Assembly (NCBI GenBank): GCA_951406725.2
Contig: OX597828.1
Location: forward strand, 11,780,001-11,844,000
Reading direction: 5' to 3'
Source of the DNA: Octopus vulgaris
Lineage: Eukaryota
DNA length: 64,000 nucleotides
Part shown: in pieces, positions 1 through 64,000 of the stretch
How the letters are laid out: every line of letters begins with the position of its first letter
Numbering within the stretch: the first letter of the stretch is position 1
Notes under the pieces: generated by a model
Seen by the model: the letters and a program-made list of their open reading frames with translations, nothing else
Told to the model about the DNA's origin: nothing
Databases searched by the model: none
Program-made: the position numbers and the translations under genes

Positions 1-645
1 AACATGGGCCGTGGCTGCTGAGGATATGCGTAAGCTCGCAAGAAATGAAGCCAGTATGCTCCGATGGATGTGTAATGTCAGTACTCATACTTGGCAGAGT
101 GTAAGTACCTTGAGAAAAAAGCTGGACCTAAGAAGCATCAGTTGTGGTGTGCAAGAGAGACGTTTGCGCTGGTATGGGCATGTGGCGAGAATGGATGAAG
201 ATAGTTGTGTGAAAAAGTGCCACACCCTAGCGGTTGAGGGAACATGTGGAAGAGGCAGACCCAGGAAAACCTGGGACGAGGTGGTGAAGCACGACCTTCG
301 AACTTTAGGTCTCACTGAGGAAATGACTAGAGACCGAGACCTCTGGAAGTGTGCTGTGCGCGAGAAGACCCGGCAGGACAAGTGAGACCATAACCCGTGG
401 CCTTCTACATGGGATGGAGCCAGCCTACGTATGCATACCTTCCCTTCTTAGGACACAAAACTCTACTTGTGAAGACCTGTTGAGGCAAGTGAGGATCAGA
501 ATCGAAATCGATCAATGGAAATTGCAGATGAGTTACCAGTGCCGGTGGGATGTATGAGAACCATCCGTTCATGACCGTTGCCAGCGCCGCCCCGACTGGC
601 CTCGTGCCGGTGGCACGTAAAAAGCACCATCCGTTCGTGTCCGTT
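1..645 (+). mobile_element. RTE-clade LINE, 3' end (C-terminal ORF to 385, then 3' UTR)
   Basis: ORF 11-385 has MLRWMCNV...RRLRWYGHVARM...GRGRPRKTW...DRDLW, typical of the post-RT region of RTE LINEs. Confidence 0.85.
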
Positions 646-655
646 TTAAATTTAA

Positions 656-706
656 TTTGTCAAAATATTTTCGTCGCTTTGAGACCGCGACGTGTTCACT
701 GACAAA
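656..706 (-). ncRNA. Minimal type-I hammerhead-ribozyme-like motif, G3:C8 variant
   Basis: Minus strand: TTTGTCA-GTGAACA-C-GTCGC-(9 nt)-GCGAC-GAAA-ATAT-T-T-TGACAAA; 7-bp stem I, 5-bp stem II, palindromic stem III; 15 nt from a (TA)n tract. Confidence 0.6.
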
Positions 707-721
707 ACTTCGTGCTGCATC

Positions 722-787
<66 letters not shown>

Positions 788-789
<2 letters not shown>

Positions 790-1192
790 CGCAGGAGTGG
801 CTGTGTGGTAAGTAGCTTGCTTACCAACCACACGCTTCCAGGTTCAGTCCCACTGCAGTTCGCACCTTGGGCAAGTGTCTTCTACTATAGCTTCGCGCCG
901 ACCAAAACTTTGTGAGTGGATTTGGCAGACGGAAACAGAAAGAAGCCCGTCGTATAAATGTATATATAGTGTGTGTGTGTATGTTTGTGTGTCTGTGTTT
1001 GTGCCCCTAGCATTGCTTGACAACCGATGCTGGTATGTTTATGTCATTGTAACTTCGCGGCTCGGCAAAAGAGACCGATAGAATATGTACTAGGCTTACA
1101 AAGAATAAGTCCCGGGGTCGATTTGCTCGACTAGAGGCGGTGCTCCAGCATAGCCGCAGTCAAATGACTGAAACAAGTAACAGAGTAAAAGA
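788..1192 (+). mobile_element. tRNA-derived SINE family A (CORE-like CCTTGGGCAAGT, internal TA/TG microsatellite)
   Basis: A/B-box head GGCTGTGTGGTAAG...GGTTCAGTCCC; homologous copies at 2248-2390, 2910-3070, 5570-5890, 9492-9922, 33134-33515, 35533-35822, 47384-47800. Confidence 0.85.
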
Positions 1193-1223
1193 CTATACGT
1201 ATGTATGTATGTATGTATGTAAT

Positions 1224-1254
<31 letters not shown>

Positions 1255-1319
1255 GTGTGGGGGTGTGTATATTTATGTATGTATTATATTTAGATATATC
1301 CATATATATAAATGCACAT

Positions 1320-1381
<62 letters not shown>

Positions 1382-1871
1382 GTATATACATATATATGTG
1401 TGTGTGTATACATATTCATACATGGCCACAAAGTGTTCTTCACACATATATAAACATATTCTCTTGTACTGTTTGCATTTTGCGAAGTGTAAAATTAATT
1501 TTCCTTTCTTCTACTACCACGAAGTCGGCATCCAGTCGATTGTTTTTACATTAATCCCACGCCTCATTTCGTTAATGGTGTCACCATGATATTATTTACA
1601 TATACATATACTAGAAGACAATATTTAACATCTTCATTATATTTATGCTAAGGAATATTAGAGAAGAAAATATCTAACTTTTTTCTTTTAGCTGGTGCTT
1701 AGTTACATGCATCTGCCGTCATCTTCTCTAAGTTTAAATGCACCAAAGATATTTCTACATAAAACCAAATAAGACAAAAAAAAATAATACATTTTTACGT
1801 CATTGCAGTAAATTGTATATGTAAGAGATTATGAACGCTTTCACTGAGGCTTTAATAGCTATATATTCAAT

Positions 1872-2231
1872 GCTTAGTACGCCGGACGAAATGCTTAGCG
1901 GTATTTCGTCTGCCGCTACGTTCTGAGTTCAAATTCCGCCGAGGTCGAATTTGCCTTTCATCCTTTCGGGGTCGATAAATTAAGTACCAGTTAAGCTATG
2001 GGGTCGATATAATCGACTTAATCCCTCTGTCGGTCCTTGTTTGTCTCCTCTGTGTTTAGCCCCTTGTGGGTAGTAAAGAAATAGGTATTTCGTCTGCCGT
2101 TACTTTCTGAGTTCAAATTCCGCTGAGGTCGGCTTTGCCTTTCATTCCTTCGGGGTCGATAAATTAAGTACCAGTTACGCACTGGGGTCGATGTAATCGA
2201 ATTAATCCGTGTGTCTGTCCTTGTTTGTCCC
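1872..2231 (+). mobile_element. tRNA-derived SINE family B (MetaSINE/Sauria-like central domain), tandem partial dimer
   Basis: GAGTTCAAATTCC B box followed by GCCTTTCATCCTTTCGGGGTCGATAAATTAAGTACCAG; more than 10 copies in the window. Confidence 0.85.
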
Positions 2232-2389
2232 CATATACAAATATATGCGTGGTTGTGTGGTAAGAAGTTTGCTTCCCATCCACGTGGATGCAGGTTCAGT
2301 CCAACAGTGTGCCAGCTTGAACAAATGTCCACGAAGCACCCAAAAGTTTGTGAGTGGATTTGGTAGACGGAAATTGAAAGAAGGCCATC

Positions 2390-2425
<36 letters not shown>

Positions 2426-2426
2426 A

Positions 2427-2471
<45 letters not shown>

Positions 2472-2591
2472 ATATGTGTGTGTGTGTGGCAAATGAAAGA
2501 CGGAAGATGGAATAAACGAGAATTGTTTCGATACATCTAGCATCAATCCCTCACCGGTAGGACACTCAAGAACTTGTTCAGGAGAATCCGG

Positions 2592-2691
<100 letters not shown>

Positions 2692-2842
2692 TATTTTTTT
2701 AAATGTCTTACTTTGAAAAATTGCATTCGGTGGGATTAGTAATATTTTTGGTAGAAATGACTAATTGTCCCTCTTAGCGTTTGGCATGTATGTATAATGC
2801 CTTCTGGCACGTATGTATAATGCCCTCTATATATAAATATAC

Positions 2843-2906
<64 letters not shown>

Positions 2907-3399
2907 CAATGTGTGTGACACTGTGTCTTTGTGTTTGTGTTTGTCGCCTACTGCCGATTGACAACCGTAGTGTGTTTACATCCCGTAAAGTAGCGGTTCG
3001 GCAAAAGAGACCGATATAATAAGTACCAGGTTTAACAAAAAAATAAGTACTGGGATTGATTCATTTGATATAAAAGATAAAAGAGATATATATAACTATA
3101 TGTACACACACACATACATGTATGTATGTATGTATGTATGTATGTATGAACGAAAATAAGGATAGAAAATTGTTTTCCAAAACTTAATTTCACACCAAGA
3201 ATGGTGGAATCGCAATTTACGGAAACGTTTTCGTATTGAAAGAAAAAATCTCTACTGAAAAATACATTGTAGGTTTTAAGCTTGTAAGCAAAAAAGTTTC
3301 ACAGGGAAATTGAAAATCAGATTTAACCCACCTGCAGCGACAGGAGACAGTTACAGCTTTGGGAACCTAACTAATTGCGGTATTCGTCATGAAATAGTA

Positions 3400-3700
3400 T
3401 CTCTTATAAACGTACAATGATAGAAAACGCAAAAATATATCAGTGGCAGACGAAAATTATGCAGCAGCCGCGGTGGCTTTGCTAAATGCGCATTTCTGCC
3501 TTTTTCTATAGTGTCGGTAGAAAGTAAATGCCTTCACTGGTATAGTGAAACAGTGATTGAAAATCACTGATATCATAATTTTCCATCAGGCTGCATAAAA
3601 TTTGTTACGCACGATAGAAACAGTATTAGTTTGAAACAGCAATCTTTGTATCATACTTAAAGTGCATGCATCATTGAAAGCCTATGAATTTGCCAGCAGA
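3400..3700 (+). mobile_element. Possible decayed Gypsy gag-like fragment
   Basis: Translation ADENYAAAAVALLNAHFLP resembles the Gypsy gag Y..A...L..HF.P motif; disrupted, no LTRs seen. Confidence 0.25.
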
Positions 3701-3894
3701 CAAATCCTATTGACAATATTGACAATATCCAAAGAGGCAGAAATTCCTATTTAACAACAGCACCACAGATTCGAGACGATTTATCGTCTGCCATAAAATT
3801 GTACGACTATAAGTGATTCTATCACAAGACGTATTCTGTAGTGAATAAGATTCCAACAATGTATCTGATGTACGTAAAATATACAGATTGATAT

Positions 3895-5182
3895 ATTTGG
3901 TCATTCCATAAATGATACGGTTTTTTCAATTGCATGAACTAAAAGCCGGAGGGGGACGGGGTAAACTACCTGCATCAACTTGCTATAAAAGCATGTCGTA
4001 ATTTTACCTTCTACTTATTCGTAGTGCAAATTTTGAAGTGTGCAGTTCGATTTTAACAGTTATTTTTCAAAGCTATAATGTAAATGGCAAAGGTTCATAT
4101 TCATCATATTTTGCTTTATGAGTTCAATAAAGGCAACAACGCAACAGAAAGTGCGAGGAATATTAATGCAGTACATGGTGATCGGACAATAAGCGTAAGC
4201 CAGTGTCAACGGTGGTTCCAGAAATTCTGAGCCGGAAACTACAGCCTCGAAGACGAGCCTCGTCCTGGAATATCTGTATAGATTGACAAAGACGTTTTGC
4301 AAACTCTGGTGGAACAAAATCCCATTGTAATTGTCAAGGAACTAACAGAAAAGCTTGGATTTGGTCATTAACCATTCATCGATACCTGCGTGCTATCGGA
4401 AAAGCCAGAAAATTGGGTCAATGTGTTCCTAACAAACTTTCCGTGTCTAATCTCGCGCAGAGAATGAATGTATGCTCTTCTTTGCTGTCACGTCTCATGA
4501 ATGAACCTTTTTCGGACCGAATAGTGACTTGTGATGAGAAATGGGTTCTCTGTAAAAATGTTAAGTACCGAAGTCAGTGGACAGGGAAAGGAGAAACACC
4601 GGTAGCTGAAGCTAAAGAAGGTCTTCACCCACGTAAGGTGTTGTTATCTGTTTGGTGGGATACGAAAGGTTTAATCCACTTTAAACTTTTAAACTCAAAT
4701 CAAAGAAAAACAAGGGAGATCTACTGCGAGTAGCTTGAGCGGGTAAGTCAGCGCTAGAAGAAAAATGACTATCTTTTTCCTTTCAAGACGAAATGTATTC
4801 TTCCATCAGGATAATGCTCGGCCACATACAGCGAAAATGAAATTCCAAAGGCTGGAGTAGTTTGAATGGGAAACGATGCCCCACCCACCATATTCCCGGA
4901 CATTACCCCATCTGATTATCATTTATTCCGTAGTTTTCCAAATCATTTGTACGGAAAAAAAGATGAGTTCTGTAGACGATGTCCGAGCAGTACTGGAGGA
5001 GTATTTTTCGTCAAGGACACATGAATTTTGGAAGAGGGGCCTTGCAAGTCTACCAGATAGATAGAAGAGCATTGTAGAAAATGAAGGAGAGCATATTTTA
5101 AGTTAAAAAAAAGAACTTGTTTATCTTAATTTTGAACAGTAAAAAAAGTATAAAAAAACATTATTTATAGGATAACCCAATA
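3895..5182 (+). mobile_element. Decayed full-length mariner (DD34D) transposon
   Basis: Frameshifted transposase: HILLYEFNKGNNATESARNIN, IVTCDEKW, LLSVWWD, HQDNARPH, PHPPYS; degenerate TIRs (TATT..GTCATTCCATAAAT / TTTATAGGATAACCCAATA). Confidence 0.9.
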
Positions 5183-6122
5183 TATTAAAGATAACTATCA
5201 GCTGCATCTAGCAGTTTATATAAAATTATCTTAGAATGTCTGTATGTGTTTTTTAATAGTAAAATATCTCAGAGAATTACGAAATATAATTAAAATTATT
5301 TCTGTTGGTATTCCCTAACGACCAAAATTTCCAATGTTTCCAACAAAGTCCTTCGAGAAATGCATACAATTTTATTTCGTTTTACCCCAAGGACTAAATA
5401 AACTTTCCTCATTACTCAAAAATGATCTTTGTCCCTAACGTCAGAAATACTCTTCTCAATGCCATAACAACCTAAGTTATCTTATTTTTACACGCATAAA
5501 TAAAAATTTTCCCAACCATACCACCTGTAATCTCCATTGCTTGATTTTTTTCTTACATGTTATGTATACACGGCTATGTTATAAAGTTCTTGTCGCAAAA
5601 CCATGGTTTCAAGCCCATCCTTGTGTAGAAGAATGCGTCGCGAATGAGTCTGATAAAAACAAACTGTGCAGAAGCCCATTGAATATCTGTGTGAACGTTA
5701 GTATATGTGTGTACGAGCGTAATTATAAGTGTTTGCCTCTCATCGCTTGAAACAGGTGTTGGTTCTTACGTTCGCGTGGCCTAGCAATTCAGTAAAAAGA
5801 ACTGACGGAACAAGTAACAGGCTTAAATCGAATAACTCTTACAGTGCAATGACCCATTTAAGACGCAGTTCAGTGACAGAAACAAGTGGATTGGTGAGTA
5901 AAAGTATGAACTGCGTAGTCACGACGTCACCAAAACAAAACATTTCTCAACGAGATCGAAATCGTGGTCCTTCAATCGTAAACTTGACTATTCTAAATTC
6001 ACCTTTTAAGATCCGAAATTATATTAAAACGCACTACTTATACATATATTTCAAATTTGATTACAAATTTTGACATAAACATAGAAAGTTAATGGGAGAG
6101 CTAAGTCGATAGCATTAGAAAT

Positions 6123-6881
6123 TATTGGGTTGTCTGGAAATTTCGTGCCGATTTTTAAAGAAAAGAAAAAGGCCAATAAATACTTGCCATTACATTTTAA
6201 TGAACTAAATATAAACCATTTTGTTGCACAATGTGTCTCCATCTTTCCTTTAACTTGAAAATACGCTCTTCCCAGAATTGAGGTGGTTTCATCAAGTATC
6301 TTTTTACGTCATCCAAGGAATTGAAATTTTTACCATTAAGACTATTCTGCAGAGACCTGAATAAGTGGAAATTCGAAGGAGCAATAATCTGGTGAATATA
6401 GAGGGTGGGGTATCACATCCCAGCCGAGCTGCAGCAAGTTTTGTCTGGTTCTCAAAGAGACGTGTGGTCTTGCATTATCATGTTGGAAAACAAGACCCTT
6501 CCTGGATGGGCTGCCTGATCGCTCTTTATCAATAAGGCTACAATCTCCAGCTTGGAACCTTGCGAACCACTTCCGTATAGTTCTTTTGGATAAAGAAACA
6601 TCACCTAAACTGCGCATATTTCTTTGGCTGCTTGTGAGGCATGTTTCCATTTACGGAAAAGAAAATCATCAAGTGCCGAAAATGAACTTTCTTATCTTCT
6701 GTTTTAAAAGGTTACAGATTTAACACAGGTTATAGGAACATAAACCTTCTTCCACGAAAAGATAGCTTAAACTGTGTTCTAAATGGAGGTGTAGTCAAAT
6801 CCTATTTTATGGACGTAACTATGTTCTAAAGTCGAAAGGTAAGTTACTATAAATCGGCACAAACTTTCCGGACAACCCAAT
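6123..6881 (-). mobile_element. Internally deleted mariner element
   Basis: TIRs TTGGGTTGTCTGGAAATTTCGTGCCGATTT / AAATCGGCACAAACTTTCCGGACAACCCAA; residual RTIRKWFARF...FQHDNARPH...HPLYSPD. Confidence 0.9.
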
Positions 6882-7559
6882 TTATTCAACCACGTAACGA
6901 TGAAATCCAAAGTCAATCTCAGCAGAATTTGAACTCAGAACGCAGAGATGAACTAAATATCACACAGCATTTTGCCTGCCTTAATACTATTAATATATAT
7001 TGTTATTAGTGTATATAATACATGGATGCAGACAGAGTGAAATGGTTAAGAAAATCGCTTAGGGACCCCACCGACTGATAACCGCATTTACAAAATTCTC
7101 GTGTCGACCCAAAGCTTTTGAATGGATGCGGATCGATGAAACATTATAGACAGTACCTGTGATCCAAAAGTTTTTGCCTTGACAGGCTTGTGTCATTTTG
7201 ATTCTACCCGAAAATTACGTTTAAAATTCCATTGTCTGCAACATATTCAAACACTTTTACATTAATTTAATGAACAGATTGTCCAAATGATCGATCAACA
7301 TATCGCTTATACATCGATATCGATCGGCAAATCAATCGCCATTGTGTATCCGCTGATTTATTGATCAGGCTATGTCATCATCAACGTGTTTGTTGACTGA
7401 TTGACTGGTAGGAAATTCATAAAAGAGAAACCAGTGTCGAATATAATACGCTTGGCACATTTTCTTTGTTTTTTTTTGTTTGTTTTTTTGCATTTAAAAT
7501 TGTGTTTGATGGACTAAAATAATTCTAGTTTTCTTGTTTTGCTATTTCTTTGCAGTTGT

Positions 7560-7975
7560 GTTTCTTAATTCTTTACTGCCCACAAGGGGCTAAACACAGA
7601 GGGGACAAACAAGGACAGACAAAGGGATTAAGTCGATTATATCGACCCCAGTGCGTAACTGGTACTTATTTCATCGACCCCGAAAGGATGAAAGGTAAAG
7701 TCGATCTCGGCGGAATTTGAACTCAGAACGTATCGGCAGACGAAATACCTATTTCTTTACTGCCCACAAGGGGCTAAACACAGAAAGGACAAACAAGGAC
7801 AGACAAACGGATTAATTCGATTATATCGACCTCAGTGCGTAACTGGTACTTATTTAATCGTCCCCGAAAGGATGAAAGGCAAAGTTGACCTCGGTGGTAT
7901 TTGAACTCAGAACGTAGCCGCAGACGAAATATCGCTAAGCATTTCGCCCGGCGTGCTAACGTTTCTGCCAGCTTG
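7560..7975 (-). mobile_element. SINE family B tandem dimer
   Basis: Two head-to-tail units joined at GAAATAG/GTATTTCG. Confidence 0.85.
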
Positions 7976-8119
7976 CAGTTGTGGTTCTGTAGTCGTGAAA
8001 ATACCCTCAAATCCTATCCTACTCTACCTGTCTCAGACGACAGCACATCGGATAATGCGGTGCTGAGTGCTGGGTCATAGTTGATCATCCCCTCTATTTG
8101 GGCTGATTCTAAACAGCAT

Positions 8120-8562
8120 CTACTACTACTACTACTACTACTACTACAAAAAGAGTTGTAGCAGCCGCAGTAATACCACAACCAGCCCTACAACATTTAC
8201 GAGTACAATTGTCAGCGCCACTATCACACCACCAACGCCACCACAACCACTAAAAGTACTAACCATCACTGTCAGTAGCACCATCATCAGCACAACCATC
8301 TCTACCACTACCAACACCTTCATCACCACCACTATTCCCATAACCATTCTCACCGTTGCCACCATCTACTAATCCATCACAAATAGCATAAACACTACCA
8401 CATTGACCTACATAAACACATCATAACCGTAATTCCTTATTACCGCATTCCTTTTATCTTCATCACTACCACTATCATCACCATCATCACGGGCCCCACT
8501 ACCACGATCATAATCATCACCACCATCACCACCACCGCCATCTGTTGTTGTTGTTGTTGTTG
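8120..8562. repeat. Low-complexity (ACT)n/(ACC,ATC)n/(GTT)n tract
   Basis: Degenerate trinucleotide repeats. Confidence 0.8.
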
Positions 8563-8860
8563 CTTAACGCTCGATCTCGTATCTCTGAGCAGATCGATCA
8601 TCAAAAGCGTTAGTCATTTTCTAATGCATTGTGTATCAAAGAGTACAATATTCAATGTATCGCTTTCTCATTCCAAGATAACAGGGTATAATTTGAAAGT
8701 GATTTAACTGTTATTTCTGATACGTTGAGCAACCATCTGGAGATGCTCCCTCATTTTGAGAAATAGCAGAGAAAACGAGGGCTTTAACAATAACACTGGG
8801 CATCACATTTCATGGAACGGATGAATCCTGCTAAATCGACTCCAGTATAGTATAAGAAGT

Positions 8861-9160
8861 GTAGGCACATGGCCTAGTGGTTAGAGCAGCGGACTCGCGG
8901 TCGAGGGATCGCGGGTTCGAATCTCAGACCGGGCGATGTGTGTGTTTATGAGCGAAACACCTAAGCTCCACGCGGCTCCGGCAGAAGGTAATGGCAAGCT
9001 TCTCCTGACTCTTTCGCCACAGCTTTCTCTCACTCTTTCCTCCTGCATCATGCAGCTCACCTGCGACGGACCGGCGTCCCGTCCAGGTGGGGAACCTATA
9101 CGCAAAGGAAACCGGGAAACCGGCCCCATGAGCCAAGTGTGGCTCGAGAAGGAACAAACA
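8861..9160 (+). mobile_element. tRNA-derived SINE family C, full length with TSD
   Basis: TGGCCTAGTGG A box, GGTTCGAATC B box, (AAC) tail; flanked by TAGTATAAGAAG / TAGTATTAGAAG; copies at 46839-47147 and 56889-57199. Confidence 0.88.
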
Positions 9161-9491
9161 TAGTATTAGAAGGATGAATGATGAAGTTGAGATCGGTGAG
9201 ATTTGAACTCGGGTAAATAAATGATAAAAGTGATAAACATTTCGTTCGGCACTCAACCAATTCTGCTAATCCACCATGATGATAGCACTGTGTAGCAACA
9301 TTTTATTTTATTATCTTTTTTTGTCTTTGGTCAGTAACTGTTGTTATTTCCCAGTGTTATTTCAAAGGAAATGAGTAGTATTCTCTTTAAAAAATTGCTT
9401 CTGTGACCTAGACATCAACGTTTTGGAGCTAAACTACTTTCCATTACATTACAAGCATTCTGCGCTGAGTTGCTGAAGCAGAAATATCATT

Positions 9492-9701
9492 ATTACTCTT
9501 TTACTGGTTTACTTGTTTCAGTCATTTGACTGTGGCCATGCTGGAGCACCGCCTTTAGTCGAGTAAATCGACCCCAGGACTTAGTCTTTGTAAGCCTAGT
9601 ACTTATTCTATCGGTCTCTTTTGCCGAACCGCTAGATTACGCGGATGTAAATACACCAGGATCGGTTGGCAAGCGATGCTGGAGAGACAAAAACAGACAC
9701 A

Positions 9702-9767
<66 letters not shown>

Positions 9768-9922
9768 TATATATATATATACATATATGCAAAGGGCTTC
9801 TTTCAGTTTCCGTCTACCAAATCCACTCACAAGGCTCTCGTCGGCCCAAGGCTAAAGTAGAAGACACTTGGCCAAGGTGCCACGCAGTGGGACTGAAACC
9901 GGAAGCATGTGGTTGGTAAGCA
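9492..9922 (-). mobile_element. SINE family A
   Basis: Reverse-complement match to 788-1192 including the internal (CA)n. Confidence 0.85.
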
Positions 9923-11209
9923 AATATTCTGCTCAAAATTTGCTTGTCGCTTGATCTCAACCACCAAAGTATTTTCCTAAGTGGCTGACAGTATGTGCAT
10001 CTCTGATCATGAGCAAGGGTAGTGAGGCAATATTATAGCCATCTTCGGAGCGGGATTCTTTGAAGTTTGAATAAATGTAGCAAAAGCAAAGTCTGAAGGA
10101 AACATTATCCATTTTTCATACTTTCTAGGGGTAAGCAATTAGGAAATAACAGTTGCTACCCAAAGACAAAAATCACATTACACAGTGTAAGCACTTCCTT
10201 TTTCCCCTCCAACATCCACCATGTCCAAACCAACAACGAGAGCAGTTATCTTCATTCTGAACTACCAGATACAGCTTCCTTAGTTTTACCCCTCTTTATT
10301 CTATTAACCCTATTTCACACCACAGCTAAAGATATTTAGTAGATAACCAAAAAATCTAGGTTTTGTTGGTTTAACTCTCTGAAGTAGGTTGTTATTAAAT
10401 TTTAAATGTTAAACTACTTGATGTCGGAATAACATTATCTAACAGTTGGGTAATATACACTGTTTAGAAAGAAACCAACGACGTTAAAATTACTTTACGT
10501 TTAACCTCCCATTTCCTTTATTTTTCTGTCCTCAATTTTATTTCATTGCCGGTTTTTGACCTCTTCATTTTCAGTGATTTTTTCCCCTTCATTTAAGTAT
10601 TCTTATTCCCGCTTTAGTTTTGTTTTTTGATGAAACTATTTAGTTCCTTTGTATTTTTTAATAATTTTTTTTTCGAATGAAAATAACATTTGTTTCTAAC
10701 TACATCAGCAATTTGACAGAAAGTCTCCATCTATCACACTGAGGTTATTTAACAATGAAAGAATGGGAATAAAAGTCAGCTAAAATAAATATATACGGCT
10801 GCACTTTGAATTGAAATATAAATAGTTGTAAATTATCTTAAGATAAGGATCTCAAACAATATACGTATGTAGGATTATAAAGTTTTTGCTACTGTTTTAT
10901 CAGAGCTGAGAAATACCACGGTACCATAAATGTAATCTATTTTCCCATTAACCATTTTTGATACCATTCCGCCTGAGACCACCCTAGTTCTTATAATTCC
11001 AGCTTCTTGATTTAAAGAGATCTATATTAAAACCTTCAATCAAAATTTTATGAACGTTTAAGTTCCAAGCACCAGCATAAAAGCAGAAAAAAATGTATTA
11101 TAATAAATTTTCCATTACTTTCAAAATAAACTGAAACAAAGTCGATGTGGAAGATGTATCTTCCTCTGTCAAGAAATCGAGTATATTTTAGGGTGAAGCT
11201 CCACGCGAA

Positions 11210-11259
11210 CATACATGTATATATGTATGTATGTATATATATACATACATGTATGTATG

Positions 11260-11312
<53 letters not shown>

Positions 11313-11391
11313 GCATATATATATACATACATGTATGTATGTATGTATGTATGTATATATATATAAATATATATATATATATGTGTGTGTG

Positions 11392-11435
<44 letters not shown>

Positions 11436-11449
11436 AGTATGTATGTATG

Positions 11450-11495
<46 letters not shown>

Positions 11496-11595
11496 AGTTC
11501 TCCGACCTCGAAAATGCACCCCTTAAAGAAGTGAAAATTTTGAAACATATATACATACATGTATGTATGTATGTATGTATATATATATATATATA

Positions 11596-11639
<44 letters not shown>

Positions 11640-11703
11640 TATGTATGTATGTATATAAATATGTGTATATATATATATATATGTATATAAGTATGTATGT
11701 ATG

Positions 11704-11751
<48 letters not shown>

Positions 11752-11762
11752 TACATGTATGT
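11210..11762. repeat. Compound (TA)n/(TATG)n microsatellite containing a 56-bp insert
   Basis: Direct reading; the insert is identical to 13022-13077. Confidence 0.9.
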
Positions 11763-12118
11763 ATTCATTGAGTTAGAGATGTAAAATGGTGAATAAGGAT
11801 TATTCAAAAAGAAAGAAGTCACATCATCTGGTGTTGAATGAACTTTTTTATAAACAATGCACCTAACAAATACAAAGGTCATGGTAACAAAAACAATGAG
11901 AACATATAGCTTCTGGCTATGTTAGTTTCTAGCTAACTGTTGATAGCTTATGCTAGCAAAAGGAAAAGTCTGGATAATTTCTGATGTGTTAAACAAAGAT
12001 TTCAAACATGTCTTCTGCCAGGCTATAGGTTGGCAAACGCTGATACGTGATATAATATTTCAGAAAAAACTTTGTATTCAAATCATGTTAAGATACCCGT
12101 TATAAGGTTATTTAAAGG

Positions 12119-12540
12119 AGAGATTTCGGTTTGAACGGCAGTTTTTTAAAATAATTTCCACGTAACTAAACACTTTTAAACTTCGTATACTGGTAGAATG
12201 TGTTTATAAAACATCTTTTTCTCTTGGCTTTATTGAGAAAATTCTATAGTTTGTAAGATATTTGTTGTTTTTTCTCTTCAATTTCTGCAATTTCAAACAA
12301 TCAATGATGTCTATTGAGGTGAAAACATTCTGTGCCTTATGAAAATGTCCCTCGTTTAAGAAACAGATTGGGTTTATTTACATTTGTGAAGAAAAAAAAG
12401 ATACCCTTCCCCCACCCCTAACCCTAACCCTAACCCTAAAATAGATTGAAATGCAATAGATCGATACTAGGGTCATAATTATGGGTGACAATTTCATATG
12501 ACACCGCTAGAATAATCTGCCGTTCAAACCGAAAAGATCC
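12119..12540. mobile_element. 420-bp MITE (GGATCTTTTCGGTTTGAACGGCAG TIR family), left end damaged
   Basis: Homologous to 16221-16636, 54551-54962 and 59218-59637; internal (TAACCC)3. Confidence 0.85.
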
Positions 12541-14122
12541 GAGACTAGTGTGAAATTATTACTAACAGGTCTATCACCTAAAGTTGGATTTCCTTTTAAT
12601 TTTCTTCAATTACCTTCCTATTTTTCTTACATAATAAAATGCCTTGATAACATACGTATTTTCGTGCACATTCATAAGAAGTGGTTATGAAAGTGATGGT
12701 GTATAGCCAATTACAAGCTAGAACGGAGTCTTATTTTAAATAAGAACGAAGCGATCAATAAACTGAAGTTGGATTTCATTGTAGTATTTTCTTTTATTCT
12801 TTTTTTTTTCTTTATAAAGAAAAAGAGCATCGTACAACAAGATTTTCATCAGTTACAAAGAGAATTAATGAAGGTGAAGGAATATAGCTTAGGAGCGGTT
12901 CTTATATTATATTAACCTGAGAAGAATGAAAGAAGAAAGAAGGCTTCGTGCGTAGGATTTCGATTTGGAAAGAAAAGGGATACAGCTACCTACTGTAGAT
13001 ATTTACAGTTTTATATTTCGTTAAGAGTTCTCCGACCTCGAAAATGCACCCCTTAAAGAAGTGAAAATTTTGAAACAATGATTAACGTAAACAAAAAAGT
13101 CTCAAATTTATCATATAGTTTACAAAAATACCTTGTCAGTGGTGCAATTACATATAGATCCCTTGATCCTTTTTAGCTGTGTTTCTCAACCACGTTTTGC
13201 CTATGGAGCCCTTTGATTTCTATTTTATTCAGAGGGAGATCCCTCATAGCCGTTTGATGTCTAAAAACTCTATATTTTTATGATTAAATATTATTAGGAG
13301 TTTTATGAAAGATTGTTAAAGTATTTCGTATGCTGTAGAAATATAACCATTTTATTGCACATAAATTTTAACAGCAAAATCTGATATGGACCTCGAAGGG
13401 CCATATGGAACTCGGTTGAGAACCACTGATTTATAACCTGCATTTGTTGTTTGTTTTATTTCAGTTACTGGACTACGAGATGGAGAAAAGCTGTCTTAAC
13501 CGGTTTAGTCAAATAACATTGACTCTAGTACTTCTCCTTTTAAGAATGGTAACTATTCTATCCTTTTCTTTTGCCGAATCGCAATGTTGCGGAGGCGGAA
13601 ACAATATTGCTGGAAAAAAAAACTAATATTTCTCAAAACAAAAATTGTAATAGTTTAATGCAGAAGATGAGTGCAGAAGAACTCAGAAATTCTTGAAGTA
13701 CTTATTTTTTTACTTTAATATAAATTACAGTACAGTTGTGTTAGTTTTATTCTGGTAAGCCTTAATCAAGAAAACCTTTAATCAAAGTTGACCATCCCGC
13801 TATTCCCTCAGTTATTGTCTATTTAAAGCACATTATTCAATGCTGCTATTTCAATGCTGCTATTTCTAATATGTCGACGTTCCATCTTTGGCCTGTCAAG
13901 TACAGTTTATATAAGTATGTGATGAGAATTGTTAATGGCTGTGTTGATAGAACGTCAGACTACTGCTGGAAGAACAACAATCCGTATACATTCACGAGTA
14001 TTGCTCCAAAGATAAAGACAAAATTGTTTAAAAGTACCGTATTGGAAGAATGAGAACCCTATTCCCCTCTCTCTCACTATCTCTCTCTCTCACACTACTC
14101 TCTCTCACTATCCCTCTCTCAC

Positions 14123-14164
<42 letters not shown>

Positions 14165-14889
14165 GACGATGAGTCCCTGGTAACTTTCTAGACAAGTTTT
14201 ATAATGGATATGGTGTGAGAAAATACAATGGTTTTTCATTGTCGTTCTTCGAATATACTTTACAAAGCAACATTATATCGGCTTCATGCAGACACTGTCA
14301 CACTTTATCTAGGCACTCAGAAAACAAAAAGCTGAACAAATACCCTAAACTATTTTCTCCAACGCTGTCGAAATCCGTCAACTTACCATCTTGGACTGCT
14401 TTTTAATTTTATCGATCTATGAAACATAAAGTTAACCGCAGCGGAATTCGAATTTAGATGAAATAGATCCGGAAAAATATTGTTAGGCTTGTTGTCTGAT
14501 ACTCTAACGAATTCCTCAAAAAGGACGAGTTTTATCAGAGTAATCTGTCCCTCCATACACTATATTTCAAAGCAATGACAATCCAAACATATGATTTATG
14601 GTCGACCCACCAAAATCAACAATAGCAATTCAACAGATTGTATGACCATTCGTTAAACTTGTAAATTTGTATGGATCAACAGATGAACCACGGCACCGAA
14701 CTTTTTTGTTGCTTTTATATCAAGGGCCAAGTTGTCTGATGTGTCGATCCGTTTATTGAAGATGGCAGACTATGATTTAAAGGAGATTTTGTTGCTATAT
14801 GCAACAGGTCGAGATTCAGTGTAGAGGCTCTCTTGTAGCTTTCCATGATAGTAATATAACCATTAAGTAACTTACATTCCATAAATAAT

Positions 14890-15115
14890 TATTCCTTTAC
14901 TACCCACAAGGGGCTAAACACAGAGGGGACAAACAAGGACAGACAAACGGATTAAGTCGATTACATCGACCCTAGTGCGTAACTGGTACTTAATTTATCG
15001 ATCCCAAAAGGATGAAAGGTAAAGTCGACCCCGGCAGAATTCGAACTCAGAACGTAACAGCAGACGAAATAGCGCATTTCTCCCGGCGTGCTAACGATTC
15101 TGCCAGCTCGCCGCC
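14890..15115 (-). mobile_element. SINE family B monomer
   Basis: Full unit; its 3' flank is duplicated at 29144-29295. Confidence 0.85.
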
Positions 15116-16220
15116 ATAAATGATGTAAGCAAAAATATATTCATCCGCATCAGTTATTTTGATGCCCTTGGGAAGGTCCTGCGACCTTAAATAATTTCAT
15201 TATACTCACCCTGTTATATGATTGTTTCAGTATTTTATTTTTGTTATCAAAAGAAATTTTTAAGAATAACTGATTCAGAATGTGTCACATTCGTATTCTC
15301 CTTTTAAATGTTGAATTCTGCACATGCCTGGTGACCGAGACTCAATAGGTGCCTCTTAATGTCAGTCTATGTAAAATACTTTATTTACATCGAAAGATTC
15401 CGTGATTTAGAACTTTACTTTGCAGCAACATGGTTTTGTATTCATTAAGAAAGCTCTACAGTTTGGGAATTTGATAGATTAAAACTATATAGAACGGTGT
15501 CTGAAAGACTGAATCCGTTCTTGGATGGTAGATTTGATTTGTCACATTGCTTAGACACATCACGGAACTACATGATGAATTTTGAGTCCATTCTTTTGTA
15601 ATTACTAGAACCGAGTTTTCAGACTAACGATAAGATTCTCTCACAAATCGCGGACACACTAAAAAGGAGCCGCGGTGCTAAATTTTCCCTTCTGACTGAA
15701 ACAGTAAAATAGAAAAATAAGCTGAAAACGTCACAAAAATATCAGGCAGGCATTAGCCCCGACTTTTCTCAGTTAACTTTGTCAAACAATGAAAACAGCC
15801 AAAACAACAACACTATCCATAAAAGATTAGGAGAAAATCTGACCTGCATTCTATTTTCAAAGTTCCTGTTATTGAAAACGAGAAGCCGCGCTCTGCTTGT
15901 ATGATACAAGCGTGTCATAAAACAATTTTTGCTAAACATTTCATATTTTCATATCTTCATTATGGTGCATATTGAAGGTCCATTCAACCCGTTGTTTTAT
16001 TTCACATGAACATAAAATCGGCACAGACTATCTTTTGGATCTTAATGCGCACTCAAAGAATGGATATCTCATGTAGATGAAATAAATCGTATCATCTAGT
16101 TATATATACATTACTCTCTCGTTACACACTAACATATATAAAAGTAATTATATATATACATAAACATACACACAGACACAATGCATATGAGTATTTTTGT
16201 TTATGTTTAGATAAACACTA

Positions 16221-16636
16221 GGATCTTTTCGGTTTGCACGGCAGTTTTTTCTAGCGGTGTCATATGAAATTGTCACCCATAATTATGACCCTAGTATCGA
16301 TCTATTGCATTTCAATCTGTTTTAGGGTTAGGGGTGGGGGGAAGGGTATCTTTTTTTCTTCAGAAATGTAAATAAACCCAATCTGTTTCTTAAACGAGGG
16401 ACATATTCATACGGCACAGAATGTTTTCACCTCAATAGACGGTCATTGATTGGTTGGAATTGCAGAAATTGAAGAAAAAAAAACAACAAATATCTTACAA
16501 ACTATAGAATTTTCTCAATAAAGCCAAGAGGAAAAGATGTTTTATAAACACATTCTACCAGTCAGTATACGAAGTTTAAAATTTTTTAGTTACCTAGAAA
16601 TTATGTTAAAAACTGCCGTTCAAACCGAAAAGATCC
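16221..16636. mobile_element. 420-bp MITE with 8-bp TSD AAACACTA
   Basis: About 29-bp TIRs starting GG; TSD at 16213-16220 and 16637-16644. Confidence 0.92.
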
Positions 16637-17340
16637 AAACACTATAAAATAGACTGACAGTTATCTATATTCATATTTAATGGTACATCATATTTACATA
16701 CATACGTTTCAGTATTACATATACATATATGTGTGTATGTGCGTATATGTATATCGAGAGAGAGAGAGAGAGTGACAGTGAGAGAGAGAATGAGAGAGAA
16801 ACGTAAACATATGTTTAGCTATAGATCGTATGTAAAAATTTATATTCTGAATAATAGTAATGCCAATCAAGTAATGCTTTATTGGAGAAATGTCACTTCA
16901 ATGAAATTCGTATTCAGTAAACACATGGATAGATAAGACACCTCTTCTCTGTACCAGCACCTCAAGTAGTAATTGTCTTTAATAAGCTATTCTCCGCAAT
17001 GTTTTCTGTTTAGCTGAAGAAATCTCAGAATAATTTCTATTTCACTTACGTTTCATTTAAAAACTAAATAAAACTGACACCTCTTTTGCGTAATAAGTTT
17101 TTGAATCGCTTACATGTAAGTACAAGCATGTGTCGGCGTCATTAAAGTCGAGCTAATAACCTTACCATTGTTCAATAAAAAGTAATAGTTTTTGTTATAT
17201 TTTCTTTTCCTTTTTTTTTTTGACTACATAGTCAATACAGTGTTTATGAACGTTACTATTCATTTGGGATATAAAAAAAAAACTGAAAATATTTTAAAGA
17301 ATTCGAAATACATTATCATGCCATGCATGAAAATATATTC

Positions 17341-17372
<32 letters not shown>

Positions 17373-17687
17373 TAATTATTTGCCAAATTATTTATTTATT
17401 TATTTATTTATTTGTATTTTTCTTATTTTAAATCTATTATATTTCTCTTTGAAATATTTTCCGTTGTAAAAGTATTTGCACCGAAGAGACAGCAAACAGA
17501 TGGGCGGTCGGATAAAATTCCTCCGAATAATTGGTTCGGTTTTTCGACTAGATGACTTCCAAATTTCAATAACCGTATAAGTAACTATTGTGTATTGACC
17601 GACTCATTACATGACTGGTATTTATTAAATGTATTCCCCAACTCGATAAATGTGTGGCTTGTACCAATGTACAAAACCAATCCAAAA

Positions 17688-18290
17688 AGGTGGAAGCTAG
17701 CAGAATCGTTAGCACGCCGGGCGAAATGCTTAGTGGTATTTCGTCTGCCGTTACGTTCTGAGTTCAAATTCCACCGAGGTCGACTTTGCCTTTCATCCTT
17801 TCGGGGTCGATAAATTAAGTACCTGTTACACACTGGGGTCGATGTAATCGACTTAATCCGTATGTCTGTTCTTGTTTGTCTTCTCTGTGTTTAGTCCTTT
17901 GTGGGTAGTAAAGAAATAGGTATTTCGTCTGCCGTTACGTTCTGAGTTCAAATTCCGCGAGGTCGACTTTGACTTTCATCCTTTCCGGGTCGATAAATTA
18001 AGTACCAGTTGAGAACTGGGGTCGATGTAATACCCTCCCCAAAATTTCAGGCCTTGTGCCTATAGTAGAAAGGATTAGTTTTCCATTTTAAAAAGGCGGG
18101 GAGCTGGCAGAATCATTAGCACGCTGGCCGAAATGCTTACCGATATTTCGTCTGCCACTACATTTTGCGTTCAAATTTCGCCGAGGTCGACTTTACCATT
18201 TATCCTTTCGAGAGCCGATAAATTAAGTACCAGTTGTAACACAGGGATTGATTTAATCGACTATCACCCTCCCCCAAATTTCAAGATTAT
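17688..18290 (+). mobile_element. Cluster of three SINE family B units
   Basis: Repeated B box plus MetaSINE-like domain. Confidence 0.85.
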
Positions 18291-19399
18291 TTTCCATTTT
18301 AAAATCCATGAAGGTTGCAAGTGCCATCGAGTGTACGATATTATCTTGATTCTAAGATCAAATTCTGGCAACGTTTTGTGCTAGGCTGATAAACTAAGGA
18401 CCGGTTTATACTATAGTAGTTTCCATCATTTCTGCTCCCTTCTTCGGTAAAAAATATGTTTTGGTACCGAATCAGAATTTATTAATATTATTACTATCAC
18501 GAAAACTACTAAAAGATAGATAGGTACCCTTAGAACGTCCGCGAAGATGTTATGCGTTATTTGTTCCGCCCTATTACTGATTTTAAATTAATCGAAATCC
18601 GACTTTGTGATTCAACCTTTAAGGATTGATAAAATAAAGTAGCAGTAGCTATCAAATGCTCGTGTTGATAATATTGACTGTTCCACTCCCATCAAGAGAT
18701 TGTGGCTTACACTTTTGTTTAAAAAGAATTATTGTAATAGTTACATATACGTTTTATATAGCACACACGTTAAAACGTTCGTCGAACGACTCCCACTTTA
18801 CCTTCTCCACTTCAAGTTCTAACTTAAAATATGATTGGCATTGCCATTTAAAAACACGGTTGACATTACCATTTATTCTCTCGGGAATCGATAATATAAA
18901 AACCAGTCCTGTATTTAGATTGATTCTATCGACAATATCCTTATCCAAAATGTGCAACCTCTTCTTACATTGATATTTATTATTAGTGTATTTTATGTTG
19001 TTGGTTAAGGTTTTTTTGTTTTTTTCTTTGTTCAATATATCACGGCGTTATATAAAACAGAGACCAATTTTCTTGTTTCTCCTCACCTTTTATTTTATGG
19101 CAAACAAATTTTGAAGTCAGAAAGTATTAGAGTGATCTCGGTGTATCTACCACATAACATCGCTGAAAGTGTAGTATTGAGACAATTGCTGTTATCTTTA
19201 CCTATAAATCTTTATAAAAGAAACGAAATAACTTTCAGAGCCCTATTTTTAAAAGTTCATAATCAACGAACATTTAATTCGTTTTGGGTGGCTTGGTTAA
19301 AAACAAACGGGATTTGTCAGTTTGATGAGTACTGACCTGGGACTAAAAAATCATCTGATATGCGAAAGGTTAGCAACAATTTAATAGTAGTATAAATAA

Positions 19400-20134
19400 A
19401 TAAATGCGCCCTATTAAGGCCTAGCCAGGTTCATGGGCCCGGTTTCCCCGGTTTCCGTGGCGTATGTGTTCCCCTACTGGATAGGACGCCAGTCCATCGC
19501 AGCGTTACTCATTTTTGCCAGCAACGTGAAATGAAGTGTTTTGCTCAAGAACACAACGCGTTGCCCGGGCCAGGAATGGAAACCACAATCTTACGATCAT
19601 GATACTGACACCCTAACCACTAAGCCACTTCACAAATGCGCCCATTTAAAGGCTAGCCAGGCTCATGGGACCGGTTTCCCGGTTTCCGTGGTGTACGTGT
19701 TCCCCAGCTGGATAGGACGCCAGTCCATCGCAGCGTTACTCATTTTTGCCAGCTGAGTAGACTGAAGCAACGTGAAATGAAGTGTTTTGCTCAAGAACAC
19801 AACGCGTCGCCTGGTCCAGGAATCGAAACCACAATCTTACGATCATGATACTGACACCCTAACCACTAAGCCACGCGCCTCCACAAATGCGCCCATTTAA
19901 AGGCTAGCCAGGCTCATGGGACCGGTTTCCCGGTTTCCGTGGTGTACGTGTTCCCCAGCTGGATAGGACGCCAGTCCATTGCAGCGTTACTCATTTGTGC
20001 CAGCTGAGTGAAGTGGAGCAACGTGAAATGAAGTGTTTTGCTCAAGAACACAACGCGTCGCCTGGTCCAGGAATCGAAACCACAATCTTATGATCATGAT
20101 GCTAACACCCTAACCACTAAGCCACGCGCCACCA
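19400..20134 (-). mobile_element. Tandem trimer of tRNA-derived SINE family D
   Basis: Three ~250-bp units (19400-19632, 19633-19884, 19885-20134) with head GGCTTAGTGGTTAGGG...GGTTTCGATTCC; tail GAAACCGG...CCATGAGCC shared with family C. Confidence 0.88.
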
Positions 20135-21007
20135 TAATAGCAGTATAGCAACAATGTAGTATTAAGGACATTGCGATTTATTATTACAGTGGGATAATGA
20201 AGACTAGAGCTATAAGCCTTAAAGTTTATACATTGGAGTATTTTCATGAGAAAAAGAACCGTGAGAAGTTGAACAACAGGCTATCGCTGCTATTTTCTTC
20301 TAGGTCAAACCTAATATAATAGATCGATGGCTGAAAGATATTTCAGTCGTGACCATCCTGTTATATCAGACTACATGTTTCTGATGTTTGTAATGCTTCT
20401 TGTATTTATGAAGACAATAGGACCACATCTGAGAGAGATTTACTTCTGCTTCTAGCCAATCAAACGCCTAGTATGATCCTCCTTCGTCGGATTATAGATA
20501 AGAGTTAAGTCGGTATGTCCTTGAGCTGAAATCCCAATACTGAGATCTACCAACATTATCATTTCAAGATATTCCTTCTCTACTTACATAGTCAAAATCT
20601 AATGAAACAATAATGAACGACACAAGAAAAAATATATAATTTTTCACCTTTAAAAATGTTACACCGATGAAGCTACGTCATATATGAATCAATATCGATT
20701 TACAAGTTTGGTACCAAGTCACAAGTTTGGTGGGAAGAGCTAGTCAATCCAATCGACTGCAGTACTCGACTGGTGCTTTATTTTATCGCTCACAGGAGGA
20801 TGAAATGCAACGAAGGTGATGTAAGATATCTGGGTCTAAGTGAGCTGATAAAGCTATAACTAAGAAAAGAGAAACAACAGCGTGGAGAACGCTAATCAAT
20901 AGGTGTCATTAGTCCTACTCAAAGACCAGCATCCTCTGCGAACCGAAAGAGTTTGAATAGATCACCTCGACCCTGATTCCATTTCCGAGAGTTTTTTACT
21001 GGTTCTA

Positions 21008-21200
21008 AGGTGGCGAGCCGGCAGTTCCATTAGCACACAAAGCAAAATGCTTAACGGCATTTCGTCTTTACGTTCTGAGTTCAAATTCTGCTGGAGTCAA
21101 CTTTGCCTTTCATCCTTTCGGGATCGATAAATTAAGCAGTAGTTGGGCACTGGTGTCCATGGTATCGCCTTAACCCTTCACCCGAAATTTCTGGATTCGT
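21008..21200 (+). mobile_element. SINE family B (diverged)
   Basis: GAGTTCAAATTC...GCCTTTCATCCTTTCGGG. Confidence 0.75.
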
Positions 21201-21844
21201 CCCAACTAGTCATAACCAGTTGTAACGCTGTATTGATTTTTTCAAAGTAAAGATGAGATGGAAAGTAACCAGGACTGTGAGGCTCCAGGTGACAGTAGGA
21301 AGGTGAATAAAACGAAGAAAAGGAACTCAATCCAAATATGCAAAACCAAAATATGTAAAGTGGGGTTCGTCTTTATCCCACATCGAATTGAAGTTCACAG
21401 TTCATTGCCACAAAACCGAGAGCATAAGGCTGTTAAAAAGTCAACAAAGATGAAGAGAAAAGCATTGAAATTACTGAAGAGTATATGAACTCTGATTTTG
21501 TGTAACACTTGCTTGATTTATTGTTAGTAAAAACCACACGGCCCATCTATAAACCATTTACTACGCAATTTCGTTTAGGCTGTGACAGACTTCTTGCGCA
21601 ATCGATACCGAAAATACTCATAGGTATTGTTAGTTAAGGAGGACAGGAAGCAGATGTCATTGGGTGCTCTGGCTCAACGGAACCACCTATGTGTGGGCAG
21701 TTTGCCTAAAACTGTTTACCGTGTGATTTTTAATTAAATTATATGTTGTGTTTTATATAATTATATCAATATTCTGCAATTTTATAAATATTAATAAATT
21801 CATTACATAACATTATTAACTGTTTTTTCTTAAAACACACACAC

Positions 21845-21949
<105 letters not shown>

Positions 21950-21967
21950 CATAGATATATATTATTG

Positions 21968-22006
<39 letters not shown>

Positions 22007-22605
22007 GAGATAGAGAGATATACAACGGGCTACCGAAAAGTTTCCCATTACCAATTTCATTCACAAACCATTGGTTGGTCCCATGCCCAAGATGTTGCCC
22101 AGCTTTTCAATTTTTTTGAGGTGGTAGGGTGTGATAAGAAAAGTTTTGATATCAATATGGAATGAGAAACATAAAATATAAAGAATGTATATTAAAAAGA
22201 TTATAACGACAACAAATTGAAAATTATTTTTAGCGTGTCCTGAATAATTTATTCAAATTATAGTATCAAACAAGTCTTTGACAATTAATTGTTCAACTGA
22301 ACCATATTCTGTTCTATTTACTGGTTATCATCACCCGTAACTAACTTCGATGTTATTTATAGGTTCTGTTCTATTGCACCGGTTGTAAAAATGGAGATTA
22401 TGCAGCCTTGCCAGATTATAAACCATATGTATTGTTAATGTATTTTCTCTGGATATATAATTTGATCTGTGTCCTTATTTTTACGTGTTGCTTATGTAAG
22501 GCAATCATTTAAGAAGTAACATACTTCACAGTTTTCCCTCAAAGTTTATGTTTTTGTATTTAGTCCTTGATTTTTATATGCGTATATCATCAGTTTTTAT
22601 ATGTA

Positions 22606-22649
<44 letters not shown>

Positions 22650-22689
22650 TATACATATATATTTTACATATTGTGTAAAGCAACAGAAA

Positions 22690-23225
22690 GAGTACAGTGA
22701 AAATGCATTGATGAGTGGAAGTTTCAACGTTTCCGACAGAGTTCTCCTTCAGGGTAAAGTTGATGTGAAGGAAATAAAAGAAAGTCGACCGAGAGTTGTA
22801 TCATCTATGTCTGAGAAATTGGCTGCAACTGATGAGGAACACAAGACAACCTGAGCTCCACAGGTGGACAGAGTTGTAAGGGAGAAAAAGAGGATGAGAG
22901 GCGGGGGTCAAGGGAAGAAAATTTAAAAGTGGGGTACAACAGCAGGCAAACGTGAACAGGGGGAAAAGAGTGTTGGTATCATTCTCTCTCTCTCTCGTTT
23001 TCACTCTTTCACTCTTTCACTCACTTTCCTTTCCTTACTTCCCCTTGTTTACATTCGAAGTTCATATTGTCATGCAATCCTCATCAGTTGCAAATGTAAG
23101 ATTATTTTCCTTAATTTATTTGTGTCTTGTCAACCTTACCCTGAAGAAGGACCCTATCGAGAACGTCTGATATTCCTCTCCCCTCGACAACTTCGAATTA
23201 GTCTTTCCATTGCATTTTCCATATA
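22690..23225. repeat. Old degenerate inverted repeat between (TA)n tracts (PLE-like remnant)
   Basis: Matching inverted blocks 22747-22763/23130-23146 and 22824-22838/23078-23092, plus AAAATGCA blocks at the ends; decayed CTGAAGA...GAAACGT. Confidence 0.5.
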
Positions 23226-23278
23226 ATACAAGTCTTGCCGATGCAAGCCATCACAGGCCTCCTTTTATCCTTTTTATT

Positions 23279-23384
<106 letters not shown>

Positions 23385-23580
23385 TATTAGTGATTATGTA
23401 CGTGTTTGTATTTGTGGGTGCTTGTGATGTAAAAATCTCTAGCTGAGAATTCATAATTTCAGTCCATTAAAATGTTATGTAGTACGATGTGGCGCCTTTG
23501 CAGATATACACATGTAGACAGCATGCTAGCTCGCAGGCGTGTTAGCACTCACACCCGTAAGCGTACGTTTTCTATGGCCT

Positions 23581-23768
23581 TCAGATGAACTTATGATGTA
23601 AAACCCAGCAGGGTACTGTGGAAATAATCATATTATTTCTGAAATTTAAGATTGCGTGTTCAACAAACCTCTGTTTGGGAGGTTTTGTAAAAGTCAACTT
23701 TCCGACCGTTTGTCCCTTGGCGTTTTTCTTTGTGTGTCTCAGTTTTGCTTTCAGGTGCATAAACTTTC
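23581..23768 (-). CDS. ITIH: ITIH-like last coding exon (GKFMHLKAKL...VPCWVLHHKFI*)
   Basis: tcttttcag acceptor, phase 1 matching the preceding exon, open frame to TGA at 23581-23583; CW motif typical of the ITIH C-terminus. Confidence 0.85.
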
Positions 23769-23976
23769 CTGAAAAGATAAGTTAGAAGAAAGAATAGCTG
23801 TTAATAACAATTCACAATGTTAGAAAAGTTGTTTTCAATAATATGCATTACAAAGGATGGATTTTGTAGTCACAAAAGTTGATTTATATACAGAGCCTCA
23901 AAAGTTGTTTATAAAAGAGCTATGAGTACTGCCTTTACATTTAACTAAAGAAAAAGCCCTGTTTGTATGTGCGTGT

Positions 23977-24019
<43 letters not shown>

Positions 24020-24114
24020 TGTCTGTGTGTGTGTGTGAGTGTGTAAGATCTAGGTAGGTTTGAAAATGATCTCATGAGATTTTAAAAATATTTATACATG
24101 TATATGAGATATTG

Positions 24115-24320
24115 TTTTCAAATTTTGGCAGAAGGCCAGCAATTTCGTGGGAGAAGGTAAGTCGGTTACATTGACCCCAACGTTCAACTGGTATATATTT
24201 TATCGAACTTCTGAAGGATGAAAGGACCCCGATGGCATATAAACACAGAACGTAAAGACGGACGAAATGCCACTAAGAGTTTTGCTTGGCGCACTGACGA
24301 TTCTGCCAGCCCACCGCCTT
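24115..24320 (-). mobile_element. SINE family B (diverged)
   Basis: Homology to the family B head. Confidence 0.7.
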
Positions 24321-24461
24321 AAATATATATGAGATATCAAGAGAGAGAGAGGGGGATGAGAGGGGGAAAGATGAGGGAGCAAGGGAGAGGGAGATGAGGG
24401 AAGGAGGGAGAAACAGAGACATATATAGAGATTCAATATTGCAAATTTTGTTGCCACATAC

Positions 24462-24818
24462 CAATATAGCCGGTGACACTCTTTGAGAATCCTTTTCCAA
24501 TGACCACGTGGAAGTTCAGATAATCAACTTTCGTTGGTCGTTTTCCAGCCAAAGAGCGTTTGATAAGAAACTGTTGGTACTGCGAGATTTTTATCATGAG
24601 ACTGTGTCCTCTTCCGTTGATTTCGAGATTTGAGTTACTTGAAAGTATTCGTGTCTCGTTGGTCCACAAATACTTCTGTCCGTTAAAGAAAATGTATTGA
24701 GGTGTAACGATCACATTGGTGAAGCGTGATTGAATGAATATTGTTCCCATAAAGGTTTTGAGTTCACCAGTTTTGTAATGATCTTTGCTTGCTATCATTG
24801 CTGCTGTAACTTCAAGAG
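24462..24818 (-). CDS. ITIH: ITIH-like exon, ITI_HC_C region (ALEVTAAMIASK...KTFMGTIFI...DYLNFHVVIGKGFSKSVTGYIG)
   Basis: ttgcacag acceptor, gtatgt donor, phase 1-1; matches the ITIH C-terminal pattern D.L.F.....GFS..V.G..G. Confidence 0.92.
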
Positions 24819-24849
24819 CTGTGCAAAAGAAAAAAAGAGAACATATATG

Positions 24850-24894
<45 letters not shown>

Positions 24895-24898
<4 letters not shown>

Positions 24899-25456
24899 GT
24901 TGTCCGGAAAGTTCGTGTTTACATTCCGACATATTTTAGAACATGGTTGAGTCCATAAAATAGGATTTGACTACACATCCATTTAGACTACAGTTTGAGC
25001 TATCTTTTCGTGGAAGAAGGTTTATGTTCCTATAACCTGTGTTAAATCTGTAACTAACCCTTTAAAACGGAAGATATGAAAGTTCATTTACGGCACTTGA
25101 TGATTTTCTTTTTCCGTAAAGGGAAAAATGCCTCACAAGCAACCAAAGAAATATGCGCAGTTTAGGTGATGTTTCTTTATCCGAAAGAACTGTACGGAAG
25201 TGGTGCACAAGGTTCCGAGCTGGAGATTTTAGCCTTATTGATAAAGAGCGATCAGGCAGCCCATCTACTACAGATGATGACCAAATCAAGTCATTAATTG
25301 AGGATTACCCCCATTGCACAACCCGAGAATTGACAGAAAGTCTCAACGTATCAAAATCCGTTGTTCATAAGCACCTGGTAAACTTTGGGTAATGGCAAGT
25401 ATTTATTGGCTTATTTCTTTCCTTTAAAAATCGGCACGAACTTTCCGGACAACCCA

Positions 25457-25459
<3 letters not shown>
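24895..25459 (+). mobile_element. Internally deleted mariner (same family as 6123-6881) inserted in (TA)n
   Basis: TIRs TGGGTTGTCCGGAAAGTTCGTG / GCACGAACTTTCCGGACAACCCAA; N-terminal HTH remnant ERTVRKWCTRFRAGDFSL. Confidence 0.9.
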
Positions 25460-25515
<56 letters not shown>

Positions 25516-25556
25516 TCTATATATATTCATATATATATACATATATATATATATTC

Positions 25557-25691
<135 letters not shown>

Positions 25692-26627
25692 TCTATATAT
25701 ATTCATATATATATATACATCTATATATATTCATATATATTAGGAATCAGTTTCTAAGACACCATTATGTATCATCATATACACCGGAATACCAAAGAAA
25801 TTAATCATAGTATGCATTGGCTGAAAATATTTAGTATTTTCCACCAATAGCAATTACTTTTGTTGCGTCGGAGAAATGTTTCCCAAAACTAATAGTTGGT
25901 GTGCGAAAAAAATCTTACATTTTGGCATATATTTTTCCGGTGAGAAAAATTATTAATTATACATTATTTTAGGCAGATAATCTTTCGTGCACACATTAAT
26001 TTTTTATGCATTTAATATTTTGTCTTTCGTTCAGGTGCTACAAAATGAGTGCGTGCATTCGTCCCACTTATAGGGAATATTATTGGTGAGTATTGATGTT
26101 TAAGTAAAGAATTTTTTCCAATGTAAATATATAGATATTTAGGGTAGCACAGAATACACATTCGCAAGATATAGCCTCATATATATATTACTAACATAGT
26201 GATAAGGAGGCCACATACTCATTTACAGTAAAGTAGTTGTTGATACATTTTATGTATCAGGTCATTCCTATTTGAAGAGCAGCTATGGGCTAACTATGCC
26301 TAACCAGTAAAATACTTCAACCACACACTATTACGGACCTTCCTCGAAGCTTATTTGTGATCCATAATGGAATATTGTTCCACCACTGGAGCGGCCCTGC
26401 TATATGTTATTACACAAGCAAATATCCTAAACTCCAACTCAAAGTAGAATCACACACTCACTTTATCATGAAGTAACCCACAAGCAATGCTGTGGTTACA
26501 ATCAGCTGCGCTCCCACCACCAGCACCAACGCCAGTCCTAACATACACAAAGTTCTCTATGCGTCTCTGTTAAGCATCGCCATTATTTTGATTTATATAA
26601 TTGCAAAATGTCAAGAATATTCCTTAC

Positions 26628-26741
26628 CTCGTGAGGGATCTGAAATTAAAGTCAGTTTTTCGCCTTCGTTTGCAGGGACGTCAAAGCACACGGGATAAGT
26701 CAGGTTTTTCACGTACACGAGGAAGTGTGGATCACCAGATG
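26628..26741 (-). CDS. ITIH: ITIH-like exon with autocleavage motif (ASGDPHFLVYVKNLTYPVCFDV...LISDPSR)
   Basis: atgtag acceptor, gtaagg donor, phase 1-1; DPHF...CF...L..DP is the ITIH signature. Confidence 0.95.
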
Positions 26742-26797
26742 CTACATAACAACAACAGTAATAATAATAATAATGATAATAATAATAATAATAATAA

Positions 26798-26828
<31 letters not shown>

Positions 26829-26869
26829 AAGAAGAAAAAGGAGGAGGAGGAGGGGAGGAGGTGAAGAAG

Positions 26870-27230
26870 AAGAAGAAGAAAACAAACTATGCTGGATCAC
26901 AGATATAGCATGCCCAGCTGACATGATATGCGATAAGGAAGAAAGAAAAGTCGAGAGAGATGACAGGTTAGCTTGGGAAGTTAAGCAGTTGTGGTGGATG
27001 AAAAAGGTAGCAGCATTACCAATAATTGTCGTAGCCCTGGGAACAGTGAGCAAAAATCTCGAGTAATAGGGGATACAATAAGGGTGGAGCATTTGCAGAA
27101 AACTGCACTTGTTGGAACCGCTCGAATACTCTGGAAGGTGCTCGAAAAATAAGAGGTGTTACCTTAGTTCACTGGTAGTGAACAGCTGACACCGTAGTAC
27201 ATCTCCAGCGTTAGAAGCTGTTCATAGGCA
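26870..27230 (+). mobile_element. R4/Dong-type LINE 3' end (restriction-like endonuclease domain), decayed
   Basis: ITDIACP...KEERKVE...L..EVKQLW...PIIV.ALGTV...LQKTAL.GTARIL; flanked by (AAT)n. Confidence 0.8.
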
Positions 27231-27300
27231 ACAACAATAATAATAATAATAATAATGGTCAAGACGAAGAGCGAGATTCGATTGTAAGATATTTTATTAG

Positions 27301-27343
27301 TTGAACAATATTTCAACAGTAAGTCTGTCTTTGTCAAGTTCAG
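27301..27343 (-). ncRNA. Minimal hammerhead-like motif, U3:A8 variant (left arm)
   Basis: CTGAAC-TTGACAA-AGACAG-ACTTA-CTGTT-GAAA-TA-T-T-GTTCAA. Confidence 0.6.
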
Positions 27344-27608
27344 AATAAGAAGTGATAAAAATTCAAAATTACAGAAATTTAAACGTAAAGTATGAATGAG
27401 AGCAACTAGCGTCCACACGTTGATGGAATGACATCACCAGTTTTTAAGTTACAATTTTATAACAAGCGAATAGAAAAAGAAATAGACAGTTATAAAATTG
27501 TAACTTAAAAACTGATGATGTCATTCCATCAACGTGTGGACTCTTCTTGCTCTCGTTCATACTTTACGTTTAAATTTCTGTAATTTTGATGTTTTATCAC
27601 TTCTTATT

Positions 27609-27651
27609 TTGAACTTGACAAAGACAAACTTACTGCTGAAATATCGTTCAA
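27609..27651 (+). ncRNA. Minimal hammerhead-like motif, U3:A8 variant (right arm)
   Basis: TTGAAC-TTGACAA-AG...CT-GAAA-TA-T-C-GTTCAA; 6-bp stem I. Confidence 0.6.
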
Positions 27652-27735
27652 CTAATAAAATATCTTACAATCGACTCGCGCTCTTCGTCTTGACTGTTTA
27701 CCTTTGTGAAGAGTTACGTCAATCCTTTTTTTTAA

Positions 27736-27814
<79 letters not shown>

Positions 27815-27815
<1 letters not shown>

Positions 27816-28550
27816 GTGATGGTGATGAAGCTGACAAACACAAAAAAGGGGTCATAGTACCTAACAACTATGAAGAAAAAGAAGAAACAACAAAAACTTT
27901 AAAACAACTGAAAACCCCTCTCACCACAAAAAAAAACTGGAACAGCAACGGATCATGCAAAAACGATGGCAAAAATGTCCCTTCATGGCATACATTGGGT
28001 TAAAATAAACAGAAAAAACATAGACAGACAAAATTCCAGCAATGGCTGAGAAGCTCAGGACTGTAAGGAGAGACTGAATGATTTTAAATTGCAGCACAAT
28101 ATCAAAGCCTTTCCATTAGAAGTCACCAAAAACGCGTAACCAAAAGAAATACCAATAACTACAGAATATGTGGAGATGGAGAAAAAACAAAAAATCATAT
28201 TGTCTCTGGCTGCCCAGTCCTGGCTAAGAAGGAATATATTTACAGACATGACAGAGTTGAGACCTACATACACTGGAAGCTACACCAATACTAAGGAATA
28301 ACAACAGAAAATAGATGGTATCAACACACGTCAGAAAAGGTCACAGAAAACAAGAAAGCAACCATACTCTGGCCTATATACATACAAGTAGAGAAATTAA
28401 GGGCATTAGGACGGATATAGTTGTCAGAGATCACCAAGAAAAGATGCTTTCTAATCGATGTATCAATACCAACAGATGGTCATGTTTCTCTAAAAGAAAC
28501 GGAGAAACTTTTAAAATACAAATATCTGAAAATAAAGGTAACTCGAATAA
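27815..28550 (+). mobile_element. Decayed R4/Dong-type LINE fragment (Zn knuckle/RLE region)
   Basis: Frameshifted QWLRSSGL.GETE..IAAQ.Q...RICG...HI.SGCPVLAKKEYIYRHDRV..YIHWKL; follows (AAT)n. Confidence 0.78.
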
Positions 28551-28804
28551 CATTCTCATAAATCCTGGAAGTGACTGTGAAAACTGGCTACGTAATCCAC
28601 TCGGGACAATTTTTATAAAAATAACCTTATCCCTTTTGTCGAGACTGGTTAAGCACAATTTAATTCTGTCTCTGTTTGCAAGACAATTATGATGCACGCA
28701 AACAACACAGTTGATACAATGTAGATTCCGGAAAATGCACACACACATACCTGTATCCTTTCTTTGGAATTGGATCTCGAAGTACTTACAAGACTATAAA
28801 TAGG

Positions 28805-29527
28805 GATTTCAAATTTTTGCCACAAGGGCAGATTTGAGAAGGGGATTAAGTCGATTACATGGACCCCAGTGCGTAACTGTCAATAATTTTATCGACTCCG
28901 AAAGGCAAACTCGATCTTGGCGGAATTTGAACTCAGAACGTAACGGCTAACGAAATACCTATTTTTTTACTGCCCACAAGGGGCTAAAAACAGAGAGGAC
29001 AAACAAGGACAGATAACCGGATTAAGTTGATTATATCGACCCCAGTGCATAACTGGTACTTATTTAATCGACCCCGAAAGGATGAAAGGCAAAGTCGACC
29101 GCGGCGGAATTTGAACTCAGAACGTAGCGGCAGACGAAATACCATGTGTCGATCCGTTTATTGAAGATGGCAGACTATGATTTAAAGGACATTTTGTTGC
29201 TATATGCAACAGGTCGAGATTCAGTGTAGAGGCTCTCTTGTAGCTTTCTATGATAGTAATAAAACCATTAAGTAACATACATTCCATAAATAATTATTCC
29301 TTTACTACCCACAAGGGGCTAAACACAGAGGGGACACACAAGGACAGACAAACGGATTAGGTCGATTACATCGACCCCAGTGCGTAACTAGTACTTATTT
29401 AATCGACTCCGAAAGGATGAAAGGCAACGTCAACCTCGGCGGAATTTGAACTCAGTTCGTAGCGGCAGACGAAATACCAGTAAACATTTCGCCCGGTGTG
29501 CTAGCGATTCTGCCAGCTCGCTGCCTA
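28805..29527 (-). mobile_element. SINE family B array including a transduced 150-bp flank
   Basis: Three units; 29144-29525 matches 14740-15115. Confidence 0.85.
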
Positions 29528-29659
29528 AAACTAAAATATAAAAAATAACAGGTAAACATTGGGCTGAAGGACTGAAAAACTCTTCTGATTAGATCGTCTA
29601 CAGAAGGTGTGGATTCGTCTCACGAGCAGCCTTCGATTTCTTCTCTCCATATATAAGTA

Positions 29660-29699
<40 letters not shown>

Positions 29700-29830
29700 A
29701 ATAAAAAGAATTCCAACCTTGTCTGATTTTCACGTTTTATTTACAATCTTATAATGATATATTATAAGATAATATATTATAATTGAATAAAATAAAATGA
29801 AATAGTAGAATGTTAAATATTCATTCTGAT

Positions 29831-29875
29831 TGAACTAGTACTTTCATGCATTGAATTCTGCAATCTTCGGGTTCA
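29831..29875 (-). ncRNA. PLE minimal hammerhead motif (left arm, sense to the ITIH pre-mRNA)
   Basis: Mirror image of 31653-31697. Confidence 0.65.
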
Positions 29876-30380
29876 TGTAGTAGTGTTGACAGTCATGCTT
29901 CGCAATTTTTGACTGTAGCAAGATGAGTGATTCTGTGCTATAAATACAGCTGGGTAGGCTCCAGAGTGCTAGGTTTTGCAAACTGTATTCTGACCAATCA
30001 GTGTGTAGTATCACTCAATTACTTAAGCTGATTGGTTGGTTGAGCTGATTGGTTTAGGCATCATGCTTTGTTGGACAGGTCAAGAGTCCTGTATCTTGAC
30101 CCTGGCCGAAGCAGCAATTGTTGGGTTATTTTTAGAAATGTTGTAAATATCCTTTGTCAGAGATTTTTATATTTTTATATTTCAATTGTCATCATCATCA
30201 TTGTCAGCACCTTAATTATTGTTGCTAGTGGTGATGGTGGTGGCAATAGAACTTTTAACCCTAAATAAGATAATTTTCCTGCTATCTTCGTCTTGATCAC
30301 CTTTAGTATTGTTGTTGTTGTTAGTGGTCATGGTCGTAGCAGTGGAAGTAATACCTCTAAGTATTATTATTATTGCTTAT

Positions 30381-30755
30381 TTAGCTTGGGTTCGAATTTA
30401 TCAATAAAATTCTTTCTCTGATTTTCCTCTCGATTTCACTTGGGCTGTGTAATTTGTAGAATGGAAATATTATATATATTTTCCGACCACATGTTGCTAG
30501 GTGGTTACTTAAAGGTATCTGACGGACCTCTGGGTCTCTAATCTGTTGCCGGTGTACACGTGAGCGTTCTAATAATGCGTTTCCCGTCTGACCTACATAT
30601 ATTTCTTCACAATTTGGGCATTTGATGCAGTAAATTAAATTTCTGCTTTTGCAGTTCATATTCGCGTTTGTGAATATTTTTCCGGTTTTTGTGTTTATAT
30701 ATTGACCGGTATGTATGAATTGGCATGTGCCACATCGGCTATCATTGCATTTAGA
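30381..30755 (-). pseudogene. Inverted copy of the PLE GIY-YIG endonuclease with a 1-nt deletion near the C-terminus
   Basis: Same protein as the + copy until KIRE, then frameshifted. Confidence 0.85.
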
Positions 30756-30771
30756 TACAGTGAATGTTTGG

Positions 30772-31158
30772 TCTAAATGCAATGATAGCCGATGTGGCAC
30801 ATGCCAATTCATACATACCGGTCAATATATAAACACAAAAACCGGGAAAATATTCACAAACGCGAATATGAACTGCAAAAGCAGAAATTTAATTTACTGC
30901 ATCAAATGCCCAAATTGTGAAGAAATATATGTAGGTCAGACGGGAAACGCACTATTAGAACGCTCACGTGTACACCGGCAACAGATTAGAGACCCAGAGG
31001 TCCGTCAGATACCTTTGAGTAACCACCTAGCAACATGTGGTCGGAAAATATATATAATATTTCCATTCTACAAATTACACAGCCCAAGTGAAATCGAGAG
31101 GAAAATCAGAGAAAAGAATTTTATTGATAAATTCGAACCCAAGCTAAATAAGCAATAA
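30772..31158 (+). pseudogene. 5'-truncated PLE ORF: Cys Zn-finger linker plus GIY-YIG endonuclease
   Basis: KCNDSRCGTC...NCKSRNLIYCIKCPNCEEIYVGQTG...ERSRVH...HL...RE..FI..FEPKLN; the ATG at 30715 comes from the opposite arm. Confidence 0.9.
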
Positions 31159-31652
31159 TAATAATACTTAGAGGTATTACTTCCACTGCTACGACCATGA
31201 CCACTAACAACAACAACAATACTAAAGGTGATCAAGACGAAGATAGCAGGAAAATTATCTTATTTAGGGTTAAAAGTTCTATTGCCACCACCATCACCAC
31301 TAGCAACAATAATTAAGGTGCTGACAATGATGATGATGACAATTGAAATATAAAAATATAAAAATCTCTGACAAAGGATATTTACAACATTTCTAAAAAT
31401 AACCCAACAATTGTTGCTTCGGCCAGGGTCAAGATACAGGACTCTTGACCTGTCCAACAAAGCATGATGCCTAAACCAATCAGCTCAACCAACCAATCAG
31501 CTTAAGTAATTGAGTGATACTACACACTGATTGGTCAGAATACAGTTTGCAAAACCTAGCACTCTGGAGCCTACCCAGCTGTATTTATAGCACAGAATCA
31601 CTCATCTTGCTACAGTCAAAAATTGCGAAGCATGACTGTCAACACTACTACA

Positions 31653-31697
31653 TGAACCCGAAGATTGCAGAATTCAATGCATGAAAGTACTAGTTCA
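31653..31697 (+). ncRNA. PLE minimal type-I hammerhead motif (U4C)
   Basis: TGAAC-CCGAAGA-T-TGCA-GAATTCAA-TGCA-T-GAAA-GTAC-T-A-GTTCA; palindromic stem III; in the PLE 3' UTR. Confidence 0.65.
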
Positions 31698-32187
31698 ATC
31701 AGAATGAATATTTAACATTCTACTATTTCATTTTATTTTATTCAATTATAATATATTATCTTATAATATATCATTATAAGATTGTAAATAAAACGTGAAA
31801 ATCAGACAAGGTTGGAATTCTTTTTATTAATATATTCTTCTATACACAATCACACACACCCATATATATATATATCTATATATATATATATATATATATA
31901 TACACTCACATATACAACCACACAAATACGCACACATACACACAAACACACACACATAGGGAGGTAGATAGAAAATGTGTCACCTGAAGGCGATGATGCA
32001 TTATAAAAGATAAGATTCTTGCACAAATCAAGTAAGAATGAGCGAGATCACTTTTTTGACTGAAACACAAAAAAAAAAAAAAAAAACTAAAAATAACTCT
32101 TTTTAGAAATAGTAAAATAATGGACAGTTGTTCTTCATATTTTTCTCCAAAGATTCGTGAATCCTATTAAATGTTCATGATAAAAAT

Positions 32188-32240
<53 letters not shown>

Positions 32241-32263
32241 TAATAATAATAATAATAATAGTG

Positions 32264-32318
<55 letters not shown>

Positions 32319-32337
32319 TAATAATAATAATAATAAC

Positions 32338-32368
<31 letters not shown>

Positions 32369-32371
32369 GTG

Positions 32372-32432
<61 letters not shown>
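32188..32432. repeat. (AAT)n microsatellite
   Basis: About 80 units, interrupted. Confidence 0.95.
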
Positions 32433-32453
32433 GGATGATGATGACACACTTAC

Positions 32454-32546
32454 CACCACCGCCGCCGCCGCCGCCGCCGCCGCCACCGCCGCCACCGCCA
32501 CGTCGTCTTCCATAAGTGTTCGGACCTCCTCTTTTTGGTGGTGATG
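32454..32546 (-). CDS. ITIH: ITIH-like linker exon (TSPPKRGGPNTYGRRR-G14)
   Basis: atattttag acceptor, gtaagt donor, phase 1-1 joining both neighbouring exons in frame; position matches the variable linker before DPHF. Confidence 0.85.
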
Positions 32547-33071
32547 CTAAAATATAAAAGATCAACAAAAAATATTACAGTCAACATTGTTTGTAATACA
32601 ATATAATACAGCAACGATAAAGTTCTTTTTTTTTTATTTGATTCTCGGGTTCTAGAAAAGTGCTAGACTTTAGCCTTTTATCGAAAAAAAAATGGTTACT
32701 CGTCGATGAAACCTGTACAGTGCAAAATAATCTCACAGTAAACATATAAAAGGAGAATTTTCAAAATTTCCCTAATTTAATAATAAATTATCTACCGAAA
32801 AAAACATTTATCTGCTTGATCATCTGAAGTGTTACTGGTCAATACGTGTGTATTTTATTCAACTCCCAATGCAACAAATCTTAATTTGCTTTGATACATC
32901 TATATTTTTTACAACAGAGACTATTGCAGAGACAATGTACAACAAAGACTATTTGGGTATTATTGAACACAGTCCTCGTGAGCGCATCACTAGCAAATGT
33001 ACTGGGTTGTGGACTGTAAAACAAAGTCGATAACACACACACACACACACACACAAACGCGCATGCATATG

Positions 33072-33120
<49 letters not shown>

Positions 33121-33133
33121 ATATACATAGTAT

Positions 33134-33515
33134 TTTATTCTTCTACTTGTTTCAGTGATTTGACTGATGTTATGCTGGAGCACCGCCTTTAGTCGAACAA
33201 ATCGATCTCTATCGGTGTCTTTTGCAACACCGTTATGTTGCGGGGACGTAAACACACCAACATCGGTTGTCAAGCGATGATGGGCAACAAACGCAGACAC
33301 TAATACACAAACACACGCACATTAATATATACATATATAATATGTGTGTGTGTGTATGTAGTTTTTCTTTCAGTTTCCGTCTACCAAATCTACTCAGAAG
33401 GTCTTGGTTGGCCCAAGGCTAAAGTAGAAGACATTTGCTCCTGGTTCCACACAGTGGGACTGGACCTGGGACCATATGGTTGGGAAGGAAGCTTCTTATG
33501 ACATAGCCGCTCCTA
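33134..33515 (-). mobile_element. SINE family A
   Basis: Reverse-complement homology to 788-1192. Confidence 0.8.
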
Positions 33516-33603
33516 TGTATATAATATATGTATACATATATATATATATGAATGTATATAACATGTATCTATACATATATATGTATGTATATAATACATG
33601 TGT

Positions 33604-33683
<80 letters not shown>

Positions 33684-34124
33684 CAACAACAAATACTCCC
33701 TACCCTGTTGACCAACTGAGGGTTGACCAAATCCTAGTTTGCATGCCATTAGTTGAAAACCACAGGTCTACTGTCTTTATCTCAAACCACCTAGAGGCCT
33801 TCTCTTATGAATATACGTATACAAAATTCTGAGCTTTTTTTAGTCAGTTGTATTTTTCAGTCAGTTGTCTGACGAATACTATCATATGTCTCTCTATAAT
33901 AAATTATGTTCAATTTATCTGTAAGATGATATGTTTCAGACTTGGACCAGTAGCATAGTATCACAGGAAAAGACCTGAGATGTATCAGCAGTTAAATTCG
34001 TCAGTCTTTCAGATTTGTGAGCCATTATGCATACAAACACATACGAACGCATCCTCAGAGACACTCATGCACACATATATTAGCGTATATGTGTGTGCAT
34101 GACCTAATTTCATGTACATTTATA

Positions 34125-34157
<33 letters not shown>

Positions 34158-34742
34158 TACACACACACATACAAACATATATTGAAGAAGTTGCAAGAAA
34201 CAACGAAAATTTTAGAAAAAATAAATAAAATAGTTAGTGGAAATGGAACCCAGTGTGTTAATTAACAAGCCTTTAAAACAGAATGACGCACCCCAGACAC
34301 AATAATATATGTGTGTGTGTGTGTTAGAGGTTATTTTAGCCAAGTCAAGGCATGGTTTTCTCGAAGAAAATATTGGTCCAATACCTAATATTTTGGGGAC
34401 AATTGATTTCCTTAAAATAATAGGTTTGTATATAAACTGTAGTTTATATTCATGCAAAAAAAGAGAAGAAAATGGAAATATTGAAGTTAATTATCAGTAA
34501 CAAATATTGAGTTTATTATCAGTAACAAATCGATCATTATCCCTAACAGCTGTTTCTGTTGTACACAGTGAAATAAATTAACTATCAAATTCATACTTCT
34601 GACCACAATCTCTAGAGAGTTGAGGAGAATATACCCTTAGATATTATGTATGTTTGTTTGTAGATTCAATCTGCGGTGATAAACCAGTATTTCCTTGGAT
34701 GGCACCATACCTTCATGATGTGAAAATAACCGCTAACTGAAT

Positions 34743-34786
<44 letters not shown>

Positions 34787-35095
34787 TGAGAAAGTTGGTG
34801 TGTGAAAGCACGTTGTTGGATGTATAAAAAATAGAAAAGAGTGACAAGCCTTCTGTAGTTTTTTCACTCTTTTCTATTATGGTGTTGTTCAAACGATGAA
34901 TAGCCTTCGCGTAAACCACTGGTTCGTTTTGTTCTCTTACTTTATTATCCTCTTATAATCATCCCATAATAATGACCGTTATGACTCGTATTACTACCTC
35001 AGTCAATCTAAATGTATATATTTGTCACTACCTGTCATAAATAGCCTTTTTCTATTTGCAATATACATTTTCGTTGATTTTTCATATTTTACCCC

Positions 35096-35180
<85 letters not shown>

Positions 35181-35532
35181 TATATATATATTATTGTGTC
35201 TGGGGAGAAACTTTCTGTTTTGATGACTTCTTAATTAACACACTCACCGAGTTCGCTTTCCACTCATTTACTTATATTATTTTTCCTAAAATGTTCGTTA
35301 TTTGCAACTTTTTCAATAGTCGTTGACTCACATATATAAATATTTATGTATATAAATATATATATCTTTATTTCCTTCTCTGATTGCCTGTTAATACTTT
35401 GCATGTACCACGTGCTCGCGTTGTTGCTTTCTCTTGTGTTTTTTCTTAGTTTCTCTGGATTAACTATATATAAATATATATACATATATATATATGTATA
35501 TAGGTATTTGTATATGAATATAGATAATTATA

Positions 35533-35822
35533 TGAGTGGCTGTATGGTAAGTAGCTTGCTTACGATCCACGTGGTTCCTGGTTCATATATATATATGAAT
35601 GTGTTTATATACGTTTGTGTGTTTGTGTTTGCCCCCCAATATCGCTTGACAACCGATACCGGTGTGTTTACGTCACCATAACTTAGCGGTTCGGCAAAAG
35701 AGACCGATAGAATAAGTACTAAGCTTACAAAGAATAAGTCCTGGGATCGATTTCCTCGACTAAAGGCGGCGCTCCAGCATGGCCACAGTCAAATGACTGA
35801 AACAAGTAAAAGAGCAAAAGAG
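35533..35822 (+). mobile_element. SINE family A (internally deleted)
   Basis: Head and 3' half homologous to 788-1192. Confidence 0.8.
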
Positions 35823-35994
35823 TATATATATAATTATACGTATCTGTATGATTATAATATATATACATATATATGTGTGTATATGCATGTGTATGTGTGT
35901 GTGTATGTGTAGGCATGTATTCGGAAATGATCGTTCCAAAAGTGTTCTTCTGTAGTAAAAACAATATGCTTTGCGATGATGAAAACACACTTAC

Positions 35995-36085
35995 TGGGTT
36001 TTTGTGTCGATGTATCTAATGGATCTCCAAATTCGCTCTCCGGTTTGACGACCAGCATCGATGTCACTGGAGTTACAAATTTGTA
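35995..36085 (-). CDS. ITIH: ITIH-like exon (YKFVTPVTSMLVVKPESEFGDPLDTSTQKP)
   Basis: ttttcag acceptor, gtaagt donor, phase 0-1; YxFVTPxTSMxVxKP is conserved in ITIH. Confidence 0.95.
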
Positions 36086-36671
36086 CTGAAAACATTACAA
36101 AACAAAAACAACACATTTATTTCAATGCTAACATAATTCAGTGATATTCAGAAGTATAAAACTTGGAGTGAACACTTAATAAAATTATTAATGTGAATAG
36201 CTACCTATAATTCTATCTATTTATTTATCTGTCTCTCTATAAACCATCCTATTAATGTAAATATCTATCTATCTATCTATATATCTGTGTGGATACATGT
36301 ATGTTTGTATCTATCTATTCGTCCATCCATTATTATTATTATTATTATAAAAAGCACAAATTGACTGGGTAACCATATTTCACAAGGCCTTTTTGTGGTT
36401 TCCATTATAAAATTTTTACTCTCTGAACTACTTGTGTGCTATACAACTTGTTGAAAATCATATAGAATTACACAACACACACACATATATACATATAAAA
36501 ACATGCACATATATAATCTGATATATTCATGCGTACATTGATACACAGATATATACATATATGCAAATGTATATATATATATATACCGTTATATATATAT
36601 GTATATATATACATACAAATATCTATACACATATACATATACACGTACATACGTACATATATATATGTTAT

Positions 36672-36734
<63 letters not shown>

Positions 36735-37112
36735 AACACACATGACGGTCTTCAGTTTCTGTCTCCATACATACATAGATGTATATAAATATGTCGAGAT
36801 ACAAAAGCAAATAGGTTTGAAGGATGGATGGGTAGATAACATATATGAGTACAAAGTAACTCACACATAATTTTTTTTATATTGACCAAAAATACCACTT
36901 GATACCAAAAAAATATATATAAATAAGAAAGAAAGAAGGTAAAACGCTATCTCAACGGAAATGAACTGAAGCACTATATCTTAATATATGCAGACTTAAG
37001 TGAATAAGATGAAAGCGCTGCAAGGTATTTATATTGAAATAAAAGTCTTAAAATGTATATCTCTAAATCATTAAAATTTACATTATTTCCCATTACGTGT
37101 TTGTGTGTCTGT

Positions 37113-37410
37113 GAAGGCGCGTGTCTTAGTGGTTCGTGTGTATTCGGCTAACAATCGTAACGTCGTGAGTTCGATTCCCGACGGTGCATCGTGTCCCTGA
37201 GCAAAGCAATTTATTTCACGTTGCTCCAGTCGCACTCGGCTGGCAAAAATTAGTAGTCCTTTTTTTTTACAAAACGGCCAGCCTCGTCACATTCTGTATG
37301 ACGCCGAATCTCCCTGAGAACAACGTTACAGTAACACGTGTCCGTGGAGTGCAGAATGTAATGTCATGAGCAAACTGTCCCGTTGATCTTATCAGCTGCA
37401 GCTCTCGTCC
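37113..37410 (+). mobile_element. SINE related to family D (same head, different tail)
   Basis: GGCGCGTGTCTTAGTGG...GAGTTCGATTCC...TTTCACGTTGCTCCAGT. Confidence 0.75.
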
Positions 37411-37743
37411 TCAAGACATGTATATATATATATATATATGCACACAAAATTGTATATCTTCCCGAGCTTTCGGAGCTGATAAGGCTAGTTTCCCAGACTC
37501 AGGCGCGTATATGATAAATAAAATAGAGAGATACAATTGACAATCCAATAATTTATTTATATAATGATATAACATAATATACTACGAATATAATATATGA
37601 TAACATTTAAAAAATCATTAAAAAACCACACAGGCCAATTATTTACTTCGACTTATATACACTTTTTGATGTATAAAAATTTCAATTCACTTATCTAAGT
37701 CTCGTCGGGGCTAAGGGTTAAACATAGATAAAATAATAATAAT

Positions 37744-37829
<86 letters not shown>

Positions 37830-38001
37830 CAATGATAATAATATACCACGGAATCACCCACCAGAGGGATTTTCTGCGTGGCTGACAACTAATAGCAGAC
37901 ACAGACTTCAGATACTAATCGATGCGAATAGCCATAACCTGGAGCATAACTGAGAGCCGCCACTGTAGACTACCGGGTAATATATCCCTCCAAACTCACG
38001 C

Positions 38002-38048
<47 letters not shown>

Positions 38049-38414
38049 TTATATATCATATTCTAATATATATGCAATATAATATTTGTTTCGTCAGGTG
38101 TTTCTGTTTTCTTATTGATATACTATTTTGATCAGTCGTTTTTTTTTTTGGTTTTCATATTGTTACTTTGGTAATATATTCACATTATATTAATGCATAT
38201 AGCACTCAATCATGTTCCTTGTACATTACATTAGAATGTTTGCTGGAAGATACATGATTTATTTTCAAAACCATAATTATATTAATACTGTAGGTATAAA
38301 GAAAACTACGTATAATACAATAATGAAAAATTTGAATTTCGCAGTGTCTTTTCAGAAAACAACTTTACTGTCGAAAGTGTATATGCATATATTTATATAT
38401 GTATATATATGTCA

Positions 38415-38506
<92 letters not shown>

Positions 38507-38577
38507 GCATGTAGCATAATTGTAGATAGGGCAGATTCAATTCATTTCTCCGAAGACTGAAAAAAAATTATGAACAA

Positions 38578-38619
38578 GCTTAATCGATTTTCGAACCTTA
38601 TTGGTTTCTCATCAGAGGC
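38578..38619 (-). ncRNA. Minimal hammerhead-like motif, canonical core
   Basis: GCCT-CTGATGA-GAAACC-AATAA-GGTTC-GAAA-ATCGAT-T-A-AGC; palindromic stem III; weak stem I. Confidence 0.6.
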
Positions 38620-38874
38620 GTCCACAGTATTATGACAGTCTGCTGAGAAACAAGCAGTCACATTCTTTCTATACTCAAGAAATGCAGCAGTTACTCTATG
38701 AAGGGGTCGCTAATTTCCATACTGAAAGAGTTTAACACGCTGTAAATGCCAGCGGCCTGTCAACGGGAATCTTAGTCCACACAGTATCAAGGCATGATAT
38801 AATAAATTTGTAACATATGGCATAATAATAAACAAAGCAAATTTAAGCCATTCCTCCTCAGACTGAAGGAATGC

Positions 38875-38951
<77 letters not shown>

Positions 38952-38964
38952 AGTATGTATATAT

Positions 38965-39030
38965 ATGTATATATAAAGTGAAAAGAGGAAGAAGAGAGAA
39001 TGAGAAAAACTAATATATGTACACACAAAA

Positions 39031-39091
<61 letters not shown>

Positions 39092-39155
39092 TTTGTGTGT
39101 ACATATATTTAAGTTTTCTCATTCTCTCTTCTTCCTCTTTTCACTTTATATATAT
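38965..39155. repeat. Short palindrome folded around a (TA)n core
   Basis: AAAGTGAAAAGAGGAAGAAGAGAGAATGAGAAAA and its exact reverse complement flank the (TA)n. Confidence 0.85.
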
Positions 39156-39202
39156 ATATGTATATATACATATGCATATATATGTGTGTGCATGTATGTA
39201 TG

Positions 39203-39262
<60 letters not shown>

Positions 39263-39550
39263 CGCACTGGCGTGGTTGTGTCATACTGCGTGTTAACTTG
39301 GCTGTCTTCTACAGTAATTTCGCACCGACGAATATCTTGTGAGTGGATCTTGTAGAATTTCGTCGATTACATACTTTTATATATATGTGTGTGTATGTGT
39401 ATGTGTGAGAGTAATTACAACCAAAGAGAACGGAGTAAATCATTTTATTGCGTTACTTTACCATTGTGTTATCGCAATTCTATCTCATAAGTATTGCTAG
39501 ATCCCGGGCTCACCACCCCAACGAACTTGCATATATATATATATATATAT

Positions 39551-39700
39551 AGTTGAAATTTATAGAAAAACAAAACGAAGACAGGTGTTTCAACAACAAG
39601 CAAGTGTATTACTTTGACGCTCGGGAAAAATGTTTCGAGTCTAAACTCTACAACAGAAAGGAATAGGAGAAAATAAACTGAGAGAGAGAGTGAAAAATCT
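39551..39700 (-). mobile_element. (TA)n-linked short element with decayed hammerhead (homologous to 49330-49502)
   Basis: CTTT-CTGTTGTA-GAGT-TTAG-ACTC-GAAA-CA. Confidence 0.6.
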
Positions 39701-39894
39701 TGTAGATTTCAGCTGTCCAGCATGGCGAATGGTGGACCGGTATGTATGTATGTATGTATGTATGTATGTATGTATGTATGTATGTATGTATGTATGTATG
39801 TATGTATGTATGTATGTATGTATGTATGTATGTATGTATGTATGTATGTGTGTGTGTATGTATGTATGTATGTATGTATGTATGTATGTATGTA

Positions 39895-39927
<33 letters not shown>

Positions 39928-40097
39928 ATGTATGTATGTATGTATGTATGTATATGTGTGTGTGTACAGATCTGTGTATGTTTACATAAGTGTGTATGTG
40001 TGCATACAGTGCGAGAAATCAATATAATACAATTTTAATATTTTTTTTAGAAATAGATAATCATGTTTCAATAGTAACAAAATTGTAACTGTGATAC

Positions 40098-40442
40098 CTT
40101 CAAAGAAAGTTCTATTGCTCGCTGTTTCAATTCTTCTTTTTCCTCTTCCGTAGTTGCTGCTATTCTCTTGTCTAAAAGTTGCTTAATCGTTAGGTAGGCC
40201 CACAGTTTTTCGGGAATACCCTTGATGTCTTCGTCTTTTAGCAGACCAATTCCTTCGCCTACCGCCGATGGATCGTACAGTTCTGTTTCATCGGTATGAT
40301 CGATTGCTCCTGCATTTGTACTTCCAACAAGATTCCACCTGAGTGTTGATATTGAGTCATCATTTAGACGACCAGCAATTACAGATTCTGTTCCCTTGAA
40401 GTAACGACGGAACTGGCTGGTGGTCAGTGAGTCGTTCTCAAC
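40098..40442 (-). CDS. ITIH: ITIH-like exon (VENDSLTTSQFRRYFKGTESVIAGRL...EKLWAYLTIKQLL...AIELSLK)
   Basis: cttcag acceptor, gtatca donor, phase 0-0; F..YF.G.E.V.AG and E.LWAYLTI.QLL motifs. Confidence 0.96.
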
Positions 40443-40449
40443 CTGAAGT

Positions 40450-40736
<287 letters not shown>

Positions 40737-41109
40737 CATAAGAAGATCTTGTTCAACATTTTCTTTTTGTGTTAGGCACACGAGATGTCGAAATATCGTT
40801 CACTTGATAACAATGGCAATCTTCTTTTTTTTTTGTTAATAATAATAATATTATTATTATTATCTCTCTCTATATAAACAGCAGTTTGTCTGTGCGTGTT
40901 TCTGTGTGTCTGTTTGGTAGGCTTTCAACCGATTCTGATGAAACTTGACACACACATAGAAAACTAACGCAGCAAAACTTTGAAAAGTTCCCCCAGTTCT
41001 GAAAAATCGTCACATACACATGTCTGGGAAATATCGTTCACTTGATAACAATGGCAATCTTTTTTTTTTTTTTGTTAATAATAATAATATTATCATTATT
41101 ATTTCATAT

Positions 41110-42420
41110 ACGCACCACAGATTTGACTGTTGGAAAAGAGAAGTTCCCAACATAGGCTTACAACAAGTAAACTTAGATGCTAATAATCATCCTAAGCATT
41201 CTAGCTGTCCATTGTAACATTGATATCTGGAGCTGCACTAAACTCGGTTTTATTCTTAATTCCTCTATCCATCAGTTCAAATCTTTAGGGATAGTTCCTA
41301 ATGCACCTATAACTACAGGGATGCATTTTATCCGCACTTTCCATAGTCTCTGTAATTCAATGGTTAGGCCTTAGTACGTTGCTATTTTCTCTATCCATCT
41401 CATATTGACTTTCTCATCATTTCGGAATGTAAAGTCAGTAATCAGTGGATTACTCTCTTCAAGATGTCATTTTTTTCTTGTATTCTTTGTATGCCAGCTT
41501 GCTACATTCACTTGCTATATGAATAACACTTTCCACTTTGATTTTCATAATCTACATTCAGAATCTGACTGCTCTTGTCTATCTTGCGTTTTATCCAATT
41601 AGTCCTCAATGCTTCATATTGTGCTGATACTAGGAAACTTACTGTCTCCCATTTCAACCTTCCTTTCTGCAAACATACCCTCGTCTTACTATCACTGTTT
41701 CCTGCAACTAACTTTGGTAATCTACTATGAACATCCTTTTCTGCCAGTTAGGTAATCTTACTTCTTTTTCTTGTTCTCAACTTCAATTGCCTTTTTGTTT
41801 CCCTATGTCCTGCTGTGACTCTAGCAGTTCTCAATAAACTTTCTCCATTTTTACCTACATAGGAAGCTATACCTACTCTAGCAAATTCCACGCAGTCTTC
41901 TACTGATATCAACTCGCTTCTAGTTTCCTTTATAGGTAAGTATAATCCGGCTATTTCCGCTCTTGAGTGGAGTCCTCCATTCATATTGAACTTCTTCCTA
42001 GTTTTTTCTCTGTAGCTCTACTAATTCAGATTTTTCTAGCTACAAAATCTGCTGAATATAAAAGTAACGATACTACCCGAGTATTTACAGTTTTCACTAG
42101 ATTCGAACTATTGAGGTTTGACTCCATTAGCTTCCTCAACCTTCTGATGTACTTCTTTCCAATTTTCGTTTTAATTTCTATAGTGACATTCTAATACGCC
42201 TAGATCATTATAACTCTTTCTTTCAGTGATTTTATTGTCTTGCTTTCTGGTAATTGGATGCTTTCATCGCTAGTACTTGTCCTTTTTATCGTGACTAATA
42301 TTCCACACTTATCTATGCCAAATTCCATGCCTCTATCTTTTCTGAAGAATCTTACTCTTTATATTTAGGAATCTTTTTTATACTTACTAAAAAACTTCAG
42401 ATCATCCATGTAGAACAAAT
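41110..42420 (-). mobile_element. Decayed R4/Dong-type LINE fragment (RT to RLE)
   Basis: LFYMDDLK remnant near 42400; MNGGLHSRAEIAGLYLP...LISVED; PVVIGALGT...RML near 41200-41320. Confidence 0.8.
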
Positions 42421-42874
42421 ATATAATATAATATGTATATAATATAATAATAATATCGTTATTATTATAAGCATTAACCATTTCTTAAAGCAGTAGGCTA
42501 GCACCAATGGAGTATAAACACAGTCAGGAGTGTGTCAGAAAAAGGGTGCATTTGGGTGCTAGGCTTCTGAAATTCTAACACATGGTCGGATCAATACGTG
42601 TCACCAAAAATCTAAAGGAAATACATTTATGTTAGGAAATAAACATTTGCTCAATGTTTTTTCTCCTCCTTGCTGGTGCAATGTCAAACAATTCCGACTT
42701 CACAACTGTTACCAGCTTAACTCCCACCGGACAATTGTGAAAATAAGCCTTCTGTGATGTCCATATATATATACATGAGGTTCTTTTTGCTTCTATATTT
42801 GCTACATATAGCCTACTTATGACATCCAGATTACCACAGCAAAAGAACTTATTTATTTTAGACTTAGTTTCGAG

Positions 42875-42918
<44 letters not shown>

Positions 42919-43056
42919 CTATGGAGAGAGAGAGAGGGGGGAAATTATATATCATATGTACATACATATATTATATTCATACCTGCATATATACATGACA
43001 TACGTATGTATATGTATGCGTATATATACACATACATATATATTGTATATATATAC

Positions 43057-43113
<57 letters not shown>

Positions 43114-44259
43114 CATATACACATTTTTTCTACATGTCATATATATTGCAAATATTTATATCATGTATATAATAAATATATTATATATGCTGTAGATAAT
43201 CGTATGTATGTATTCATACATGAACAGATACATACGTACATGTATGTACAAAGTAATATATATATATATATTTACATATTGACGAGATATATTCATTTAA
43301 ATGTAAGTATATCTATCTATCTATCAATATATATATATTATGTTACAAGTATATATATATATATATTCATATAGATATATAGATATGTACGTATGTATAT
43401 CTATATGTTTATGTATATGTATGCATGTATACATCAACACACACACATACACACATGCATGTACGCGTACACACAACTACACACATACGTCTCGTCATAA
43501 CTCTGTTCTCAAAGGGATATTTATAAGAACCGAAATTCTATCATAATATTAATGTGGAATTGTGTATGTAGTTAGCTATGCATACAACATAGCCATAATA
43601 TTAAGATACATAAGAAACTGATTTATGTCGTTACACATCACTAGTATATTTTATTAATATTGTACTCCATGCATATCAGCTGTAATAGAAATACGATCAT
43701 AACTAGATGCTCTATGTATATGCCCAAGTAAAAATTATAGGAATTTTGATGCAAACACTAAAACACTAGCAAATTATTTCTGCATATTTAGGTGAAAATA
43801 AATGGAAATAGGATATACAAGCAAATGAAAACCGAAAGTAATAAAGTTTGTTTTTAATAAATTTGCATAATTCAATAAACAGATATTATCTAAAAAAAAC
43901 TGTGAGCACTAACATATACTCTCGCTCATATTCATCTATCCATTGATTCATATATGTATGTGTTTGTATGTCTGCGTGTGTGTGCGTATAGGTGTACATA
44001 TATGTATGTATAGTCTATATATATATATATATAATATGTATGTATATATATATATATGAATGAATGATTATATATACTTATATACATAGATACATACATA
44101 TATATATACACGCGTATATACATATACATATGTGCTTGTTTATATATACATACATGTTTGTCTAGAAATATATGCATATGCATATAAATATATATACGGG
44201 TACGTATACACACACATAAGCACACGCACATATATACGTATGCATGTGTGTATAGTCTG

Positions 44260-44323
<64 letters not shown>

Positions 44324-44467
44324 ATTCACTATGGTGTGCGGCCTAGAATTTTGCCTCGAAACTGGATTTATATTATACATATATATTATTAGATAGATAG
44401 ATATTCATAGATATCCCAACACACACAGCACAGGCACACACAGATACACACACACACACATACACAC

Positions 44468-44511
<44 letters not shown>

Positions 44512-44552
44512 GTATATATATATATATATATGCGTATATATACACATATATA

Positions 44553-44617
<65 letters not shown>

Positions 44618-45356
44618 ATAATAGCGCAAGCAAAAGAGAAGCTACTAGAAATAGAATCAAATTTCCTTCATCTCATACAAAACATTTTAAAAGGGATAAA
44701 CAGAATATAGTGTGTATATTTCTTTAATGCCCACAGAGGGCTAAACACAGAGGGGACAACATCGACCGCGTAGTCCTACAAAAATGTCTGTCTGAAAAAA
44801 TAGTGACAGCCACGTTTAGAGTGTGCTTAGTTAAAAAGCATGCTTGCCCATGGCTGACCTGGAGCTAAACAACAATATAGCAATGTAGGTATTAAATATT
44901 TATTGATTTTTGTCGTTTGACCTAGCGTTTAATCTGCCCTATTCTGGGCTCATCCGATTTTTTTGATGAGACAGTTGTGAGCTGTCCAAATGTCTTATCA
45001 TTCATTCTGAAACTAGTGATCTATTACCGTTAGTTGATTTGAAAATAATTTGATTATTACTGAGAGTAATCCGCCAATTGGAAGTGAGATTTGAATTCAA
45101 TATGCAAAAACGAGAAGAGAAACTTTAAGTTAACTCCACAAAGACCCTAACAATTCCAGTAATCCAACGCCTTGGACTTGTAATTTATTTTAACAAACTT
45201 GAAAATATGAAAGGCAAAAGTTGCCTCGGGGGAATATGATCTTGAACAAGTACGCCACAGAAGAATAGAAAGGACTACTGTGCTTAATTAGTAGGTAGTT
45301 CTACTAAAACATAAGTTCTAGTGACTGTTAAAAAGCTGTTTAAAAAATGGCCTTAC

Positions 45357-45724
45357 CTTGTCTCCGAAATAGTCGAATTGCAGATTCGTCATCAATGCAG
45401 CCGATATTTCATTATAAAAGTTCTTTAACTGGATTACAGTATCAGAGGCCTCGTAAATTCGTCGAGCAACAGCGAAATTTCGCAGAGAAATCTTCTGGAG
45501 CAGAGTAAAGTCAGCATCCGCTCCAAACGACAAAGAAAATACTGGAATTTCATCATTATTATTTTCACCTACGTTGGTTAATATATTGTTGCTGTTGGTT
45601 TCACCAGCTGAGGCAGCCCCGTCCGTTAAAAATATAATCAATGGTGAACGTCCGTCCCGCTTGGAGAGTTGGAATTTATGAAGTAATTTTAAGCCGTCGA
45701 CAAGAGCCTTGTTTATATTTGTAG
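45357..45724 (-). CDS. ITIH: ITIH-like vWA exon 2 (STNINKAL...IIFLTDG...FSLSFG.DADF.LL.K.SL.N...ARRIYE...QL.NFY.EI)
   Basis: aaacag acceptor, gtaagg donor, phase 1-0; carries the MIDAS T and D. Confidence 0.97.
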
Positions 45725-45759
45725 CTGTTTAATTTGAAAAACAAAATACAATTTAATTT

Positions 45760-45985
45760 AGAAAGGCAGGAGGATGGTATTTAGGCAATGTATTACATAT
45801 CCTAGTGATCCAATAATTACAGGCATAAACCTGAACTTGTAGAATGGATAGAGTTGTTGTAGATTCCTCAAAGGTTCAGCGTAGCTATTTTCTTTTTCGC
45901 AGATCTTTAGCTTTGTGTTAACAGCCGCTAGGCAACTGAATTCCACAAACGGTACACAGTTACTCTTCTCTATTCCAAATCACTA
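45760..45985 (-). mobile_element. RLE-type LINE 3' fragment
   Basis: EKENSYAEPLRNLQQLYP...PVIIGSLGYV. Confidence 0.65.
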
Positions 45986-46019
45986 TGTCTGATATAGTAC
46001 GCTTACATGCAGGAGATTC

Positions 46020-46550
46020 TACAGTAATGCGCCGGTTTCAACATTTGCTCACCAAAAGAACGGAAATAAATTTAAAAGCTAAACTCGCTATCATCAATTC
46101 TGTGTTCGTACCTAACTTTCCTTATGGCCAGAAATCTTCGGGAATAACCGAAAGAGTACGATTTAAGTGATGTGGCTTCTTCGAAAGGTGCTTTGGAATA
46201 ATGTTACTCATTAGAGCGCGTAACTCGGAGATCAGAGAGATGCTCCAGATTGACTCTACTTCTCCGAATTGAGAGATAACAACTCTGATACTATGAACAT
46301 GTGGTAAGAACATATCGGGAAAGAATCGCTAGATAGGTTTTACGTACAAAACCAACCGACAGGGGACCTAGAGACAGACTGCGACCGAGATGATTGGATT
46401 ACTACATCCATGAGCTCGATTGGTCTTGATTTGGAATGCAGCCAGATCAAGTGGAAACTTTTGCTTTTGAGAAGACCTGCTCGAAGACTCTCTTGAGAAT
46501 TCTGCTCCCATTGACCCTCCCATTAAGTAGATGAAGGAGATGAGAGGAGG
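46020..46550 (+). mobile_element. Highly decayed RTE-type LINE fragment
   Basis: AKLAIINSVFVP...YG remnant, followed by a degenerate GR.R..W segment. Confidence 0.55.
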
Positions 46551-46838
46551 AAAATACAATTAACTTAACAATATTTATTTAAAATACGTTTTTGTCTAAC
46601 ATAGACAAAGAGAGTTTAAAAGACTAAATTTTCTTTTTATCACAGGGGATAGAGCATGATTTAACTTAGTTGCAAACTTGCAAATAAATATTCACTGAAA
46701 CACCGAATTGCAATTTAAGAACAAATTATAGATATATACGAGGTGGTATCAAAACGTTTCCAGACTAGTTCTGTAGAGCACCAACAATTGGTAATGCACA
46801 GTTGCGAGCGCAATGAGATATAGATGTAAGCTTCATGA

Positions 46839-47147
46839 GTTGTTGTTGTTTGTTCCTTCTCGAGCTTCGCCTGACTCATAAGGGCCGGTTTCCCGGTTTC
46901 CTTGGCGTATAGATTCCCCACCTGAACGGGACGCCGGTCCGTCGCAGTTCAGCTGCAAGATGCAGGAGGAAAGAGTGTGAGAAAGTTGTGGCGAAAGAGT
47001 CAGCAGAAGTTCGCCATTACTTTCTGCCGGAGCCGCGTGGAGATTGGGTGTTTCGCTCATAAACATATACATCACCCGGTCTGAGATTCGAACCCGTGAT
47101 CCCTCAACCGCGAGTCCGCTGCTCTAACCACTGGGCCATGTGCCTCC
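46839..47147 (-). mobile_element. SINE family C
   Basis: Homologous to 8861-9160. Confidence 0.88.
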
Positions 47148-47383
47148 ATGAGAAAATATGCCGAGTGAAATTTGTGGGGTTTTTTTTGTGATCACGTGTA
47201 TGCTTATGCTGTTGTCTGCATTTTTGTCATGTACAGGGAGCTGGAACAAAAGACCAAGATGGAATTTTGTGTTAAACTTGGGAGGTCTGCGGCAGAGACA
47301 TTGAGCATTCTTCAGCAAGCTTACGGTGATGAAGTAAGAAAATATGGAGAAAATTCATCAGCTTGTGCATGAGGATCGCCTCT

Positions 47384-47800
47384 TTGCTCTTTTACTTGTT
47401 TCAGTCATTTGACTGTGTCTATGCTGGAGCACCGCCTTTGGTCAAGCAAATCAACTCCAGGACTTATTCTTTGTATGCCTAGTACTTATCCTATCGGTAT
47501 CTTTTGCCGAACCGCTAAGTTACGGGGACGTAAACACACCAGCATCGGTTGTCAAGCGATGTTGGGGGAACACACACAGACACACAAACACACACACACA
47601 CACACACATACATACATATATATATATATATATACATATATATACGACGGGCTTCTTTCAGTTTCCGTCTAACAAATCCACTCACAAGGCTTTTGTTGGC
47701 CCGAGGCCATAGTAGAAGACACTTGCCCAAGGTACCACGCAGTGGGAGTGAACCCGAAATCATGTGTTTGGTAAGCAAGCTACTTACTACATAGCCACTT
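47384..47800 (-). mobile_element. SINE family A
   Basis: Homologous to 788-1192. Confidence 0.85.
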
Positions 47801-48600
47801 CTACGTTTGAGGACAATCAACATTTTGAAGCATTTGAGAGAGGACATTCGGTGAAAGCGACCAGAGTATGGAGCGCTAAGAATTGGATTCTTCACGACCA
47901 CAATGCACTCGAGCTCGCCTCACTCTTGAGTTGCTCGCCAAAAACAACATGACACCGCTTCTGCATCCGCTCCAATCGTCAGATTTAGCACCTGCGCACT
48001 TCCATCTCTTCCCCAATATATAAATGCAGCTCAAAGGTTGTCCAGATTGAGGGCAAATCGCAGTAGGTCCTCGACTCGCTTACAGAAAACGACTTCTATG
48101 CCTGATTCCCTGATTCTAAAAGTTCCAGGAAAGCTGGGACAGGTGTATTGCTGCGCAAGGTGACCATTGCGAAGGAGATGATTTTAAAACTTAGGTAAAT
48201 AAGTTATATTTTATTAAACATAATTAGTTTGGGAACCTTTTGATGCCACCTCATAAATGATATGTTTTGCAATAATATAAAAAAAAAACATGAATTATAT
48301 GTAAATATTCTTTCATATGTTCTCTCAGTCACAAGGAAAATAAATCGCATAATAATAGAGCAAAAACAAAAAAAGAAACAAATAAAGCCTGAACGGTTCT
48401 CTCCTCTTAAGGGAAGTTCCTCCCTGCAGTTTCTTAGAAAACTCTCTTTCTCTCCGTCTCTTACTCTGAACCCGACCGTTGATGGTAGCGCCATCAGTCG
48501 CCAGTTAAATTTCACACGCGCGCATCAAATATATTACTTAAGGTTTTCTTGTGCTTTAATCACAACCAAAATACTACTTAATTTTTACGATCAATATATA

Positions 48601-48637
<37 letters not shown>

Positions 48638-48679
48638 CATACATACATACATACATACATACATACATACATACATACA

Positions 48680-48711
<32 letters not shown>

Positions 48712-48715
48712 ATTA

Positions 48716-48888
48716 AATAATGAAGGAAGAAATTGATATTAATCAATTAAAACCAGTGGCTTAGTATATTTTTTTTAAAAAATGATTAAAAATTATATCA
48801 CATACAAAACTTTTAATCTTCGGATTTTTTAAATATGCTAAGCCACTCGTTTTAATTGATTAATATCTATTTCTACCCTAATTATTTA
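48716..48888. repeat. Fold-back element, ~45-55-bp imperfect inverted arms, next to (TACA)n
   Basis: GATATTAATCAATTAAAACCAGTGGCTTAG / CTAAGCCACTCGTTTTAATTGATTAATATC. Confidence 0.75.
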
Positions 48889-49088
48889 AGTTTTAAATAA
48901 CTATGTTCTCTAACCGGTAAATTAGCTGCACAAACGTATTAACTGCAAAGTTATTTCTGGACTCATCGCGCCATAATGAAGACAGTTGTAAAATACCCCC
49001 AAATATAAGTTGCAGAACTTTATACATACTCTCTTTCGGGTGACCGTTCTGTGTCTAGTTCTGGAAACTTTGTTTTATAAGCGACAGA

Positions 49089-49152
49089 CTACGCTGATGA
49101 GCTTGCAGATATTTACATTCATAAATATTAAGCGAAAACCATTGGAACGTAG
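49089..49152 (+). ncRNA. Type-I hammerhead-like motif, canonical core, mutated cleavage site
   Basis: CTACG-CTGATGA-GCTTG...ATATTTA/TAAATAT...TAAGC-GAAA-ACCATTGG-AA-CGTAG. Confidence 0.6.
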
Positions 49153-49367
49153 GTAATCGATTTTTACTTCGTATATTTTTATTTGTTTTGCTCATTTTTA
49201 CATTCTGGCTTTTTGCTGAATTACTTCTTGAGAGCACACTCTTCGTGGTAAAGCGATTCGACGTCTATCTTTAGCATATTAGGAGTCCACTTTGGTTGTC
49301 ATTCCTCTTTATTTTGTATGTTAGTTCCTACACACATTTTTTTCTCTCCTTGTTTTTTTTCTGTGTA

Positions 49368-49405
49368 TCTTTCTGTCGAAGAGCGTAGGCTCGAAACGTA
49401 AAAGA
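49368..49405 (+). ncRNA. Minimal hammerhead-like motif with atypical core, in a (TA)n-linked element (49330-49502)
   Basis: TCTTT-CTGTCGAA-GAGC-GTAG-GCTC-GAAA-CG-T-A-AAAGA. Confidence 0.55.
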
Positions 49406-49500
49406 CTTGTTCTATTTCTATTCCTGAGCGCTGTACTAATACAATTGTTTGTTTGTACTCCACCTGCCTTCGTCTTTTGTTTATTTTCGTAAACCTTCGC

Positions 49501-49601
<101 letters not shown>

Positions 49602-51007
49602 CTAAGATGTGTATTTTGTCTCTCGTTTTACTCCCTCTACAAAATTGCAGCCAATCAGTATCAAACAAATTTTGCACCGTTTCAGCAACTTATATATCAA
49701 ATGAATTTATAACATGCAGATATTTTAACTGGAATGTGTTCTATCTGGTGTCTTTAAACATTAACATCACAAAAACGAAACTGTTCTCTGGCAAAACGAG
49801 TTTTTATAGCTATGGCAATTTTCTTTGTTTTTTTTTTAAAGTCATTCTCAATGTAAGTTTTATGTCCCTTCCTCTCACTAGAATATAAAAGGAATTTATT
49901 TTAACTTTTAACATCCCAAGTAAGTATCTCAGAAAATTCTTAAAAGTTTAAATATTTCAATTCTGTTTATCACACAGCAATTACTTTTTCTTTCTTCTGT
50001 TTTCGTGAACATCACGACCTCTCACCTTTGTTTTTGTTACAAACTTTCTCCTTGTTTCTCACAGGTCACCTTGCGATGATTTGAAATATTTTTAGAAATA
50101 GTGCCGTTAACATAATCAGGCTTTTATTTCTTCTCTCATTCAACATTCTTAAATGGTTAATTATTCATTTATACTGGGCAAATGTGAATTTTCACATGTG
50201 CAAGCATCTGAAAGTTTGTACCTGTGTAGAATTTATTACTTTATCCTTAGATGTAAAAAGTTGGTAACATTCTTCTAAACATAGGTTACATATTTTTAGT
50301 TCCAGTTCTGTATGATTTTGCAGTACAAATTAATTCCCAATTGATAGTATTGTCTTCGTTTCTGTCTTTAATATACCAGATTAATTTACTAATATGCATA
50401 CATACACACCCACACTCACACACACACACGCACACACACACACATATATATATGTATATATATATATATGCATGTATGTATGTATTATGTATTTATATAC
50501 AAATAATAACAAAAAATTGACGCGTATCCATTGTTTGTTATTTATTTATTCATAATACACCTCACTGGATCCCGACCCATCGGATATTCTGGAGCACGAC
50601 TACTATAATGTACACTTCTGAATTAGTCCTTAAGCTACAAAAACACTCATAATGTTTAGATTCCCTATATACATAACATGAACATTACACTGGATGTACT
50701 TCTGTACCCATGATATTTACTCGACTAAAGGTGCTGTTTACAACTTAATTCGACCTAACCTGGTGCCTATCATTTACTTACCTGAATCCTTTTGAATCCT
50801 TAGTATTGTGTGTGTGTGTGCATATGAGTGTGTATATGTATAGATATATATATATATATTATATACATATTAGAGGAAATCCACTATGTGGACACCCTTA
50901 TGCTAGAAATAGATCCGCTATGTTCTTACCACTAAGAAATATTCTCAAGAAAATCGATGTTAATTAAATTAATATCTAATTTCTCACCGTCATTTTAAAT
51001 TTAAATT

Positions 51008-51053
<46 letters not shown>

Positions 51054-51106
51054 TAAACTGGCAAAATGACCATTCCTAAATACAAAAATATATGCATGTG
51101 TATGTT

Positions 51107-51169
<63 letters not shown>

Positions 51170-51257
51170 AATAATAATAATAGGGAGTATAACTCCAAAC
51201 TTACAGAGAAACATTCAATTTAGTATTAAATCAAATTTCACAATATATATATATATA

Positions 51258-51456
51258 TAAATTAGAGAAAAACCACTATTATGTAATTCAAACAATGATA
51301 GACGTAAATCATATCTTATAGAAAAAATAAAATATATGATAAAACATTTTCCTAGATCACAATAAAGTACATAATAATAAATAATAAATAATAAATAATA
51401 ACTAGTTATTTACGTCTATCATTGTTTGATTTACATAATGGTGGTTTTTCTCTAAG

Positions 51457-51460
<4 letters not shown>
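51258..51460. mobile_element. MITE-like fold-back element with ~52-bp arms, inserted in (TA)n
   Basis: TTAGAGAAAAACCACTATTATGTAATTCAAACAATGATAGACGTAAAT and its near-exact reverse complement. Confidence 0.75.
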
Positions 51461-51492
<32 letters not shown>

Positions 51493-51501
51493 ATTACTTA
51501 C

Positions 51502-51787
51502 AGCCCGAAGCGTCTCGATTGTATATCCATTTCAAAGCGTCCGCTTTGTTCTTTTCCTCCCATGGCACCATGTCTTGTTTCCAAAATTTTATGCTACCGT
51601 CAAAGTCCATAATGTTAAAACGGTCTCCTTCGGCCATGTCATTAACAATCTGATCCATGGCACTTTTCACTTGAGTAATCTTGCGTCCATACATCGATCC
51701 ACTTGTGTCTATTATGAAGAGAACGTCTTTGGGAATTGGATCCAAATCAGTTGGCGCGAAGAAATGAACAAAGTAACCATTTACTGC
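51502..51787 (-). CDS. ITIH: ITIH-like vWA exon 1 (AVNGYFVHFFAP..L..IPKDVLFIIDTSGSMYGRKI.Q...DRFNI..F)
   Basis: ttttacag acceptor, gtaagt donor, phase 0-1; NGYFVHFFAP motif and DxSxS MIDAS. Confidence 0.98.
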
Positions 51788-51904
51788 CTGTAAAATGAAG
51801 AAAAAAACGTTTACTTTGATGCTATTGGTATTTAGTAATTCCTGAAAAATATTAACGGTTCACATTGCTTGGCATATAATATTAATCATTTATTAATTGA
51901 GAAT

Positions 51905-52052
51905 AACCCACATTGCACAACCCGAGAATTGGCAGAAAGCCTTAACCTATCAAAATACGTGGTTCATGAGCACCTGGTAAAGCTTGGGTAATGGCAAGTA
52001 TTTATTGACCTTTTTCTTTCCTTTAAAAATTGGCAAGAACTTTCCGGACGAC

Positions 52053-52057
<5 letters not shown>
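51905..52057 (+). mobile_element. Mariner 3' fragment (family of 24895-25459)
   Basis: Ends in TIR GAACTTTCCGGACGACCCAA. Confidence 0.85.
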
Positions 52058-52108
<51 letters not shown>

Positions 52109-52144
52109 CACATACAAATAGATATAAATATATGTACATATATA

Positions 52145-53125
<981 letters not shown>

Positions 53126-53164
53126 CATATATATATATTATATATACATACATACATACATACA

Positions 53165-53215
<51 letters not shown>

Positions 53216-54204
53216 GCATATACATATTTACAAACACACACACACACATATATAACTCAGTACAGCTTTTGCATATCTACATACATGCGCATATATGTAT
53301 TTATATGTATGTGTGTGTGTAGGGTGTATGGGTGGGTGTATATGCATGTACTCGACCTTGATTTTATGTTGCTTGTTTGTTTGAAGCTGTAAGCCGGTGT
53401 CGAGTGACATTGTTTTAGATCAAAGCCGTAAATTATCTTCTATCTTCTACATGTTCCAGTCATTAGACTATGGCCATGCTGGGGCACCACCTTGTCTCTG
53501 ATTCAGAAAAAAAAATTGGTACGATAAGGTAGCAACTGGAAGTATACCGAGACAGATACGACCGTTTAAAACTCTTAAATGCAATACCCTATCATGGCCG
53601 TATTCCAATGACTGAAACCAGTAAGAAAGTAAAACACATTGTTTCGTTTAATGCTTTTTGTTTTTATTTTCATTTTTGCAAAACTATAATAATGTATAAT
53701 ATTTCATAGTGAACAAAAATACATTTTAGTGGCGTATCAATTACGAGATTGCTTCGCGTATATCACGCTTTGTTATATGCATCGAGACGTTGTATTATAT
53801 CTAGCATGACGATATGTTGAATCTGTATCGATCTAAATGCTATTTGATCTTAAGTAGGCTATTGTGTTTTAGGCAATGGAGCATTATATGGTTTCTGTTG
53901 TGACGCTATGTTCAATCTAATGAGGCATAGTTTTGTATCTGTTAGAATAATCTGGCCTTCTCTGTTTTAAATTTATTTTCTCCAAACGTTTATTTTACAT
54001 CATATCAGAGAATCTCAGCTGGTTTATTCGATTATATTCGATTATATGTTGGATCTACTACTACCAAAATCGCCACCACCATGCAACACCGTAACGAATA
54101 GTATAACTACCTCCGCCACTACGTCTAGCTGAATAGTGTTATTGAATTTTTTAAATAATTAAGAATGGAGAGGTCAAGATCGAGTCATTCAGGAGTATTT
54201 TATA

Positions 54205-54545
54205 GTTGAGGGGAAGTTAATTACATCAGATGAAGTACTCAACAGCTACATATTTTATCGACCTCAAAAAGGATGAAAAGCAAAGTCGACCTGGACAGAA
54301 TTTGAACTCAGAATGTCAAGATGGATGAAATGTTGCGAAGCATTCTGTGCGGCGTGCTAACGATTCTGCTGGCTCGCCACCTTTTTGAAATAATTTCTGA
54401 TTAAGACACGAAGCGTAAAATTTTGAGAGGAAGCTTGTCAATTGTATTGACTTCAATATTTAACTGGTAATTTGATTTATCGATCCCGTAGAATGGAAAG
54501 CAAAAGTCGACAACGGTAGGATTTCAACAGTGAACATAATTAGCC
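54205..54545 (-). mobile_element. Diverged SINE family B units
   Basis: GGATGAAAAGCAAAGTCGACC...TTTGAACTCAG. Confidence 0.7.
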
Positions 54546-54550
54546 GTAAC

Positions 54551-54962
54551 GGATATTTTCGGTTTGAACGGCAGTTTTTTCTAGCGGAGTCATATGAAAT
54601 TGTCACCCATAATTATGACCCTAGTATCGGTCTATTGCATTTCAATCTGTTTTAGGATTAGGGTAAGTTAGGGTTGGGGGTGGGGGAAGTATCTTTTTTC
54701 TTCAGAAATGTAAATAAACCCAATCTGTTTCTTAAACGAGGGACATATTCAAACGGCACAGAATGTTTTCACCTCAAATACACGTCATTGATTGGTTGAA
54801 ATTGCAGAAATTGAAGAAAATATCTTACAAACTATAGAATTTTCTTAATAAAGCCAAGAAAAAAAGATATTTTATAAACACATTCTACCAGTATACGAAG
54901 TTTAAAATTTTTTAGTTACCTAGCAATTATGTTAAAAACCGCCTTTCAAACCGAAAAGATCC
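54551..54962. mobile_element. 420-bp MITE with 8-bp TSD GCCG(T/C)AAC
   Basis: TIRs and TSD read directly. Confidence 0.9.
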
Positions 54963-55600
54963 GCCGCAACAAAACACACAAAGCATTTTTCTGACGCTCG
55001 ACCCAAATGGTGGTTATTGCATCGGTAAGGAAGAAAGAATAACTAAGCCTTCACTAAAATTACTTGAATTAAGAATCTAAAGAATATATTCAAATACCAG
55101 TCACATTGTCGGGCATTCTACCGACGCTGCTAATAGTAAGCAATAAACTGGTTTTATTTTTCAACTAATGTGTAATTTGCTTCAGTTTATTTGCTTACTG
55201 AAGACACTATTTCCTGTAAATTAAAGAATTCTCGGATTATTTTCAATACATATAAATATAAACAAAACTCTCTCACACACACACAGCGTATACAAAATCT
55301 GGACGTTGCCAGTGTGTCTGGAAAATATATCTTCACAAGAATACATTCTAATCAATAATTTTCTTATTTCTCATCTAATTGCTGTATTTCCTGCTTATGC
55401 AATCATGAGAATTACGAGCGTCAGCGTATTTTAAACTGGATAAAAAATAGCTGTAACTTATAAAAAAAAGAAATATGACGAAGCAACTCTGAAATTTACG
55501 CTCACAACTCAAAGTACGTAACTTTAGACACCGTATCAAATATATATATACTAGAATACATTCTTCATTAACCATAGCTTCAGACTTTCGTTGCACTTAC

Positions 55601-55743
55601 CATTATATCTCCGTTGAACTTTTCTCTCCGATCAACATCATATTTGATCACGAAGACACCGCTTACGTTTGTTTCCGGTTTGTACAAAACTTTAACTGTC
55701 TTTAATGATGGACGAGAAATTTCGGCGTCTGGGTTAGTTTTTC
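55601..55743 (-). CDS. ITIH: ITIH-like exon (GKTNPDAEISRPS...VSGVFVIKYDVDRREKFNGDIM)
   Basis: tgtttag acceptor, gtaagt donor, phase 1-0; G.F.I.YDV.R...GDI motif. Confidence 0.95.
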
Positions 55744-55947
55744 CTAAACAGATAAATACGATATTGAAGCAGGAATCACAGAAAATATTGCAATGTTCGA
55801 TGGATTAATTAATTCCTTTGGTTCGTTTATTTTTTTACTATTATCTTATTACCGCCAGCAAACTGAAAAATGAACTAGTTTGAATGTCATATAAACGTAT
55901 TGTATAAATATCTGTGTAACTCACACCTACGACTCTGCCTTTCTACA

Positions 55948-55984
<37 letters not shown>

Positions 55985-56224
55985 TCTCTTTCTCTTCTAC
56001 TTTCCTTCTCTTTCTCTACCCCCTCTCTCTCTCTCCGCCCTCTTTCCGTGCTATCACTCACAATTGAGTGTAATTTAGCAGCAGGAAAACTTCTTCCAAA
56101 TACAATGAAAAATCCCCGACAAAAATATTTCAATCGTTTGTGAGTCTGCAGATCATAGAAGTTAGGACAGGTATAACCGTAGGCATACTGCAGAATATTG
56201 TTGGCAACCCAAATACTCAGTTTC

Positions 56225-56825
56225 TTGCTCTAACTTCTCCCTTTTTGTTTTGTTTTACCGAATTTGACTCTACAACTCTTCTTCTTTTCTCGGTCATACA
56301 TATCATCATCTGGAAAAGATCTTCTAACTAGAAAGAGTATGGCCTGGTCAGCCTGTAATGATATGCATAAGATCTGGTCATCAAATCTAAGTAGAGATTT
56401 CAAACTTAAAATCTTCAAAGCCACAGTCGAACCAATTCTACTATATGGCTCAGAAACCTGGGCGTTATCAAAGAAGCTTGAGAGGCGGTTGGATGGAACT
56501 TACACTCGCCTCCTTATGAGAGCTCAAAATCTCTCGTGGAAGCGTCATCCAATCAAAGTACAAATATGTGGGAAATTACCACCTGTATCATCTCTTGTGA
56601 AAGGTAGAAGAGTCCAGTTTGCTGGACATTGTTGTAGAACTGAAAACGAGGTAATTTATACTCTTCTCCTCTGGAAGCCATCTGCTCGCGATACCAGGGG
56701 GCGCACACTTTCCTACCCTGATGTAATCTCCAGGGATACAGGCATCCAGCAACAGGACCTCCGTAATGCTATGATGGACCGTGAAGTCTGGCGTAACATA
56801 GTAAATTCCATTGTCTCGACTATCT
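56225..56825 (+). mobile_element. RTE(-X)-type LINE 3' fragment
   Basis: KIW.SNLS...KLKIF.ATVEPILLYGSETW...LDG.YTRLL...RR.QFAGHC...DREVW. Confidence 0.85.
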
Positions 56826-56888
56826 AGGGCAACTGTGATTCTTCTAACTAGGCCTCTTGCTACTTTTTTCAGTATTGTATCACTATAG

Positions 56889-57199
56889 ATATCTTTTTTT
56901 TTTCTTTGCGCCCTTTTCAAGCCTAGCCAGGCTCATGGGCCCGGTTTCCTGGTTTCTGTGGAGTATGTAGTCCCCTCAGTTGGACGGGACGCCATTCCAT
57001 TGCAGTGCTCAAGAAACAGGTAGAAAGAGTGAGAGAAAGTTGGGGCGAAAGAGTACAACATAGGTCGCCACCCCCACCCCGTGCCGGGGCATCGTGGAGC
57101 TTTAAGGTATTTTCGCTCAATAACGCCCGGTCTGGGAATCGAAACTGCGATCCTCCGACCGCGAGTCTGCTGCCCTAACAAGTGGGCCATTGCGCCTCC
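56889..57199 (-). mobile_element. SINE family C/D-related
   Basis: GGAGGCGCAATGGCCC...GTTTCGATTCC head; shared CCATGAGCCTGGCTAGGC tail. Confidence 0.82.
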
Positions 57200-57291
57200 A
57201 CCTATAAACATCTGCTCTCTCTCTCTAAACTCATTAATACTATTCCTAGATGAAAGATCGGTTAGATATAATAAAAGTCTCGTTTTGATAC

Positions 57292-57542
57292 CTGTCTCGT
57301 TATAAACAACGGTTGGGTCGATGGGTCTCAATGGTGGAACTTGCAAATAGCTGATTTCCTTTGATTCTGCAAGGAAAACTTCGATCAGAAAATCGTCCAC
57401 TGGAGTAACTGGGTCCACATAAACTGCATGTTCATAAATACCAAACTTTCGTTTCAGTAATTCTTGATATCTTAGTGTAAACTTCACTTCTTTCAGTGCA
57501 GCAACATTTATATCAACCTTGAACTTGTTTGCTTCGCGAGGT
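57292..57542 (-). CDS. ITIH: ITIH-like VIT exon (PREANKFKVDINVAALKEVKFTLRYQELLKRKFGIYEH...)
   Basis: attttcag acceptor, gtatca donor, phase 2-1; F.V.VNVAA..KV.F.L.Y.ELLKR motif. Confidence 0.97.
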
Positions 57543-57619
57543 CTGAAAATTTATGCAAAACGATAATGATCGTTTTAGTCATGTTATTGTTATTTTTATT
57601 AGACACATACGAATAATAT

Positions 57620-58505
57620 TGATTTCAAATTTTGGCGCAAGGCCAACGAGTTCAGTGAGGGCAGTGGAAGTGAATTACTGGTACTGATTTTATCGACACC
57701 AAAAGGATAAAAGGCAAAGCCGACCTCGGCAGAATTTCAACTCAGAATGTAAAGACGGACGAAATGTCGTTAAGTATTTTACCCGGCGTGCTAACGATTC
57801 TGCCATGTCGCCGCCTTATATATATATATATTTGTTTACTGCCCACAAGGGGATAAACACAGAGGGGACAAACAAGGAGAGACAAAGGGATTAAGTCGAT
57901 TACATCTACCCCAGTGCGAAACTGGTACTTTATTTATCGACCCCGAAAGGATGAAAAGCAAAGTCGACTTCGGTGGAATTTGAACTCAGAACGTAACGAC
58001 AATTCACCCGGCGCGCCAATGTTTCTGCCAGCTCGCCGCCTTATATATAATTAATGATAAAACAGTTCATAAGGCGGCGTGCAGGTAGAATCGTTAGCAC
58101 GCCGGACGAAATTCGTAGCCGTATTTCGTCTGCCGTTACGTTCTGAGTTCAAATTCCGCCGAGGTCGACTTTGCCTTTCATCCTTTCGCGGTCGATAAAT
58201 TAAGTACCAGTTACGCACTGGGGTTGATATAATCGACTTAATCCGTTTGTCTGTCCTTGTTTGTCTCCTGTGTTTAGCCCCTTGTGGGCAATAAAGAAAT
58301 AAGAATCGTTATCGCGTGAGTCAAAAAGCTTAGTGGCATTTCTTCTGATTTTAAGTTTGGAGCTTGAAACGCCGTTGAGGTCAACTTTGTCTTTCATCCC
58401 CTTCGTGATCGGTAAAATAAGTACCAGTTATCCCCAACTGGGGTCGATGTAATCGACCTGTACTCTTTCCAGCAATTGCTGACCTTGTGCCAAAAATTTG
58501 AAGCC
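57620..58505. mobile_element. Head-to-head SINE family B cluster (- strand 57620-58042, + strand 58072-58505)
   Basis: Two units in each orientation. Confidence 0.85.
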
Positions 58506-59217
58506 AATATTAACATAGATCTTCCTAATTACACACTAGTAAATATATTTCATGATATTCTTTTACTTAGGGGTACTCAAATATGTGAGTTAAGAAACCT
58601 TCCCAAATATCTGTGATGTAAGTTTCGCATGTAAAAGAAAGTTTGAAATATTTTTTATAATAAAATTTGAGTTCAAAAGTTCAAACTGTAAATGGATATA
58701 AAAAATAATTGTATTTTTTACCTTGAAAATATTTGGTAAAAATTTTAGTCTCTTTACGATTTAATTACAGAAATATTTTACAAAGTAAATACAACCGAGT
58801 TTTAAAACGAGGTTGTTGTTGCTTTTTCGACAATAGTTCAAGCACTTAAAATTTTAACAAAACCAAATGGAACAACATTATCTGTAAACTTGTAGTTAAT
58901 TCAATTTTCATGACAGAAATATAATGTAGGTGTGAAACTAAAATTAAATCACGAATAATTAACTGCTGAGAATTGCTACGTGAGTCTATTAGTGACCATG
59001 TCGCAGTGGTGTGACGAAAAGTTTAGCATTGCTAGAAATAATGAAAATGAATTAAATAGATATTGTGTGGTTTTGTTGGCTGAAATGGCTCTTCTGCAAT
59101 TCAAGTGATAAATTTTAATACTCGTTTCCTGGTCGTGTTAATTATGAGACAATTAAATGACTGATGTTTTGGAGAGTGTATTAACTCGCATTTATCTTGC
59201 TGCTAAATAATTCTATC

Positions 59218-59637
59218 GGATCTTTTCGGTTTGAATGGCAGTTTTTAACATAATTTCTAGGTAACTAAAAAATTTTAAACTTCGTATACGGGTAGAATGT
59301 GTTTATAAAACATCTTCTCTTGCCTTTATTGAGAAAATTCTATAGTTTGTAAGATATTTGTTGTTTTTTTTTCTTCAATTTCTGCAATTTCAACCAATCA
59401 GTGACGTCTATTGAGTTAAAAAGCATTCTGTGCTGTATGAATATGTCCCTCGTTTAAGAAACAGATTGGGTTTATTTACATTTGTGAAGAAAAAAAGATG
59501 CCCTTCCCCCACGCCTAACCCTAACCCTAACCCTAAAAGAGATTGAAATGCAATAGATCGATTCTAGGGTCATAATTATGGGTGACAATTTCATATGACA
59601 CCGCTAGAAAAAACTGCCGTTCAAACCGAAAAGATCC
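59218..59637. mobile_element. 420-bp MITE with 8-bp TSD ATTCTATC
   Basis: TIRs, TSD and internal (TAACCC)3. Confidence 0.92.
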
Positions 59638-60487
59638 ATTCTATCTTTATGATAAACAGCATACCTGTCCTGGATATTTTCATTGAGACTATGTTAATAT
59701 TCAATTAAGCGACATGGGAAATATTATACACAAAATATTGTAAGCATCGATTAGGAACTCTCATATACTGACACATACAAAAGAGAAATAAATGAAATCA
59801 CTGGCTTGATTCGAACCATGTATTCATTGTTTGACAGTCGACCGAGTTACCACTTATTATTGATAGAGTATACCAATGTCCAATCTCGTTTCTAAGAAAT
59901 AATTGGCAGTTAGAGAATAAATGTTCCATCTTAAGATGAAGCTATCAAAAATTACATCATAAATTTACTTGAAATAATATAATTTACTCTTGCAGCAAAA
60001 TTATTATTACGATCTAATGATTATTTTAACAACATTATTAACCGTCTGGCAATCAGTCAAGCAAACACTCTATCAATCGAAGAAAACTGAGTTATCTCAC
60101 GCAAATTTGATAAATTGAATGATTTGCTTCAACGACTTTTCGTAATTCAATATATCTGTCAACTAATGGCCAGTGCTATTGGGTTCAAACGAGAAAATAA
60201 ATGGTAATTGTTAACGGTTGTTTTTCTGAAAAAACATTATGAGTGACGCAACTAAGACTCGAACCTATCTTGTAGACATACCTAGTCAGAGCTAACTACT
60301 GTTACACTGTACCTAGTAAGACTATTGAATTGAAATAAAAATAAATTCTTCTAAAATCAATCCAATATGAAGAGAAGTATATGAAGAATATATATACATG
60401 AAATAATATAATTGCCGGAAAATGGAGAGACATATCCAGGTTAATAAAAAAAGTAATATGGAGAACATTGTGTGTGAATTTACTTAC

Positions 60488-60598
60488 TTTTGAGCGACAT
60501 GACCAGCACTTTGTCCTCTTTTCTTGGCTCTTTCGTACGCCTTTTTGGCTTGCTCTTTTTCTTTTACTTCGCCTCCGTATTCCACTCCATCAATTATC
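60488..60598 (-). CDS. ITIH: ITIH-like VIT exon (IIDGVEYGGEVKEKEQAKKAYERAKKRGQSAGHVAQ)
   Basis: taactag acceptor, gtaagt donor, phase 2-2; matches the IDG..Y.G.VKEK..A...Y..A...G..AG.V pattern. Confidence 0.96.
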
Positions 60599-61127
60599 CT
60601 AGTTAAAATGAGAGAATAGTTATATTTGTAGGAATTAGAACATTTTATTTCAGAGAAAACTTTCTAATGTTATCAATCTAAGATCAATACTCTCAGTTTA
60701 TTATACTTACTTCTTTCACATCAATTACAACGAGCCTGTAAACACAATATTGATAAAGTTCTTTACTGCATTATCAATTTAAGACTCCTATTGCTGATAT
60801 ATAAACTCACATATTCTGCAGACATGCACATAAACGCATCATCCTGTTACTTGCATTTGTACTTGTGTACCATTTCTCCCTTAAAAATGTCCGTCCTTGT
60901 TTTCGTATACATTCGCTGCTTTCTTCTAAGGAATCTAGTGCTCTAAGCTTAGTTTTTTTCCTTGGGGCTGGCCAGATTAGAGCAATGTCCAGTATAACCA
61001 GCCGAAATTGCAAAGATAATCTGGAACTCGACTGAGGAAAGAAAATTCCGAATGACCCGTCCTTCTTTTTTCTTGTCCTTTTTTTGTATTATCTGTCTGG
61101 ATGTTTTGCGTTCTTATCCTATTTTTG

Positions 61128-61201
<74 letters not shown>

Positions 61202-61450
61202 CAGTTACAATTAACGTTCGTATTCATTGTAATTGTCTTGGGTATATATTCAGTAAACTATTGATAATCTAGCGAACAGAACCCAGGATTAGCTCATCGG
61301 ATGAAATGCATGGGATTGCCAACTTAATCCTAGGTGATCCTTACCACTCGATGCTGTTAGGTATTTCTTGGATTATAACGAAGTGCTTGAACGTAACCAT
61401 CTGGATACTTTATCCATATCTATTCGCAATGTACATACATACATGCATAT

Positions 61451-61512
<62 letters not shown>

Positions 61513-63467
61513 GCAAAGACACATACACACACACACATATATACATATGTATATATAATTTGTAAGCACCCTGTGCAGGAACGAATGAATTAAACACATG
61601 TACTTTTGTATTCAACAAGTTCGTGTACACTTGGACGTTGGACGACATATACTATTTTTTGTCTCATAGAACGAAGCTTGCTGGGAATTACGTCATCGGA
61701 CAGTCAGACACCTGTTCTTCATGACTGACGGGAAATGCTCTAGGAGTTCAAAGTTCTGTTAGAACTTCTATCATTCTATATAAAGAGCAACAAAATACAT
61801 TTGCTGATGTGTGTGTAACTGGAAATATATTGTCAGTTTCAAAGAATGCTGAAGAACATATATAAATATTGTTTCTATAGCGAGGCAAAATACAAAAATA
61901 AAAGCCTTTTGTTCTCTCAGCTCATTCTTCACCCCAACAACTACAAAGGTTAAGATTTTCTCAATTGTTTCTACAAAAGCCATTTAGAAATCATTTATAA
62001 CGCTGAAACTATTATCTTTGCTAAAAATTCTTCTAGTCTTCTCAAGGAGCTACTTGTAAACATTATCATATTTCAGCATCAAACACATCAAAATGTATCT
62101 AATAATCGTTTTTATTTATTTTTTTCCCGGAATTTGTTATTCTAAATACTGACAAGCCATTGTTTCGGTTACACTCGAAAATGCTATTAATTAATTTCAT
62201 AAGAGGCTTTCTCTAAGCAAACGGGAAGATATGTATTAATATCAAAGCAAATTGAATGCATAATCAAACGCAAACGTATTGTATTGCTTGAGTATCTGTG
62301 TGATATATTGATATATTTATTCATGTATGTATTTACATCTATACATCTATACATACATATATATATATGAAGTTTTTAATCAAATGATTAATTTACAACG
62401 ATCATAGTGACGCTTATGAAAAGAAACAGTCAGTTCCAATCTTCAATTTATTATCGTTACAAGTAGTTTGCTTTGTTTCATACGAGACAATCGAAACTCT
62501 TCCTACACAGACATATATAAGTGCATGTGTAGAGAGGGAGGTTTATATAGCTGTGCTAAACGGCTTTCCTGTGAGTGCTTTTGCTCCGTTACTATTGCAA
62601 CAGTCCGGATACTTACTGATCAGACCTCGTATATGATAGGCAGATACATAGATAGATAGATATGCATAAACATATAAATGCACAAACCCAACCAGCCACC
62701 CAAATACACACACCTCGCGTACACACCAGGCACGTGCCGTCAGTAATTACTCAGGGTAGGCAGTTGGCGACGTGTATGTAGTAATACCCGTAAGAAAATA
62801 AGCGAAACAGGCGCGCGACTGAGTTGGCGGCAGAATTACATCTGCCTTTATAGAGCGTAAAGAAAATGCTGTTGTAGGAATGTACGCAGCATGTGTACTA
62901 CAGCAGAACTATACGTAGTTTCAATACTGAGATTGAAAGGCAGGGGCGAATTATGCCTGCTTAATCTACAAAAAAAAAAAAAAATCATTTTGCATTTTAT
63001 GCATAGTAATCTGAGTAACCTTCATAATTTTATTGAATTAGGTGCATATTTTGCCATAGAAAGGAAATGTTACTATTGATCTATAGTATTCAGAGTAGGC
63101 ACTACCCACCTTGTCTACCCAGGTGGCACGTTCCTGATACGCTCACATGTAATGCATTTAAAGTAATGTAAACTCGATCGCGCAGACACAGTGTATGTTT
63201 TTTTTATATGTCAAATTTGCTGCAGGATAGCGTCCACGTCCAGGGAATGCTCTCTACACGGCTCCAAGTGTTAAAGAATACCTAATATCCCGTACCAAGC
63301 AAGTTGTCTCGCTTGGTCCGGCACATTCGGCGTTGTGTAGTGAGATTTCCCAGGACGCTATCTCAAAGCAAAGTTGACGTGTAAATAAAACACATACACT
63401 ATGTATGCGCGTCAAACAATGGCGGTCCGACATGGCCGCAGTCGACTGACTGTACGTATAGTGTCGA

Positions 63468-63672
63468 CGCTGGCAGAAACGTTAGCACGCCGGGCGAAAT
63501 TCTTAGCGGTATTTTGTCTGCCGTTACGTTGTGAGTTCAAATTCCGCCGCGGTCGACTTTACCTTTCATCCTTTCGGGGTCGATAAATCGAGTACCAGTA
63601 ATCGACTTAATACCTATGTCTGTCTTTGTTTGTCCCCTCTATGTTTAGCCCTTGTGGGTAATAAAGAAATAG
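63468..63672 (+). mobile_element. SINE family B
   Basis: Homology to the other copies. Confidence 0.85.
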
Positions 63673-64000
63673 ATATCTCAGTCGTTTGACCAACTAATTT
63701 ACCTGCTCCTGAAATGACTATCGCTGATTGTGCGGTACGTTGTGTAACAGAAACTGGGCCTTTTTAAAGTTACTGTCACAATGTAACACATTATTTCTCT
63801 GACAAATTTCTTTCTCAAAGTTTCTTCACACACTAAACTTTTGAAAGTTGCATATGCTGAAGATGACATGACGTACAATAACACACACCGTACGATTATA
63901 CACACACATACACTCATACACACACACATACACGCACACATACACACAGACACACACACACACACGCTCACATAGTAAAAGGGGAAGAATAGGTTATTGC

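What the first reader, a model, noticed from the sequence alone, without database searches (positions are those of the whole stretch)
656..721. G3:C8 swapped hammerhead wedged between an RTE 3' end and (TA)n
Seen on the minus strand: perfect 7-bp stem I (TTTGTCA/TGACAAA), 5-bp stem II closed by the canonical G10.1-C11.1 pair, GAAA and palindromic AATATT. The core reads GUGAACA with one extra nt after A9. Both partners of the 3:8 pair have changed together, which random decay rarely produces. Only ~75 nt of the host element remain, so it may be a very short non-autonomous PLE end.
Basis: partly seen in the sequence, partly recalled or inferred. Interest (0 to 1): 0.7.

Follow-up and report, generated by a model that had tools for sequence, protein, structure and literature searches.

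The report
Penelope retroelement hammerhead with swapped core
This is a broken scrap of a very common octopus jumping gene whose end repeat carries a "hammerhead" RNA motif with its two paired core letters swapped; the swap is fixed and old, the motif likely cuts slowly at best (untested), and this copy is predicted to misfold.

Summary
The motif is real (window 706-656, minus strand) and is not single-copy. It is the 5' part of the pseudo-LTR of a Penelope-like retrotransposon (RT plus C-terminal GIY-YIG) with about 8,000 copies. G3:C8 is the family state: 90 of the first 100 listed copies, none C3:G8. Older, diverged relatives also carry G3/C8, while a sister lineage keeps C3:G8 with covarying stems. 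So it is one old swap, not decay of this copy. The short copies match the autonomous element's pLTR and are not a separate non-autonomous element. Their 5' ends cluster about 58 nt upstream of the cleavage site, often with an extra G (cap-like); 2 of 82 end near that site, so integrated templates were mostly uncut. Cleavage is untested. In the papers I could reach, natural U3:A8 is described and G3:C8 only as an engineered, partly active rescue; key papers were unavailable. The scan found this family before on other DNA. New variant of a known kind.

The parts
645..722 (-). 5' fragment (about 78 nt) of the pseudo-LTR of a Penelope-like family ('family A'); starts at the family's preferred 5' end and is cut 11 nt after stem I, lacking the usual 3' 70-130 nt
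700..706 (-). stem I, 5' strand (7 nt)
693..699 (-). core positions 3-9, GUGAACA: G3 at 699 and C8 at 694 replace canonical C3 and G8
692..692 (-). extra nucleotide between 9 and 10.1; G in the family, private C here, predicted to pair with G12
673..691 (-). stem II (5 bp, G10.1-C11.1) and its 9-nt loop
663..672 (-). GAAA, palindromic stem III (AAUAUU, predicted to pair between two copies) and U17; predicted cleavage between 663 and 662
   Evidence: site inferred from hammerhead numbering
656..662 (-). stem I, 3' strand (7 nt)
722..787 (.). (TA)33 microsatellite, the family's usual insertion context
1..644 (+). unrelated LINE (RTE-type by recalled motif): open frame to the stop at 383-385, then 3' UTR cut off inside its internal repeat array
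58984..59036 (+). second, much older relative of the same motif in this window, also G3:C8 (G3 at 58992), decayed

Best explanation
The feature is a dead 5' fragment of the pseudo-LTR of an abundant, recently active Penelope-like retrotransposon whose minimal hammerhead motif carries a family-wide, old G3:C8 swap, and that motif likely works as a slow, dimer- and protein-gated self-cleaving RNA rather than as the step that defines transcript ends. Shown: the motif sits in both pLTRs of full elements, 4.26 kb apart, flanking an RT + GIY-YIG ORF; G3:C8 is fixed; older relatives share it; a sister lineage has C3:G8. Inferred: transcription starts at a capped site 58 nt upstream of the cleavage site; reverse transcription starts internally at about +88 or +148, which yields thousands of 150-210-nt copies; stem III would form only between two motifs through the palindrome; cleavage is rare enough that most integrated templates were uncut. 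This window's copy then lost its 3' part and gained a G-to-C change predicted to lock G12 into stem II. Identity and fixation: about 0.95; residual gated cleavage: about 0.5.
For: Copy number 8,088 and 7,849 exact pattern matches, controls 0 and 6. G3+C8 in 90 of the first 100 listed, C3+G8 in 0; no variant at 5% or more at G3 or C8 in contigs of four runs labelled with four organism codes. Motif in both pLTRs with tandem and inverted 5'-truncated layout. 999-aa open frame with GIY-YIG above Pfam cut-off; model pLDDT 90.6, best matches TERT (Z 13.6, rmsd 4.1, 376 aligned) and I-TevI (Z 11.8, rmsd 2.2, 90 aligned). Among 51 diverged relatives picked by a stem II pattern that ignores the core: 32 'old' copies have G3 16, C8 22, C3:G8 0; 19 sister-lineage copies have C3 19, G8 17; 18 of the 20 sister rows group at 99/97 on a tree built only from sequence 3' of GAAA. 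Old majority versus family A: core 7 of 8 and stem I 5' strand 6 of 7 identical, against 5 of 15 upstream and 53 of 90 downstream. Stem III stays palindromic at different lengths and a stem I pair changes G-C to U-A. 5' ends: 43 of 82 at -62 to -52, 2 of 82 within 3 nt of the cleavage site; 3' ends 32 at +84..93 and 44 at +144..150. A G absent from the full element precedes the start in 87 of the first 100 of 1,202 G/A matches. Frangieh 2024 (PMC11167929, parts 1-2 read): in another PLE, C3G/G8C partly rescues cleavage, cleavage needs the PLE protein, is dispensable for insertion in vitro, and two internal RT starts make the tail.
Against: No cleavage was measured. Within family A the core mutates no less than the flank (0-2 of 65 per core position, similar downstream), so fixation there is only common descent. 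The swap is one event, so pair counts (GC 12, CG 8, GU 1, other 4 in 25 hand-picked rows) are not independent covariation. In single old copies stem I pairing was 0.53 in register against 0.51 slid by 3: no support at copy level. The extra nucleotide is G, outside the published consensus H. The youngest sister family prospers with A9 changed to C (48 motif instances), which suggests cleavage is weakly selected in this lineage. The motif lies 22 nt from the inferred start site, so promoter function could explain its conservation. ViennaRNA prefers non-hammerhead dimers (-32.0) to the active dimer (-27.0 kcal/mol).
Confidence: 0.55

Rival explanations
1. The motif no longer cleaves. The hammerhead-derived sequence is kept because it overlaps the internal promoter or forms an RNA structure used by the element's protein, and G3:C8 is a hitchhiking accident of one master lineage.
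For: Integrated copies almost never begin at the cleavage site (2 of 82) and often keep a cap-like G. The young sister family carries A9C. The path from C:G to G:C needs a mismatched intermediate (inference). Hammerhead mutants do not affect insertion in vitro in another PLE. Penelope has an internal promoter at its transcript start (PMC2377424, passages).
Against: The change restores exactly the tertiary pair known to rescue activity. Stem III remains palindromic and stems I and II change in compensating ways between lineages. Other Penelope-type motifs in the same loci show C3:G8 or U3:A8, i.e. paired states.
Confidence: 0.32
2. The short copies are a separate non-autonomous element (retrozyme- or SINE-like) that spreads from its own master.
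For: 0 of 82 sampled copies run into the ORF and only 4 reach the upstream limit examined; about 8,000 pLTR matches against 485 first-look candidates for an RT stretch.
Against: Short copies match the pLTR and tail of the ORF-bearing element, in both sub-variants. Their ends are the inferred start site and the two tail ends. No tandem monomer arrays were seen; the one tandem followed up was a 3.4-kb duplicated host segment.
Confidence: 0.08
3. The motif is a fast, fully active ribozyme that processes the transposition RNA at both pLTRs.
For: 7-bp stem I, intact G5, A6, G12, A13, A14 and a permitted UUU triplet.
Against: Copy ends avoid the site; no stable monomeric stem III; minimal PLE hammerheads are weak in vitro even with a canonical core; G3:C8 is only a partial rescue.
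Confidence: 0.05

Closest known systems
Minimal type I hammerheads in pLTRs of metazoan Penelope-like elements (Cervera and de la Pena 2014, PMC4209133; parts 1-2 of 4 read, supplement file 2 searched)
   Same: Position in both pLTRs, extra nucleotide between 9 and 10.1, G10.1-C11.1, palindromic stem III implying dimers, thousands of solo and inverted copies.
   Different: 3:8 pair is G:C instead of C:G; the only natural covariation reported in what I read is U3-A8 (Schistosoma, about 1,300 hits). The extra nucleotide is G, where their consensus has H.
Poseidon of Anolis carolinensis (PAc) and its hammerhead (Frangieh et al. 2024, PMC11167929; parts 1-2 of 4 read)
   Same: Hammerhead at the pLTR-ORF junction, two 3' ends separated by a tail, AT-rich targets, no ends at the cleavage site.
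   Different: G3:C8 is an engineered double mutant there and the natural state here. The tail here is about 60 nt, and the protein has a Zn-finger-like linker and a long RT insertion.
Natural core variants of hammerheads (Perreault et al. 2011, PMC3088659; passages)
   Same: Natural covariation at 3:8 that keeps the pair.
   Different: The passages name U3-A8 only; G3-C8 did not appear.
Neptune and Nematis clades of EN+ PLEs (Craig et al. 2021, PMC8557442; section 11, passages, supplement parts 2 and 54)
   Same: C-terminal GIY-YIG with a CX3CxxC linker (short, Nematis-like spacing) and (TA)n targets.
   Different: RT motif 3 to motif 4 spacing is 129 aa against 60 in a Neptune-like ORF of the same genome; Craig et al. 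describe canonical C-terminal EN+ PLEs as lacking an insertion there. Clade not assigned.

Membership tests
Minimal type I hammerhead of PLEs | Located in the pLTRs of a PLE | tested here: met
   L131 has the motif at 4737 and 8998, flanking the ORF
Minimal type I hammerhead of PLEs | CUGANGA core sequence | tested here: not met
   GUGAACA; C3+G8 in 0 of 100 listed copies. The 3:8 pair is kept in swapped form, so I file it as a variant, not a consensus member.
Minimal type I hammerhead of PLEs | Extra nucleotide between 9 and 10.1, and G10.1-C11.1 | tested here: met
   G in 96 of 100; G10.1-C11.1 in 25 of 25 aligned rows, but stem II was part of the search patterns
Minimal type I hammerhead of PLEs | GAAA, palindromic stem III and NUH site | tested here: met
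   AAUAUU then U17; 4-nt palindrome in the old families' majority
Minimal type I hammerhead of PLEs | Self-cleavage as a dimer | not testable with these tools
   Needs an assay; RNA-guess runs were contigs only and cannot show ends
Canonical EN+ Penelope-like element | Single ORF with telomerase-like RT and C-terminal GIY-YIG | tested here: met
Canonical EN+ Penelope-like element | pLTRs from partial tandems, inverted 5'-truncated copies, optional tail | tested here: met
   46 of 82 sampled copies have an inverted partner by a rough motif test
Naiad/Chlamys | N-terminal endonuclease | tested here: not met
   GIY-YIG at residues 889-979 of 999
Hydra clade | Under 3 kb, CCHH absent, CxCX5C linker, divergent RT4 | tested here: not met
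   Unit 4.26 kb, CX3CxxC linker, Cys/His residues present in the nuclease, GGAIG at RT4 (one search read)
Neptune/Nematis | CX2-5CxxC linker and no insertion between RT3 and RT4; placement in an RT tree | tested here: inconclusive
   Linker present; about 70 extra residues between RT3 and RT4; no tree with named reference elements was built
Non-LTR retrozyme | Tandem 170-400-nt monomers each with a hammerhead | tested here: not met
   Sampled copies are solo or inverted; the tandem followed up was a 3.4-kb host duplication; the whole genome was not screened for arrays

The most novel reading that the evidence does not exclude
A natural, catalytically competent G3:C8 hammerhead has been kept by selection across several successive Penelope families, deliberately slow so that capped templates survive until reverse transcription; whole ribozyme families with non-CUGA cores are then invisible to standard searches, and this lineage (G3:C8, C3:G8 and A9C sisters, RT with a TERT-position insertion plus C-terminal GIY-YIG) is an undescribed PLE clade that offers a natural series for testing what PLE hammerheads are for.
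Probability: 0.3. Interest if true: 0.7.

Novelty: new variant of a known kind. Interest (0 to 1): 0.45.

Why it matters
C3G/G8C is the textbook compensatory mutant of hammerhead enzymology; a natural family of about 8,000 copies that uses it, next to sisters with C3:G8 and A9C, gives ready-made alleles for the open question of what hammerheads do for Penelope elements. It also shows that descriptors starting with CUGA miss whole families, which bears on claims that some PLE groups lack hammerheads. The pile-up of 5' ends at a capped start upstream of the site is genome-scale support for the in vitro finding that uncut RNA is the insertion template. The window's own copy is only a decayed fragment.

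Tried and rejected
Rfam scans found no hammerhead family; mir-type hits are microsatellite noise. No RNA holder was listed on record; four guessed-RNA runs were contigs and could not show ends, strand or splicing. The sequence before the start site looks like a branch point plus 3' splice site, but no joint supported splicing, and the extra G fits a capped start better; a splice role is not excluded. A 3.4-kb tandem on C2 was a host duplication, not the element. The RT stretch beside L003 is another PLE into which a short copy inserted. Metagenome search gave 2 related contigs without usable pLTRs. A score-based split of old and sister copies misassigned several and was replaced by the tree-based split; L251 and L295 were kept with the sisters by their sequence although the second tree placed them apart. 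Literature searches for a natural G3:C8 hammerhead returned only engineered cases; Lunse et al. 2017, Przybilski and Hammann 2007 and Arkhipova et al. 2017 were not held, and one supplement file of PMC4209133 could not be searched, so priority is not established. The fold search confirmed RT and GIY-YIG but did not show whether the RT insertion resembles the TERT insertion.

Full report
Observation. A descriptor for either 3:8 orientation hit once in the window and once in 300 shuffled windows. Rfam does not recognise it. The LINE on its left ends its frame at 385, but its 3' UTR is cut at 644, well short of the terminus seen in related copies; (TA)33 lies on the other side.

It is a repeat family. 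The 82-nt stretch has 1,186 first-look candidates, 40 scored. Exact patterns give 8,088 matches for a 23-mer just 3' of the motif and 7,849 for the core region with positions 3, 7, 8 and the extra base left free; reversed controls gave 0 and 6. Of the first 100 listed core matches, 90 have G3 and C8, none has C3 and G8, and the extra base is G in 96 and C in none. Contigs of four public runs with four organism codes show no variant at 5% or more at G3 or C8. The window's extra C is therefore private; folding predicts it pairs with G12 (probability unpaired 0.02 against 0.99 for a family copy).

The host element. Walking upstream led to a 4.26-kb unit with the motif in both pLTRs, a partial tandem and an inverted 5'-truncated copy (L131). 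One copy keeps a 999-residue open frame with GIY-YIG at the C-terminus; its model (pLDDT 90.6) matches TERT best and I-TevI for the nuclease. An ATG in frame with the ORF lies 56 nt 3' of the predicted cleavage site. This is a canonical EN+ Penelope-like architecture (Craig et al. 2021, passages and section 11). The best database relative is an Octopus vulgaris protein, 61% identical over the RT region, which matches a second family in this genome at 99-100%, so the host is an octopus.

How old is the swap. That sister family B has the motif at the same place with C3:G8 but A9 changed to C, and with compensating changes in stems I and II (48 instances); an older B copy is fully canonical. A pattern on stem II and GAAA that ignores the core found 78 more diverged relatives; I fetched 50 and added the one at window 59000. 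On a tree built only from sequence 3' of GAAA, 18 of 20 sister-type rows form a group at 99/97; the others form a star with family A, end branches about 0.3 (bootstrap not fully settled). The 19 sister-type copies have C3 in 19 and G8 in 17; the 32 old copies have G3 in 16, C8 in 22 and C3:G8 in none. The old majority agrees with family A at 7 of 8 core and 6 of 7 stem I 5' positions against 5 of 15 upstream and 53 of 90 downstream, keeps a shorter palindrome, and swaps one stem I pair. So one ancient swap has been carried through several rounds of amplification. Against over-reading: it is one event; family A copies mutate evenly over core and flank; single old copies give no clear stem I signal (0.53 against 0.51 slid); the 25 rows of the pair count were hand-picked and stem II was fixed by the search.

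How the short copies arise. In 82 distinct copies taken in order along contig C1 from the listing, 43 begin 52-62 nt upstream of the cleavage site and 2 begin within 3 nt of it; 32 end at +84..93 and 44 at +144..150; none runs into the ORF. Where the full element has C or T before the preferred start, short copies often have G: 7 of 9 direct junctions (two are near-duplicates) and 87 G to 13 A in the first 100 of 1,202 genome matches. I read this as a reverse-transcribed cap (inference). Frangieh et al. 2024 showed for another PLE that RT starts at two internal sites that define the tail, that uncut RNA is the main template, that hammerhead cleavage needs the protein, and that C3G/G8C partly rescues it (parts 1-2 read). 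The same scheme explains these copies: capped start, internal RT start 150-210 nt downstream, hammerhead mostly uncut. Cut RNAs may simply not be copied, so this does not show inactivity. The window copy starts at the usual 5' end and has lost its 3' part together with the LINE's end, most simply by a later deletion (inference).

Comparison. Cervera and de la Pena 2014 describe minimal hammerheads in pLTRs with an extra base before 10.1, G10.1-C11.1, palindromic stem III, weak dimer activity and a natural U3-A8 family (parts 1-2; consensus in the supplement). Perreault et al. 2011 report natural U3-A8 (passages). A review passage gives partial rescue of G8C by C3G (PMC8495972), and one paper mentions an engineered G3-C8 variant (PMC3884650, passage). 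My searches found no natural G3:C8 family, but three relevant papers were not held. That an extra C or G at this position harms a viroid hammerhead is recalled from de la Pena and Flores 2001, of which I saw only the title. Two earlier notes of this scan describe a G3:C8 hammerhead family elsewhere in this genome; I looked them up after forming my reading.

Verdict. Real, family-fixed and old; ordinary in layout, unusual in one core pair; activity untested and probably low; the window copy is a dead fragment. New variant of a known kind, interest 0.45.

Noticed in passing
window 58984-59036 (+): A second, much older G3:C8 relative of the motif in the same window; only 2 hits by DNA search but part of a set of 78 pattern matches.
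   Followed up: yes
L211:50-102 and other family B loci (L206-L235): A very young sister PLE family (99% identity, many intact 1,312-aa frames) whose hammerhead has C3:G8 but A9 changed to C and U17; older copies have A9 and C17.
   Followed up: partly
L128:2971-5967 (-), residues about 444-579: The RT has about 70 extra residues between motifs 3 and 4 (129 against 60 aa), shared by 116 homologs (minimum 127, median 130), at the position of the TERT insertion-in-fingers, in an element with a C-terminal nuclease; possibly an undescribed PLE clade.
   Followed up: partly
L091:5130 and 8540 (-), L092:4995 (-); L079:195 (-), L101:2781 (+): Two other minimal hammerhead motifs with U3:A8 cores; canonical C3:G8 motifs at L146:2706 (-) and L218:34 (+). 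The genome holds three different Watson-Crick states at 3:8.
   Followed up: no
L092:7546-9840 (-); L095:1200-3342 (+): A different, Neptune-like PLE ORF (RVT_1 and GIY-YIG) with a possible U3:G8 hammerhead after the L095 copy (seen by eye near L095:3510).
   Followed up: no
L131:4700-4722: Branch-point-like and polypyrimidine-AG sequence immediately before the preferred 5' end; could be a 3' splice site overlapping the inferred start site.
   Followed up: partly
L003:1340-1700: A short family A copy inserted into the RT of another PLE, with an apparent 9-bp target duplication.
   Followed up: no
L093:8239-9291 (-): Tc1/mariner-type transposase frames next to an inverted family A pair (label recalled from motifs, not tested).
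   Followed up: no

Follow-up and report, generated by a model that had tools for sequence, protein, structure and literature searches.

The window analysed here is a 64,000-nucleotide (64-kb) stretch of the Octopus vulgaris genome (GCA_951406725.2, contig OX597828.1, positions 11,780,001 to 11,844,000 of the forward strand), and all coordinates below count from its first base. Comparing the window with itself reveals a single 437-bp fold-back at 27258-27694, which is set between two (AAT)n microsatellites, has decayed LINE fragments on both flanks, and lies 2 kb from a much larger palindrome. The features that bear on its interpretation are as follows.

16221-16636 and 59218-59637: members of a MITE family; length about 416-420 bp, terminal repeats 29 bp, target duplications 8 bp (2 copies examined)
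26881-27235, + strand: 3' end of a LINE with restriction-like endonuclease, decayed (tblastn over 26881-27057, E 3e-6 to 7e-4)
27236-27257, + strand: left microsatellite, (AAT)7 at 27236-27256 followed by one G
27258-27463, - strand: left arm, 206 bp, read as an inverted element end without tail
27301-27343, - strand: left minimal type I hammerhead motif, U3:A8 core 27337-27331, U17 at 27307
27448-27463, - strand: imperfect palindrome of 16 nt, inner (5') end of left arm
27464-27488, no strand given: spacer, 25 nt
27489-27694, + strand: right arm, 206 bp, read as a copy of the same element end
27489-27504, + strand: the same 16-nt imperfect palindrome at the inner end of the right arm
27609-27651, + strand: right minimal type I hammerhead motif, U3:A8 core 27615-27621, extra A 27622, helix II 27623-27637
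27695-27737, + strand: one-sided tail, 39-43 nt, with a terminal T8 run
27738-27814, + strand: right microsatellite, about (AAT)25, with (AAT)25 at 27740-27814
27928-28549, + strand: second decayed LINE fragment of the same type, with zf-RVT knuckle and endonuclease motifs (E 1e-62)
29700-31861, no strand given: large fold-back with a GIY-YIG domain in (TA)n, read from its protein as a PLE remnant; arms of about 1056 bp, 16-nt spacer
About 29700-30755 and 30772-31828: arms of the large palindrome
31658 (+) and 29870 (-): hammerhead-like motifs of the large palindrome, one per arm

A tailed palindrome between AAT microsatellites

The arms of the small palindrome align without gaps and differ at 13 of their 206 positions, by six transitions and seven transversions. 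Two of these differences are CpG-type decay in the left arm, including a change from C17 to U17 in its hammerhead. The arms would have diverged after insertion, through point mutation. The 25-nt spacer has no self-complementarity and, by analogy with the spacer of the neighbouring palindrome, probably represents the additional 5' sequence by which one copy exceeds the other. The tail extends the right side only. It is 43 nt long, or 39 nt if its last four bases are counted as microsatellite, and would be native element sequence. It can pair with the last bases of the arm, in a fold that is not significant (z -0.97). The first-pass annotation of this DNA had described 206-bp arms, a 25-nt spacer and a right-only extension of 43 nt, and this anatomy holds throughout, with 39 nt under the other choice of boundary. 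At its inner end each arm has an imperfect palindrome that forms a 7-bp stem, equalled by 1257 of 55,886 background windows. Outside the arms, the flanking direct match is 2 bp only, which is at chance level (1 in 16). A transcript across the palindrome is predicted to fold back at about -299 kcal/mol.

The left arm adjoins (AAT)7 after a single G, and this (AAT)7 doubles as the 3' tail of the upstream LINE fragment. Twelve bases across the left junction, made up of the microsatellite end and the first two bases of the arm, are the same as the last 12 bases of the right microsatellite. Further, GGT follows 2 of the 25 (AAT) runs in the window, both of them at the small palindrome. The 12-base repeat is suggestive of a staggered cut with target duplication and 2-nt microhomology. 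The flanking LINE fragments presumably belong to a Dong/R4-like clade, judging by the zf-RVT knuckle and restriction-like endonuclease motifs they contain. In all, the window has three decayed restriction-endonuclease LINE fragments (26881-27235, 27928-28549 and 41176-42175), each adjoining (AAT)n. Dong elements are described as targeting TAA microsatellites, including one in a snail (PMC3812793). Other elements, too, have (AAT)n as their tail or target, and the small palindrome occupies a single site, so that a preference of its own cannot be shown. An earlier claim that the two palindromes have different microsatellite targets stands for the flanks, (AAT)n against (TA)n; the word target is an extrapolation from one site.

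Hammerhead motifs in the two arms

Each arm carries one hammerhead motif that reads outward, that is, in sense toward the 3' end of the element, as judged from sequence and structure. Its parts follow in the order helix I, U3:A8 core, extra A, a 15-nt helix II domain, a GAAA box, a 4-nt palindromic helix III and a NUH site. The cores, at 27615 (+) and 27337 (-), are 278 bp apart on opposite strands, which bears out the initial description of one outward U3:A8 hammerhead per arm. Both arms thereby possess the traits of the minimal PLE type, namely a 3:8 pair, an extra base after position 9, a palindromic helix III and NUH.

Neither hammerhead is intact, and the damage is divided between the arms. 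The left motif has an intact 5-bp helix II closed by G-U and a palindromic 4-nt helix III; its helix I consists of 5 bp and a C-A mismatch. The right motif has retained C17 and the sixth pair of helix I, which is thus 6 bp long with a distal extension (27604-27608/27654-27658), and cleavage is predicted after C17 at 27645; its helix II contains two A-C mismatches. The U17 of the left arm need not inactivate the ribozyme, since U17 is frequent among published PLE hammerhead rows. Both arms have G10.1-U11.1 in place of the consensus G-C, a variant present in several of the published rows.

In Fig. S3 of the supplement of PMC4209133, the consensus is U-rich upstream and AU-rich downstream, carries one additional base after 9 and has a helix III that is palindromic. 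The hammerhead of the small element fits the accompanying alignment position by position, except for the G-U at the base of helix II. Among the aligned rows, U3:A8 occurs in S. mansoni 3 and 4, the G-U closing pair in Lottia 1 and 2 and in Latimeria 1, and the same helix III bases in Latimeria 1 and 2 and in Nematostella 1; the three mollusc rows are without U3:A8. The U3:A8 covariation is natural and is reported to be active in vitro (PMC3088659). Cercyon of S. mansoni (Cervera and de la Pena 2014), as described there, shares U3-A8, the extra base after 9, a 4-nt palindromic helix III and U/AU-rich flanks. Relative to the metazoan PLE hammerheads presented in these sources, the small palindrome differs in its 5-6-bp helix I with a 5-bp distal extension, and in the G-U at 10.1-11.1.

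This external comparison, within the alignment as published, is a stronger test than our own descriptor. Because the descriptor was written after the motifs had been seen, and the two arms are not independent, its controls are optimistic: with a helix I of at least 5 bp it gives four matches in the window, two per palindrome, against a mean of 0.11 and a maximum of 1 in dinucleotide-shuffled windows (n=100; 11 had one), while shuffles of the 274-nt unit gave a match in 68 of 20,000, and a relaxed form (helix I of at least 2 bp) gives nine matches in the window. Unconstrained folding of the left-arm region recovers hammerhead helices I and II at -9.6 kcal/mol, a result equalled or bettered by 6 of 200 shuffles. 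The right-arm fold is no better than shuffles, 40 of 200 being as good.

Rfam covariance models gave no match at gathering score in the window and called no hammerhead. The 16 sub-threshold matches at the small palindrome are of generic hairpin, snoRNA and lncRNA types, none of them a hammerhead. Reading the locus as a miRNA precursor was rejected, the sub-threshold miRNA matches (down to E 1e-14) standing among these generic hairpin-type matches. Also rejected as a hammerhead was a CTGATGA at 27512, which has no second core box downstream and falls where the left arm differs. Elsewhere in the window, two hammerhead-like motifs with canonical cores, both probably decayed, are located at 38560-38625 (-), which the relaxed descriptor accepted on a 2-bp helix I, and at 49085-49150 (+), which was seen by eye only.

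As a ribozyme, the small palindrome is probably inert. Each transcript would contain one sense hammerhead, buried in a 206-bp fold-back, and a hammerhead of this minimal type is thought to require a partner copy (PMC4209133), with which it would complete helix III. An active dimer was absent from minimum-energy co-folding in all three pairings.

Coding content, further copies and the neighbouring palindrome

The small palindrome was initially called non-coding, and we agree. A 73-aa open frame (27519-27737) has no homologue, Pfam family or Atlas match; the remaining frames are interrupted by stops, and a short frame across the spacer has 14 codons. Searching with 18 PLE proteins (tblastn) found nothing at the palindrome, and no PLE-type RT or GIY-YIG was found in the 480 bp of palindrome and tail, as expected of a 5'-truncated copy.

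No second copy was found in the window, either by self-comparison (the next matches are 12-18 nt, E 0.23 or worse) or with an RNA model, which recovered just the two arms (next match E 0.83). A 16-nt pattern, too short for the purpose, was sought in 16 of 64 parts of GTDB and occurs in an estimated 490 or so stretches; among the 120 loci compared, the best scored 41.7 bits (25 nt at 96% plus 35 nt at 89%). All of these matches are centred on the seed and were rejected as chance. Plasmids and phages did not match the unit. A 12-nt piece of the ribozyme was not found in the supplement of PMC8557442, a weak result given that long sequence runs there are cut or wrapped. A literature search of titles and abstract starts returned no paper pointing to an (AAT)n-targeting PLE or to the small element itself; it left out Repbase, Dfam and most subscription papers, and so is not evidence that the family is undescribed.

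Three short resemblances within the window were also set aside. A 12-15-nt match between the arm end and positions 30285/31229 of the large palindrome is in the opposite sense (E 2.9). A 13-nt match of the ribozyme's 3' half at 40790 and 41028 was picked post hoc and is unsupported by the RNA model (E 9.2), with 10 of 500 shuffles matching. Similarity to the MITE family of the window is limited to short matches at chance level (reached by 356 of 500 shuffles).

The rest of the window is rich in repeats. The MITE family has a duplication length like that of hAT elements and short (CCCTAA)n runs, with more partial copies near 12.3 kb and 54.6 kb. Within 40735-41110, a stretch of about 70 bp occurs twice (about 40790 and 41028). 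It opens with 13 nt that match the 3' half of the hammerhead in the small palindrome exactly and closes, at the tail of another Dong-like LINE end (41176-41460, -), with a T run and (AAT)n/(ATT)n. The sequence between these copies looks Helitron-like. Other inverted-repeat elements occur at 52147-53000, 51262-51455, 38976-39146 and 48713-48889, several of them embedded in (TA)n. There are remnants of Mariner-type transposases at 4287-4733 (judged from translation) and 6345-6650 (Mos1 HTH, E 9e-6), and abundant SINE-like repeats (7569-7931, 28900-29520 and others) with tandem units of about 184 bp and dispersed copies, which may resemble octopus SINEs. The interval 40068-57550 (-) contains exon-like frames of a vWA-domain gene, with vWA matches in two of three frames, presumably resembling an inter-alpha-trypsin inhibitor heavy chain. 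A search for further exons below 40 kb found no ITIH-type domain in 65 frames (63 of the 94 passing the filter, plus two added).

The large palindrome is a young insertion in (TA)n. It encodes a GIY-YIG domain (Pfam E 1.2e-6), and its protein has 18 relatives at 44-66% identity, many of them with both RT and GIY-YIG and the named ones including oyster and mussel, in keeping with a molluscan host. On this protein evidence we class it as a PLE remnant. A CX2-5CxxC linker precedes the C-terminal endonuclease, a mark of the Neptune and Nematis clades. Its tail, on the right only, is 33 nt long and AC-rich. Read on the tail-less copy, the spacer translates as QTFTVSKC, which relatives match with sequences such as KQFTVSKC. 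It follows that this spacer is element sequence left by unequal 5' truncation, and not the centre of a MITE. The hammerhead-like motif has a C3:G8 core, C4 in both arms and a 6-nt helix III; its fold is no better than shuffles (108 of 200), and there is no inner hairpin.

The two palindromes have no sequence similarity beyond chance (50 and 75 shuffles, of 500 each, attain the local score). In both, each arm bears a hammerhead-like motif that reads outward, with a 5-bp helix I common to the two; both also have a short spacer, a right-only tail and microsatellite flanks. They differ in that the large one has a (TA)n flank, C3:G8, C4, a 6-nt helix III, a coding remnant and about 14-fold less arm divergence. 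The first reading, that the small palindrome repeats the layout of the GIY-YIG palindrome and is unrelated to it in sequence, therefore survives, save for the shared helix I. So does the claim that it is the more diverged: 13 of 206 positions differ, against 5 mismatches in 1063 paired columns plus one gap column, 1064 columns in all (Fisher p=1.6e-7).

Origin and significance

We interpret the small palindrome, with a probability of roughly 80%, as an inverted and tailed PLE pseudo-LTR, formed by two 5'-truncated, hammerhead-bearing ends joined head to head in (AAT)n. It is a real feature and a fresh example of an insertion class whose layout is already described in print, in the passages of the sources cited below. 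PLE insertions are reported to carry an inverted, 5'-truncated copy at the 5' end and a tail of 30-40 bp, often at one end only, and their microsatellite bias hides target duplications (PMC8557442). Another study documents PLE pLTRs that measure 181-218 bp, a tail of 31 bp and palindromic sequence where the inverted copies meet (PMC3846280), and paired minimal hammerheads on opposite strands, 100-700 bp apart, are likewise reported (PMC4209133). At our locus an inverted 5'-truncated copy is joined head to head, its orientation read from the hammerheads, and the tail is on one end at 39-43 nt, the upper figure slightly above the quoted range. Compared with the inverted pLTR/tail insertions of EN+ PLEs (Pen2a_Av of Adineta vaga, Penelope-13_HM and the scheme of Craig et al. 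2021), as there presented, it has the same head-to-head 5'-truncated copy, a unit of about 200 bp, the one-end tail, a short junction palindrome and hammerheads on both strands; it differs in having no ORF or direct pLTR and no clean, unique target duplication. The tables of PMC8557442 that give targets for Naiad, Chlamys and Hydra families do not list (AAT)n. Since neither another copy nor a linked ORF was found in the window, in the GTDB loci compared or among plasmids and phages, PLE membership is judged from anatomy. The insertion is probably dead.

The rival that survives best, itself distinctly improbable, is a non-autonomous, retrozyme-like unit of about 270-300 nt, mobilised by PLE protein in trans and present as an inverted pair or a fixed fold-back unit. 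With spacer and tail the unit is 274 nt (27464-27737), within the 170-400-nt range given for retrozymes, and no coding sequence was found at the palindrome. Animal retrozymes are, moreover, argued to be non-autonomous PLE derivatives (bioRxiv 10.64898/2026.07.22.740005). Retrozymes are described as head-to-tail tandems with canonical type I hammerheads, the minimal ones being assigned to PLEs, whereas our element is head to head and minimal with a one-sided tail, and no tandem repeat was found there. The likeness to non-LTR retrozymes thus lies in the non-coding sequence, the type I hammerhead and a similar unit length, and the difference in their head-to-tail arrays with canonical hammerheads as against an inverted, minimal, tailed arrangement.

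It is very unlikely that the palindrome is a MITE or Foldback DNA transposon, whose long terminal inverted repeats would bear a hammerhead-like motif by chance. Long inverted arms, the lack of an ORF and the 2-bp direct match flanking the arms would suit such an element, but a 2-bp match is expected one time in 16, and the true MITEs of the window have 29-bp terminal repeats and 8-bp duplications. This explanation also needs a separate 43-nt unique insert inside the microsatellite of the empty site, and leaves the ribozyme pattern unexplained. The first-pass preference for an inverted PLE pseudo-LTR over a MITE is accordingly supported by the hammerhead pattern, the layout, the PLE neighbour and a 2-bp flank match set against the 8-bp duplications of the MITEs.

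We give as little credence to an origin from the flanking Dong-like LINEs, or from microsatellite break repair, in which fold-back would have duplicated a captured fragment. LINE fragments of this kind do lie on both flanks. Given the TAA targeting of Dong elements (PMC3812793), the (AAT)n may owe its presence to them. The unit is nevertheless dissimilar to the left LINE end (a similarity score that 377 of 500 shuffles also attain), five LINE proteins have no match in the palindrome, and R2-type elements have been described with HDV-like ribozymes. In addition, the 5' inversions of LINEs would invert upstream sequence without duplicating the same end. An assembly or library fold-back artefact is scarcely credible: palindromes adjoining microsatellites are prone to chimeric reads, but the arms would then be identical, and here they differ at 13 of 206 positions, CpG-type changes included, without indels.

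For an inverted PLE pseudo-LTR, a mechanism can be sketched from the anole Poseidon protein. In vitro, both strands are cut and extended, ATT is a favoured cut, reverse transcription starts at two internal sites that delimit the tail, and the hammerhead is dispensable for insertion (PMC11167929, as far as cited here). By extension, a GIY-YIG/RT ribonucleoprotein would cut both strands of an AT-rich target. Each target 3' end would then prime a cDNA, beginning at one or the other of two start sites that lie about 40 nt apart; one copy would thereby be tailed and the other tail-less. Both cDNAs would stop early, near the small inner-end hairpin, and be joined there, the 25 extra bases of the longer copy remaining as the spacer. 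Two-sided priming of this kind would, as a single event, explain why the ribozymes point outward, why only one side has a tail and where the spacer comes from. Self-primed fold-back (Arkhipova et al.) may be an alternative route, for which the one-sided tail would need a further step.

The element would share with Poseidon_Ac (PAc) of Anolis carolinensis (Frangieh et al. 2024), in the features described there, a tail delimited by two RT start sites, an ATT motif and an upstream hammerhead. PAc differs in that its ORF starts inside the hammerhead, its tail is coding and its core is C3:G8; the small unit has no ATG after the hammerhead. As to clade, Penelope/Poseidon would agree with the minimal hammerhead and the ATT-type target, and Neptune with the microsatellite bias. 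The first seven tail bases match the opposite flank poorly in the small palindrome, and at 6 of 7 positions to (TA)n in the large one. Pairing of the tail start with the target at the junction is not supported by the portion of PMC11167929 considered, because priming in the anole data proceeds without target homology.

As a single decayed insertion, the small palindrome matters little. Its annotation value is that short PLE fold-backs resemble MITEs or miRNA precursors and escape Rfam. If transcribed, it would yield a long double-stranded RNA. PMC8557442 lists among its open questions how the inverted repeats, the tail and the microsatellite bias of PLEs come about, and with a family of such short insertions, junction statistics could separate two-sided priming from self-primed fold-back.

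We speculate further, and regard it as unlikely, that the palindrome represents a PLE family absent from the papers searched, with specific (AAT)n targeting and a U3:A8 minimal hammerhead, in which the tail-less end arises where the cut microsatellite anneals to the RNA at the tail start, and a dimeric enzyme makes the two cDNAs from two RNAs. At its boldest, this reading would have the short fold-back move as a non-autonomous unit. An (AAT)n target, if confirmed, would lengthen the target list of the tables in PMC8557442. If the (AAT)n-family reading is true, both palindromes would be natural snapshots of two-sided target-primed reverse transcription.

Follow-up and report, generated by a model that had tools for sequence, protein, structure and literature searches.

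In the twin priming of L1 elements, both strands of a target site prime synthesis on one RNA and the inversion is joined by microhomology; the internal site at which the second primer anneals varies from case to case, and there is no overlap between the two parts of the copy. For Penelope-like elements (PLEs), the origin of inverted copies and of the tail present on one side only is named as an open problem by Craig et al. 2021 (PMC8557442), who suggest resolution by the endonuclease as the origin of the one-sided tail. In vitro, the protein of the Poseidon element PAc of Anolis carolinensis cuts and extends both target strands, starting synthesis at two adjacent RNA sites that bound the tail inside a stem-loop which is AC-rich (Frangieh et al. 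2024, PMC11167929). That protein is predicted to be a dimer and, in the data presented on this point, the start site does not differ between the strands on average, the strands not having been read as linked pairs (PMC11167929). Here we describe a palindromic locus of Octopus vulgaris and the family to which it belongs, whose resolved inverted insertions all combine the two kinds of 3' end.

The locus and its family

The window (the whole 64-kb stretch of DNA that was analysed) contains an inverted repeat, present as such in the assembly, with arms of 1,056 and 1,057 nt at 29700–30755 and 30772–31828 and 16 nt between them, in agreement with the arms of about 1056 bp and the 16-nt spacer of the initial annotation. 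The arms differ by a single 1-nt indel at 31112, already counted there, and by four substitutions (30681/30846, 30575/30952, 30510/31017 and 30114/31414) where three had been counted by eye. Compared with the 4271-nt reference unit of the family, defined by a natural tandem copy at locus L031, the left arm is a 5'-truncated minus-strand segment with a short, tail-less 3' end (29693–30774; unit 3163–4245; blastn identity 99.26% over 1083 nt), and the right arm a 5'-truncated plus-strand segment with a long, tailed 3' end (30772–31861; unit 3182–4271; 99.73% over 1090 nt). The left arm extends 19 nt further 5' than the right and overlaps it by 3 nt. The apparent spacer is part of the left arm (29693–30774), which continues through it; together with the 3-nt microhomology (30772–30774), these 16 nt make up the inversion junction (30756–30774).

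Beyond the paired region the right arm has a 3' extension of 26–33 nt (31829/31836–31861), which includes the 26-nt AC-rich tail (31836–31861), found on this arm only and corresponding to the stretch between the two 3' ends of the family. The 20 nt after it (31862–31881) correspond to the opening nucleotides of the next unit and merge into the right (TA)n target tract (31862–31902); an excess on this side had been noticed before, at an underestimated 20 nt or so. The left (TA)n tract (29649–29699) has its last 6 nt in common with the short 3' end of the element (unit 4240–4245). The insertion is thus flanked by (TA)n as annotated, and the first of the annotated CA runs is the element's own tail; a target-site duplication is unreadable within (TA)n. 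The right arm encodes, on the plus strand, a Cx4CxxC linker, a CCHH-type GIY-YIG C end and a stop (30772–31158; reading frames and profile match), and the left arm, on the minus strand, a fragment of the Cys linker and GIY-YIG domain (30381–30774) that is frameshifted near its C end by a 1-nt deletion. Linker and endonuclease had been annotated on each arm and are found on both, the profile PF01541 matching with E-values of 1.2e-6 and 8.2e-5; the PKLN motif, also ascribed to each, is absent from the left arm, the shifted frame of which ends in LLINSNPS. Neither arm contains a reverse transcriptase (RT) or a start codon, so that both are dead fragments, and no other part of the element lies within the 64-kb window. 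The palindrome represents one insertion at (TA)n, inverted and 5'-truncated, of a young Penelope-like family, and as a structure it is of an already known kind.

Minus-strand frames for VWA domains (51497–51859, at 51.5–51.9 kb, and 45321–45728, at 45.3–45.7 kb) and for the C-terminal domain of the ITI heavy chain (24436–24918, at 24.4–24.9 kb) stand on both sides of the insertion, which for this reason probably lies within an intron of an inter-alpha-trypsin inhibitor heavy-chain (ITIH)-like gene, where the palindrome would yield a 1-kb double-stranded RNA. By its motif, a likely further exon of the gene lies near 36.0 kb on the minus strand, and a search of the ESM Atlas with an ITIH exon returned nothing informative. 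Elsewhere in the window, a second, older palindrome (27258–27694; 206-nt arms, 94%, 25-nt spacer) stands beside (AAT)n and belongs to another repeat family (1184 candidates), of which a few other copies are inverted or tandem as well; one locus of that family weakly matches the endonuclease region (E 4e-5), and the palindrome is possibly another Penelope-type end. A SINE-like repeat occurs in many copies (28836–29518, 57669–58457 and others), with one inverted pair at 57.7–58.4 kb, and decayed frames resembling non-LTR RTs and transposases, named by eye, are present at 1–382, 4287–4730, 28000–28560 and 56234–56824. Two contigs match window positions 30772–31250, one from a differently labelled organism (a putative label) with 0 substitutions and one 6-nt insertion, the other from a putative RNA run in full.

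Searching the animal's own genome (2.8 Gb) returned 1562 candidates, of which the 40 scored are all 99–100% identical, and an exact 38-mer near the 3' end has 954 genome matches, against 0 for the control. The median substitution from the majority allele is 0.12% (136 segments of at least 300 nt, in a sample partly picked for closeness to the query). Judged by this divergence and copy number, the family is young and recently active, as the initial annotation had supposed. Full-length copies bearing an RT, for which it had advised a search, exist in the form of the 4271-nt unit with RT and GIY-YIG. The RT-endonuclease frame (775 aa) matches GIY-YIG with an E-value of 2.7e-5 and RVT_1 with one of 2.3e-6, the latter slightly below the curated threshold, and has 688 relatives at E ≤ 1e-20, those named among the top 120 being mostly from bivalves or bivalve-associated assemblies; a PDB search gave no match. 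ORF1 (430 aa) matched neither Pfam nor any known family, and in the ESM Atlas yielded only leads below 0.9, to unnamed mollusc clusters. Its overlap with the RT-endonuclease frame, in the -1 frame, spans seven consecutive T (L031:2885–6408, unit 42–3565), a layout kept in 41 of the 43 copies that span the overlap, and programmed frameshifting between the two is likely from this arrangement; RNA structure prediction downstream of the slippery site found no strong structure. We considered by eye whether an intron might connect ORF1 with the RT frame and set this aside, the obvious donor/acceptor pair keeping to the ORF1 frame. Both frames are whole in the common layout in 8 of 13 full-span copies, which makes the family a ready test set. 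One full copy, L033, is a single continuous frame of 1188 aa.

Full-length copies with an RT followed by a C-terminal GIY-YIG domain, together with pLTRs found both as 4271-nt direct tandems and as inverted pairs, bear out the earlier assignment to the endonuclease-bearing (EN+) PLEs. Read by eye against Fig. S2 of PMC8557442, the endonuclease has the CCHH residues (two Cys around the LIY strand, one His after the conserved Arg and a second downstream), and the Cx4CxxC linker upstream of it is of the Neptune type. A CX2-5CxxC linker is common to Neptune and Nematis and occurs also in Naiad (PMC8557442), so that, contrary to what had been claimed, it is not diagnostic of Neptune on its own. The spacer from the linker to the first CCHH Cys is 23 aa in the Octopus family (hand count) and 23–30 aa in 113 of 121 proteins (the query and its top 120 relatives of 688; 8 unmatched), while in Fig. 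S2 our hand count gives 25–27 aa for the four rows of Neptune and 7 aa for three of Nematis; as a discriminator, spacer length is derived here from that figure and is not a published definition. It favours Neptune over Nematis, and membership of the Neptune clade, itself described as paraphyletic (PMC8557442), is therefore likely, as an assignment by motif and spacer rather than by a tree of named references. No named Neptune or Nematis protein is among the top 120 of the 688 relatives. Naiad/Chlamys, with an N-terminal endonuclease, is excluded by its C-terminal position here as well as by DKG and CCHH, and the Hydra clade (CxCX5C linker, DKT, no CCHH) by Cx4CxxC, DKG and CCHH.

A likely promoter occupies 31476–31612 of the right-arm pLTR and is mirrored on the left arm. 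It has CCAAT boxes at 31476, 31493 and, in reverse, 31527, where repeated boxes had previously been placed at 31496–31535, and a TATA-like box at 31582, with a putative start at 31612 (unit 4022). On contig C1, 16 of 96 leading 5' ends fall at unit 4021–4032. Because 5' ends cluster after these boxes, transcription is likely to start at unit 4022, with sense RNA as the template. Insertions of about 250 nt that extend exactly from this site to the tail (L089, L094, L099, L126, L133, L075, L109 and L186) form a class that occurs singly or as 470-nt palindromes, and the longer copies run past the site, for which read-through RNA or strand transfer between pLTRs would be needed. A hammerhead-like descriptor of our own has one match per arm, at 31653–31697 on the plus strand (5-bp stem I, variant core, palindromic stem III) and at 29831–29875 on the minus strand, and none in 3000 base shuffles of the 706-nt UTR; Rfam scans found no hammerhead, only hairpin look-alikes below cut-offs. 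The minimal hammerhead annotated on both arms accordingly stands as a predicted motif. It fits the minimal dimer-type hammerheads of PMC4209133, in which the first stem II pair is usually G10.1-C11.1, except that this pair is absent, and may be regarded as a hammerhead-like candidate for a minimal type I ribozyme. The core is the variant CCGAAGA in the young family and the canonical CTGAAGA in older copies, and the pattern has 1762 genome matches; the young family reached about 950 copies with the variant core (window 31658–31664). No gathering of 5' ends was seen at the predicted cut (unit 4102).

Pairing of the two 3' ends

The C1 sample, which takes in all clusters formed by the first 100 of the 954 38-mer matches, all on C1, contains 74 insertions, 52 in a single orientation and 22 inverted. 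Copies have one of two fixed 3' ends, at unit 4245 or, with the AC-rich tail, at 4271; 32 of the single-orientation copies are tailed and 20 tail-less, and genome-wide there are 570 exact tailed ends (internal tandem joints included) and 348 tail-less ones. All 22 inverted insertions have one outer end of each kind, an outcome with a chance of 0.47^22 ~ 5e-8 under independent end choice, the per-locus probability of 0.47 being computed with 32/51. The same combination is present at 17 of 17 resolved loci picked by best match to the right arm, a selection that required one tailed arm, and at all 7 loci taken from the hammerhead list, of which 6 are older copies (77–97% identity). With the window itself, mixed ends characterize all 47 resolved inverted insertions, each with the 26-nt tail on one side, a further trait of PLEs and the generalization of the one-armed tail that the initial annotation had described. 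The count leaves out L034, one outer end of which was not reached, and L184 and L186–L189, which were picked as mixed pairs. This strict pairing is the result worth following, as it makes the mechanism testable; in the open-access literature we found no prior count or model of it, the one-sided tail being described there as "often" present.

By eye, a TA run is seen in 46 of the 51 shown 5' flanks of single-orientation C1 copies, so that TA tracts flank most such copies as well as the window insertion, consistent with the proposed (TA)n target; this figure and the 22 inversions in 74 supply the tally that had been recommended earlier. L047, L055 and L076 hold near-perfect palindromes with arms of 1.1–2.3 kb, and inverted pairs that are older and diverged have survived in the genome, contrary to the expectation that such long palindromes, as normally unstable, should be rare. 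Inversion is routine in the family, which seeds the genome with kilobase palindromes, and a single palindrome such as that of the window is ordinary here.

At 39 junctions the longer 5' reach is on the tail-less side in 25, on the tailed side in 11 and equal in 3 (on C1 only, 14 tail-less vs 5 tailed, P=0.06), and at L036, L051, L064, L073 and L074 the tail-less side has a tandem joint and sequence absent from the partner arm. The truncated 5' ends are joined directly, without a TA tract between the arms, by overlaps of 0–5 nt or by small inserts, several of which are evident copies of element sequence close by. Pairs that end at the start site have a 1-nt loop (L075, L109, L186) or none (L119). 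Of 18 informative polymorphic sites, 17 show the same allele in both arms (a count without L036), and the arms share alleles exclusive to their own locus; over the pairs summed they differ by 22 substitutions in 38,264 nt, a sum that omits L034, L036, L038, L113 and L117 as scrambled, old or below 100 nt. Scrambled or repeated short pieces of the element lie at the inverted junctions of L036, L038 and L185.

The 5' ends of paired arms are correlated (C1 rho 0.76, n=22; excluding start-site pairs 0.59, P=0.017, n=16), and 5 of 33 internal junctions are near-symmetric against 0.82 expected (P=0.001; without the window 4/32, P=0.007), with offsets of 10–37 nt and the loop in the tail-less arm in all five; at the other 28 the offsets reach kilobases in either direction. 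The window is atypical in having 4 arm substitutions in 1004 nt vs 0.58 expected (P=0.003) and in being the sole pair discordant at a polymorphic site (unit 3256), differences that fit age, two templates or sequence error.

Origin of the head-to-head arms

Two fixed ends, mixed pairs, arms that are not nested, shared source alleles and TA flanks together fit two cDNAs. We consider it probable that, at the window, each target strand primed its own cDNA on one RNA, one from the short end and one from the tailed end, and that the two were joined by the 3-nt microhomology. Both cut strands of the target would prime on the same RNA, or on RNA of the same source, one cDNA starting at 4245 and the other at 4271, and the two truncated products would be joined head to head by microhomology, 3 nt in this case. 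The enzyme would act as an asymmetric pair, with a single start site and a single target strand assigned to each partner. Survival of only one cDNA would leave a single-orientation copy with either end, and stalling of both enzymes close together would leave the tail-less arm slightly longer, as by the 19 nt at the window. The division of the two start sites between the two target strands is what we infer from the pairing rule; the lack of a strand difference in the part of PMC11167929 that compares start sites counts against it. The 26-nt AC-rich tail is predicted to pair with the first nucleotides of the next unit, closing a stem of 10 bp. On the other hand, the short end, given its 6-nt match to (TA)n, could serve for joining in addition to starting, and the shared alleles could also come from later conversion between arms.

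The strongest competing explanation, to which we give a minor though real share of the probability, is a fold-back, a repaired form of that in the initial annotation and close to the self-priming account of Arkhipova et al. 2013 (PMC3846280). In it one cDNA primes itself through a 3-nt stem that closes a 16-nt loop, and the tail comes from a short second cDNA at the other target end, to which synthesis switches late. The plus strand of the window does read antisense arm, loop and sense arm with such a stem, arms made in this way would share alleles, and palindromes at inverted junctions are read as self-priming in the account of PMC3846280. The excess of near-symmetric junctions, with their small offsets and a loop always in the tail-less arm, is also what self-priming would leave, and for this class, the window included, the late-switch fold-back fits equally well as twin priming. 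The second primed cDNA is needed anyway for the tail, however, most internal junctions (28/33) are not near-symmetric, and loops of 0–1 nt are too tight for a self-primed hairpin. In the pure form given by the initial annotation the fold-back fails, because the foldable strand (the window plus strand) begins in the tail-less arm and cannot template the tail of the other, and the arms across the family are not nested; a version on an antisense template is disfavoured by the piling up of 5' ends 30 nt past the sense TATA-like box.

That the pair arose from two separate insertions into the same site, or from subsequent rearrangement or conversion between arms, is improbable. The family does prefer (TA)n and occur in tandem, L071 has two insertions at a distance of 725 nt, and the window arms differ at one family-polymorphic site, but the pairs join at truncated 5' ends with no TA tract between them, ends of the same type, expected in about half of such pairs, occur in none of 47, and mixed alleles would be expected where concordance is nearly complete. 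Least probable of all, and very unlikely, is an assembly or library artefact, since a fold-back chimera would mirror one end with its flank, whereas at this locus the two flanks are unlike, five differences separate the arms, which stop at different natural ends of the family, and the same layout recurs at 47 loci, old ones included, even if the window has more arm differences than peer pairs and no bridging contig piece was found in 4 runs searched with 526 nt and 4 with 85 nt, a neutral result for a deep repeat with about 80% of large runs covered and most pieces unlisted.

Priming of one cDNA by each target strand is therefore the reading that we retain for the window. Whether such twin priming is obligatory across PLEs, with an asymmetric enzyme pair and a second start 26 nt inside the tail end, we regard as an evenly balanced question. 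If it is, a single step would explain the one-sided tail, the head-to-head inverted copies and the solo copies with either end, and the process would have its first extensive natural record in the roughly 950 near-identical copies of this family.

Comparison with described systems

In its architecture the family resembles the Neptune clade as described in PMC8557442, with an RT followed by a C-terminal GIY-YIG, a CX2-5CxxC linker, a long spacer and a DKG motif, and shares with it (TA)n targets, partial tandems, an inverted 5'-truncated copy and a tail at one end. A frameshifted upstream ORF, such as that found here, is listed there as optional for PLEs. The tail of the Octopus family measures 26 nt plus up to 20 nt, against 30–40 in that account, and its pairing is strict and counted, unlike the tail "often" at one end described there (PMC8557442). 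Penelope elements of Adineta vaga likewise have head-to-head inverted pLTRs, palindromes at the junctions, a TATA box in the pLTR and a 31-bp tail that is optional on one inverted pLTR (PMC3846280). They are few, and are explained there by self-priming on an antisense template (PMC3846280), whereas the hundreds of near-identical Octopus copies point to a sense template copied twice.

The two adjacent start sites that bound an AC-rich tail are shared with PAc, as are the extension of both strands, AT-rich targets and a process that does not need hammerhead cleavage (PMC11167929). PAc belongs to another clade, without the Cys linker, and its start sites lie inside the ORF; homology to the target is absent at those sites in the description given, whereas both ends of the Octopus family carry AT runs that match the target. 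Where the PAc paper discusses the two sites, it links them neither to two strands nor to inverted copies (PMC11167929). Through the one-of-each pairing, each of these in vitro start sites would be connected with one target strand, which yields a sharp prediction. With the twin priming of L1, finally, the Octopus family appears to share priming by both strands on one RNA and a join by microhomology. It differs from L1 in having a fixed second site, at 26 nt from the first; the arms therefore overlap and a palindrome forms.
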